Shown here one piece after another: positions 1 through 64,000 of a DNA stretch of 64,000 nucleotides (position 1 is its first letter; every line of letters starts with the position of its first letter). The notes under the pieces were generated by a model. The model worked only from the letters and a program-made list of their open reading frames with translations. It had not been told where the DNA came from and did not search any database. This DNA is from Isurus oxyrinchus (Eukaryota). The stretch lies in NCBI GenBank assembly GCA_026770705.1, contig JANJGN010000020.1, positions 8,122,001 through 8,186,000 of the forward strand, given 5' to 3'. A program made the translations under genes and the position numbers.

Positions 1-394
1 CTTGTGCTGGTGACACAGGATTTCTGAAGCATGGCTGCAAGCTGAAGGTAAAACTTCTGGGATTTGCAAAACAAAAACCATGGTTTTGGAGCCCGAACAG
101 CCTTTGCCTTTGGCTTAGGACCAGCTGCATGAGGCCCGCCCTGCAGGAACCTAAGAACACAGTGCAACATAAAGCCACCTTCACAATATCCTGTACCTTT
201 GGTCTGCAGCTTAAGCCTGAAGGCGGCACCTAGAGGTTGGAGTGAGGGAGGACTGGCCATTCTGTTCAGAGCTTGGTAGTTTTTTTTTATTGTGCTGTAT
301 TTTACAATAAAACTAACTTACAAATGTCTTAAATGCACTAAAGAGGCACTTTAAATTTATTTAGCTTTTAGTTTGCAGCATCACTGAAAATAAT

Positions 395-603
395 ATAAAT
401 GTATATTGACATACCACCTTTCACACCCTCGATGATCCAAAGCATTTCACAGCCAGTGAATTAATCTTTGTGTAATCACTGGACTACACTTCAAACAGAA
501 CATGAAATAAGTAACCAGCTAACCTGATTTATTTTTGATATGGGTTGAAGGAGGAACATTAACCAAGACACTGGGAGAATAGCCTGCTTTTTAATAGTGC
601 CAT
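395..603 (-). mobile_element. Decayed Deu-domain SINE (SacSINE1-like) fragment
   Basis: Reverse complement resembles the Deu core and L2-type tail; similar to the copies at 7495 and 46955. Confidence 0.5.
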
Positions 604-619
604 CAAATAATTTACTTCC

Positions 620-2685
620 TTCCATGGATAGTACCACAGGTAATGATAGAGAGATGGCAGAAATATTAAATAATTATTTAACTTCGGTATTTAGCAAAGA
701 GGTAGAACAGGTTGATATGACATTGAATGATATCAGCAAAGAGATAAGTGCATTTAAAATATATTTAAAAATGGGGGATGGACTGAATGAACTGAACAAA
801 CTCCGAGGATAAAGCCCCTGATCCTAATGGATTGCATCCACGTATTTTTAGAAGAATCTAGGGAAGAGAAATCAGAGGCATTATAAATATTTAATAATTA
901 ATTAGAAAAAGATGTAGTGCCAGAGGACTGGCCGATAGCTAATGTAATTCTTATGCTTAAGAAGAGGGACAAAACATGTCCAGGGAATTATAGATCAGTC
1001 AGCTTAACATCTGTGATAAGAAAAATAATACAACCCCTACTAAAGGAGAGAATAGAAAAACATGTAGAAATGAGAAATATAACAATGAATAGTCAGCATG
1101 GATTTCAAAAGGGAAACTTTTTACTTGACCAACCTTATTGAATTCATTTAGGAGGTAACAGAGAGAGTAGACAATGGTAATGCAGTAGATATAAGACCAT
1201 AGACATTGGAGCAGAAATTAGGCCATTCGGCCCATCAAGTCTGCTCCGCCATTCAATCATGGCTGACAAGTTTCTCAACCCCATTCTCCTGCCTTCTCCC
1301 CGTAACCTTTGATCCCCTTACCAATTAAGAACCTATCTATCTCGGTCTTAAATAAACTCAATGTCCTGGCCTCCACAGCCTTCTGTGGCAATGAATTCCA
1401 TAGATTCACCACTCTCTGGCTAAAGAAGTTTCTCCTCATCTCTGTTCTAAAAGGTCTTCCCTTTACTCTGAGGCTGTGCCCTTGGGTCCTAGTCTCTTCT
1501 ACTAATGGAAACATCTTCCCTACGTCCACTCTATCCAGGCCTTTCAGTATTCTGTAAGTTTCAATCAGATCCCCCCTCATCCTTCTAAACTCCATCGAGT
1601 ATAGACCCAGAGTCCTCAAACGTTCCTCATATGTTGAGCCTTTCATTCCTGGGATCATTCTCATGAACCTCCTCTGGACCCTGTCCAGGGCCAGCACATC
1701 CTTCCTGAGATATGGGGCCCAAAATTGCTCACAATATTCTAAATGTGGTCTGACCAGAGCCTTATAAAGCCTCAGCAGCACATCCCTGCTTTTATATTCT
1801 AGTCCTCTCGAAATAAATGCCAACATTGCATTTGCCTTCCTAACTACCGACTCAACCTGCAAGTTAGCCTTAAGAGAATCCTGGACTAGGACTCCCAAGT
1901 CTCTTTGCACTCCAGATTTCTGAATTCTCTCCCCATTTAGAAAATAGTCTGTGCCTCTATTCTTCCTAACAAAGTGCATGACCTCACACTTCCCCACGTT
2001 GTATTCCATCTGCCACTTCTTTGCCCATTCTCCTAACCTGTCTAAATCTTTCTGCAGCCTCCCCACTTCCTCAATACTACCTGACCCTCCACCTATCTTT
2101 GTATTATCTGCAAACTTAGCCAGAATGCCCTCAGTTCCTTCATCTAGATCATTATTGTATTAAATGAAAAGTTGTGATCCCAACACTGACCCCTGCGGAA
2201 CTCCACTAGTCACTGGCCGCCATCCTGAGAAGGACCCCCTTACCCCCACTCTCTGCCTCCTGCCAGACAGCCAATCTTCTATCCATGCTAGTTCCTTGCC
2301 TCTAACACCATGGGCTCTTATCTTACTGAGCAGCCTCCTCTGCGGCACCTTGTCAAAGGCCTTCTGGAAGTCCAAGTAGATAACACCCATTGGCCCTCCT
2401 TTGTCTAACCTGCTCATTACCTCCTCAAAGAATTCTAACAGATTTGTCAGGCATGACCTTCCCTTGATGTAATTTACCTGGATTTTCAAAAGGCCTCTGA
2501 TAAGGTGTCCCATATTAAACAAATGGATAAAGTTAGAGAATGCGGAGTCAGGTTGAAGTGAATAGTATAGATGCATAGATTTCGATGAGAGAAGACGAGC
2601 AGAAACTCGAGTGGATCATAAATACTGGAATGGACTGGTTGGGCCGAGTGGCCTGTTCCTGCTGTATTTCCTATGTATGTATGCA
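620..2685 (+). mobile_element. Old CR1 LINE RT fragment, split by a younger CR1
   Basis: Decayed motifs PEDWxxANV, PGNYRSVSLTSV and SQHGF, and AVD|VIYLDFQKA across the insertion; CR1-type 3' tail near 2640-2685. Confidence 0.8.
1191..2468 (-). mobile_element. Young 5'-truncated CR1 LINE (RT C-terminal half plus 3' UTR)
   Basis: ORFs 2160..2576 and 1275..2066 are one frame broken by a single TAA; motifs KGRSCLTNL, YLDFQKAFDKVP, GVPQGSVLG, FADNTK, RPHLEYC. Confidence 0.92.
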
Positions 2686-4806
2686 ATCCCCTGTCAGATA
2701 TTACTTCAAGTTTAACTATGACAGCATGATAGGGACACAGATTCCAACTAATAAAAGGAAAATTTCAATCTGATGCCAGGAAGGTCTTTACCCAGGGAGT
2801 GACTGGAAAGGACTTTGGATAGAAAACCCTGTTGGATGTTACAATGAGAACTCTAGGGCGTTTCATGAAAGATGAGCTAAGATCGGCCTTCCCCTCCCAT
2901 GTTTACCTTAGGACCTTGAGATAAGATACATACTTTTCTCGTTCTTCAGGCACAGGTGTCAATTTTTTTCTCCCACTTTTGATCCCAATTCTAACCACAG
3001 ATTTTGGATCTTCTCTTTTTTTCTTGTATTTATTCTGAACTGCCTTTGATTTTCTTTAAGATGATGGAGGTTAGGAGGGCAAACTGCTACTTAAATGTCT
3101 CAATATTTGTGGGGCAATAGGCAGCAGAAATTCCCTGCTGCACTATGAGGGCACAACTTGTGTACAAGACGCTTTCTGCTTTTAGCGCCAAACCAAAACC
3201 CAGATATCTAGTCCTGCATGTATATATGGTACTTGAAATGGCTGAGTGTTGTGTGTGTATATTTTCCTCCTTGCATATAAGAGCCCTATCTTCTCAATGA
3301 AGCACTGACAATGAGGGTTAATCTGGCTGAGCTCAAACACTCCAGGTGGTTCTGACTGCTGTGGGTTAGTAAGAGAAGTGTAGGCTGCAGCCTCAAGAAA
3401 AGCCCCCTGAACTTGTTGCTAGGAGACTTGACTAGATACTTTTAGCCATTTGTGTTATTTATAGATTTAAAAAAAAAATTGTCTGCCAGTGGTTGTGAAC
3501 ATGCAAGGCTTGTACAAATGCAAACTTCATTCAATGTGATTCTAAAGTCCCTTTTATCTTATTTCAACTCTTTGTACTTTCTTTTGTTTCCTTGTTGCAC
3601 ACCAGTGGCTTAGAGGATGTTTAGCTAGGCAAAGTTATGCTGCAGCGAAAAGACAAGCCAACAGTATAGTGGATCTCCTCGGGGCCTCTGAGCGAGCTGG
3701 CAGGGTAGCAGAATCCTTTGTCCCTGCTCTAGATTTACGGTGACCTTCAGGCACCGTGTTATTTTGGTCTACTTTGTGCTGCTTTATAAGTCAAATGAGA
3801 AGGTGATCACTGACCACACCATTTCTGATTCCTCGTACAGTCTCGGACACTTGGTTTAGCTGCAGCTTTCAAAGATTAGCAGTGTGGATGACAATAGGAA
3901 TTCAAATCCCTGTTACGAATCATTGAGCCTGCTCATCATTTAACCAGGACACCTGGTTCATTCTAATTCCCTCCTGCCTTTTCCCTGTATCCCTTAGTAG
4001 TTCTAAAGCAAGGATTTGAGTGTAGAAGTCTGAGCAAAGGCGGTGTCAGGTTGCTTAGAGTTAGAATGGGCAAAATTAGCAACTGGGCAAAAACTGCGAA
4101 TAAGTGGCAACAAGGCAATGTCTGGGGATGTGTAGGCTCCCCTCACCCCCCCCAAAAAAAAAAAAAATTTTAAAAGGTAATAAAATGGCCATTGTCAGTT
4201 CTTGGAAAGCAACTGTAGATTTTCATCACTTGAACTTTGCAGTAATGGGACAGACACAGGTGAAAACCAACCATTATTGTGGGGAGGGGGGAGTGATCCT
4301 CGGTCGAACGAAAAGGAAGACATTTCGGAAGCGCTGGTGTGGGAGGTGACATCGCCAGCAGATGCGACGGAGAAACTGAAGCATGGGGATGAAGTCTTTC
4401 AAGGAAGCTGGGTGGGCAGAAATATAATCAAGGTGGCTGCGGGAATCAACTGGCTTACAGTAGTACGGTATTTAATGAACTCTTGATGGAAATAAACCCA
4501 TATATTTAAAATAGAAAGCATTAATTATAAAGCAATCAGGTTATTTTAAATTGATGCTGTAAATTAAACAACTTAATGCTTTTATGAAGTATTCACAGCA
4601 CAGAAACGGGCCATTCAGCCCACCATGTCCCTGCAGGTGTTTGTGTTCCACATAAACCATTTTAAACGCCTTTATCAAAATGTCAGTGATTTTTCTAACT
4701 GTTTCACTGGCCAATGCAGCCATGATCTTTTCTGGTGTTAGCTCTGAAATGTAATGTTTACCCTTTGCGGACAATTTCTAACTGCCTGTCATTTTATGGT
4801 TGACAG

Positions 4807-5415
4807 AAAATATGTGATGAATTGCTGAAAGTGCTGCAGAAAGACCTGGGACCATCCTGTCAAACCACCTGTTTAGAAACGATCCGTATTCTCTCCAGGG
4901 ACAAGAAGGTTTTGGCTCCTTTGACGACCAGGCCGGCAATGCTGGCCCTAATGAGGCTGGCTGGATTGGAGGATACGCAAAGTTCGGTGCAGGAGATGTC
5001 CAATTTTAGTGTTAAAGTTGAGGCTTTAAAATGTCTGTGCAACATTGTATTCAACAGTGAGAAGGCACAGCGACTTAGTGTGGACTTTAAGCTCGCCGTT
5101 GGAGTATGTGAGCGCTTAAAGATGCACAGAGACAAAAACCTGTCTCATGAGATTAAGTTCTTTGACTTGCGCCTCCTTTTCCTACTGTCAGCATTGCAGA
5201 CGGACATCAGGGCTCAGCTAAAGGAAGAACAGGGGCTACTGTTGCTGACCGATATCCTAGAGAACACACTGGACATCAAGTGGTCAGATAAATATGTGGT
5301 AGACACAGATTGCAGGCATCCTCCCTTGTCTAAAGAGCAGGCAGATTTTGCCATGGAGGCACTAAAAGCTCTCTTTAACGTCACCTATGACTGCAGCCAG
5401 AAGAAAATTGATGAC
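4807..5415 (+). CDS. RIC8B: RIC8B (G-alpha chaperone/GEF) large internal coding exon, equivalent to exon 3 (609 bp)
   Basis: Acceptor tgacag|AAAATA, donor GAC|gtaagt. Translates KICDELLKVL...ILSRDKKVLAP...EALKCLCNIVFNS...FDLRLLFLLS...EALKALFNVT...KKIDD. ILSRDKKVL and EALKALFNVT are RIC8B-type, not RIC8A-type. Confidence 0.93.
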
Positions 5416-6014
5416 GTAAGTTTCCCATTTTTATCTAATGCTTCATGGCTCTGTGCCCAGATATTCGGACAAGAGAACAGATGTTTGAGAGATTATATCG
5501 TGTTACACTCTGAAGATCTTGCTAGGCTGAGGTACAAGAAACAATAGAAGACCTGGTATTGGAGCTGAGGGGGCATGATGATTCATTATATTGGAACGAT
5601 TCTGTAGGTCAGGGGAGAGAGAGTATTAAATGCACAGTTAAAGGTTTCATTGCTAGAACTTCCATAGTTAAATATACAGATGCCATGCTAATGATATAAG
5701 TGAATGTGGTCTGTTTTGGAATATGGGCTTTATGTTAATAAAACACTTGATTGATCCTCATACTTTAATTAGTTCCCTCCTTCGAGGTGCTATTCTAGAA
5801 GAAAACATTCTAAACTATTTTTGAAACATTTTATTCTATAGTTAAGCACAAACTGAAATTAAGTGGTGAGAGGAGGGAGCCAAACTCTGCTGCTCTTGTG
5901 CACAGTGTTTCTTCATCTCTCTTCCTGCAGCCCCTTAGTTTTATACCATTGACCTTGCTGTAGATGCAATTGGTAGCATACCCATCTAGGAATGTACTTT
6001 ACAGAACAGTTGCA

Positions 6015-7480
6015 AAAGCTGCAAAAGGCAAGGCTGAAGCATTTGCTACAATCTTCAGTCAGAAGTGCTGAGTGGATGATCCATCTTGGCCTCCTCCTGA
6101 GTTCCCCAGTGTCACAGATGCCAGTCTTCAGACAATTTGATTCGCTCCACGTGAGATCAAGAAATGGCTAAAGGCACTGGATACTGCAACGGCTGTGGGC
6201 CCTGACAACATTCCAGCAATAGTACTGAAGATCTGTGCTCTAGAACTAGCTGCGCACTTAGCCCAAGCCGTTTCAAAACAGATACAACACTGGCACCTAC
6301 CCAGCAATGTGGAAAACTGTCCAGGTATGTCCTGTCCACAAAAAACAGGACAAATCCAACCTGGCCAATTACCGCCCCATGAGTCTAGTGTCCATCATCA
6401 GAAAAGTGATGGAGGGGGAGTCCTTGACAGTGCTATCAAGCGGCACTTTATAGTCCCTCAACTCCTGACCTCATTGCAGCCTTGGCCCAAACTTGGACAA
6501 AAGAGCTGAACTCCTGAGGTGAGCTGAGAGTGACTGCTCTTGACATCAAGGCAGCATTTGACCAAGTGTGGCATTAAGGAAGCCTAGCAAAACTGGAGTC
6601 AATGGGAATCAGGGGGAAAGATCTCCGCTGGTTGGCATCGTATCTGGCACAAAGAAAGATGGTTATGGTTGTTGGTCAATCATCTCAGTCCCAGGACGTT
6701 GATGCAGGAGTTCCTCTGGGTAGTGTCCTCGGTTCAACCATCATAATCTGGAGAGAACACCAGTGGGGATGTTGGCAGATGATTGCACAATGTTCACCAT
6801 TCACAACTCTTCAGATATTGATGCAGTCTGTGTCCTTATGCAGCAAGACTTGGACAACGTTCAGGCTTGGGCTGATTAGTGGCAAGTAATGATTGCGCCA
6901 CACAAGTGCCAGGCAATGACTAACTCCAACAAGAGAGAATCCAACCATCTCCCCTTGACATTCAATGGCATTACCATTGCCGAATCCCCGCTATCAACAT
7001 CCTTAGGGTTACCATTGACCAGAAACTGAACTGGACTAGCCATATAAATACGGTGGCTACAAGAGCAGGTCAGAGGCTGGGAATTCTGTGGCAAGTAACT
7101 CACTTCCTGACTTCCCAAAGTCTGCCCATGATCTACAAGGCACAAGTCAGCAGTGTGATGGAATACTCTTCACTTATCTGGATGAAAGCAGCTCCAACAA
7201 CACTGGAGCTCAACACCATTTAGGACAAAGCAGCCTACACCACCACCAGCAAGTTCCCCTCCAAGCAACTCACCATCCTGACTTGGAACTATATCGCTGT
7301 TCTGTCATTGTTGCTGGGTCAAAATCCTGGAACTCCCTCGCTAACAGTGCTTTGGGTGTACCCACTGCTGTGGTTCAAGAAGGCAGCTCACCACCACCTT
7401 CTCAAGGGTAATTAGGGATGGGCAGTAAAATTGCTAGCCTAGTCAGCAAGGCCCACGTCTTGTGAAAGCTTAAAAAAAAT
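6015..7480 (+). mobile_element. CR1-group APE-RT LINE, second family ('family B'), 3' part
   Basis: GPDNIPAIVLK and AGVPLGSVLG; ends in the tail caccttctcaagggtaattagggatgggcag... Confidence 0.85.
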
Positions 7481-7494
7481 TGTAACTCACGTGT

Positions 7495-7880
7495 TACCTT
7501 GGCTCAGTGGTAACACTCTCAGCTCTGAGGTAGTAGGCCATGGGGTCAAGCCACAGTCTAGCTCTTGAGCATTAAGCTGCCTCACCAGGGCAGTACGTGG
7601 CAAGCTGTACATGGTCAGAATTGCCATCTCTGGGGTACAACCTTAAGCTGAGGCTTCTCTACCTTTTTTGAAGTGGATGTAAAACGTCCATCAGGATTAT
7701 TCAGAGAGCACCAGGGAATTTGTCCAGTGTCCCGCATTTATCCTCCTGACTCAACTCTATCATTCACTTCATTGCTGTTTTGTGGGCTGATAGGTTTACC
7801 TATAAGACAGTGACATTTTAGAAATAATTGGCAATAAAACACGTTGAGACATGAAGGTGGGAAAATACAGTTCCTTTCTC
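7495..7880 (+). mobile_element. Decayed Deu-domain SINE (SacSINE1-like)
   Basis: tRNA-like head (tggctcagtggta), then gtggatgtaaaa...agagcaccagggaatt...attgctgttttgtggg core. Confidence 0.6.
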
Positions 7881-8112
7881 TTATACTCAGGTGTCGTTAA
7901 TTGTGTGGACTGCTTTGAGCTCTTTCAATATGTAAGTGTGACACAGCCGTGTCATTTCCACTCTGGTGATGCCCCTGCCATTAGAGAACTCCTGAGCAGC
8001 CTCAAGCTGAGTGAAGCTGTTCTAACATTAGACAGATCCCTGTAATTGATGCATGTTACTAATAGCCTAACTAGATGGACCGATAAGTCTGAAACAGGTT
8101 TATGGTTAACTT

Positions 8113-8297
8113 AGAATAGAAAATGCTGGAAAAACTCAGCAGGTCTGGCAGCACCTGTAGAGAGAGAAAGATGGAGTCATACAGACTTGAAACGTTAACT
8201 CTGTTTCTCACTCCACAGATGCAAACCACTTGAGTTTTTCCAGCATTTTCTGTTTTTATTTCAGATTTCCAGCATCCCAGTATTTTGCTTTTATTAT
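8113..8297. mobile_element. Penelope-derived short inverted-repeat element
   Basis: gaaaatgctggaaaaactcag... mirrored by ...gagtttttccagcattttc; related to the elements at 33029, 38555 and 44245. Confidence 0.7.
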
Positions 8298-8319
8298 GAT
8301 AAAATGGATGTTGTCTACA

Positions 8320-9175
8320 AAGAACATAATATAAGAAATAGGTGCATGTGTAGGCCATACAGCCCTTCGGGCCTGCTCCACCTTTTAATAAGATCGTGAC
8401 TTCGAACCCACTTTCCCACCCAATCTTCATATCATTTTATTTCCTTAGAGTCCAAAAACCTACTAATCTCAGCCTTGAAAACACTCTGAGCATCCACAGC
8501 CCGCTGGAGTAGATGAAGAAACTCCTCCTTATCTCAGTCCTAAATGGCTGACCCTTGTCCTGAGACTACACTCCCGAGTTCTAAACTCACTAGCCACTGA
8601 AACGCGGTCAGCATCTACCCTGTCAAGCCGCCTTAAAATCCTATATGTTTCAGTGAGGCCATCTCTCATTTTTCTAAACCTCAGCGAGTATAGGCCCATT
8701 CTACTCGATCTCTCCTCATACAACAATCCTCTCATCCCAGGGGTCAGTCTAGTGAACCTTTATTGACTCCCCTCTTAGGCAAGTATATCCTTTCTTCAGT
8801 AAGAAGACCAAAACTGTTTAAAAAAGGAAACTACAAAGCCTTGTACAATTACAGTAAGATTTCTTTTACTTTTGTAGCCCAACCCCTTTGCAATGAAGAC
8901 CAACATTGACAGCTTCTTTTTGAACCTAAATAGTGACTTTGTGTTCCTTGTACAAGGACATCCAAATCCCTCTGAATACCAACATTTAATAGTTTTTCAT
9001 CATTAAAAAAATAAAATTCTGTTTCGCTCCTCCTTTCAAAGTGAATAACCTCACATTTCACCACAGGACATTCCATCAGTCAGTATCATGTCCACTTATT
9101 TAATCCCTATCTTTATCTCTTTGCAAACTCTTTGTGCCCTCAAAGCTTACTTTCCCACCTAGTTTTGTATCAGAA
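8320..9175 (-). mobile_element. CR1 3' fragment
   Basis: Decayed KCEVIHF and LTETYRILRRLDRVD; CR1 3' tail near 8320-8400. Confidence 0.8.
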
Positions 9176-9874
9176 GGAGAGTATTTTGAATAAAAAGTGC
9201 TCCACCAACTATTCTCTTGCAGTTTGTTAAATGGGATCTGAACGTAAGTAACTTTACAATCATATTATTGGGCAAAGTAACATGTTTAAAATCCATTAAA
9301 TTTGTCACATTAACTTAAAGCCATATTCTAACATAAATCATGAACTCAGCTAGGTCCTGAATTGGTGATGTAGGAGACGAAGGCAGAGCTACTTCTTGAG
9401 TTCTCTGCCTGAAGGCAGGTCTGACCCACAGCACCACGACCTCCACCATGGGTAAGGCAAGGAGGCAGGACCCAAATCCATCCCAGCTGGAACAGGGATC
9501 GAATTCCATGCTGCTTGCACCAATCCACACCAACCATCCAGCCAACTGAACCAACACCACCATCACTCCCTGGCCACCACTGTGGCAACATGCACTTCTT
9601 ATAAGCATGCTGTAGTCTGGAGCTATGGATAGTGATGGTAGAGGCTCTGATTCCTTTCCATCACATGGCTGACCAGAAACCACCCCCCGACACTTACCAC
9701 CTGCTATTGTCGTGTGTTAGAAGGATTTACAAGTTGACACTCAACCTCTTTGGCTGCTTTATGAATGCACCTTCTTTGGCCATCAATCCTGGGACTTGAA
9801 CCAGGAGCTTCTGGCTCAGAAACAGGGGCATTACCCACTGCACTGCAAGATCTCCTTGAGGGCCTGTCTAATAT

Positions 9875-12105
9875 AACATACAAGTTAGGAGCAGGGGTTA
9901 GGCCATTTAGCCCCTCGAGCCAGCTCTGCCATTAAATAAGACCATGGTTGATCTGATTGTGGCCTCAACTCCACATCCCATCTACCTCCGATAACCTTTG
10001 TTTCCCTTGTTAATCAAGAATCTACCTCTGCCCAGGTCCCTCTGCATCTCAGAGTTCTGTAACCACTCTCCATGGAAATAATATACTGCTTTTCAATTCT
10101 TTCTGCCAAAGTGGACAAGTTCACATTTTCCCACATTATCCTCCCATCTGCCAATTTTTTGCCCACTCACTTAACCTATCTATATCCCTTTGCAGACTCC
10201 TTATGTCCTCTTTATAACTTATTTTCCCACCTGTCTTTGTGTCATCAGCAAATTTAGCAACAATACAAGCAAGTCATTGATATAAATAGTTGAGGCCTCA
10301 GCACTGATCCCTATGGTACTCCACTCACCACATCTTGCCAACCCAAAAATATCCCTACTCTCTGCTTCCTGTTAGCTAAGCAGTCCTGTATCTGTGCTAA
10401 TATGTTACCCTCTAATACCATGAGCTCTTATTTTGGGTAGTAACCTTTGATGTGGCACCTTGTCAAGTGCCTTCTGGAAATCTAAGTACAGCACATCCAC
10501 ACGTTCCCCTTTATCCACATTGCTTGCTATTTCCTCAAAGAGCTCCACTACATTAGTCAAACATGATTCACTGTCGTAAAACCATGTTGACTCCTGATTG
10601 CATTGCCATTTTCAAAGTGCCCCCCTGTAACCTCCTTAATAGATTCTAGCAATTCCTCAATGACAGATGTTAAGCTAACTGGCCTGCATTCTGTCTCCTT
10701 CTTTCTTGAATAGAGGGAGTTACATTCGCTATTTTCCATTCTGACGGGACCTTTCCTGAATAAGGGCATTTTGGAAAATTAAAACCAATGCATTTCCTAT
10801 TTCTGCAGCCACTTGGTTAAGGTTCCAGGATGAAGTCCATCAGGATCTGGGACCGTGACAGTTTTTAGTTCTAATAATTTTCTCAGTATGCTTTACCTGG
10901 TGATTGTAATTGTTTCAAATTCCTCCCTCTCTTTCACCTCCTGATTCACAATTATTTCTGGAATGTTATTTGTATCCTGTACAGTGAAAACAAATGCAAA
11001 ATGTCTGTTCAATTCACTTGCCATTTCCTTATTTTCCATTACTAATTCCCCATTCTCACTCTCTAAAGGGCCGATACTCAATTTGCTTACTTTTTTCCTT
11101 AACAGGTACCTGTGGAAGCTCTCCCTATCTGTTTTATATTTCTAGCTAGCTTTCTCTAATTTTTCCTTTCTTATTAATCTTTTATTCATTCTTTGCTGTC
11201 CTTTATATTCTACCCAATCTTCTGAACTGCCACTCATCTTTGTGGAATTATACTCTTTCAATTTGATACTATCTGTAACTTCTTTAGCTAGCCATGAATG
11301 GTGTGTCCTTCTGTTAGTCTTTCTTTCTCAGTGGAATATATCTTTTCTGAGTATTCTGCAATATTTCCTTAAATATCTGTGTCTGCATCACTACTGACCT
11401 ATCCCTTAACATAATTTTCCACTTCATTTTAGCCAGCTCTGTCATTATGCCCTTATAATTGCCCTCATTTAGGTTTCAAATGCTAGTCTTAGATCCACTC
11501 CTCTCTCCCTCAGACTGAAGGTGAAATTCAATCATATTATGATCACTGCTACCTAGGGACACCTTCACTGCCAGGTAATTAATTAATCCTGTCTCATTGC
11601 ACGTTACCAGATCCAACATAGCCTGCTCTCTGGTTGCTGTTAAATCACGCTGATCTAAGAAACTGTCCAGAACACACACTATTAATTCATTATCCAAGCT
11701 ACCTTTGCCAATCTGCTTTGTCCAATCTATATGTAGATTAAATCACCCACGATGATTGTTGTACCTTTCTCACAAGCCCTCATTATTTCTTCCTATACAT
11801 TCCATCCTACAGTGTGGTGACTGTGAGAGGGGCCTATAAACCACTCCCACAAGTGACTTCTTACTTTTACTATTTCTCATCTCTATCCAAACTGATTCTA
11901 CATCTTGATCTCCAGAAGCAAGGTCATCTCTCTGTATTGTGCCAATGTCATCTTTAATTAACAGAGCTACCCCTCCACCTTTTCCTAGTTTCATGCCCTT
12001 CTTAAAAGTCATGTACCCTTGAATATTCAAGCCCCAGTGTTTGTCATCTTGCAGATATGTCTCTATAATGGCTATTGTATCATATATACCAACATGCATA
12101 TACAT
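9875..12105 (-). mobile_element. Decayed CR1 ORF2 (APE and RT)
   Basis: IAIIETYLQ, GGGVALLIK, GVVYRP, LGSSDHNMIEF, RPVSLTSV, SQHGF. Confidence 0.85.
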
Positions 12106-12428
12106 AAGAGATTAGCGTGTAAAATTAAAGTGCATGGGATTGGGAGTAGTGTATTGAGATAGATAGAAAACTGGTTGGCAGATAGGAAATAAAGAGTAGG
12201 AACAAACGGGTCTTTTTCCGAATGGCAGGCAGTGACTAGTGGAGTACCACAGGATCGGTGCTGAGACCCCCCAGCTATTCACAATATATATATATATATT
12301 AATGATTTAGATGAGGGAACTAAATGTAATGTCTCCAAATTTGCAGATGTCACAAAGCTGGATGGGGGGGTGGTGAGCTGTGAGGAGGATGAAAAATGCT
12401 TCAGTGTGATTTGGATAAGCTGAGTGGA
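12106..12428 (+). mobile_element. CR1 RT fragment
   Basis: DNA motifs for WIENWL, SGVPQ and INDLDEGTKCNVSKFAD. Confidence 0.75.
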
Positions 12429-12545
12429 GAGTATTCTCCTGATGCCATTTCCACTGGCTAAACAATAAGGAACTCTTTCCTATATATCAGAGCTTTACTT
12501 GCTAGTAAAAAGTTTATTTTATTAACGCTAATTTCTCTCGGGCAG

Positions 12546-12640
12546 GATGACATCCATCAGTACAGACACCTTGCTGCTATTCTATGCCACTGTTTGCTAT
12601 TGAAGACCCAGACTGAAGACAAAACTGAAGAATTTCATAG
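12546..12640 (+). CDS. RIC8B: RIC8B coding exon (95 bp)
   Basis: ggcag|GAT...CATAG|gtgagt; DDIHQYRHLAAILCHCLLLKTQTEDKTEEFH(S); phase 0 to 2 fits its neighbours. Confidence 0.92.
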
Positions 12641-15256
12641 GTGAGTACACTGTTTATAACAACCGCCTCTCTTTCCTTACCCTGCTGCCCCCAACCTCAT
12701 TTACCAATCACGCTCATGAGTGTAAACAGGAATGAAACTGATGTGAAAAAGCATTATTTCAGACTTTTGCTGAGAGTACATCGATATAAAAGGTCAGGAG
12801 GAGGTTTAAAACTAGCATAATGTTCACTGCATCTTTAGCCACCACACCCGCCACTTGGTAGAGAGGATCAGAAAATAATGTCATTTTTGCCGACATGCCC
12901 AAGATTTATTTTAAATTCCTTTCCAGGATGTAGACGATCCTGAAAATGCCTCATTATTACCTACTTCTGTCACAATTGTTTGTAGAACTTGCAAAAGAGG
13001 GCTAACCATGTACTGTGGGTGGACTTATGTCCCTTTGCTGAGGGATATTAGTGAAGCAGTTGGGTTTTTCTCCATCTTGCAGCTTTGTGATCTGAGCCCT
13101 GAACAGTTTTCTGTTGAAATTGTTATTTGACTGTGTAATACCTTTCATAAATTAAGAGATGCAAAGAAAGCTGCCTCTTCCGTGGAGATTTTAGAATCCA
13201 CGTGCATTGGGCTGCAATTTCATAATTCATGTTTTACTAATAAATTCGAGGCCATCACAAGATGCTTCAGCACCAAGTTTGTTGATGCCTCTGCATCTTG
13301 CGCAGGATTTGCATAAAATAACTCGCCATTAAGTCAGAAAAGCCTGCTTTTCCAGCACGTCTCATCTGAGAGCACTGCTGTAGTGCAGAAACGTGCACTC
13401 ATTTTATTTCTGCGCTGGGCAGGGCCGGGAGTGGTGGGGGTGAGGCGGGGCTGGGCAACAGGATGAAGAGTGGAGTGGGCATTTCACCAAAATGAGGCAG
13501 GCACGGTAGTTTGTCACAGCAAGACTTGATGTATTCTCAGTGATCTGGCAGGAGGTCTGAATTGTTGCAATTTTTTCTTACTACAAAAGTATGACATGAA
13601 TATTGCTGTAAAGCAACAGCACAGAACATTCATTCTCTGGAAAGTAATTAATCATGGCTATATGCCAAAGTGCCACCCGTAATAAAAATGGCTAACAATT
13701 AAATAAATGCACCTTGTGACGAGCGATTGTGAAGTCAAGTCCCATCAAGGAAAAATATGAAATTAAACTCAATGGACTGGTAACTCGCAGACTGGAAACA
13801 TAAATGACCGGTGTTATAAAAATTTGACAGCTTCACCGATGTCTTTCTAATACAGGGAGCCCGTCACCCTTACTCAATCTGGCCCATGTAGTTTACTCTG
13901 AAGAAGCCTCAGAGTTACTCTGCTATTAAGGAAAAAGCAGTATCAGAAGGCAGCCCATCACCACTGGGGATGGACAATAAATAGTACCGCCAGCATCTCA
14001 AGTGTGGTTGACTCTTTAAATGTCCTTTGAGCAAGGGCAATTAGGGATGGGCAACAGATGCTGGCCTAGCCAGTAACACCCACATCCCAAGAACGAATTT
14101 TAAAAATCTGTCTCAAGTACGATAGTTGAAGCTCCGCTCATTTTAATATATTTTGCTGCTGCTGCTCCTGGCACTCAGCGCGTGGCATTACTGATGGGGG
14201 GATTCCCAGAATGTTGGGCACTAGAGGCTAAGGAAAGTTTGTTGCCCACTATTTTTCTCCCCTACCAGGAGAAATCTTTGGACACCTGTTTGTAAAATTG
14301 GCATCTAGAGGATGAGAAAAGTAAGCTGAGGATAGCCAATCTAAAGGAGAAAAATATGTACATTTTTAATATCTGATCTTTCTATTGACATTGCAATGTG
14401 CTACGAGTATCAGGTGTAGATTAGACTTCCAGTCTTTGCACGTGCTAATACAGGACCTCTCATTATCAGCCCTGGGGCCACTGGAGGTTGGAATAAAAGT
14501 GCAGAACACGTGATATGTACTGTACAAAACCAAATTCCAGAAAAGCTATTTCCTGCAATATGCCATCTACTTTCACCACCAAATAAGGAGAATCCAGTCA
14601 CAATCTGGCTCCATTCACTAGTGTTTAAACTGGCATTTATATCAACAGCTTGCCAGCTGGCTGGGCAGCCACCCAGTAATGCTGCTCCTTCAATTTGGCA
14701 AGAACTCAGTACCAGAGCACATGCATGTTCACAAAATATAAGAGGTAAGTCTTAACAGTACCGCACACTAAGCACGTGCACTACTTGGACCCTTGCCAAT
14801 CCTCCATTAAGTTCTCTCTAATCCTCTGCTCTTGGGAATTCAATAAAACCTCTGGACCTTTTGTTATCCTTCACATAATCCTCAAGTGTACCTCCAAACA
14901 TATCCCTGTGCCATCACTTCAATAACTCATTCTGTCCATCTTTCCTTCTCTTTGGAAATGTAGATGTTCACTCTAACCTGGAGAAAGACCATCTGCTTCC
15001 AGCCTCCCAACTATTGCCACATGGAAACGCAGAAATATTCATGTAGGAGCTTTCACTGAGTTTTGTAATATTCTGGAAGCTGCTGTTCACCTCCGATTAT
15101 TCATCAGATATTGCCCTGATCCATGATTGCCAGTATGACTTTTGATATGAGGCTTGCACTGGTGCTCTTTAATAAACACCTCTGGAACCTGCTGATAAAT
15201 CATCTGTTCTTGCCTTGGCGAGCCTCGCATCTTGAACTTCGAAACAAATTAACACC

Positions 15257-16790
15257 TTTTTTATTTATTCATGGGAGGTGGGCATTGCTGGCTAGGCCAG
15301 CATTTATTGCCCATCCCTAATTGCCCTTGAGAAGGTGCTGGTGATCTGCCTTCTTGAACTGCTGCAGTCCATGTGGTGTAGGTACACCTGCCGTGCTGTT
15401 ATAGATGGAGTTCCAGGATTTTAACTCAGCCACAGTGAAGATATGGTGATATATTCCAATTCAGAGTGGTGAGTGGTTTGGAGGGGAACTTCCAGGTGGT
15501 GGTGTTCCCATGTGTCTACTGTCCTTGTCCTTGTAGGTGGTAGCAGTCATGGGTTTTGAAGGTGCTGTCAAAGGAGCCTTGGTGAGTTGCTGCAGTGAAT
15601 CTTGAAGATGGTACACGCTGCTGCTTCTGTATGTTGGTGGTGGAGGCAGTGAATCTTCATGGATGGGGTGCCAATCAAGTGGGCTGCTTTGTCCTGGATG
15701 GTGGCGAGCTTCTTGAGTGTTGTGGGAGCTTCATTCATCCAGCCAAATGGAGAGTATTCCATCACACTCCTGACTTGTGCCTTAAAGATGGTGGACAGGC
15801 TTTGGGGATTTAGCATTCCTAACCTCTGACCTGCTCTTGTAGCCACAGTATTTATATGGTTAGTCCAGTTCAATTTCTGGTCAATGGTAACCTCCCCCAG
15901 AATGCTGATAGTGGGGAATTCAGCGATAATGCCATTGGATGTCAAGGGTTGATGGTTGGACTCTCTCTTGTTGGAGATGATCATTGCCTGGTACTTGTGT
16001 GATGTAAAAGTTACTTGACACTTGTCAGCCCAAGTCTGAATGTTGTCCTGATCTTGCTGCATTTGGGCATGGACTGCTTCAGTATCTGAGGAGTTGCGAA
16101 TGGTGCTGAACATTGTGCAATCATCAGCGAACATCCCTACCTTTGACCTTATGATGAAGCAGCTGAAGATGGCTGGGAGGAACACCTGCACAAATGTTAC
16201 TTACACTTGTCAGCCCAAGCCTGGATATTGTCCCGGTCTTGCTGCATCTGGACGTGGACTGCTTCAGTATCTGAGGAGTCTCGAATGGTGCTCAAAATTG
16301 TGCAATCATCAGCGAACATCCCTACCTCTGACCTTATGACGAAGGAAAGTCATTGATGAAGCAGCTGAAGATGGTTGGGCCTAGGACACTTACCCTGAAG
16401 AACTCCTGCAGTGATGTTCCAGAGCAGAGATGATTGATCTCCAACAACCACAACCATCTTCCTTTGTGCTAGGTATGACTTCAACCAGAGGAGAGTTTTC
16501 CCCCGATTCCCATTGACTCCAGTTTTTCTCGGCTCCTTGATGCCACACTCGGTCAAATGCTGCCTTGATGTCAAGGGCAGTGACTCTCACCTCGCCTCTG
16601 CAGTTCAGCTCTTTTGTCCATTTTTGAACCAAGGCTGTAATGAGGTCAAGAGCTGAGTGGTCCTGGCAGAACCCGAGCTGAGTGACCTTGGCAGAACCCG
16701 AGCTGAGTGACCTTGGCAGAACCCAAACTGAGCGTGTGTGAGCAGGTTATTGCAAAGCAAGCTAAGCTGCTTGATAGCACAGTTGTTGAC
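15257..16790 (-). mobile_element. Family B LINE 3' part with internal duplications
   Basis: VGMFADDCTMF, ALDIKAAFDRVWHQG; family tail at 15257-15330. Confidence 0.88.
16650..16724 (+). repeat. 3 x 25 bp tandem repeat inside the LINE
   Basis: gagctgagtg(g/a)(t/c)c(c/t)tggcagaaccc at 16650, 16675 and 16700. Confidence 0.9.
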
Positions 16791-17239
16791 CCTGTAAGGT
16801 CTTTCGTGCTGACTCTCTCATGGAGCAAGATCAAGGAACTGCATGTCCTACTCCTGCTCCCATTTCTTATTTCTTCCTCTCCTCACTGTACCTTTATCGT
16901 AATTGCTGCCAGTCCTCCGACACTGTTTGTGTCACTGATTTCAGTGTTTCTTGGAGCTCAGTCCCCTTTCCCACAAATTGTTCCTTCATAAATTCCACTC
17001 CTCATCAACTCTTTCACATGAGCTTCCTTCACGTTACACAATCTGTGCTCACCCTTCAGTTCTCTCAATTACTGAGTTAGTACATCGTTGTCTCACTGAA
17101 GACTGTGGAAAAGAAAATATCTTCAAAGAATTAAATGAAATAGGCTGTTCCTCTAGTTCCCTGTGCCTCTAACCAACAGATACCTCGTTATCCCTTGTGC
17201 AAATATTTTCCTCTGGATGCTTATGTGATTACAATAGTT

Positions 17240-17710
17240 GACTTAGGATACTTAGTGGCTCCCTCGTCTAGATATGGATGAGGCAGACAAAGATTGGCCA
17301 CAGCCAACGTTCCCGCATCATCCCAGTGTCTGTTGATTTGTTGGAGACTTCCATTTACAGCCTAACACCGGCTCACCTTTGCTCACCCAGTCAGAGCCCA
17401 CTGCATGACCTGTTGGGCTGTCCACGATGACACAAGTCAGGTGACATGACCAAACCAGCTGAGCTATCTTTTGCAGACGATGGATGAAACTGGAGGTTGT
17501 TCTGAGTGTTTTCTACAATGGGTGTAAAATCCCACTGGTGTACACCTGGAATCCTTTGGACACATCTGGCATTAAAGGCATCCGGCTTCCTGTCTTGGCA
17601 GGTTTTCAGGTTCCAAGTTTCGCAACCATATGGGAGAGTGGAGAGCACATCCGCACTGTCGAGCCTAAGCTTTGTTTTCAACAGTTTGATTTTGCAATAA
17701 TCGGCATGAG
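17240..17710 (-). mobile_element. RTE-clade LINE fragment
   Basis: LSTLPYGCETW...DAFNARCVQRI resembles the RTE RT C-terminus (LLYGxETW). Confidence 0.65.
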
Positions 17711-20545
17711 TGTAAAACAGACTTTTGCTTTTCATGCTTTTTTTTTTCCCCTTTTAGGAGCAGCCAGAGGAAATCTTATATTTTTGCCCTCCATTTATCA
17801 ACATTCTTAACCTTCCTATTTTCTTTTCCTGGAAGCCTAAGTCTGTTCAAGTGTTGAATTCTGCTCCCATATCTGGGGAGATTCCCAACACATTTCTGTC
17901 CTGCTCCTAAAGTTGATACAGCAGAACGCTGGCTGTCGATTGATTCCTCTGCAGTGTAAGCTTTCTCTTTTCTTTTACGACTGTCACCCTTTATCCTTTG
18001 AACTTTCCTGGCTCATTTCATTCAGTCTTTTGCACTGTCCTACACGCTATATCTGCATTGAAACCAGGAATAGCCTTGCCAGCTCAGGCTTTAATTCATT
18101 GCCTGTCAGGACCATGGAAAGCTAAATGTAGTGGAATTTAGCTCATACTTTTTGATGTACTTGGCATAATAAATCTTCTCAACTGCTGTGGCACTCTACA
18201 TGGTGGGCATCTTTTTTTTTAAACATTTTAAAGTAGCTGTGGAATTGAATAATTATTTTTGAAAAAGGAGTATATGTTTGATTTTTATTTTAATAAAATT
18301 GCAATATAAATTGATTTAAGCAGGGAACATAAAGAATTGTTTTACTCTGTTGGACCTGAATTATGATTCCTGCGGGAATACAAAATCGGAGATTTGAGAA
18401 ACTATTTTTAAATTTGTGCACTCACTTTTCTCTTCTAACCCAGCTCACTCGTTGTCTGATTTTGATTCCAGTTGTGAAGAGTTGTGTGTTCCAGATTGTC
18501 TCACCACCTTCACAGGCTCTGGGAGTAACAGAACAGTAAATAAATAAATAAAGCAAATTGGGCCCTCTTTTAATTCAAAATGTACGAGACAGATTAAATG
18601 GTTCTCAAATCTGTAATTAACTTGATTTAATCTGCAGAGGGCCTAGGAGAACTGCAAGTCAGAAGCTCCCTCTTTTGGAATGCTCGCAAGCTCCGAGCTG
18701 TTACTGTGTTGAATGTAGTTAGCTGATCTGTGTCAGCGTGCGCACATTGTAGACGGGTTATGAGAAGTGACTGGAAGTGCCGATAGCTTTATTCAGTGCA
18801 TTGGTCAGGAGGGGGCTGAGAGCTGAGGGGGTGAGTGTCATCCAAGGATGATTAATGGGCTCTGTAGGGTGCAATAAGGGCTAATATATGCTCAATACCA
18901 GTGTGCATTTCTACCTCCTAGGGGAGGAATGCTAATGGCTTTGTGTCGACCTATGTATGGTGGCAGACTTGGTGGAAGCTAAGGAATTTCATACTCTTTT
19001 CTGCAAATAAAACTGTCAGAGGAGTGACAGAGATCAGAAAGTCAGGCATCTATTACTGAAAAGAATAACTGAAACACAGTGATCCATAAAATTAAGTTTA
19101 AAGGTGTTGGAGAAGCTCCTTTGCATATTACTGCATGAAAGGGGACCTCACAGTAGAAAAGAGTGAAATATGCACACTCAGGAACTGCAAGGAGGCAGAC
19201 TCTGGATCAGACACCTCAACCTCTGCTAGTTTAAAAGATCAGAAAATGAACAAAACATTTAGAAGATCAGACGAATTCCTTCCACAGGAGTTACTGGAGA
19301 TAGCATTGGGTAAGAGCTACGGAGAACTTGGGCCACATCGTACAGCTGTTTGTGAGAGCTGAGTCTAAGCTAAGAATCGGAATAACAGTTCCTCATTTCT
19401 GATTGTGTATCTTCACCTGTAGCCCTAGTGTTGGAACTTGTACGCTTTTCTCAAAAGACAACAGCAGGCTGTCTGCATTGTGCATTGTCCCAGTTGTGTT
19501 CATCAGCTTGTGAAGTCTATCATGTTAAACTGGACTAAAACCAAGTGATATTTAGGCATGCGATACAGTTGTGACTTGCTCCTAATTTTGCGTGGGGTGA
19601 ATTTTGTAATAATCCTTTGTGATGCTATCAGAATTATAATACCTAGTGTTACTTGTGAACCATCCAAAGCACAATTTAGGTGCAAAGCACTTTGATGGGG
19701 GATGGAATACAGACTTAGAGTGCAGGAGTCAGGTACGGAACACAATATCGATTCAGAGTGGGGTATTTTTTCTGCGTGAGTGGGAATGCTTTAAGACAAT
19801 GAAGATAATGATTGTGTGGACATTGGAGTTTTTTTTACATAATCGCTCAAATTTCAGAATCACTGAGCTTCACACACCCTCGCTAAGTTGCCCTATAGCA
19901 AGTTGCAGATGCTAAACTAATGTCATAAGAATCAAGTCCTTGCAGGTGTAAGTAGTTGTTCACTGCCCCGATCTTCCCAAAAGAACAGAATGTATACAAG
20001 CCTAAATTCAGAAGATGGCATCACCATGCTGAACACAGCTGTGAGAAACCACAATCCCAGTTAGTGGTGAAAGGAAGCAGATTTCTTTGTGCTGCTGATA
20101 GCATGCAGATACAAAGAGTTGTATCCATTTCGAGTGATTCATGCAGCTTTATCTGCCTGTTCTTTATAGTGGTGAGATTATGGCTGAGATTTTCCAGTCC
20201 ATGCTTGCCAGCCTTGTCTTTCTCTCCAAGAGGAACATTTGGTTTGCACAGTTTGAGAAAGACTTGTGTTCACATCCAGTGAATGTAAGGATATTATACT
20301 GATGCAGATCAGACTACCATGGGTAGTCAGTGGACTGCAGAAAGGAACTACATTCATCATAACTCTCATTTCTGATTAACTTGAGAGTGCAGTAAATTGT
20401 GGATCAGTTTTCACGTTCTCGCTGGTAAAAGTGCACAGGCTGGATATGTGAATGGAGTTTTTAAGTTTGTTTCCTCTTGCTGTGTTTTTAATTATTATGA
20501 AGTAAATCCAAAGGTAAACTCATGATTCTAATCTTCTTTCTTCAG

Positions 20546-20696
20546 CCACACAATCAATCTTTTGAGCAACATTCCAGTGTCAGCCATGGATCTCCTTTTC
20601 AGCCCCAACATCAAATGTGGAACAGTCGATTACAATGGGAAGAAGATGGATGCAGTTGAGATTTTGCTGTGTTTCATGGAAAAGAGAATAGACAGA
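20546..20696 (+). CDS. RIC8B: RIC8B coding exon (151 bp)
   Basis: ttcttcag|C...AGA|gtaag; (S)HTINLLSNIPVSAMDLLFSPNIKCGTVDYNGKKMDAVEILLCFMEKRIDR. Confidence 0.92.
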
Positions 20697-21227
20697 GTAA
20701 GACAATGATCTGTTTTTTAACTGCAGTATGTCAGTGGTGTTGAGAATAATGTTACACTTGTGCTGAGGGAGAGACTCACCTAGTTAGGCTAAGACGCATT
20801 GCGTGCCAATATCAGCTGGGAATCCGTTTTTTTTTTGTTGTTTTCGGCTTGTAAGTATTTTTCTTGGCCGGTATCACTAATTGGAGCAGATGTTTATTTG
20901 GGTTCAGTAAGGGATATAGGGTCAGTAGGACCAGTTGCTTTTATCTGTGTTTATTTTTTTTTAAATCTATAAAAGTCTTATGTCTGTGCATGATTCATAT
21001 CAATTTTTTCCATTTATCCTCATTTATAATAAAAACTGTCTATCTAAGTTTACCATGTTGTATTCACACTGCTATGTGTAAGTACAGTGCCACCAATGGC
21101 GGAAGTGCTTAATTACACTGTGACAAGTTTACATAGGAAATTTTCACTATTAATGACAACACAGTGTGAGAAATAAGAGCAGGAGTAGACCATATGACTC
21201 CTCAAGCTGCTCCATCATTCAATATTA

Positions 21228-21548
21228 CTTTTTAATTCATTCATGCATGTGACCATCACTGGCTAGCGTTTATTACCCATCCCTAATTGCCCTTGTTCAG
21301 ATGACATTTTCAAGAGTCAACCACATTGCTGTGGGTCTGGAGTCACATGTAGGCCAGGCCAGGTAAGGAAGGCAGATTTCCTTCCCTAATCCTTCCCAGT
21401 CGGTCATCATCAGACTTTTAATTCCAGATTTTTAATGGATTTAAATTTCACCACCTGCTGCCGTGATGGGATTCGAACCCCAGTCCATTACCCTGGGTCT
21501 CTGGAATACTAGTCCAGTGACAATGTAACTCTGCCACCGCCTCCCCTT
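21228..21548 (-). mobile_element. tRNA-headed SINE sharing the family B tail
   Basis: Reverse complement of the 54416 SINE, with B-box-like GGTTCGAATCC. Confidence 0.8.
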
Positions 21549-23254
21549 TAAATATGATCAATATGATCATGGATGATCTGTGTGAAGACATTTATCCTCA
21601 TCTCAGCTTAAATGATCAACTTCTTGTCCTAATGCTTTGTCTCCTGTGTCCTGCATTCCCCAGCCAGGGGAAATGACCTCTGTGTCCAGGGCATAGGAAT
21701 TTATTTACGGGAAAGATATGAAAATAACAGATTGCATACTTTCCAGTGGTGACTAAATTACGTCTTGTGTGTCTCGGCTCGATTATCTCCTGGTCTGCAT
21801 CTCCTAGTATTACAACACTGCTTCACCTAGAGAAGAACTTTGTGTCTCTGAGATGATCAGAATTTCTCTGCCGATTTGCTGTTTAGTGCTGCTGGCCAAA
21901 ATCAATTCTATCCCGGAGAGACAAGACCATGGAGGATCAACCAGTATTTCATTGCAAACATTACAACTTGCTTGGCAACCTTGACCTGCTAATGATAGGT
22001 TGGTGGTAATGTTACAAATGTTTGCGTTTGCTTTCTTAATATAAAACTGGTTCCATACGTTAAAGGTTAAAATTCAAGCACCTCACAGTACCTTTGTTAT
22101 CACATAGCTGAGCAGACTTCTCAAAGTAAATGGAGCTCCAACCCGCTGACCACAGCTGAGATGAACCTTTCCATGGGACTGCAGTTTTGTTGGAACATTA
22201 GTCACCTGTAATTCTTGACTGTTTTTCAATTGGTCTCCACAATGTACTGAGCCAATTCACCCTGTTGCCCTAAAATAAAGACAGAAAATGCTGGAAACAT
22301 TCCACAGTTCACAGAATCTCGCAGAATCACAGTGCAGAAGAGACCCTTCGGCCCATCGAGTCACGTGAGAAACACCTGACCTACCTACCTAATCCCATTT
22401 ACCAGCACTTAGCCCATATAGCCTTGAATGTTATGACGTACCAAGTGCTCATCCAGGTATTTTTTAAAGGATGTGAGGCAACCCGCCTCCACCACCCTCC
22501 CAGGCAGCGCATTCCAACTACCTGCCTGTTTCTCTTGGACTGCCTGGTGGTCACCCATTCCCTTCCTTCCTCAAGTCTCTTCATCTGTGAGCTATGGGAA
22601 AAGAGAAGAGTGTGGGACTAGCTGAATACCTCTTTCAAAGAGCGGGCAAAGACATGATGGGCCAAATGTGCTATATGTTTCTGGATCAAGTGCTATTTTC
22701 AGGTTATTTGCAGCAAGAAAGCATCTGAATAGAGTATGGAGTGAATTTTACACTGTATGTAGCATGTGAACTTGGTCAAAATTTCCCATATGCTGCACGT
22801 TTACTGAAGATGATAAAAAAAGCTATAGACTCTGAAAGGTCACTAACCTGAAACCTTAACTCCGATTCCCTGTCCACAGGCGCTGCTGGACCTGCTGAGG
22901 ATTTCCAGCATTTTAATCAAAATGTTCAAGTTGATTTTAATTCATTATCTTGGACATTTTCGAAGTAACACTTGCTGAATTTAAGTGACCAGCACCAACG
23001 TTTTTAAATTGTTGACTTTTATTTTTCTCGTCCCCTCCCTTAAACTTTTATACAAATTTTAATAATCCAGGGAAATATCGAAAGGTAAGTTTTTTGGTGC
23101 TGAGGTCAAGAGAGATGAGAAAATAATCTGACCGTTTCCTGAATGTTGACTTTAAACAGTAGGAGGAGTGAAATGGACGTCTTATCCAACAATATTATTT
23201 TCACACTGAGTTTTGATTTTTAATTTGATTACTGATACCTTTTATATTTGATAG

Positions 23255-23350
23255 GGGTCCAATTTAAAGGAAGGATTGACTCCAGTTTTAAGTGTCCTGA
23301 CAGAAGGTTCCAGGAACCACAGAGATATGAGGAAATATATCCGTTCACGG
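23255..23350 (+). CDS. RIC8B: RIC8B coding exon (96 bp)
   Basis: atag|GGG...CGG|gtaagg; [32 protein letters not shown]. Confidence 0.92.
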
Positions 23351-25348
23351 GTAAGGATTTGATAAGTTCAAAAGGAAAATAAAGTTATTTGATTCTTTTC
23401 TTCCCCCCAACCCACGGTGATATAAAAGAATTGTAAAACGATCTAGCTGTCAACTGGCTAAACTTTAACCAGTCCCCGGTTATTGTTTGGAAAACTAGGA
23501 GGTGAAGATTCATATTAAAAACATAAAGAGCATTTCAAGCACACACACGTTTCCTCCTTTTCTTGTGCAGCCTCACATTCTACCTTCAGTCTCCATGGGT
23601 TTCAAATGAATTAGTCATTTTCGTTGTGGGGCTTTGTCACAGAATTCCTGGAAGGCTAAAAAAGCTACATCGTACAAACTTTCACCGTCTGTTTCATTTG
23701 TGGCATCCTTAAAGTCAAGGTGGTATGCCAGGAGGACATTCCCTGTCCTAACTCCATGCTGACTGTTGCTGATTCAGTGATTACTGTGCGGGTACTACTC
23801 CTTGGTATTGTTTAGCACCTCTGTTCTAAATCCCTTGCAATTCATCTTGTATCTATGGCCTCTCATTCTTAACTTTTCAACTATAGTTTTTTTCTAATTT
23901 CATTGACATAATCACAGAATTGTTGCAGCTCAGGCAGCCATTTGGCCCATCATGTCTATACTGGCTCTCCTGAAAGAGCAATTTGCCCAGAACCATTGCC
24001 CTGCCTTCTCCCTGTGACCTTGTGCATTCTTTCCTCTCAGATAACAATCCACTTTCCTTCTGAATGTCTCACACAGAAACGTAGTTCTTATTTTATGTTT
24101 AGTTTATGGTTAGATTAATTAGTTTAATATACCAAGTCTATGAAGTGCTAGCTGGATGAATTCCCATTAACTGCTGGAAAGATTGTTTGGCAGACTTTTT
24201 TTAGAAAAAAAATCTTTATTGTTTGGAGTATTTCTTGCAATCTATGTGATTTTAAAAGAAAGATATATAAAAAAATCTCCTGTCACACTTTAGTTAAAGT
24301 GGAGTTTTGTGGCCAACAAATATTCCATCTTCACCTCACTCCCACTTCACTGAAACCCTTCTCCACATCATGGCCACCTCCAGGCTCGAGTTCTCCAACA
24401 GTCTCCTCAGTGACTTCCTGAGATCCACCCTGCACATACTCCAGTCCATCCAGTACTTCCAACACCTAAACCCTGCCCCATATTAAGTCCCAATTGTTTG
24501 TCATCTGTAACCTCTCCTACTGCAGTAAATTCAATCTTCATTCCCCTTTGTAGATCATTTTGGGGTCTTGTCCCAATCATCTTGTATCAATCAGTGTTCC
24601 CTGGATATTGATTCTTCTGCCAAGGGGAACAGTGTTTCTCTCTCTCTCTCTCTCTTTTGAACACCTCTATCCAATCTTCTCTCAGCTGCTCCAATCTATC
24701 CACATAACGGAAGTCCTTTCAAAGATTATAGCTGTAAAAGTAACCCAATTGCATGTTGTGGTGTTTCCGATCTAACTTTGAAATGTTCCCCTCATGAAAA
24801 TAAAGCCAGTTTATAATAAAGTGCGACTATTAAATGGTTAACTGAGTTTGCTAACTATGAAATGAAAAAGCTCACTGATCAAGTAAAGACAGACGTTGGT
24901 GGCAAGGCGGAGAATAGGGAGCCTCCATATACCAGCTGCTGCACACCTCCTAATGGCCAATTACACAACAACAGAGGAGAATAATGTTACAGAGATGCAA
25001 AGATGATGGAACCTACAGGAAGTAAAAATTAAGTATGAGTTTGTTAATATTTTAAGGTTTGCGATACTCAAAGCACAATCGGGAACCCAATTACTTACGT
25101 GAGATGTGTTTTTGTGACATTTGAGATGTGATGAGGTGTTGGTATAAGTGCAAATTCATTTTTCAAGTTTACTTCTCAGTTATATTCAAAGTCTGGTGTA
25201 ATTTAACTGTTTGACCTGCAGTTAAATTGATAATTGCCAGTGAGTGACCTACCATTAAATAAATATTACCCAGCGGGTTCAGACCATGCGTGTTGTATCA
25301 TGATGTGTCAAAACTTTTTCTAAACTATTGCCATTTTTGCATTGGCAG

Positions 25349-25493
25349 GTCCTGCCTCCTTTAAAAGATGTAAAGAATCGTCCTGAAATTGGCACCACAC
25401 TTAGAAATAAGCTGGTACGTCTCATGACCCACATCGACACTGGGGTGAAACACACTGCAGCAGAATTCCTGTTTGTGCTGTGCAAAGAGAGTG
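25349..25493 (+). CDS. RIC8B: RIC8B coding exon (145 bp)
   Basis: ggcag|GTC...AGTG|gtgagc; [48 protein letters not shown]. Confidence 0.95.
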
Positions 25494-26712
25494 GTGAGCA
25501 TTGGTGTAACTTCATCTCCTATATTTCACTCCTTTATTGTGGTTAATGGAAGAGGCCCACACGTTTAGGTTCTGATCAACATGATGTTGATTAGTGACAT
25601 GTTTGATGCTAATTGGATTAAAGTGTGATGTGAGAGCAAAATCTGGTCACTATCGATCTCTTAATGTAATAAAAATCTGTGTGTACTTCCTGTCAACTGC
25701 TTTCAGTGAGAACTTCCTATGTAAACTTGTCACGCTGTAATCAACCCTCCCACCAATGGTGGTGCTATAGGGCCTTAGCCTTACATGAAATCATAAAATG
25801 AGGATCCTTTCAATTTAGTTCCTTTGCAGACACAGTTGTAGGGTTTACAGGCTGGTTAGATCTTACATGCCTCTAACTCTCACACAAGCTCCTCACTGTT
25901 TATACCTAGCTTTCCCTTTGAATGTAAATTTCCCATTGTATTACTTGGTGTTTTAAAATATTACCTCGCCTAACAATAAGCCTTTCATTCCACCAATTTT
26001 ATTAGTAATATAAACACATTGCTTGGTGTCTCCCAGCTAGGTGCAAGATTTTATTTCCTTCTTTTGAATGGTTTATTCAGCAAATGCGAATTGCTCTTTA
26101 TCTTTCACTCCTTACGTTTATCTAATTACCATCTCAAACTACCATACATCAAAGCACCCAGACGAGTTGTCTTTAATCCGATTCCCTCTCTGTCTCACTA
26201 ACTCTCTCACTCACTCACTTACCTACACTCCCCATTTAAAAATAATTTCCAATAACTTTATACACATTAATATCTTTTCATGACACCGAGTTTTGAGGAA
26301 AGATTTTTAAAGCAGCATCTGGAGTGCATTGCCTGAAAAGATGTGGAATAGTAACTTTCAAGAGGAAACTGGATTAATGCTTGAAAATTGTGGGGCTATG
26401 AGCACTGAGCAGAAGAGTGGGACAAATTGGATACCTCTTTCTAAGAGGCCTGACGGGCTGAATGGCATCTTTCTGTGCTGGATGATTCTGTGATCAGATA
26501 AATTCTTAGTTACTAACGATATCCAAAGTACATTAACGCTCCGTTTCAGATATTTTGCTAATGTCTACCAGTGAAACGTAGCGGCAGCACAAAAACATAA
26601 AACAACGTTTACCTCTTAATCCTAAACTGTGCTAATTGATTTTCAGCATCTACTTGGAAAATGCATCTGCAGGGAGGGATGTAACTTACTGATGAATGTT
26701 TCTTTCTTCCAG

Positions 26713-26857
26713 TCGATTGCTTGTTAAAGTACACTGGCTACGGTAATGCTGCGGGGTTACTTGCTGCCCACGGGCTGCTGGCTGGAGGAAGGGGTGACGG
26801 GCAGTATTCTGAAGATGAGGACACGGACACTGAAGAGTATAAAAGTGTCAAATCTTT
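26713..26857 (+). CDS. RIC8B: RIC8B coding exon (145 bp)
   Basis: ttccag|TC...TT|gtaagt; (V)[47 protein letters not shown]. Contains the Ric-8 signature [12 protein letters not shown] and the acidic CK2-site segment. Confidence 0.95.
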
Positions 26858-27423
26858 GTAAGTATCTTCTCAAACTATTTTGGTGGTTTGAGAACGCAAG
26901 TGTGTAAAGAGTATTTAAAAGTTCCATCATTCCACACAAAGAGGAATGGTGGCTAGCAAACTCAGCAGAGGGTGGGTGAAAGTATCTTTTAGATTTAGGC
27001 AAGGGGTGTTGAATGTATAGGATGGGCTGCCAAGAGAGGCAGAAGGACTGTGAGCTGGGTGAGTATTTGGAGAAGGATCTAATGGGAGCGATAATGTGGG
27101 ATGTGACAATTTCTAGATTCTGGTAACTGGCTATGGCCCTGTATATTCCCAAGCTGCTGTGTTCTATGTTCCCGATACTTTATTGGAAAAAAAAATCTTC
27201 CAATCCTAGTTGCGAAAATAATCTCATTTCCATGATGGGGATTGAGCAATAGATTGTTTCGGACTTCAGTTAAACCTCCAGCTGCCCTATGAGGAGAGAA
27301 GACAGGGAGCTGGGATTATTCTAGCTATCATTTTAAGAAAATTTACTCTCCTCTTATACTTCGAACCAAGCATGTGTAATGCTGGCTGCTAACTCCTGAT
27401 TCCGTGCATCGTTTGATTTGCAG

Positions 27424-27543
27424 CATTAATCCCATCACTGGTCATGTTGAAGATCCGATGCCCAATCCAATGGATGGAATGACCGAGGAACAGAAAGAGT
27501 ATGAAGCAATGAAACTCGTCAATATGTTTGACAAGCTGTCCAG
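27424..27543 (+). CDS. RIC8B: RIC8B coding exon (120 bp, equivalent to exon 9)
   Basis: tttgcag|C...AG|gtattc; (F)[39 protein letters not shown](R). Confidence 0.95.
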
Positions 27544-28059
27544 GTATTCCTGTCATTGCTACTTATAACAAGACAGTAAAACTGTTAATGGTTGAGTAGT
27601 TTGGTCAAGAAATAATTCCTCACTTTCCAGTATTCAGGCATGTTTGTCAGGCTTTATGTTGCTGCTAAGATTTTGTCCTGTTTTATGTTCTCCTCTACCT
27701 TTCACATTCACAGTCTGTGTATACTGCAGCGTATTTGGCCTTTTTTCCTGAGATTACTAAGACTGGTATGATGTTATTAGTAAAGGCAGCAGGTTCTCCT
27801 TTAAATCCATGTTATTGTCTTTAGTGTCTTTTTCCCCACTCGATACAAGTCCAGTCTGACTGTGGATGTGGGGAGGGGAGATTGAGCTATGCTCTACAGG
27901 AAGTGAGGTCTTCCACTTGGCTTAATATGCGGCTTTCTGAGAACGTGTGTGAACCAATAATTATAAAATTCCCTTTGCCTCTACTGGGAGGGAGCATTCA
28001 AGGATCAGTGAATCCCGGAGCTGCAGGGACCCATCCTTGAGCAGGGGTAATGTATTGCA

Positions 28060-29100
28060 AGGGGCAAACTCTCCGCTGGTTGAAGTCATACCTAGCACAA
28101 AGGAAGATGGTTGTGGTTGTTGGAGGTCAGTCATCTCAGCTCCAGGACATCACTGCAGGAGTTCCTCAGGGTTAGTGTCCTCAGCCCAACCATCTTCAGC
28201 TGCTTCATCAATGACCTTTCTTCCATCATAAGGTCAGAAGTGGGGATGTTCGCTGATGACTGTGCAACGTTCAGTACCATTTGTGACTCCTCAGATACTG
28301 AAGCAGTCCATGTCCATATGGAGCAAGAACTGGATGATATTCAGGCTTGGACTGGTAATAGCAAGTAACATTCGTGCCACATAAATGCCAGAATCATTAT
28401 TCTCCAACAAGAGAGACTCCAGCCATCTCCCCTTGACATTCAATGGTATTATCATCGCTGAATCCCCCCACTATGAACTTCCTTGGGGTTACTATGGACC
28501 AGAAACTGAACTGGATCAGCCATGTAAGAGAGCTGGTCTGAGGCTGGGAACTCTGCAGAGAGGAACTCACCTCCTGACTCCCAAAAGTCCGTCCACCATC
28601 TACAAGGCTCAAGTCAGGAGTGTGATTGAATAAACTCCACTTGCCTGGATGAGTGCAGCTCCAACAACACTCAAGCTTGACACCGTCCAGGTCAGAGCAG
28701 CCTATTTGGCACTCCATTCACCACCTTCAACATCCACTCCCTCCACTACGGACACACAGTGGCAGCAGTGTGTACCATCTACAAGATGTACTGCAGCAAC
28801 TCTCAAAGTTCCTTCAGCAGTACCTTCCAAACCTGCAATCTCTACCACCTAGAAGGACAAGGGCAGAAGATGCATGGGAACACCACCACCTGCAAGTTCC
28901 CATCCATGTCACACGTCATCTTGACTTGGAAATATATTAGGGCTACCTCACAGTCACTGGGTCAAATTCCTGGAACTCCTTTCCAAACAGCACTGGGTAT
29001 TCTTACGAGACTCGGACTGCAGCGGTTCAAGAAGGCAGGGAAATTTGGGGTGGGCAATCAGTGCTGGCCTAGCCAGTAACGCCCACACCCCATAGACAAA
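28060..29100 (+). mobile_element. Family B LINE 3' fragment
   Basis: PTIFSCFINDL, VGMFADDC, STIYKAQVRSVIE; family tail. Confidence 0.85.
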
Positions 29101-29563
29101 TATCAAAGTCATAAAACTTGCATTTGTATAGCGCCATTAACACAGTAAAACATCTCAAGGCCTTTAATCATTTTCAGAGCTCTGATTTATCCATGTGGCC
29201 CTGTCAAGTTGGCGACAGAACACCAGCTACTCTGGAACAGAGCAGTGTTTTGTATAACACCAGCTACTCTGAAACAGAGCAGGGTTTCACATAACATGCC
29301 ATTGATCAAATGTTCAGGAAAGGCAAAATTAGAGTGATCAGCAGAGGAAAGGAAAGAAGATGGGGGGCTCGGAGCTTGTTCTTGGTGCTTCCTCAACCAC
29401 TCGAGCAGTCGGAGTAACCAAAAAAGGGAGACAGCAACAGAGATGCAGGAAGGGGTTACATTTTGGTAGCCCTTCTCACTTTTGTGTATCAAGTGTATTA
29501 CTTTCTGGAAAGCAGACGCTGTCCTAATGTAATTAGAGGAAAGTTATGAGAGACACGGAGGGC

Positions 29564-29586
29564 CAGAGAGAGAGAGAGAGAGAGAG
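29564..29586 (+). repeat. (AG)n microsatellite
   Basis: Direct inspection. Confidence 0.9.
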
Positions 29587-30764
29587 GGGGAGGGCTATGA
29601 GTGACAGAGACCTGAGAAGGAACAGAATGACAGACATGAGAAAGCCAGCACAGGCTTGACAGGCCAGATGGCCTCCTCCTGGTGCTGTAACCATTCTATG
29701 AGACGGGAAGACAGGAGAGAGTGACTGATAGTGAGGAAGGACAACAGATGGATGGAGAGTGTGACAGAGGCAATTATTTCTTCTAATCTTTTAAAAACAC
29801 AATATTGAGATCGGTGGCAACCTGGACTGCAGTAATAAGCCAAGTGAATCCTGCACTCGTACTTGGAACACAAATAAAGAAATCAGCATATGGAGAAGGA
29901 AAATGGTCCAAATCGCATTATTTACAATCCATTTTGGGGACCTCACAAAGGCATCTGTGTCCAGAATACCCTGGAACAAGTCTGCTACCTTGGTGCCTGG
30001 TCACTGCGGTCTGGGTATGGGAAATCAAAGAGAGTCCAACTTCTTTCAGACAATCCTTTTTGGTGCAGCATTTTTAATGAGGTTTTAAATGTTGTGAGTA
30101 CATTGGGTTTTGTATTCTCTTAGTTGTATCAGAACTACTTGTGTATCGTTTTCTATTGTTATCAGAGGTCAATTTGAATTAGCAAGTTTAAATTAATAAA
30201 TTAAATTGTCAAATCACTAGTTTAATAGGATAACAAATTAATTTGAGATTAGTTTGATATTGTTGTACGAATGCACACTGCTGGATAAACATTTGAAGTA
30301 GAAAGATGCAGGACTATGGAGAGTACACTGGGCTTCGTTTTGAATTGCTCCAGCAAAGAGGCAGTATACGTACAATGGGCCAAATAGCTTCCTGGTGGAC
30401 TGTAAATTTCCAAGGTTCGTTACTGTAACTTCTGTTATTCGGTTTTTAAATTCTTATTCCAATTCCAGAATTTTCAAACTTACAAAAATAATCTATATAA
30501 AACTGCAAAAATTAAAAGTTTCATTTGACTAAATTTGGTTTTCAAGTACATTTGTAATTTGGCCCTTTTCATTCTGTCTGTTTAAGAAGAGTTCCACACT
30601 GATTTTGCCCGATTCCATTGGGCTGGTACTGCATGTACAGCTTGGCTTAGACAGAGGTAATGGGTAGAAAATGGGCGAGACCCTGTCTTAAATATGCAAA
30701 CAAGCTGTTAAGTAAGTGGAAAAATCTTGTGGGGAGACTAAAACGAGAGGCATAAGCTCTCCCT

Positions 30765-31015
30765 TCTAAAACTGAGATGAGCAGCAACCTTTTCTCTGAA
30801 AGGGTGGTTGGTGTGTGGAAACTCTCTTCCCCAGAAAGCAGTGGAGGTTGGGTCTTTGAATTTATTCAAGGCAGAGTTAGACAGATTTTTGTTGGGCAAG
30901 GCTATGGTGGGGTGCAGACAGGAAAGTGGAGCTGAGACCACAACCAGATAAGCCATGACCTTATTGAATGGTGGAGCGGGCTTGAAGGGCCGATTGGCCT
31001 ACTCCTGTTCCTATG
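30765..31015 (+). mobile_element. CR1 3' end fragment
   Basis: WKLSSPESSGG-like decayed end and the CR1 tail ggccgattggcctactcctgttcctatg. Confidence 0.7.
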
Positions 31016-33028
31016 CTTAAAAGTAAGCTAACTGAGAGCTTATTTGTGCGTTAAAACATTTAAGGATTTCTTTGCTGTTTTGCTACTTTTTAATGAGAGG
31101 TTGTCTAAATGGTTCCAAAGATTTACGTTACCCTGTTAATTTAAAACAAACATTGCCAGTAAATGCACGTATCAGTCAACATCTGTAAAATGACAGCTTA
31201 GTGTTTTGGGTGAGTACCTTTCCGTCAGAAGTCAAGCAAATTTTCCTCTTTTCTATTAGTCAAATATTACCTCTCGACTCATTGATGTAGCAAATAGGAT
31301 CAGGAGGAGCCCTTCGAGCCTGTTCTGTCTTTTAAATGAAACTGTCGCTGATCTTCAAGCTAATTCTATTACCTGCCTTTGCCCCCCCCTATCCCTTAAT
31401 ACCCTTGACTAACAAAAATCTTTCACAGTTTTAAAATTAATAATAATACATCTTCATAAAATGATTCCTTGCCAACCTATTCCTGAAGCCTGGAATCTGT
31501 GTAAATTAGCGTGGACCAATTAACTTGAGCCAGACGTTAGACAGAAACTCGCACAAAGGTTAGAGCTGAGCAGATACAGCAGAACCTGTGCTACTGTCGA
31601 CCACATTCATTAAAAGCACTGGTTTAATTAACAGATCATTCAGGCCGACAGTACAGCTTTGAGTTTCTCTTTCTTCAGAATGCATCTCACAGTTGATGCC
31701 TCGTGAAAAGGTCGGAACTATTATGTGGCACTCAATTAGAGAAAGATGAACAAGTCCCTCCGACACCAACCAAAGCGTTTTACCCGGGGAGAGCGGGGTT
31801 TTGCTTTGTTAAATTGCCAAAGGTACGAATGGTGTAATTAATTCCAGGTATTGGTACTGACAGACACACAACAGACCAGAAAGATTGTCATACAAAAGGT
31901 CTGACTCACAGTCATAATCAGGCTAAATGGCAATGCGAAGATGTAACCTGCATCAGTGAAAGGGGCTCTCAGGAGACCTGAAGCTGCAAGCAGGAATGCA
32001 AGCACCCAGTCCTTAATTGAGACCTCCTTTCCACAAAGCCACTCGGAAGATGATGTTTTATTTATAGTGAATAATTAACAAAGTGAGCTGGAATGTGATG
32101 CTGGTAGCTGTGTCAGAGGCAGGGTGTAGGGTAGGGTGCATACTCTTATTTCTCAGGACGTTGGTGTCCTTTCTCCCTTCCTTCCTAGAGCTATGGTTTA
32201 TACGTCTTTGCTACTTAAAGCTGATGCATTCACATTCAGAATCTCATAAGGCCCTTTCTGATGGCTAACTGTCTCTGTACGGATCCAGTTTGCACATATT
32301 CCCAGAGATTGTGACAGTGATAATTCATGACTCCCTCTGTATCGAACTTTACATAATTACCAAGCTTCCCAGCATCGGATTTGGGGGGTACCCCAAAGAT
32401 GCACTGGGGAATCCCTCTGGGAATTTCCCCAGCTAAGGGTTTGCATGGCAATTGCCCAGAAGTGTGCACTTCCTCTGGACAATTGTGCTGCGTTGGGTAC
32501 CTTCTGGAAATGCAATTTAATGGATGGTTCCGCCAGGGTCATACCAACAGTTAGTCAGAAAAAGTTGGAAGAATTAAAACCTTTTCTAACTTCTGAGTAA
32601 CTATTGTAAAGACCCAGACCCGTCCCATGGGACTCCCCTGAGGCCACCCCCCCACCAACCCCTGACCTCAGAAAAACTCCCGACCTTCGATTTCCCCCAC
32701 TCCCCCAGACCTCCAACCAACCTCGGACCCTCCCCCACCCTCACGAACTTCCGACCGACCCCCACCGGACCACCCACAGGCACCCCCATCCCTCCAAACC
32801 CTATCCACTTACCCCTTAGACATTTACCTTCCCCCCAGCCTGTCAATTTCCCTGTCCCTTTAAACTCACCTGCTTTATGACAGCAAGTGCCGTAACAAAG
32901 GGAGATGTAGCCTCTTTGATTTCATTGGAGCTACACTTTGCTGGGGCCTTCGAGGAGTCTGTTGATGCAGGCCCCAAGCAGCTCCGAGGTGCCAGCGTAA
33001 TTTTCAAGACCAGGTAAGTAGGTATTTA

Positions 33029-33547
33029 AAAACAAAAAAACTGCGGATGCTGGAAATCCAAAACAAAAACAGAATTACCTGGAAAAACTCAGCAGGTCTG
33101 CCAACATCGGCGGAGAAGAAAAGAGTTGACGTTTCGAGTCCTCATGACCCTTCGACAGAACTTGAGTTCGAGTCCAAGAAAATTAATTTACCTTGAGTGC
33201 CCTACCATCCATTCTTAATTAGCACATTCGTTTAGATAATATCACCAACTTTAACTTTAACACCTATGTGTTCTATTGTACCATTGTCGTTGACATCTTT
33301 TGATGATCTGCTTCTATCACTGCTTGTTTGTCCACACAACCACACCCCCCACCTCTCTCTCTCTCTCTCTCTATCTCTATCTCTCCGCCCCCCACACACA
33401 CACCTTAAACCAGCTCATATTTCAACTTTTTCTTGGACTCGAACTCAAGTTCTGTCGAAGGGTCATGAGGAGTCGAAACGTCAACTCTTTTCTTCTCCGC
33501 CGATGCTGCCAGACCTGCTGAGTTTTTCCAGGTAATTCTGTTTTTGT
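33029..33547. mobile_element. Young Penelope-derived inverted-repeat element with a 14-bp TSD
   Basis: About 120-bp near-perfect inverted arms (33062-33182 and 33427-33547); TSD TAAGTAGGTATTTA at 33015-33028 and 33548-33561. Confidence 0.85.
33124..33162 (-). ncRNA. Minimal type I hammerhead-like motif (PLE type)
   Basis: AGUU-CUGUCGA-A-GGGUC(AUGAG)GACUC-GAA-ACGU-C-AACU: stem I, core variant, 5-bp stem II, palindromic ACGU stem III and GUC site. A6 is replaced by U. Confidence 0.5.
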
Positions 33548-33634
33548 TAAGTAGGTATTTATTTCTTCTAATTCCTGCAGGCCAGCATTTTCCAACACTA
33601 AGTTACAGCCCAATAAAATTCTTAATCCAATTTC

Positions 33635-34030
33635 CAACAACAGCTTGCATTTATAGCAACTTTAATGGTGTAAAACATCCCAAGCCGCTTCACAGGAGCG
33701 TTATCAAATAAAATTTGACACTGAGACACATAAGGAGATATTAGCACAGGTGACCAAAGGTTTGGTCAAAGGGATAACTTTTAAGGAGGCTGTTAAAGTC
33801 GGAAGGAGAGGTGGAGAGTTTAAGGAAGGACAGTCTAGAGCTTAGGGTGCTGGTTGCAGAGTGATTAAAATTAAGGGTCAGTGTAATTGGCAGACAATGT
33901 GTAGATCAGCAAGCACAGGGATGATGGGTGAGTGGGACTCGGTGCAAGCTAGGACCTGGGCAGTTTTTGAAGGGCAGTAAGTAGGAGGCTGGCCAGGGTT
34001 GTGTTGGAATAGTCAAGTCTAGAGGTAAGG
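33635..34030 (-). mobile_element. L2-type LINE 3' fragment
   Basis: Reverse complement of the tail seen at 62760-62918 (ending ...tgcaagctgttgttg). Confidence 0.7.
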
Positions 34031-34679
34031 AGAAAGGTATGAAAGGCCACCTGCTTTACATTTGTTGTTAAATATCCTGTTTGCTATTTAAGTTTTAAAA
34101 TTAGTCTTACCAAGCAGCGGCCTTGCAAACAGTTTGAAAGCGATTGAGAGCAGCCTTTACGAGACCACGGGGCCTGAATGCTCAAACTCCTGGAAGTTGA
34201 GCTCAATCAGACGACCAGAATGGAGAAGCCCAAAGACAGCCCTAAAAAAGCTGTCCTCTGGCCTCATCAACGCCACTGCGGCAAGCTGCAGACGAGGCTC
34301 CCAGACCTGACCTTAGCTGGCTGGTCAGAGCCGGGACGGTATCAGATGGCTGAGAACCGCAGGTGATCTTGACAGAGTTGGTGGGGTGGTGGTGCTGTGG
34401 ATGGAGGGAGAGCTGATCGGGAGGAAGGTGAAGTTTTAAGATACAGACAACTTCTGCGGCCTCCAGTCACCACTTCAATGAACCAGGCTCAGCTGCTGTG
34501 AAGCCTGAAAAATCAGTTGAAGTCGGAACCACCTTCCAATATCCAGTTGAGGCCTATGCTCAGTTGGGAGTCCAGGTATACAAATCACTGAAAGCTAGCG
34601 CACAGGCACAAAAAGTAATCATGGAAAATCATAATGAGTGGGTGGAGTTGCATGGATTTATGAAAGGAAATTCGCGTTC

Positions 34680-35525
34680 ACAGAATCACAGAATTGTTAC
34701 AGTGCAGAAGGAGGCCATTTGGCCCATCGTGTCTGAACCAGCTCTGAGCAATTCACTTAGTGCCTTCCACCTGCTTTCTCCCCACAACCCTGCACATTGC
34801 TGCTTTTCAGATAAATCCAATTCCCTTTGGAATGCCTTGATATATCCTGCCTCCACCACACTTTCAGGCAGTGCATACCAGACCTTAACTAGTATCACAT
34901 AATTTTAACAGCGTAGGAGGAGGCCTTTTGGCTCATCGTGTCTGCACCAACTCTACAAATGAGCATTATGACCTAGTGCCATTGCCCTGACTTTTCCCCG
35001 TATCCCTGCACATTGCTTCTATTCAAATAATCATCTAATGCCCTCTTGTATGCCTCGATTGAACCTGCCTCCATCACACTTCCAGGAAGTGCATTCCAGA
35101 CCCAAACCACTTAAAAGTTATTCCCCCCATCACACTTCTTTTGCAAATCACTCTCGTTCTTGATCCTTTTATGAGCAGGAACAGCTTCTCCCTATCTACT
35201 CTGTCCAGCCCCCTCATGATTTTGAACATCTCTATCACACCTCCTTTCAGCCTTCCTCTCCCCAAGGAGAGCAGTCCCAAACTCTCCAATCCACCCTCAT
35301 AACTGAAGTTTTGTCATCGCTGGAACCATTCTTGTAAACCTCTTCTGCACTCTCTCCAACGTGTTCGCATCCTTACTATAATGTGGCGCCCAGAACTGTA
35401 CACAATACTCCAGCTCAGTCTAATGAGTGTCTTATATAAATCCAGCATTATCGCCTTGCTCTTGTACTCTATGCCCCTATTAATAAAGCCCAGGCTACTA
35501 TATGCTTTCTTAACTGTCCTGTCCA
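34680..35525 (-). mobile_element. Stacked CR1 3' fragments
   Basis: LGFINRGIEYKSK, FKIMRGLDRVDREKLF, WYALPESVVEAG; two separate 3' tails. Confidence 0.8.
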
Positions 35526-35529
35526 CCTA

Positions 35530-38017
35530 TTTATAGGCCCCCTAACAATAACCACACTATAGGATGGGGTATACAGGAAGAAATAACGGGGGCTTGTGAG
35601 AAAGGTATGGTGATAATCATGGGTGATTTTAATCTGTGTATAAATTGGACAAAACAGATTGAGTTCATATTGATTCTGGGACAGTTTCTTAGAACAGTAC
35701 TTTGTAGCATCAGCCTGAGAACAGGCTGTACTAGATCTGGTGATGTATAATGAGACAGGATTAATTAATGACCTCATAGTGAAGCTGCCCCTAGGTAGCA
35801 GTGATCATAACATGATTAAATTTCACATTCAGTTTGAGTGAGAGAGAAGTGGATCTAAGACTAGTGTTTAAAACATAAATAAGGGTAATTTTGAGGGCAT
35901 GAAGACAGCTGGGAAAGTGAACTGGAAAATTAGCTTAAGCATTAGGTCAGCACAGATGCAGTGGCAGACATTTAAGGATACATTTTCAGAATACTCAGAA
36001 AAGATGCATTCCAGTAGGAAAGATAGATTCTAAGGGAAGGAAGCATCATCCGTGGCGAACTAAGGAAGCTAAAGATGGTATCAAAATTAAAGATAAAGTG
36101 TTATAAAGAATTTACTGCAAAGATGAGTGGCAGGTCAGAAGGTTGGACAGAATATAAAGAACAGCAAAGAATGGCTAAAGATATATAAGGAGGTAGAAAT
36201 TGGGAGTACGAGAGAAAGCTAGTTAGAAATATGAAAACAGATAGTAAGAGTTTCTACAGGTGTTTAAAAGGAAAAGAGTAAAGTGAGTGTTGGTCCCCTA
36301 GAGAAAGAGAGAGTCTGGGTATTAATAATGGAATATAAGGAAATGGCAGAAGAATTGAACAGATATTTTGTGTCTCTCATCACTGTAGAGGATACAAATA
36401 ACATGCCAGAAATAATAGTGAATCAGGAGGTGAAAGGGAGCGTGGAACTTAAAACAATTACAATCACCGGGGAAAGGTGCTAAGAAAATTATTAGAACTA
36501 AAAGCTGACAAGTCCCAGTCTCTGATGGGCTTCATCCCAGGGTCTTAAAAGAAGTGGCTGATGAAATAGTAGATGAGTTGGTTTTAATTTTTCAAAATTC
36601 TTCAGATTCTGGAAAGGTCCCATCAGATTGGAGAATAATGAACACGATTCCTCAATTCAAGAAACGAGGGAGACAGAAAGGAGGAAACTGCAGGACAGTT
36701 GGCTTAACATATGTCAAAGTAAAACTGCTGGAACCTGTTATTACGGAGGTAGCAGTGGGGCACTTTGAAAATCTCAATGCAATGAAGCAGAGTCAACATG
36801 GTTTTTTGAAAGGGAAATGATGTTTGACTAATTTATTGGAGTATTTTGAGAAAGTAACAAGCAACTTGGATAAAGGAGAACCTGTGGATATGCTGTACTT
36901 GGGTTTCCAGAAGGTCTTTGACAAGGTGCCATATCAAAGGTTACTATGCAAAATAAGAGCTCATGGCATAGGGGGTAACATATTATTATGGATTGGTTAA
37001 CTAACACGGAACAGAGAGAAGGCGTAAATGGGTCATGTTTGGGTTGGCAAGATGTTGACAAGTGGAGTACCACTGGGATCCGTGCTGGGGCCTCAACTGT
37101 TTACAATTTATATCAATGACTTGTGTGAAGGGACAGAATATATGGTCGCTAAATTTGCTGATGACACAAAGATGGGTAGGAAAGTAAGTTGTGAAGAGGA
37201 CATAAGGAGTTTGCAAAGGGACACAGATTAAGTGGGCAAAAATTTGGCAGATGGAGCATAATGCGGAAAAATGTGAACTTGTTGACTGTCAGGAAGAATA
37301 GGAAAGCAACATATTTAAATGGAGAGAGATTGCAGGACTCTGAAGTGCAGAGGGATCTGGGTGTCCTATTACATGAATCACAAAAAGTTAATATGCAGAG
37401 ATAGCAAGTGATCAGGAAGGCAAATGGAATGTTGTTGTTATTGCAAAGGTAATGGAATAGAAAAATAGGGATATTTTGCTACAGTTATACAGAGCATTGG
37501 TGAGACCACACCTGGAGTACTGTGTACAGTTTTGGTCTCCTTATTTAAGAAAGGATGTAAATATGTTGGAAGCAGTTCAGAGTAGGTTCTCTCGACTGAT
37601 TCCTGGAATGAAGGGTATTGTTATGAAGAAAGGTTGGACAGACTGGGCCTGTATCCACTGAAGTTTAGAAGAATGAGATGTGATCTTATTGAAACATATA
37701 AGATCCTAAGGGATCTCAACAGGGTGGATGCTGACAGGATATTTCCACTTGTGGGAGAGACTAGAACTAGGGGACACAGTTTAAAAATAAGATCCGGGGG
37801 TGGGGCTGGGGTGCGAGTGTCTCATTTAAGACTGAGATGAGAAGAAATTTTTTCTGAGGGCTGTGAGTCTTCCCCAGAGAGCAGTGGAGGCAGGGTCAAT
37901 GAATATTTTTAAGGCTGAGGGAGACAGATTCTTGACTAACAAGGGAGTCGAAGGTTATTGGAGGTAGGCGGAATGTTGAGTTGAGGTCACTGCTGCTCCA
38001 AATCCTATGTTCGTATG
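35530..38017 (+). mobile_element. Decayed CR1 ORF2 (APE remnant and RT to the 3' tail)
   Basis: [60 protein letters not shown]. Confidence 0.88.
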
Positions 38018-38019
38018 AA

Positions 38020-38820
38020 CCTCATCTGTCTATGTCCATTTGAAGTTCTATCCTATCTTTCCTCTTCTCAGTTCACAATGCTTCCAAGTTTTGTATCATG
38101 CGCATATTTTGAAATTATGCCCTGTACACCGCAGTCTAGGCATTAATGTACATCAGGAAGAGCAAGGGTCCCAACACTGACCCCAGAGGAACTCCACTAC
38201 AAACATTCCTCCAACCTGAAAAACATCCATTAATCACGACTCTTTTTCCTGTCACTCGGCCAATTTGATATCCACGTTTCTACCGACCCTTTCATTCCCT
38301 GAACTATAACTTTTCTCACCAGTCTGTTGTGCAGCACTGTATCAAATGCCTTTTGAAGTCCATGTACACATGAATGGAATTGTCCTCCTCAACCTCACTG
38401 TTACCTCTTCAAAAATCTCAAGCAAGTGAATTAAACATGATTTTCCCTTAACGAATCCATGCTGGCTTTCCTTAATTAACCCGCATTTGTCCATGTGACT
38501 ATTAATTTTGTCCCAAATTATTGTTTCTAGAGGTTTCCCCACCACCATAGTTAAACTAAGATAAAAGCAAAATACTGCGGGTGCTGGAAATCTGAAAGAA
38601 AAAAACAGAAAATGCTGGAAAAAAACTCAGCAGGTCTAACAGTACCTGTGGAGGGAGAGAGAGTTAATGTTTCAAGTCCATATGACTCTTCTTCAGAGCT
38701 GAAAAGGTCACCTGATTGGCCTGTAGATGCTGGGCTTGTCATTACACCCTTTTTTGAACATTTCGATTTCCAGTCCTCTGGCACCACCCGAGTCTGGCCA
38801 GTGCTTATGCAATTTCCATG
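38020..38820 (-). mobile_element. CR1 RT fragment interrupted by a Penelope-derived arm (38555-38710)
   Basis: ESQHGFVKGKSCL; the inserted arm is aaaagcaaaatactgcgggtgctggaaatctg...cttcagagctg. Confidence 0.75.
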
Positions 38821-38821
38821 A

Positions 38822-40305
38822 GGGAAAGCAGAATGTAATGGTAATGTCACTGGGCTAGTAATCCAGAGGCCCAAGCTAAAATTCTCTGGATAAGGGTTAA
38901 AATCCCATCATGGCAGCTGGTGGAAATTAAATTCAGTTATTAAATCTGGGATTGAAAGCTAGCCTCAGTAATGGTGACCATGAAACCACTGTCAATTGTC
39001 GTAAAATCCCATCTGGTTCGCTAAAGTCCTTTAGGGAAGGAAATCTGCTGTCCTTACCTGGTCTGGCCTACGTGTGACTCCAGACCCACAGAAATGTGGT
39101 TGACTCTTAAATGCCCCCTGCAATGGCTGAGCACATCACTCAGTCATATCGAACTGCTACAAAGTCGAAAAGTAATTAAACTGGACGGACTACCCGGCAT
39201 CGACCTAGGCACCAGAAATGACAATAGCAAGCCCAGCCCTGTCGACCCTGCAAAATTCTCCTTGCCAACATCTAGGGACTTGTGCCAAAATTGGGAGAGC
39301 TGTCCCACAGACAAGTCAAGTAACAGCCTGACATAGTCATACCCACTGAATCATACCTTACAGACAATATCCCAAACACCACCATCAGCATCTCTATGTC
39401 CAACCGGCGGGACAGACCCAGCAGAGGTGGCGGCACAGTGATATTCTGTGGGGAGGGAATTACCCTGGATGTCATCAACATTGACTCCAGATCCCATAAA
39501 GCCTCATGGCATTGGGTCAAACATGGGCAAGGAAACCTCCTGCTGATTACCATGTACCGCCCCTCCCTTAGCTGATGAATCCATGCTCCTCCATGTTAAA
39601 CACCACTTGGAGGAAATACTGAGGGTGGCAAGGGCGCAGATTGTACTCTGGTTGGGGACTTCTATGTCCATCACCAAGAGTGGCTCGGTAGCACCACTAC
39701 TGACCGAGCTGGCCGAGTCCTAAAGGACATAACTGCTAGGCTGTGTCTGTGGCAGATAGTGAAGAACCAACAAGAAGGAAAAATATACTTAACCTCATCC
39801 TCACCAACCTGTCTGCCACAGATGTATCTGTCCATGATAGTATCAATAGGAGTGACCACCACACAGTCCTTGTGGAGACAAAGCCCTATCTTCACATTGA
39901 GGATACCTTCCATTGTGTTGTGTGGCACTACCACCGTGTTAAGTGGGATAGATTTTTAACAGATCTAGCAACTCAAAATTAGGCATCCATGAGGTGTGGG
40001 CCGACAGCAGCAGCAGAATTGTACTCAGGCACAATCTGTAACCTCATGGCCCGGCACATTCCCAACTCTACCATCAAGCGGTGGGATCAACCCTGGTTCA
40101 ATGAAAAGTGCAGGAGGGCATGCCAGAAGCAGCACCAGGCATACCTAAAAATGAGGTGTCAACCTGCTGAAGCTACAGCAGAGGGCTACTTGCATGCCAA
40201 ACAGCAAAAGCAGCAAGCGATAAACCGAACTAAGCGACCCTACAATCAATGGATCAGGCTTATGTTCTGCAATCCTGCCATACCGAGTTGCGAATGATGG
40301 TGGTC
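38822..40305 (+). mobile_element. Family B LINE 5' part, beginning with the SINE-like tRNA head
   Basis: 38822-39144 matches the SINE head; APE motifs ANI*GL and PDIVIPTESYL start near 39264; NILNLILTNL and SDHHTV follow. Confidence 0.85.
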
Positions 40306-41000
40306 ATATGAGCATATGAAATAGGGGCAGAAGTAGGCCGTTCAGCTCCTTGAGCCTGCCCTGTCATTCGGTAAGATCATGGCTGATCTGTTTGTGTTTC
40401 ACATTCTACCTCCAATAACCTTAGATTCTTGTTAGGCAAGCGAATCAATCTAGCTCCACCTTAAAAATATTCAATGACCTCTCACTCACCGCCTTCTGAG
40501 GCAGAGAGTTCCAAAGTCACACAAGTGTCAAGAGAAAAAATTTCTCCTCCTCTCTGTCCTAAAAGGGCGACCCCTAATTTTAAAACAGTGCCCCCTAGTT
40601 CCTGGACTCACCCACAAGAAGAAACATCCTTTCCACGTCCATCCTGTCAATGCCTTTCAGAAACTTATATACTTCAATCAAGCCACCCCTCACTGTTCTA
40701 AACTCCAGTGGAAACTGGCCCAGTCTGTTGAATCTTTCCGCATAAGATAACCTCATTCCAGGTATCAATCTAGTAAACCTCCTCTGAACTGCCTCCAACG
40801 CATTTGCATCCTTCCTTAAATAAGGAGACCAAAACTGCACACAGTGTTCACGATGTGGTCTCACCAATACTGTGCCAAGTTAGTTTAAACCTTCCCCAAT
40901 AGCTCTACCAAGGAATTCAGCTCCAGTTCTATTTAGGTGCAACTGGTGCAGCCTGTACAGGTCCCAGCTCCCCCAGAGCCAATCCTAATGTCTCAAGAAT
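40306..41000 (-). mobile_element. CR1 fragments
   Basis: VRPHREHCVQFWSPYLRKD ORF and CR1 tail near 40306-40400. Confidence 0.75.
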
Positions 41001-41004
41001 CTTT

Positions 41005-43965
41005 CTTTTTTTTAATTCATTCATGGAATGTGGGCTTTGCTGGCTGGGCCATCATTTATTGATTTATTGCCCATCCCTAGTTACCCTTGAGAAGGTGGTG
41101 GTGGGCTGCCTTCTTGAGCCGCTGCAGTCCATGTGATGTTAGGAGGAGAGTTCCAGGATTTTGACCCAGTGACACTGGAGGAACGGTGATATATTTCCAA
41201 GTCAGGAAGGTGAGTGACCTGGAGGAGAACTTCCAAGTGGTGGTGTTCCCATTAATCTGATGTCCTTGTCCTTCTAGATGATAGTAGGTTTGGAAGGTGC
41301 TGTCTAAGGAGGCTTGGTGAATACCTGCAGTGCATGTTGTAGATGGTACACACTGCTGCTACTGTGCGTTGGTGGTGCAGGGAGTGAATGTTTGTGGATG
41401 CGGTGCCAGTCAAGCAGGCTGCTTGAATGGTGTAAAGCTTCTTGACTGTTGAGGGAGCTGCACTCATCTAGGCAAGTGTAGAGTATTCCATCACATTCCT
41501 GACTTGTGCCTTGTAGTTGGTGGACAGGCTTTGGGGAGTCAGGAAGTGAGTTACTCTCTACAGAATTCCCAACCTCCGACCTGCTCTTGTAGCCACAGTG
41601 TTTATATGGCTAGTCCAGTTCAGTTTCTGGTCAATGGTAACCCCCAGGATGTTGTTAGTGGGCGATTCAGTGATGGTAATACCATTGAGTGCCAAGGGGC
41701 GACGGTTAGATTCTCTCTTGTTGAAGATAGTCATTGCCCGACACTTGTGTGGTGCGAATGTTACTTGCCACTTGTCAGCCCAAGCCTGGATATTATCCAG
41801 GTCTTGCTGCATTTGGACAGGGACTGTTTCAGTATCTGAGGAGTTGCGAATACTGCTGAACGTTGTGCAATCATCAACGAACATCCTTCCATCAATAGGT
41901 CAGAAGTAGGGAAGATCTTTGATGAAGCAGCTGAAGACGGTTGGGCCAAGGATACTATCCTGAGGAACTCCTGTAGTGAGTCCTGGAGCTGATATGACTG
42001 ACCTCCAACAACCACAACCATCTTCCTTTGTGCTAGGAATGACTCCAACCACCGGAGAAGTTTGCCCCGATTCCCATTGACTCCAGTTTTGCTAGGGCTC
42101 CTTGATGCCACACTCAGTCAAATGCTGCCTTGGTGTCAAACGCAGTCACTCTCACCTCACCTCAGGAGTTCATCTCTTTTGTCCATGTTTGAACTAAGGC
42201 TGTAATGAGATCAGGAGCTGAGTGGCCCTGGCGGAACCCAAACTGGGCATCAGTGAGCAGGTTATTGCTAAACAAATGGCACTTGATAGCACTGTTGATG
42301 ACCCCTTCCATTACTTTACTGAGGATGGAGAGTAGACTGATTGGGGTGGTAATTGGCCTGGTTGGATTTGTCCTGCTTTTTGTGTACAGGACATACCTGG
42401 GCAATTTGCCACTTGGCCGGGTAGATGCCAGTGTTGTAGCTGTAGTGGAACAGCTTGGCTATGGGCGCGGCAAGTTCTGGAGCACAAGTCTTCAGTACTA
42501 TTGCCAGAATATTGTCAGGGCTCCAATCCTTTGCAGTATTCAGTGCCTTCAGTCATTTATTGATATTACATGGAGTGAGTTGAATTAACTTTTGACTGGC
42601 ATCTCTGATGCAGGGGACCTCCAGTGGAGGCCAAGATGGATCATCCACTCGGCATTTCTGACTGAAGGTTGTTGCAAATGTTTCAGCCTTATCTTTTACA
42701 CTGATGTGCTGGGTTTCCCCATCATTGAGGATGGAGATATTTGTGAAGCCTGGTCCTCTAGTGAGTTGTTTAATTGTCCACTACCATTCATGACTGAATG
42801 TGGCAAGACTACAGAGCTTAGATCTGATCCGTTTGTTGTGGGATTGCTTAGCTCTGTCTATCACTGCTTATGCTGTTTGGCATGCAGGCAGTCCTGGTGT
42901 AGCCCCACCAGGTTGACACCTCATGTTTAGATATGCCTGGTGCTGCTCCTGACATGCCCTCCTGCACTCTTCATTCAACCAGGGTTGATCCCCTGGCTTT
43001 GTGGTAATGGTAGAGTGGGGGATATGCTGGGCCATGAGGTTACAGATTGTGTTCAAGTATAATTCTGCTGATGGCCCACAGTGCCTCATGGATGCCCAGT
43101 CTTGAGCTGCTAGATCTGAAAGAAATCTATCCTATTTAGCACAGTGGTTGTGCCACACAACACAATGGAGGGTATCCTCAATGTGAAGGTGGGACTTTGT
43201 CTCCACAATGACCGTGCAGCAGTCACTCCAACCGATTATGTCAAGGACAGATGCATTTGCGGCAGGCAGGTTGGTAAGTAAGTATGAGGTCAAGTATGTT
43301 TTTCTCTCTTGTTGGTTCCCTCACCACCTGCCGCAGACCCAGTCTAGCCGCTGTCTTTTGGGCCTCGGCCAACTCAATCAGTAATGGTGTTACCAAGTCA
43401 CTCTTAGTGATGGGCATTGAATTCCCTCACCCAGAGTATATTCTGCACCCTTGCCACCCTCGGTGCTTCCTCCATGTGGTGCTTAACATAGAGGAGCACT
43501 GATTCATCAGCTAAGGTTTCCTTGCCCATGTTTGACTTGATGCCATGAGACTTCCTGGAGTTCAAAGTCAATGTTGAAGACTCCCAGGGCATCTCTTTCC
43601 CAGCTTATCTCTGCAGAGATGGTGGTGTCTGCGACATAAGGGATATGATTCTTTGAGGATGACTGTCAGGCTGATGTTATTAAGGAGGGCTTTGCAGGGT
43701 CGACAGGGCTGAGTTTGCCGTTGTTGTTTCCGGCACTTAGGTCATTGCCAGGTGATCCGTCTGGCTTCATTCCTATCTTGAGACTTTGTAGTGGTTTAAT
43801 ACAATTGAGTGGTTGGTTTGCTAGGCAGAGGGCAGGCAGCAGTTAAGAGCCAACCACATGGCTGGGCCTGGAGTCACATGTAGGCTAGATTGGCAGATTT
43901 CCTTCCCTAAAGGGCATTAGTGAACCAGATGGGTTTTTACAGTTGTCAATGGTCATGGCTGAAAC
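41005..43965 (-). mobile_element. Near full-length (about 3 kb) family B LINE with a partial SINE-like head
   Basis: Tail at 41005-41100; RT (PISLLSILSKVME, QFGFRQGHS, MFVDDC); APE (EFNAHH); head-related sequence at 43810-43965. Confidence 0.88.
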
Positions 43966-44244
43966 TAGTGGAGTAGCACAAGGATCAGTACTTGGGCCTC
44001 AGCTGTTTACAATCTAAGTTAAGGACTTAGATGAAGGGACCAAATATATCCAAATTTGTTGATAATACAAAGTTGGGTGAGAGAGTAAGCTGCGAGTGGA
44101 TGCAGTGAGTCTGCAAGAGTATTTGGACAGGTTAAATGACTGGGCAAGAGAATGGCGGCTGGAATACAATGTGGAGAAATGTGAAATTATCCACTTTGAT
44201 AGGAAGAATGGAACTCAGAATATCTTTTAAAGTGCCATTTATTC

Positions 44245-44445
44245 CAGATCTGGCAGCATCTGTGGAGAGAGAAACCAGAGTTAATGTTTTGAGTCTGTAT
44301 GACCCTTCTTCAGAGCTCTGAAGAGTTGTGCGGACTCAAAACGTTAACTCTGTTTTTCTCTCTGGAGATGCTAACAGACCTGCTGAGTTTTTCCAGCACT
44401 TCCTGTTTTCAGATTTCCAGCATCTGCAATATTTTGCTTTTATCC
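44245..44445. mobile_element. Palindromic Penelope-derived element
   Basis: Centre cagagctctg (44311-44320) with mirrored arms, each containing a CTGAAGA...GACTC-AAAAC motif. Confidence 0.75.
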
Positions 44446-45244
44446 CGTTTACTCAACCTTTGAGCATAATCAAATGGGCTTCCTGTTGCAAGGTTCCCTC
44501 CGGTGATCCATCCTGTGGTCTTCAACTCTTCACAATCCTTGTTTTCTCGAACATGGATTCCATCTTCACCAGCCCTCCGCTTGGGTATTACCCCAAAAGC
44601 AGTCCTTTTCTTCTGCCTGGTATAGTAGCACTTGTTAGTTGCCTTCCCCAAATCTTTCGGTCTGACTTCCTTTGAGAGGCCATAGGCAGCAAGAACAGCT
44701 GCCTTCTCCTGTTGCGTTTATATTAAAACTTGCACCTTACTTTCAATAAGTGCCTATGGCAACCAGGTTATATGGGATTGTCTCTGGGCAGACTTTGAGG
44801 TTGCATGCCCCTCTCCACCACTCCATTTTTGCCTTGAATTAAAGGAGACCGGTTTAAACAACCATTTTATGCCCAGCAGTCACATTTTTAAATTCAGTTC
44901 TCATTTTAGCTGATGTTACGATCGCTGCCTCAATAGTGTCTCTGTTTTGACCTCACTATAATTATTATGGTATGATTGGGTTGAAACTTTGTAGGCTGAT
45001 TTGGAAAGTGAGTGTTTCGAGTTCAGTGTTTGGTGTTGAACTGCCCTTCAGTGATCTCAAGATAAGTTGGGATATATAGATGTGGTTTGATACTGTCATA
45101 TGGGAGGGGAGAAGCATGGCATAGGTTTCCATCATCTTTATTGCAGTTGTGTGACCATTGTATTGCAAGGGTGGGTGAGGAGTGTATTTGTTTGTCAGTA
45201 TGGAGCGCATAGGACAGATTTTTATATAAGCAGTAGCCTGTAGA

Positions 45245-45652
45245 TCGGCACCCCTTCACCCCCTTAAACATTCACTCCCTCCACCACTGATGCACAGTGT
45301 CAGCAGTGTGTACCATTTACATGATGCACTGCAGCAACTCAGAGGCTTCTTCAACAGCACCTACTGTGAACTCTAGCATCTAGAAGGGCAAGGTAGCAGA
45401 TGCATGGGAACAACACCACATACAAGTTCCCCTCCAAGTTGCACACCATCCAGTCGCTATGTTGCCATTCCTTCCCTGTTGAGTCAAAATCCTGGAACTC
45501 CCATCCTAACAGCACTGTAGGTGTACCTAAACCACATGGACTGCAGCAGTTCAAGAGGCAGCTCACCACCACCTTCTCAAGAGCAATTAGGATGGGCAAC
45601 ACATGCTGGCCTTGCTGGCGAAGTCCACATCCTGCGAATGAATATTAAAAAA
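45245..45652 (+). mobile_element. Family B LINE 3' end
   Basis: gcagcagtgtgtaccat...caccttctcaagagcaattaggatgggcaac tail. Confidence 0.8.
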
Positions 45653-46361
45653 CACATAAATTGACAAAATTGAATGAAGTTTGAACTTTTCCTTAAACTT
45701 ATGTGTATTAAAAGTTTTACTGGGTGTTTTGTGTTATATTTGTGCAGCTAATGCTTTTGATTAGAAAATCATCTTTAAGGCAGGCAGGACACAGAATAGA
45801 TGTAATTGGATTAGCTGTGAAGAGGTACAAAGAGTTCCTTTGAAGAGATTAAACTGACTGACAATTTTACAATTAAACCCTCCCAAACAATGACACTGGG
45901 AGATGGAGCTTGCCAGTCAGAGTCAGCTAGCAAACACTCAAATACCACTCGAGTTCACACGGAATGCATTTTGGAGGATGTGATCACTCTATTTACGGAA
46001 ATTAAATAAATGTACTTATGAGAAAGCATTTAATAATGAGGTTATTTGCAGATACTTGTAGGAGGGGTGGGGGGAGGGCGGTAGGGGTGGGAGGCGAGCT
46101 GGGGCAGCAGGTTGTGTAAAGCCAGGAGCATGAGTGGGGGCGAGAGCATTATCCAAGACAATGGCTCTGCATCCTGTTCATTAGGATTTGACTTTCCTTT
46201 CATCCCATAATTGGTTTAGTGGGTCTAATGAGACTCTCAGAATGAAGATTTGTTTTGGTGATATTTTGGCTTCTATTTCAGTCTAAAGCTTTTTTTAAGC
46301 AGTAAAGTATCAGCCACCAATCACCCACCCATTCATGGAAATTAACTCTTTTATTTTACAG

Positions 46362-46482
46362 GGAGCAGATAATTAAGCCAATGAGAGTTAAGCCAGACGG
46401 CACAATGGGTCCCTTGGAGGAAGTAGCCAATGAGTACACCAGTGATCACAATTCCACTTCAGATTCTGATGAGAATATCTAG
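46362..46482 (+). CDS. RIC8B: RIC8B terminal coding exon
   Basis: ttttacag|G GAG CAG...; (R)EQIIKPMRVKPDGTMGPLEEVANEYTSDHNSTSDSDENI*, with TAG at 46480-46482. Matches the RIC8B C-terminal KPMxxKPDGTxxPLEE motif. Confidence 0.92.
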
Positions 46483-46954
46483 TGGGGCACCTTCTATCCC
46501 TTCGCGGAACTCTGCCTTTCTTTAATTATTTTCACAGGACCTGTTTGCCAGAAGGAAAAAAAATGGTTTCCAGCCTGGAGTGCAGATGATGCATTAGGTC
46601 ATCTCTAAAGCTTCCTGACAGCTGTACAGAAAGGCTGGCCTTATCTGCAGAGAGGATACTTTCTATTTATTTCTTTTGCACCATCTTTATACCATTGTTT
46701 GTAAGGCCAGAGCACTATAAGTTTCCAGTGTCATCCAGTTCCACAACTGACAGCATCAACAGTCACTGGAGTTGGAATGAAAGGACTGCCATTCTGGATT
46801 GATCTCCACTGGGAAGCAATATGAGCAGAACAGAGTGCGTCGTATCAGAGAGAGTGAAGTGACTGTTCCAGAATTACACTGTACAGAATCGTGCTTGGTA
46901 TATTTAAATTACTCAATGTATTGAAGTTAGTCCAACAACATCTAAATTTTTAAA

Positions 46955-47175
46955 AACTTGCATTTTCAGAGTATTTCACAGCATGTCACAAACGATTCAT
47001 TATTTCTGAAATGTAGCCACTGCTGTTATGTAGGTAAACACGACAACCATTTTGTGTACTGCAAGGCCCCACTACTAACATGAATGACCAGCTGATCTGG
47101 TTTTGGTGCTGCTATTGAGGGATGGAAGTTGGTCAGGACACCAGGTGAATGTTTCTGCTCTTCAAAACAATGTGC
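46955..47175 (-). mobile_element. Deu-domain SINE fragment in the presumed RIC8B 3' UTR
   Basis: Reverse complement gives gaagagcag...ggtgtcctgaccaac...ccctcaa...cagatcagctggtcatt...acaaaatggttgtcgtgtttacctacataacagcagtggctaca. Confidence 0.65.
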
Positions 47176-47489
47176 TGCTTTTCCTCCTAAAAGAAATAGG
47201 ACCAAAGAATTCAAAATTGGTGGCAGGAGGAATGATCTGGTTTAATGTCAATTACAAAAATTTGTCAAAAGAGCAACACAGCACTGCAGTGTCTTGCTGA
47301 GCAGTGGGATTATACCTCCTTGTGATCCAGATTGTACCAGTCTGGGGAAAACTTAATCCTGGGCTCTGTGTTGCCTTCAGTGAGGAAGGAACTTAAATTG
47401 AATTAAGTATAACGCAATATTACACAAAGAGAGCTTGGGGAGCCAAAAGTTCCCTGTTGCTTTCTACATGGCAACATCTCAGCCAATCA

Positions 47490-48245
47490 GTATAGACCAT
47501 ACCCAATTAGCTCGTGCTGGCAAAACTCAAAACACGGTGTCCAACGTTAGATCTGATTTCACGATTAGACAACATTTGCAACAAAGCTATGTCCAGTGCT
47601 CTGTCCTTTTTTTTACTGTTGATCTTAGCAATTCAGTTGCATAAGTAGGAGAATTTTGATGATGCATCTTCTAAAACACGCATGCTAAATAATGACGCTG
47701 ACACCCAATTTAATATTCCGTCAGGCTCGTAGTGTGGTGCATTTGCGTGTACTGGAAGCTACATATATTAATACACAGGGCCCTGTTCTTTGCAGACAGA
47801 AAGAACATGTACACACATTGCACCTGTTTCAACTAAATAAAACAAGTGACAGCCATTTGCTGACTCATTCCTCAGGGCAATGTCTTGACCAATCAGGGTC
47901 AAGCTACCTGGTTTAAATTTCAAACAATGCTTCGCAGTTAACTGTCAGTCACCATCACTGATACATTCTCCATAGCAATGCCTCTACCACTCAGAGTCCA
48001 CTTGCCAGCCAATCAGCACCCTCTTCACATACAGTATAAGTTGTTGTTTTCCCTTTTATATCGGTTTTCTGGTGAAGTGTCCTGACGAGTACAAGACAAA
48101 ACACTTTGACGTCCCTTTTTTTTCAGCAATACTCAAATTCTCTATTACCAAATGACTATTTGAAATTTGACATTCTTGCATTTGTCCTGATGAGTGCAAG
48201 ATGAAAAGCTCTGGCAACATGTCTCTCTTTTCAGCAATATTGAAA
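47490..48245 (+). mobile_element. Penelope-like element 3' fragment (GIY-YIG C-terminus and pLTR)
   Basis: KTQNTVSNVRSDFTIRQHL and RQARSVVHLRVLEATYINTQGPVLCRQKE, followed by two hammerhead-like motifs. Confidence 0.75.
48182..48217 (+). ncRNA. Degenerate minimal hammerhead-like motif
   Basis: UUGUC-CUGAUGA-GU(GCAAG)AU-GAA-AAGCUC-U-GGCAA; a second, more decayed copy lies at 48077-48112. Confidence 0.55.
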
Positions 48246-49484
48246 TTCTGCTCTACAGAGCGACTGATTAAGTATAACTGATTAAATGGTGTGTTTCCGA
48301 GTTTGTTGGTTAGTGAAATAGAATATATAAATATCAAATGTGCATCGAGCAGCATTTATTGCATGTGATCATGATTAGTACAAACTGTTATTTTAGGCAA
48401 TGATGGTTTAAACAAAGCTCAAACTTTAACTTTTAAGAATTAGAATTGGAAATAGGAAGCTATAATCCTATTTTTTGAGCTGGGTTGTTGATAAATCCTG
48501 AAATTAAAATAAACTTAACCTGGTTTTTAATGTTTTAAAGGTGAATAATCAGATTTCTTGTAAATGGTATTTTGCAAAACAAACAGAAACAGCTTCTTTG
48601 TCATAGCTGTGGAATGAAAGATATTGCCTCTGAGCATTAACCGATTCTCTTTGGTGTATCCTGATGATGACTCTATAGTAGCCACTACAGTTTCTGTTCT
48701 GTTTGGATATAATCAGCTTTGGGTGACTCTCTTTCACGGAGGCTTACTGCCAAATAAGTACCACACATTCAACTTTAATCACTGGCTGTGGTAACCATCG
48801 ATTTCTGAAGTTGAGCTTTTATTATGGTGGAAACTGCAACAAGTCCTGATAGAAAAATTACATCTGTGAAACTTTCAGTACTTTTATAGTTTATAATGAT
48901 GAGAAGGGAGGATTGGGAATCTGCCTTCCTTCAGTACTTTACAAATTTGCATCCTGTATCACACGAGCTAATAAAGTGATTACAAAAATATAGATTAGTC
49001 CAGTGGCATCTTTAACTTCAGCTGAACAGTGACCCAAGCATCATAGATGGAACCTGTACTGTTATTTCCATGATGATTTATATCTGCATTAAACCTCTAA
49101 GGAAAATGTGCTGTTTTAAGTGCAGGGATTCTCAAATTTCTCAAGCATGCATGTTTTAGAAGATGCATCATCAAAATTCTCCTATTTATACAACTGAATT
49201 GCTAAGATCAACAGTAAAAAGGACAAAGCACTGGATGAAGCTTTCTCAAAGAATTCAAGAATGATCCTGCAGAGAAGGCTGCTCGTTCCAGCATGCAGTG
49301 AGACGTTTGCTCCCTCAGAAGAATGATGCAAAATACAGTGGCTTCTGTTGCATCTACACAGATGCAAAGTTCTTGTTGGCCATGGTATTGTAGGATAGTT
49401 TCAGCACAGGAGGAGACCACTTGGTTTGTTGTGAACATACCAGCTCTCTGCAAGGGAAACTTTGCCACCATCTCCTCTGAGTCT

Positions 49485-50885
49485 AACTTGGTAATGTTGC
49501 TGGACTAGTAATCCAGAGGCCCAAGCTAATGCTCTGGGAACATGGGTTCAAATCCCAACCTGGCAGCTGGTGGAATTTAAATCCAATTAATAAATCTGGA
49601 TTTGAAAGCTAGCCTCAGTAATGGTGACCATAGAACTAACACTGATTGCTGTAAAAACCCTACTCGTTCACTAATGTGCCATCCTTACCTGGCCTGGCTT
49701 ACTTGTGACTCCAGGCCCATGCCCACAGCAATGTGGTTGACTCATAAGAAAGTAAGTAGTAGGAGGAGGAGTAGGCCATTCGGCCCCTCGAGCCTGCTCT
49801 GCCAATCAATAAGATCATGGCTGATCTGCTTGTTCTGATTTGATTCCCTTGCTCCTTGTGTCCTCTTCACAGCATACTTTCCTACTGATCTTTGTATCAC
49901 CTGCAACTTTAGCCACCATGCCATCGCTCCCTTCATCTAAGTCATTGATGTAAATTGTAAAAAGTTGAGGCCTTAGCACAAACCCCTTCGGGACTCATGG
50001 AAACTAGGAGCAGGAGTAGGCCATTCGGCCCTTCGAGCCTGCTCCACCATTCATTATGATCATGGCTGATCATCCAACTCAACAGCCTGCTCCCACTTTC
50101 TCCCCATACCCTTTGATCCCTTTCGCCCCAAGAGCTATATCTAACTCCTTCTTGAAAGCATACAGTGTTTTGGTCTCCATTCATCACATCCTGCCAATCA
50201 GAAAAAGACTCATTTGTGCTTCCCTGTTTTCTCCCAGACTGCCAATCTTCTATCCAGGCTAATACGTAACCTCCTCCACCATGAGCTTTTATTTTCTGCA
50301 ATAACCTTTGAGGTGGCACCTTATCAAATGCCTTCTGGAAATCCAAGTACAGCATGTCTACAGGCTCCCCTTTATCCACAGTACATGTCACTTCAAAGAA
50401 CTCCAGTTAATTGGCTAAACATGATTTTCCTTTCACAAAACCATGCTGACTCTTCCCGATTACTTTGCATTTTTTTAAGTGCCCAACTATAACCTCCTTA
50501 ATGACTGATTCTAACAACTTCCCCACAACAGACGCCAAGCTAACTGCCCTATAGTTTCCTGTTCTCTGCCTCCCTTCCTCCTTGAATAGAACGGTTGTAT
50601 TTGCTACTTTCCAGGCTGATGGAACCTTTCCAGAACCAAGTGAATTTTGGAAAATTAACACCAGTGTGTCTCCTACTGCATTAGCCACCTCTTTTAAGAC
50701 TCTAGGATGTAGTCCATCAGGACCCAGAGACTTGTCAGCCCAGAGCTCAGCACCTCTCCCTTTGTGACTAATAACTGCCCTCTGAAATGATCTATCAAGC
50801 CACTCAGCTCAAGGGCAGCTAAGGATGGGCAACAAATGCTCACCTTGCCAGTGACGCCAACATGCCAAGAAAGACTTTTTTTAAA
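49485..50885 (+). mobile_element. tRNA-headed SINE split by a CR1 (49748-50764, - strand) that itself holds a CR1 3' fragment (about 49995-50175)
   Basis: The SINE halves join across the insertion, flanked by TGACTCATAA/TGACTAATAA; CR1 motifs YLDFQKAFDKVP and SQHGFVKGKSCL. Confidence 0.8.
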
Positions 50886-50889
50886 AACT

Positions 50890-53045
50890 CACTCCTTTGT
50901 GTCCTTTCCCTATAGCACGGCAAAATCTCTCTTTTCTGATTCCCGATTGAATTTGCCTTTACCACCATCTCTGGTTCTCGATCCTTCTGCCAATGAGGAC
51001 AGTTTCTCTATTTGGTCTCTGCAGATCTCTCATGATTTTGAACAACTTCATCAAGTCTCCTCTCAACCTCAGCTTCTCCAAGGAAAGCAATCCCAACTTC
51101 TCTAATCTATCCATAGTGCTGAAGTCTCATTCCTGGAACCATTCCTGTAAATCTTATCTGCACCATCTCTAAAGCAAAAAGCCTTCACATCCTTCTTAAA
51201 GTGTGATGCCAGAACAGGAAGCAATACTCCAGTTGAGGCTAAACCAAAGCTTTATAAAGATTCATCATAACTCCCTTGCTTTTGCAATCATCATATGCCT
51301 TTATTTATAAAATCCATGATTCTATTTATCTTTTTAACTTCTTACTCAACCTGCCCTGCTTCCTTCAACAATTTGTGCACACGTACCTCCCCAGGTATCT
51401 CTGCTTCTGCATCTCCTTTTAGAATTGTGCACTTATTTACGCTGTTTCCCCTCATTCTCCTTACCAAAATATATCACTTCACACCTCTGTATTAAGTTTC
51501 ATGTGCCATGTGTCCACCCATTCCACCAGCCTTTCTGTGTCCTCTTGGAGATCATCATTATCCACCTCACAGTTCACAATACTTACAGGTTTTATCACCT
51601 GTAAACTTTGAAATTGTGCCCTGTGTGCACACAAGGCGTTGATATAGATTAAGAAAAGCAGTGAGCCTAGTACCGGCCCTTGGGAAACCCGGCTGTATAA
51701 CCATCCTCCAGTCTGAAAAACACCCATTCACCCTGTCACTCAACCAACCAGGTATTGGTGCTACTGCTGCCTCTTTTATTCCATGGTCTTCAACTTCACT
51801 GGTAAGTCTATGATGCGGCACTTCATCAAAACACCTTTTGAAAATCCATGTACACATCAGTTGCAATACTATCATCAGCCATCTCTTGTTACCTTGTGGC
51901 AAATGGAACATAATATGTGTGAAAAATGGCAGAAACGATAGAAAGACAATACTTTTTAAATGGTGAGTGGCTGGGAAGTGTTCGTGTCCAGAGGAACCTG
52001 GGTGTCCTTGTTCATGAGTCACTAAAAGTTAGCATGCAGCTGTGACAATCAATAAGAAAGGCAAGTGGTATATTGGCCTTCATTGCAAGAGGATTTGAGT
52101 ACAGGAGTAAAGATGTCTCGCTGCAATTGCCTAGAGCCTTAGTGAAATTGCATTTGGAGTATTGTGTACAGTATTACTCTCCTTATCTAAGGAAGGATAT
52201 ACTTGCCATAGAGGGAGTGCAACTGTCTTATGAGGAGAGAGTGAGGAAACTGGGCCTGTGCTCTCTACAGAGGATGATTTCATTGAAACATACAAATTTC
52301 TTACAGGGCTCGACAGGGTAGATGTGGTTCCCCTGGCTGACAAGTCTAGAACCAGAGGACAGACTCTCAGAATAAGAGGTGGGCCATTTAGGACTGAAAT
52401 GAGGAGGAATTTTTTCACTCAGTGGTGAATCTTTGGAATTCTCTACCCCAGAGGGCTGTGGAAGCTCAAACATTGAGGACATTTGAGACAGAAATCAATA
52501 GATTTCTGAAAACTAATGACATCAAGGGATATGGAGATAGTGTGGGAAAGTAGTATTGAAGTAGATGATCAGCCAGTCTCTCTCTTCACTCCATCAAGCC
52601 ATCTCGACATACTCACCCAGCAAAATTCTATTCACAGTTTTGAAATTTTCAGTTCACCCCCAGCCTCAATAGCTTGCTTGGGGAAAGCTTACCAGATTTC
52701 CAAAACGTTGTGTGAAGATGTGCTCCCTGATTACTCCTGAACCTGTCGTGTGAAGACGTGCTCCCCGATAACTCCCGAACAGCCTAGCTCTCATCCTGAG
52801 ACGATGTCCCAACTATTCTGGGCTCCCCACACCAGAGGATATAGTTTCTGTCTAATCCTTTAATCACCTTACACACCTGAATTTGATCACCTCACAATCT
52901 TCTATACTCAAGAGAATATACACCTCATCTGTGGAACTGGTCACATAACTTAACCCTTTTGGCTCCAGTAATATTCTGGTGAATCTGTATTGCACCTACC
53001 TCCTCCAAGCCAATATCTGTCCTGCCTGAGGAAGGGGTCCCTGAG
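50890..53045. mobile_element. Cluster of CR1 fragments in both orientations between the two gene ends
   Basis: SQGPVLGSLLFLIYIN (-), AFIARGFEYRSKD and HLEYCVQY (+), plus further 3' pieces. Confidence 0.75.
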
Positions 53046-53078
53046 GACTATAGATTAAATACGACGTGTAAAAGTAAT

Positions 53079-53084
53079 TTTATT
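53079..53084 (-). terminator. Candidate polyadenylation signal of the SIRT3-like gene
   Basis: AATAAA on the minus strand (TTTATT on +), at the end of an AT-rich unique segment after the putative last exon. Confidence 0.4.
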
Positions 53085-53483
53085 CAGTTAAAATAGATTC
53101 ATCATGTGTGCAAAATTATAAAATGAACCTTTTTCCAATTTGCAGCAATTGATCGATTTCAGACCTAAACCATAACTGGCATTAATCTTTGTGGGCATCA
53201 ATCATACTGTAGAGGTCGGAAATAAATCATACATTAAAAACTAACATTTTAAATCAACAACTCATGTAAACATTTCACGTCAATAATAGGTAAGGTAATT
53301 CCTAAAGCGGTTAAGCCATTGGAAAATAGTGAAGAGGAGGTGAGAATTGCATTGAGAAAATTCGCAGTGATCTCTATACTGTACATCAAATCAAGGTGCA
53401 GTTAGAATGAATACATGGGCCCCATCGATCTTCTTGCCTATTGAAAGTTGCGTTAAACATTACCAAATGGTAACATCTAAACT

Positions 53484-53750
53484 TCACTCCATCTCCGATT
53501 CAGAAGGTTCTGATGCAGGAGAATTCTCTTCAGAGCTGCTCTCAATGCAGGAGTGATCTGTGCTGTCAATGGGTGAGCTTTTCGATGCATCACAGTTCTG
53601 CCCCTGGGCTTTTATACCTGGCCCCATGTAGAATTTTGATGCCACTTGGTGATAGACGAGTGATCTGATCCTCCGCTTGTTTAGTGCAAGGTTACCTGGA
53701 ACCATGGGTCCTGGGTCAGTTCTGTTCTGGATGGGAGCACCAGTTTCATG
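53484..53750 (-). pseudogene. Probable terminal exon of the SIRT3-like gene (Ser/Glu-rich tail)
   Basis: Acceptor ttacttgtgtcacag|CAT; open frame HETGAPIQ...SSSEENSPASEPSESEME*; non-repetitive and followed by AATAAA about 400 nt downstream. No conserved motif confirms it. Confidence 0.5.
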
Positions 53751-54415
53751 CTGTGACACAAGTAAATGGGTCAGATGGTTTATTAAACTGGAGAGTCACG
53801 TTTGCAGCCTCTACCAGGCCTGGAAGCGGACTCTTTTAAAAAGTTAATCTCACCTAAGAGTTGGTCAGCTCTTAAAAAGAGGAACAAATGCAAATACTGG
53901 TGATACAAAAAAAACTGCTCAATCAGTACCCGGGCTTGCTCACCTACATTTGCCCACCCATCTCCACCTTCTAATAAAGGCTCAGTGTGGAAATTTCTCA
54001 TCCTCATTTTCAAATCTCACTCCTGCCTATCTCTGTAACCTCCTGCAGCTCTTAAACCCTTTCTGTCAAACAACATCTTAAACTGGTACCGAGAAAGGGG
54101 GCGGGGGTGTATAATAAGAAGATAATGCACATTTAGCAGCAAGTAAACAGAGTCTGCTTGCTCAGATTTCCCAGTATTTTAGTTTTATGACTTCATGGGG
54201 ACATGTTGGCAAGATCACCAAAAAAAAAAGACGAGTTAAAGGGAACAGAGAAGGGACAGGTGGGGTGGGGGGGGGGAATGAAGTGAAGAGTTCCCACTGA
54301 CCATCAGCAAAAAGCAGTGGGTCAAATGGGCAAGAAAACTAGATCCATGCTGGCTGTCCAAATAGATCCATCCTCTTTCCCTATCCTGCCTAAATGGAGG
54401 AAACGGTGAGGTTTA

Positions 54416-54812
54416 GGAGAGGCGGTGGCATAGTGGTACTGTCACTGGACTAGCGATCCAGAGATCCAGGCTAATACCCTGGGGACATGGGTTCAAATCC
54501 CATCATGGCAGCTGGTGGAGTTTAAATTCGACTAATAAAAAAAATCTGGAATATAAAAAAAGCTAGTCACAGTAATGGTGGCCATTGTCATTAAAAAAAA
54601 AACCCATCTGGTTCACTAATGTCCTTTAGAGGAAGAAATCTGCCGTCTATACCTGGTCTGGTCTACATGTGACTGTAGACCCACAGCGATGTGGTTGACT
54701 TATAATTGCCCTCTGAAATGGCCTAGCAAGTCACTGAGTTCAAGGGCAATTAGGGATGAGCAACAAATACTGGCCTTGCCATTGATGCCCACATCCAATG
54801 AAAGAATAAAAA
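54416..54812 (+). mobile_element. Best-preserved tRNA-headed SINE copy
   Basis: A box TGGCATAGTGG (54426-54436), B box GGTTCAAATCC (54490-54500), family B tail caagggcaattagggatg...gaataaaa. Confidence 0.88.
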
Positions 54813-55663
54813 GGGAAGAGCTTTCTCAAGGGTGTGGTGACTGGCCTCTTCCTGTGCTGCATGGTAGAGTGAGGGGGGAGTTCACCTGGATCACTGGAAT
54901 AAGTTCTTGGTGCTTCACAGCCTAGGTGGAAATCTAATGAAGCGAGTATCTCTCTGGCCACAGGGTGGAGAGATCAACATGGACCTCATCTGGGAACTCG
55001 TTACAAGAGAATATGATCGAAAAAAATTCCGAAATTGAGTCAGATGTTGGTAACTTTGCCATTTCTGCATATAAATACCAACTTGAAGGTTAAACTAAAT
55101 GGAGTTATTATTTTAGGCAGTCTTAGATGTGATATTGGATCAGAGACACAGGACTGAGAGAAATTGAGATGGAAAGAAATAGAATAATTTGTACATTAGA
55201 ACATCCCATTAGTTGAGAGGACACAGACTAGGGGTACACAGGTTTACGATTTTGGGCAAGAGATATGACGTGGGGAAGGGGCAGAACATGGGGATGATTT
55301 CATTTATCTCGCACAGCGAGCAGTGATGACCTGGAGCGTTCTGCCCACAGAGGAGGTGGAAGTGGAGGCAGTGAGTGATTTCAAAAGGAAATTGGAGGGC
55401 ACTTGAGGGAATTGGGGGATAGAGCGGTGGGGGGATGGAATTGCCTGGATCGCTCCACAGATAGCCAGCATGGACTTAATGGGGCAAATGGCCCCCTCCT
55501 ATGCCATAAAAGCTGCTGCTTAAGGTTGTTAGTATTGCTTATTTTCTGCATAAATAAATAATCGACATGGAAAATGTCAAAGTACGATAGATTTGCAAAG
55601 GCTTCCAGGAATATAGAAGATATTGCAGATTTTAAATGACATTCACGAGACTTTCCCACAAAC

Positions 55664-55885
55664 ACCCATCATTTTGTGTGTCTGCACCTTGATCAGTTTG
55701 TCCAGGTCAGTGATCCAGCCCCGGAGTTTCACCAACAGCCAGACGCTGTTGCTCAGATCGCCCAGTTTTCTCACGTCCGTGAGTTTCAAGGGAGTTTGTT
55801 TAAAAGGGCCAACAGGATCCCAGTTCAGGAGCAGGCGAGGCACATGAGGCTACACAGAATTCACAATGCTTGCGAAAGGTTCAGT
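55664..55885 (-). pseudogene. SIRT3-like exon with an in-frame premature TAG
   Basis: atgtag|ACT GAA CCT TTC...; TEPFASIVNSV*PHVPRLLLNWDPVGPF...LGDL...GW.... The donor is uncertain: the exon could end at 55688, 55666 or 55664. Confidence 0.85.
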
Positions 55886-56364
55886 CTACATTCAGGAAGA
55901 GAAGATGCATAAGATTACATAGGTCGTACAACACAGAAACAGGCCATTCGGCCTAACCAGTCCATGCTGTCGTTTGTGCTCCATTCAAGCCTCCTCTAAT
56001 CTTTCCTCATCTATATCAGTGTAACTCTCTATTCCCTTCTCCCTCGTATGCTTGTCTGTTCTCTCCTTAAATATATCTGTGCCAGTTGCTTCAAATGGCT
56101 GTATTCACAGAGCTGTTACCAAAATCCAGAATAAATCACACATGGCAGGCTGAACAATAGCACTCAAATACACGCAAGTTTGGGTCAGGTCAGATGTTAA
56201 CATTTTAAACAGTCTGAAAACTCTGCACCTCCCCACCCCCTCCCCTCCCCCCAACCCCATTCCCTCCAAATGCCCTTTCCAGGTTTAATGGAGGTGGCAC
56301 AAGGGATGGGCAATTAACCTGTTCCCAGAAGGGCAGGTTGGCAATTTAACTTTTCCTTTACCCT

Positions 56365-56733
56365 TTCGCAGGATGTGGGCAAGGCCAGCATTTGTTGCCC
56401 ATCCCTAACTGCCCTTGAACTGAGTGGCTTGCTGAGGGCAGTTAAGAGTTAACCACATTGCTGTGGGTCTGGAGTCACATGTAGGCCAGACGAGGTAAGG
56501 ATGGCAGATTTCCTCCCCTAAAGGACATTAGTGAACCTGATGGGTTTTTACAACAAGCGATGATAGTTTCATGGTCATCATTACAGAGGCCAGTTTCCAA
56601 TTCCAGGTTAATTGACTGAATTTAAGTTCCAGCAGCTCCCGCGGTGGGATTTGAACCTGTGTCCCCAAGAGCATTAGCCTGGACCTCTGGTTTACTAGTC
56701 CAGTGACATTACCACTGCTCCACCATCTCCCCC
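56365..56733 (-). mobile_element. tRNA-headed SINE
   Basis: Reverse complement of the 54416 element, including the B box. Confidence 0.85.
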
Positions 56734-56911
56734 AAAACATGGCAATGAGGCTAGCAGCCTCAGATTTCACCCGATTTAACCCAGACTTCCGGACTTGCAT
56801 CCAGCCTCCACCCACAGAACCTATTAACCTGCAAGCGGAGTCTAGTTAGAATGGGACCGATGGCTGAATGGCCTTTGCCCTATTCTGATTTTCCAGTGTT
56901 TGCATGGGGGC

Positions 56912-56933
56912 GCACACACACACACACACACAC
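56912..56933 (+). repeat. (CA)n microsatellite
   Basis: Direct inspection. Confidence 0.9.
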
Positions 56934-57003
56934 GCCCTCCTGGTCATTGCAAGAAATTAACCAGCCGGAGAGTACAACAGAAGCAGGGGAGCAGTATCTC
57001 TAC

Positions 57004-57165
57004 CTCCAATGACGTTCCCGTGACAATCAGCAGGTCACTCCGCTTAAAGTCCTTCCTGTACGAGGAGAAGCTTTTAGGAAGACTTCCACCAAAAAATACA
57101 ATGCCGGGTTTCACGACTCCCAAACAAGTTTCCCACCTTGGAATTTCATCGTTTAGAATTGCAGC
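57004..57165 (-). pseudogene. SIRT3-like exon (162 bp) with a damaged second CxxC
   Basis: ttccag|GCT...GAG|gtagag; AAILNDEIPRWETCLGVVKPGIVFFGGSLPKSFSSYRKDFKRSDLLIVTGTSLE. Confidence 0.88.
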
Positions 57166-57182
57166 CTGGAAGAGAAAAATAT

Positions 57183-57448
57183 NNNNNNNNNNNNNNNNNN
57201 NNNNNNNNNNNNNNNNNNNNNNNNNNNNNNNNNNNNNNNNNNNNNNNNNNNNNNNNNNNNNNNNNNNNNNNNNNNNNNNNNNNNNNNNNNNNNNNNNNNN
57301 NNNNNNNNNNNNNNNNNNNNNNNNNNNNNNNNNNNNNNNNNNNNNNNNNNNNNNNNNNNNNNNNNNNNNNNNNNNNNNNNNNNNNNNNNNNNNNNNNNNN
57401 NNNNNNNNNNNNNNNNNNNNNNNNNNNNNNNNNNNNNNNNNNNNNNNN
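57183..57448. other. Assembly gap
   Basis: Run of 266 N. Confidence 1.
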
Positions 57449-59321
57449 GCGAACAAACTTACAAAGCACTCTGCACAAATCGATAGCTGAGCTACAGGCA
57501 TTGGACCCAATCTCGTGGCATTGTTTACTTTCATTAGGGGGTATTGTAGGGTATCTCAGAGTGAAGAGTTGGTAAAAAAAGTGATTCCTAAAGTTGTTTT
57601 GTCTCCTCGATAAAACTGTTACATGGCCCTGGATTGACACCTGAGCATCTATTTACTACAATCACATATCGGCGCGCAGCTACAGCCATTGGTGGCTATG
57701 GTGCTGAACCCAGTGTTGCTAATCAGGGACTGAGAGTTCAAATTCCAACAGGGGCAAGATGTGAAACTGAATTTAATAATGTGTCCGGTGCCCTGATGTC
57801 ATTCAGAGGATGGGAACCTGCCACTTGACCTGGTCCAGATGTGATGATAGACAATATGGCTGACACTTAATGACCTTCAGATCCCCAAATCCACCCTCGC
57901 CAGTGTCACCCCCATCCCAAAAACAAACCTACAATGTTTCACTAACTGTTTTGTTCATGATATAGGAAGAGTCAGTTAACAAACCTCTCCTACTTGGGTA
58001 AGCCATGAAAAGAAACATTTTTACTTGAATGAATTTCTCAGACCTTCAAACCACCCCCCCAACACCTTATAAAACAGCCCAGTGAGGTATTCTTTTAACT
58101 CATATATCTCCAGATGAGGGCAACATAGAAACAGGGAGAGGCCATTCAGCCCCTCGAGCTTGCTTCCCCATTCTATCAGCCCAGGGCTGATCTGCGCTTC
58201 ACCCCCATTTACCCATCTTTGCTCAATATCCTTTAACACCCTCAGCCAACAAAAATCTGTTGATCTCAGTCTTAAAAAGCTCGAACCGACCTCCAGCATC
58301 AACAGCCTTTTGGGGGAGTTGGGGGGGGGGAAAAAAGAGTTCCAGATTTCCAATACCCTGCCTCCTGGCATCACCCCCAAACAGCCTGGCTCTAACTTTA
58401 AGGTTCTATCCCCTTGTTCTGGACTCCCCCAACAGAGGAAACAGAATCTGCCCTATCGAATCAAACACATTTACCCTAACGACCAAGAGCACGAACAGAC
58501 CTGCAGCGTATTTGCCTTATACATCACTAACCCATCCGAATTCTCACCTCAAAGCATGCACCAAATTCTGGGTTGTTGGGTATAGAACTTACCAGAATAA
58601 TTTGGACTTTAAAGGAAGGGGTTGGAAACAGAGACTGAGGATGGAAGCTTGGAATGTTAGGCCACCGAGTTCATTCAATCTTAATAAATATTCTTTACAG
58701 ATTTGCAGGATGCATCTCAGAAGTTGCATCGCGAAGCTGTCTGCAATCTCCGGCACACTTCTCCACCTGTTTGCTTCTCCCTGTAGCTTTGATACCGTTA
58801 ACAGACATTGATAATCAACTCCTTTATGTCCAAAATAATTCCCATTTAACCGGGACCTTTTAAAATCTGATTTCAGTTTCTACTTGTCTCTACATCAAAA
58901 CCCTCTTGCTTCTCCATTGTACTGAGGGCTTTAAAGAAGATTTCCGTTCTTTAACCTTATCCCCACACTTGTCAGTACTAAACTGCATTTGACATTTGTC
59001 TGCCCAATCTCAGGGCTTTTTGATGTCCGCCTGCACATATCTTTGGGAGGGTTGGCGGCAAGGGAGAGGGGGGTGTAGAGAAGGAAAGGAAGAAAGAGAA
59101 AGAAAAATGGAGAAATAGAAAAATATTCCCTCAGTACAACACAGGGAATGTCAGCCAGGATTTTATGTTGAAGTCTCTGGAGTTGGGTTAAAACCCACAG
59201 CTCTCTGGCTCAGAGGGAAGAGAGCAAACCCACTGAGCTATAGCTGCCACATTAAAGGGGCACAACTTAAGTGTTTTCTAGAGCCCAAAGTTACCCACCA
59301 CCGACTATTCTGACCACTTAC

Positions 59322-59422
59322 CTTTGCTTTTTCTGACGGATGTGATGAGTTGCACAAGGAACAAGATGCAGTTGAAAAAGTGCCGTGAGCTTCTACCAGT
59401 CTCTGCGAAGGAATCCCAGCCG
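59322..59422 (-). pseudogene. SIRT3-like exon (101 bp) with the catalytic His and first CxxC
   Basis: gtgcag|CG...AAG|gtaagt; (A)AGIPSQRLVEAHGTFSTASCSLCNSSHPSEKAK. Confidence 0.9.
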
Positions 59423-59984
59423 CTGCACAAAACATGGGCACGTTAACCGGGGGCAATTCCAAATGGAACAAACGTGAAAATCAAACGCTGCTTTAAGTCA
59501 GTGTAACTTACATAACATCTCCTTCCACCATTGTGTCATTATCATGGAACCTACCCTCACTGGCTCCAGAGTGACCCTTACAATGTACAGGAACAGCAAA
59601 GGCCCTTTCAGTGGAACTCATGCAACATCTGGGTCATTTTAGTACAGAGTTAACGCAAAGCGAGAGGTGAAGGTGCAACAGAATTGGGGCAGAAATCAAA
59701 ACCTGGAGGTTCGAGGTATCAGTCCTCACGTTGTATTTGATGTTAATTTTTCTTTAAGGAGGGTCCCTTAATAGAAGTGTGTGCCTTAAATACAATCTTC
59801 CAATTGTAATTTTAATATCTGTATTTTCACTGGCAACCCAAGATAAAACTGACATCTTGACATCTATCTGAATTTGCTTATCCAATGGGATCAGGCATTG
59901 ACATCCTCCCCATTTGGTGGCATGTCCGGCGCGGAGCAAGTAAATGGGACAAAATTAGTTCACTCGCATGGACAGGTCATCTCC

Positions 59985-60350
59985 CCACCACCGACGCACA
60001 GTGGCAGCAGTGTGTGTACCATCTACAAGATGCACTGCAGCAACTTACCAAGGCTTCCTAGATAGCACCTTCCAAACCTGTGACCTCTACCACGTGGTAG
60101 GACAAGAGCAGCAGATAGATGGGAACACCACCATCTGCAAGTTCCCCTCCAAGCCACTCACCATCCTTCACTGTCGCTGGGTCAAAACCCTGGAACTCCC
60201 ACCCTAACAGCGCTGTGGGTGTACCTACACCACACGGACTGCAGCGGTTCAAGAAGGCAGCTCCCCACCACCTTCTCAAGGGCAATTAGGGATGGGCAAT
60301 AAATGCTGGCCCAGCCAGTGATGCCTAAATCCAGTGAACTAATAAAATAA
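59985..60350 (+). mobile_element. Family B LINE 3' end, about 45 bp from the sirtuin splice donor
   Basis: Well-preserved 3' segment and tail gggcaattagggatgggcaataaatgctggcc. Confidence 0.85.
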
Positions 60351-60392
60351 AAACGCCCCACATGCCTGCAGAGAATTTAAAGGCCACCCTAC

Positions 60393-60625
60393 CCTGCTCT
60401 AGTCCATCAATATTCTGTGTGTATGTTCGCAATAAGAGGCTCTTTTCATGCAGCAAGCGCAGGAAGTAGTGGATGTCGTTCGGCTTGTAGGTTCCAGGAT
60501 AGAGACTCTTGGCTAGACAGAAGAATGGTTTTGGATTCCAGCTGAAAAAGTCGATGTCGAAGATGGCCTCGGGGTAGGGGATGTCATACTGCTTCAAGTT
60601 ATCATACAGGCCACTGCCTGGTGTT
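60393..60625 (-). pseudogene. SIRT3-like exon (233 bp)
   Basis: ctgaacag|A...CAGG|gtaggg; [27 protein letters not shown]...[10 protein letters not shown], typical class I sirtuin motifs. Confidence 0.9.
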
Positions 60626-61089
60626 CTGTTCAGGGAAAAATGGTGGGGGGAGGGAAAGGGAACAGTTAAAGGCTGCGGTCGCTTTAAGTTAAGAATTACA
60701 TGTGCCCCCTCCTCCTGAGTCACTTAACACAGAGCCACATAATAAATACGCCTCAACTAGTGACCCAGGAAGCAGGTGTATGTCCGAAGATGAAGTCCAT
60801 GGTTCTTTCAACCCTTTTACATCACTCTAACTCCTGGGTAACCTACAGAAGGCATCTCAGGACTTGTGATCCCTGCACCAAGTCTCCTTAGGCAAAAATA
60901 TCTTCCAATTCGCTGGGATGGTAGCAAAGCCCATGTGTTTGCCCCATTAGTGTCCGACTGTACCTGTGCTGGAGCTTTGGTGATTGAAGCCCCATTTCAC
61001 TGGCTTGACCACATGTGCCAAAATCCCAAAACATCTAGTTTATTCGGGGAGAGAGAGAGAGATAAAGATTGTGTGAAATCCAAGATACG

Positions 61090-61257
61090 GAATTTTTAAA
61101 AATTATTCGTTCATGGGATGTGGGCGTCACTGGCTGGGCCAGCATTTATTGCCCATCCCTAATTGCCCTTGTTCAGAGGGTATTTGAAGAGTCAACCACA
61201 TTGCTGTGGGTCTGGAGTCACATGTAGGCCAGACCAGGTAAGGACAGCAGATTTCCA
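61090..61257 (-). mobile_element. SINE 3' part
   Basis: Tail plus ...ccacattgctgtgggtctggagtcacatgtaggcc. Confidence 0.8.
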
Positions 61258-61569
61258 CTGGATAAACACCAAGTTAGAAGAGTTACTTTAATGGAAAAGG
61301 TCTAGTTATTAACTGAACAACCAATCTCCAGACCCAAGACTACTCGTGAACAATACCTCAGGGGGTCTGCATGGACAGGAGTTATACTTAGAGGTCGGTT
61401 CAGTGATTGTGGGTGCAGTGTACCCGAGACTGATGTACATCATTCTAAGAGTGAAATTTTTATTCTTTAAAAAAAAATGGTGAGATGAAATAATTTATCA
61501 ATCACCAGGAAACTGTTAACTTATAGAATCTCACAGGACAGAAAACAATAGCTGCTATTATTAATGGTT

Positions 61570-62918
61570 CTCTTTCCTCAGCCATGGTCCCTCTCTCCTT
61601 CAAATTTACCCCGGAAAACCAACCCTTGATCCCTCCATCCTTACGAATGACCGTTCAATCTCCAACCTCCCTTTCCTCTCCAGGGGCCTCAAACCTGTTG
61701 TCACCTCCGAATCTATGATCATCTTCCCCGGAACTCCATGTCTGAATCCCTCCAATCAGGTTTCCATCCCTGCTGAAGTACCGAGACGGCTCTTATCAAA
61801 ATCACCAATGACATCGTGTGTGACTGTGATGATGATAAACTTTCCCCCCCTCATTCTTCTCGACCTGGTCTGCAGCTTTTGATGTGGTTAACCACACCAT
61901 CCTTGCCCAAGGCCTCTCCAGCTGAATGGTGCTGCACTCACCTGGTTCCACTCTCATCTATCTAATCCCACTCAGAGTATCACTTCCAATGGCTTCTCTT
62001 CCTGCTCTCTCACCGTTCCCTCTGGTATCTCCCCACCCCCATGATCTTTCTTTGATCCCCGCCTACTTATCTATTTTTTTTTCACTTTGGTGACAACATC
62101 TGAGGGCAGAGTGTTAGTTTTCACATGTCGGCTGACAACACCCAGCTCTACCTCACCACCACCTCTCTCGACACCTGCACTGTCACTGAACAGTCACACG
62201 ATCCGACATCCAGTACTGGAAGAGCAGAACTTCCCTCCGATTAAACATTGGGAAGGCTGAAGCCATAGCTCTCAGCCCCTGCCCCAAAATCTGTTCACGA
62301 GCTATCTGATTTCCATCTCTATAACATAACCCAACTTCACACCTGCCGCAGCTCATCTGCCTTTATTCCCTCTCAACTCTTAGAATGATGTACTCTTAGA
62401 ATGATGTACATCCAACGCTGGTCACCTGCCTTCTCCTCTCTGTAAACTTGAAGTCATCCAAAACCCTGCTGCCCGAGTTCTTACTCATGCCACGTCCTGT
62501 TTATCCTCCTCATGCTCGCCGGCCTACTTTGGCAGGTCAAGCAACACCTCGATTTTAAAATTCTCATCCTTGTTTCCAAATCCTCCATGGTCTCAGCTCT
62601 GTAACCTCCTCTGGCCGTACAACTCTCCGAGATAGCTGCTCGCTTCTAATTCTGGCCTCAAGCGTCCCCAATTTTAATTGCTTCATTGGCGGCCGTGCCT
62701 TCAGCTGCCAAGCTTTGGAATTTCCTCTCGAAAGCTCTCCGCCTCTCTTCCCTCCTTTAAGACAGTCCTTAAAGCCTACTCTCTTTGACCAAGCTTTGGG
62801 TCACTTGCCCTAATAACTCAGGTAGCTCAGTGTCACATTTTTGCTTTGTAAAGTTCCTGGGAAGCACCTTGGGATGGTTTATGATGTTAAAGGTGCTATA
62901 TAGATACAAGTTGTTGTT
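61570..62918 (+). mobile_element. Decayed L2-clade LINE
   Basis: LQSGF...STETALIKITNDI...SAAFDVVNHTIL...ADNTQLYL; tail aaaggtgctatatagatacaagttgttgttg. Confidence 0.8.
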
Positions 62919-63169
62919 GGATGAGGCTGCCACTCAACCCATTGTGCTGGCTCTTTGAAAGAGCTGTCCAATTAGCTGCCCTGGCCTCAGAAACCGGCAA
63001 ATATTTCCCCTTCGAGTATTCATCCAATTTCCTTTTGAAAGTTACTATTGAAACTGCTTCCACTGCGCCTTGTCACCGATTTTTAAAAAAAAGTTTTTAG
63101 CTCCCTCCAGAGTTCCACTGATGAAAACAAATCAGCCTTGCTGGATATTCTCTCTCCGATCGGACTCAC

Positions 63170-63352
63170 TGGAAATCTGGAATCCCAGTGGATGTGCTGA
63201 TTCCCGCCCCGGTCATCACCACAATGTTCCTGTAACGATGATTCCCAATTTGTGCAGCAATATCATGGAGGCTCAAGAGCTTGGGGCCAACCTTGACTGA
63301 AGAATTTGGGGGACTTTTTGAATGAGGACCAGTGGCTTTTGCCTTTCCCTTC
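63170..63352 (-). pseudogene. SIRT3-like (SIRT3.2) exon carrying the GAGIS motif (equivalent to exon 2)
   Basis: Minus strand taataaag|G...TTCCA|gtgagt; KGKAKATG...LSLHDIAAQIGNHRYRNIVVMTGAGISTSTGIPDF(Q). Not in the ORF track; the acceptor is less certain than the donor. Confidence 0.85.
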
Positions 63353-63544
63353 CTTTATTACAAAGTAATAGAAGTTCACTCACAGGTCACGAGTTCAAAC
63401 CCACATTTACGAACATAATTAACAGCAGGGGAGTGTCCCCATTACCAGCAGCTCTGCTGGATTCACAGTTTCAGTCCAAACGCCCTCCAAGTGGTCAGAA
63501 CGCAATTGTTTTCAAACGTTCACTTGGTAGTACAGAACATGAAT

Positions 63545-64000
63545 ATTACTGAAAGGAGAGACGTGTTCCTGAAGCTTTTCAATTTGCACTCATCAGGACA
63601 AATGCAAGAATGCCAAATTTCAAACAATCACAACCATTTATACTACAGGGGAAAAAGGTGCTGATTGGTTGGCAATTCTACTCCCATTAGTCGAGCCAGT
63701 GCCATGGAGAAAGGGATAGGGAGCTATAGGCTCCCCAAGCTCCCTTGGAACTCAAAAAAGGTGCAACACTTGAACATATTCCTTTGGTTTGCAGAGAATG
63801 GGTCTCTGTGTACAAATGTATGTTGCTTCTAACAAGTGTAAACGAGCTTGACTGATTATCTTAAATTGGTTGTTAGTGTAGCTATTAGTGCACTCGGGAT
63901 TGCTATGATAAATTCATTCGATTGTATGAAATTTGGCATTTTTGCATTTGTCCTCATGTGCAAGACAAAAAACTTCGGCAACACGTCTCTTTTCAGCAAT
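63545..64000. mobile_element. Penelope-derived element with about 85-bp inverted arms carrying hammerhead-like motifs
   Basis: Left arm about 63545-63630 and right arm about 63920-64000 are reverse complements; the motif family is the same as at 48182. Confidence 0.7.

Follow-up and report, generated by a model that had tools for sequence, protein, structure and literature searches.

Parallel decay of SIRT3.2 in Isurus oxyrinchus and white shark: a probable unitary pseudogene at the ancestral locus

The SIRT3.2 of the elephant shark (Callorhinchus milii, XP_042191035.1, P0149) is described in sections of PMC9897032 as a mitochondrial, NAD-dependent deacetylase transcribed mostly in ovary. According to the same sections, SIRT3.2 is kept in all non-amniote jawed vertebrates, the elephant shark being the sole cartilaginous fish named there. 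Section 6 of that paper and passages of PMC11172991 name RIC8B as the neighbour of SIRT3.2, and Fig. 6 of the former gives six diagnostic SIRT3.2 residues. The best solved relative is human SIRT3 (PDB 4BN5, 8BBK; 321 bits with the white shark protein P0001), a paralogue of the SIRT3.1 clade whose residue numbers are used here. Roles of R158, E296 and H248 are described in part of PMC10859967, and part of PMC4297931 assigns Cys280 to the zinc site.

The window analysed here is a 64-kb stretch of Isurus oxyrinchus DNA in which SIRT3.2 and RIC8B lie tail to tail, with the following features.

63352-63170, minus strand: SIRT3.2 exon 1 (first inside the window), with the GAGIS motif and GIPDF; carries S152T and R158Q
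60625-60393, minus strand: SIRT3.2 exon 2 (233 nt), an open frame with the helical module and the TQNIDGLE motif; 1/78 residues unlike white shark
59422-59322, minus strand: SIRT3.2 exon 3 (101 nt), retains the catalytic His (human H248) as well as the first CxxC; donor GTAAGT intact
57183-57448, intron 3: assembly gap of 266 N, beginning 17 nt upstream of the exon-4 acceptor
57165-57004, minus strand: SIRT3.2 exon 4 (162 nt), C280W in the second CxxC; also D290G, E296G, M318T
55885-55688, minus strand: SIRT3.2 exon 5 (198 nt), premature TAG, R345W, L378R; donor GTGCAG
53750-53484, minus strand: SIRT3.2 last exon (267 nt), Ser/Glu-rich tail; TGA at 53486-53484
4804..5544, plus strand: large RIC8B exon in open frame, Synembryn-B 209 bits against Synembryn-A 142; syntenic marker of the SIRT3.2 locus
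25304..25543, plus strand: later RIC8 exon in open frame

Exon frames and GT-AG sites are intact, as had been claimed for the frames and most of the sites: all five introns are GT-AG, and the joined frame of 1143 nt has no frameshift and one internal stop. The junctions following exons 3, 4 and 5 are all phase 0, and an AATAAA lies about 400 nt beyond the TGA. The sequenced part of intron 3 has no AATAAA and a single ATTAAA. Residues 1-67 of catshark SIRT3.2, its N-terminal region, had no match within the 64-kb window; additional 5' exons, including the mitochondrial targeting region, lie outside it. TMEM263, MTERF2 and CRY1, on the other side of the SIRT3.2 locus, would lie beyond the window end.

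In a 30-row tree the window sequence is sister to white shark P0001 (support 100/99), and the pair nests within shark SIRT3.2 (100/100), chondrichthyan SIRT3.2 (98/94) and SIRT3.2 (100/99). The grouping with SIRT3.2, not SIRT3, was repeated in an 18-row tree of the core only (100/100), and the neighbouring gene is RIC8B, not RIC8A. The window gene is the SIRT3.2 orthologue, as originally predicted, and its disabling mutation sits at the ancestral, intron-containing locus.

All seven lesions of the original prediction are present; S152T and L378R had been missed.

55852-55850, minus strand: premature stop TAG, matching human SIRT3 position 335; lies 162 nt upstream of the final exon junction; white shark has CAG (Gln)
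57135-57133, minus strand: C280W (PRC to PRW, TGG), in the sequence of the second zinc CxxC
codon 193, minus strand, exon 4: D290G (KPD to KPG, GGC)
57087-57085, minus strand, exon 4: E296G (FFGE to FFGG, GGA)
codon 221, minus strand, exon 4: M318T (MGTSL to TGTSL, ACG)
codon 248, minus strand, exon 5: R345W (LLNR to LLNW, TGG)
63171-63170, minus strand, exon 1 in the window: R158Q (GIPDFR to GIPDFQ), split codon CA/A
63189-63187, minus strand: S152T; S in 126/126 reference rows
exon 5, minus strand: L378R; L in 123/125 reference rows

The window departs at 4 of the 61 columns that are invariant across 126 reference SIRT3/SIRT3.2 rows. When the same 126 rows were left out one at a time, 109 departed at no column, 13 at one, 2 at two, 2 at three and none at four; the departures of the window gene exceed chance. 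The description of the altered residues as near-invariant holds for the NAD-loop Arg R158 (126/126), the zinc ligand C280 (C in 125/125) and the substrate-binding Glu E296 (125/125), which are Q, Trp and G in the window. It is weaker for the KPD Asp (D in only 109/125 rows) and the LLNR Arg (R in 118/125, Q or K in 7/125, and W in catshark). The catalytic His is retained; the set of four zinc-binding cysteines is incomplete, the third ligand having become Trp, and the TAG interrupts the Rossmann fold in the open frame. As read from the DNA, the early stop and the loss of R158, C280 and E296 make this copy an enzymatic null, in agreement with the disabled gene that had been claimed.

Two changes were rejected as signs of loss. 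LLNW is weak proof, being present in catshark P0147 and P0242, whose four cysteines are all in place; MTGAG for MAGAG is found in Mustelus too.

White shark P0001 is 94% identical to the window over the core, with 16/247 residues differing. C280W, R345W (LLNW) and G220S are common to both, and run X9 has the first two as well. P0001 and run X9 have CAG at the stop position, and P0001 retains R158, D290, E296 and M318. P289A and I272T are private to white shark, and a nine-residue insert in P0001 fits read-through of intron 3 at 8/9 residues; from this protein model we infer loss of the exon-3 donor (GT to AT). At each of the 12 replacement sites listed for exons 4-5, X9 has the residue of P0001, and no difference from the window is listed for it at 57133-57135. 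The stop itself came late, as a secondary hit.

Exons 4-5 differ between the two species by 13 replacement and 2 silent changes (at worst 5), a dN/dS of 2.4 (at worst 1.0) with kappa 2; a value of 0.2 is rejected (p 5.5e-5, at worst 0.0014) and 1.0 is not (p 0.18). Positive selection on these exons was considered and rejected, dN/dS being not above 1 (p 0.12-0.26). Changes at 13/260 replacement sites against at most 8/489 compared intron positions indicate a raised rate (p 0.01), with the compared introns leaning to low divergence. Eight of the 16 core differences are the stop or fall in columns at least 95% conserved, which number 129. Measured from the four-shark node of the core tree, the window and white shark have 0.152 and 0.132 changes per column, against 0.063 for Mustelus and 0.040 for catshark.

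The branch common to the window and white shark has a length of 0.11 and carries 15 residue changes, including that of the third zinc-ligand Cys into Trp. It did not evolve neutrally all along, because the changes are mostly conservative, include no stop and are about as many in exons 2-3 (eight) as in exons 4-5 (seven). Constraint lapsed before the split, since C280W is common to both species and dN/dS is about 1-2.4 in exons 4-5. Decay began in the ancestor shared by the window species and white shark, and the two copies are decaying in parallel, with no frameshift in either. This loss happened independently of that in amniotes, as originally predicted. That it is recent and confined to this shark lineage is not supported: white shark shares C280W and LLNW and has its own lesions. 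The intact look reflects few substitutions overall, and not necessarily a young loss.

Probably, this single-copy SIRT3.2 orthologue of a lamniform shark near white shark is now a unitary pseudogene. SIRT3.2 sits at its ancestral locus beside RIC8B, and the common branch gathered its 15 changes. Sirtuin structure suggests that C280W would remove a zinc ligand, cripple the deacetylase and end selection for the enzyme. After the split both lineages changed SIRT3.2, in exons 4-5, near the neutral ratio. The window lineage lost the NAD-loop Arg and the substrate-binding Glu and finally gained the stop; white shark gained P289A and I272T and, to judge from its protein model, lost the donor. The stop would make the mRNA a target of nonsense-mediated decay, and a product would lack the C-terminal Rossmann strands. 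The loss may be tolerated because SIRT3 (SIRT3.1) takes care of mitochondrial deacetylation, the explanation proposed for amniotes.

Some observations run counter to a dead gene: exons 2-3 are nearly unchanged, and there is no frameshift, with the catalytic His and every splice dinucleotide retained. The first would fit a history in which breakage of the zinc site in these sharks' ancestor was followed by a cutting-down of SIRT3.2, the front half (exons 2-3, helical module and catalytic His) being selected as a non-catalytic pseudo-sirtuin and the back half left to decay in each species. The enzyme would be dead, and a short product of exons 1-3 would end in intron 3 or be spliced from exon 3 to the last exon, in frame as the phase-0 junctions allow, skipping the stop. 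The near-neutral dN/dS foreseen for a lost gene is indeed seen in exons 4-5, whereas exons 2-3 look constrained: residue differences are 1/111 there against 13/120 in exons 4-5 and 2/16 and 6/84 elsewhere. The scan-corrected p for this deficit is 0.012 with even rates and 0.047 at a rate CV of 0.3, but reaches 0.14 at a CV of 0.5, and the comparison is post hoc. White shark (organism C) has only 6/33 of the words sampled from the exon-2 region, a hint of several silent changes there; by this indirect estimate exon 2 has at least 3-5 DNA differences. With neutral divergence set at 2%, the likelihood ratio of dN/dS 0.1 over 1.0 is 8, and with 3% it is about 70, again post hoc. However, R158Q and S152T fall in the supposedly retained part, half a Rossmann fold is unlikely to fold on established structure, and intron 3 offers the one ATTAAA in its sequenced part. 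We consider both a selected short product and the cut-down history unlikely.

Nearest to the original prediction would be two separate later losses, with C280W tolerated in the common ancestor and the gene dying independently in each species. The catastrophic lesions besides C280W are private to each species, and the common branch is free of stops and frameshifts, with exons 2-3 conserved. But residue 280 is Cys in every reference, the common branch is already long, and dN/dS near 1 over the summed branches of exons 4-5 requires both losses soon after the split; we consider this history unlikely.

That the gene is a dead duplicate, with an intact copy at another place in the genome, has no positive support and is very improbable given the ancestral syntenic position. 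Each exon is covered by one contig per run at a depth like that of adjacent unique DNA (85% likeness; X1 76% read, X9 48% read), and the single SIRT3.2-type protein of white shark, alone in its cluster, is the damaged one.

The stop was read in one DNA sample of Isurus oxyrinchus. Run X1, whose contigs are possibly from the source sample and hence not independent of the assembly, has single contigs spanning 55560-55961 and 56944-57182. They cover six of the seven lesions, excluding 63170, and show no difference at 55852, 57020, 57086, 57104 or 57133-57135 among the differences listed, so that contigs and window agree at these six lesions. Assembly error is unlikely because the contigs match the window over the covered lesions. 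Run X18 (white shark, another study) has exons 4 and 5 without cover, and X5 (organism B) ends at 55848, before the stop codon is reached. Polymorphism could at most concern the stop alone. The least probable reading, scarcely credible, is a base-calling artefact or rare allele of the sequenced animal: the gap adjoins exon 4, contigs drop alleles, and with X1 unlike the window at 56772 one allele can go unseen, but besides the X1 match C280W and R345W recur in an independent species, and organism B also has W at 55741.

Opah are endothermic. The elephant shark enzyme has an optimum of about 24 C. A link between decay and regional endothermy is not supported, as SIRT3.2 is kept both in swordfish (P0219, 0 invariant-column departures) and in opah (P0174, 1 departure). 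Passages of PMC11886822 describe lamniforms, billfishes and tunas as regionally endothermic; no date for the split between the window species and white shark was found in them.

The literature searched gave no report of SIRT3.2 loss in these sharks, and among the 120 matches listed of 2205 no other shark or ray had a SIRT3.2 model that was short or truncated. Six of seven elasmobranch species with SIRT3.1 gave no SIRT3.2 protein among the matches listed, an absence from annotation and not a demonstrated loss, which may hint at wider decay in elasmobranchs. If so, the role of SIRT3.2 could be approached through repeated losses in sharks; section 7 of PMC9897032 describes its expression in ovary. 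Redundant paralogues are, as such, commonly lost.

In these sharks SIRT3.2 has been lost a second time, contrary to the published view that amniotes alone lost it. Compared with elephant shark SIRT3.2, of the same gene lineage and RIC8B-linked locus and 63-73% identical over exons 1, 2, 4 and 5, the window gene is interrupted by a premature stop and lacks R158, C280 and E296. White shark XP_041071610.1, annotated as NAD-dependent protein deacetylase sirtuin-3, shares three of the window's changes without its stop; this RefSeq model, listed as a coding gene, is probably also dead and can be flagged as such. The loss in the amniote ancestor, as sections of PMC9897032 describe it, concerned the same paralogue at the same syntenic position, with SIRT3 presumably covering. 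There the gene is almost erased, with a trace of one exon in turtle, whereas in the window every exon and splice site seen survives. The order of the lesions is therefore readable, in two species decaying in parallel from a common first lesion.

Six exons of a class I sirtuin gene lie in the window, on the minus strand:

63352-63170, minus strand, sirtuin exon 1 in the window
60625-60393, minus strand, exon 2
59422-59322, minus strand, exon 3
57165-57004, minus strand, exon 4
55885-55688, minus strand, exon 5
53750-53484, minus strand, last exon

All five introns have GT-AG ends, and the joined reading frame contains no frameshifts and is broken only by an internal TAG at 55852-55850. The first 67 residues of the catshark orthologue had no match in the window, so the 5' exons lie outside it. 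An assembly gap of 266 N begins 17 nt before exon 4, on the acceptor side. The introns carry copies of a high-copy interspersed repeat (54412-54815, 56365-56736, 59981-60352, 61090-61256), with 7-10 matches inside the window and very high summed depth.

The gene's ancestor was a class I mitochondrial sirtuin, and its lineage is SIRT3.2, as the original prediction had proposed. A protein search with exon 2 placed white shark XP_041071610.1 (97%) and then Mustelus asterias XP_078077204.1 (87%) at the top of 1132 hits from 1163 candidates. In a 30-row SIRT3/SIRT3.2 tree the window gene is sister to the white shark protein (support 100/99) inside a four-shark clade (100/100), which elephant shark joins at 98/94; this chondrichthyan group falls within the SIRT3.2 clade (100/99), separate from SIRT3.1. 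The neighbouring RIC8 gene, on the plus strand and tail to tail with the sirtuin, matches Synembryn-B at 209 bits versus 142 for Synembryn-A. Human SIRT3 itself adjoins RIC8A, so the distinction between RIC8B and RIC8A is informative. The available text of PMC9897032 and PMC11172991 gives RIC8B as the neighbour of SIRT3.2. The source animal is a lamniform shark, near to white shark but distinct from it. We regard orthology, locus, lesions and lesion sharing as demonstrated. Broken reverse-transcriptase-like frames in and around RIC8B (1275-2615, 15568-16746, 41558-42780, 49942-50808) are of a kind we take to be typical of LINE fragments.

All seven lesions named in the original prediction are present in the window sequence. 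We aligned the window with three shark SIRT3.2, 109 non-elasmobranch SIRT3.2, 17 SIRT3.1 and three outgroup sequences, taking human residue numbers from the match to PDB 8BBK. The 109 rows are mostly teleosts, with short frog isoforms and non-vertebrate rows omitted; 12 were tree-placed and the remainder assigned by rank and name. The window departs at four of the 61 columns invariant in 126 references (S152T, R158Q, C280W, E296G), white shark at two (C280W, P289A), and Mustelus and catshark at one each. When each reference was left out in turn, 109 showed no departure, 13 one, two two and two three. Of the lesions in the original prediction, R158Q, C280W and E296G fall on invariant columns. 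Two others are weak: at position 290 only 109 of 125 rows have D, and R345W also occurs in catshark, which has all four cysteines. The window keeps H248 and three cysteines. R158 is a neighbour of the NAD-binding loop, and the substrate peptide is bound by E296 (PMC10859967). The zinc site includes Cys280, whose modification inactivates SIRT3 (PMC4297931). The TAG takes away the last Rossmann strands and sits 162 nt ahead of the last exon junction. Nonsense-mediated decay usually acts on stops more than 50-55 nt before that junction, and the window mRNA is likely to be degraded. Judged from its sequence, the window SIRT3.2 is not an active sirtuin.

Contigs from X1, a sequencing run of the window species, cover 55560-55961 plus 56944-57182, and none of the differences listed for them falls at the stop or at 57133-57135, 57104, 57086 or 57020. 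X1 may be the source sample, so this agreement is not independent of the window. At 56750 and 56772 the contigs do differ, which probably marks positions heterozygous in the animal and shows that a contig can carry one allele only.

The original prediction of a recent loss confined to this lineage is not supported by the white shark protein. That protein shares C280W and R345W with the window, has Gln at the position of the stop, keeps R158, D290, E296 and M318, and carries P289A and I272T. Nine extra residues after exon 3 equal read-through of window intron 3 at 8/9 positions, with Ile in place of Val where the donor GT lies and another GT 27 nt further on; this protein suggests that the exon-3 donor may have been lost in white shark. 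The model begins at the GAGIS motif, splices from cryptic donors behind exons 3 and 5, and is named a normal sirtuin-3 in RefSeq, yet lacks one zinc ligand. Its coding annotation probably masks a dead gene.

X9, a run of organism C, is taken as white shark because it has the white shark residue at 12/12 listed replacement sites in exons 4-5. It has CAG at the window stop and no difference listed at 57133-57135. The window and white shark cores differ at 16 residues (nine changes on the window branch, five on the white shark branch, two unpolarised), and their common branch carries 15 changes. In a core-only tree (18 rows), measured from the four-shark node, the window lies at a path length of 0.152 and white shark at 0.132, versus 0.063 and 0.040 for the two carcharhiniforms. 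In organism B (run X5, depth 3.3, 55560-55848) one derived codon is the same as in the window, and 10 sites differ, three of them listed. Exons 4-5 have 13 replacement differences between window and white shark (12 listed plus I272T from the protein) versus two silent, a silent count to which up to three unlisted differences may be added. The dN/dS is 2.4, or 1.0 if all three are silent. The data reject a value of 0.2 (p 5.5e-5, at worst 0.0014) but not one of 1.0. Change in exons 4-5 is neutral-like.

These comparisons indicate that constraint lapsed before the window and white shark lineages split, and that the stop came late. The split would date back some tens of millions of years if both sharks are lamnids.

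Evidence against this picture comes from exons 2-3, where 1/111 residues differ from white shark, compared with 2/16, 13/120 and 6/84 for the remaining exons. By a scan test, p is 0.012 with even rates, 0.047 at a rate CV of 0.3 and 0.14 at 0.5. The DNA-level comparison covers exons 4-5, and the exon 2 estimate comes from word sharing: all 15 listed organism C runs contain a fraction of 0.18 of 33 sampled words from 60353-60760, a level that simulation reaches only if exon 2 differs at 3-5 or more sites. These differences would be mostly silent. The likelihood ratio for purifying selection on exons 2-3 is 8 at 2% neutral divergence and about 70 at 3%. At face value both results, indirect and post hoc, favour purifying selection there. 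Exons 3, 4 and 5 each end in phase 0, so skipping exons 4-5 would preserve the frame. The common branch, with no stop, no frameshift and mostly mild changes, was thus not neutral throughout. We nevertheless think it probable that the window SIRT3.2 is a unitary pseudogene. C280W would have ended enzyme function, the mRNA would be degraded and SIRT3.1 would cover the loss.

Other sharks may show related changes. A search with the Mustelus core (8000 candidates scored, lengths 193-615) gave four chondrichthyan SIRT3.2 proteins among 120 listed matches, from Mustelus, white shark, Scyliorhinus torazame and elephant shark. Their clusters held no other species, and a shorter-protein search added none among the matches listed. 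SIRT3.1 was found in seven elasmobranch species, five tree-placed and Stegostoma and Rhincodon by cluster. Six of the seven (Heptranchias, Heterodontus, Pristis, Stegostoma, Rhincodon and Scyliorhinus canicula) gave no SIRT3.2 protein among the matches listed, an absence from annotation that makes them candidates for further losses. The 55 C-terminal residues of the Mustelus protein match the window at 46953-47117 (minus strand, 71%), a region that contains stops and lies 6.4 kb past the real last exon; either a model artefact or a lost last exon probably explains that C-terminus. The model also lacks the N-terminal region. The two S. torazame proteins carry R345W and P299A, end at the position of a window CAG codon (near 53606), and lack the acidic Ser-rich tail that the window has in common with coelacanth, gar, sturgeon and lungfish. 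Mild decay of SIRT3.2 in catsharks too is possible.

The literature searched (SIRT3.2, sharks, lamnids, gene loss), with most subscription papers outside it, contained no report of this SIRT3.2 loss, and the 4,002 characters of PMC9897032 supplement text searched do not include the table S1 species list. The loss thus appears unreported in that literature; in the available text of PMC9897032, loss of SIRT3.2 is known only from amniotes.
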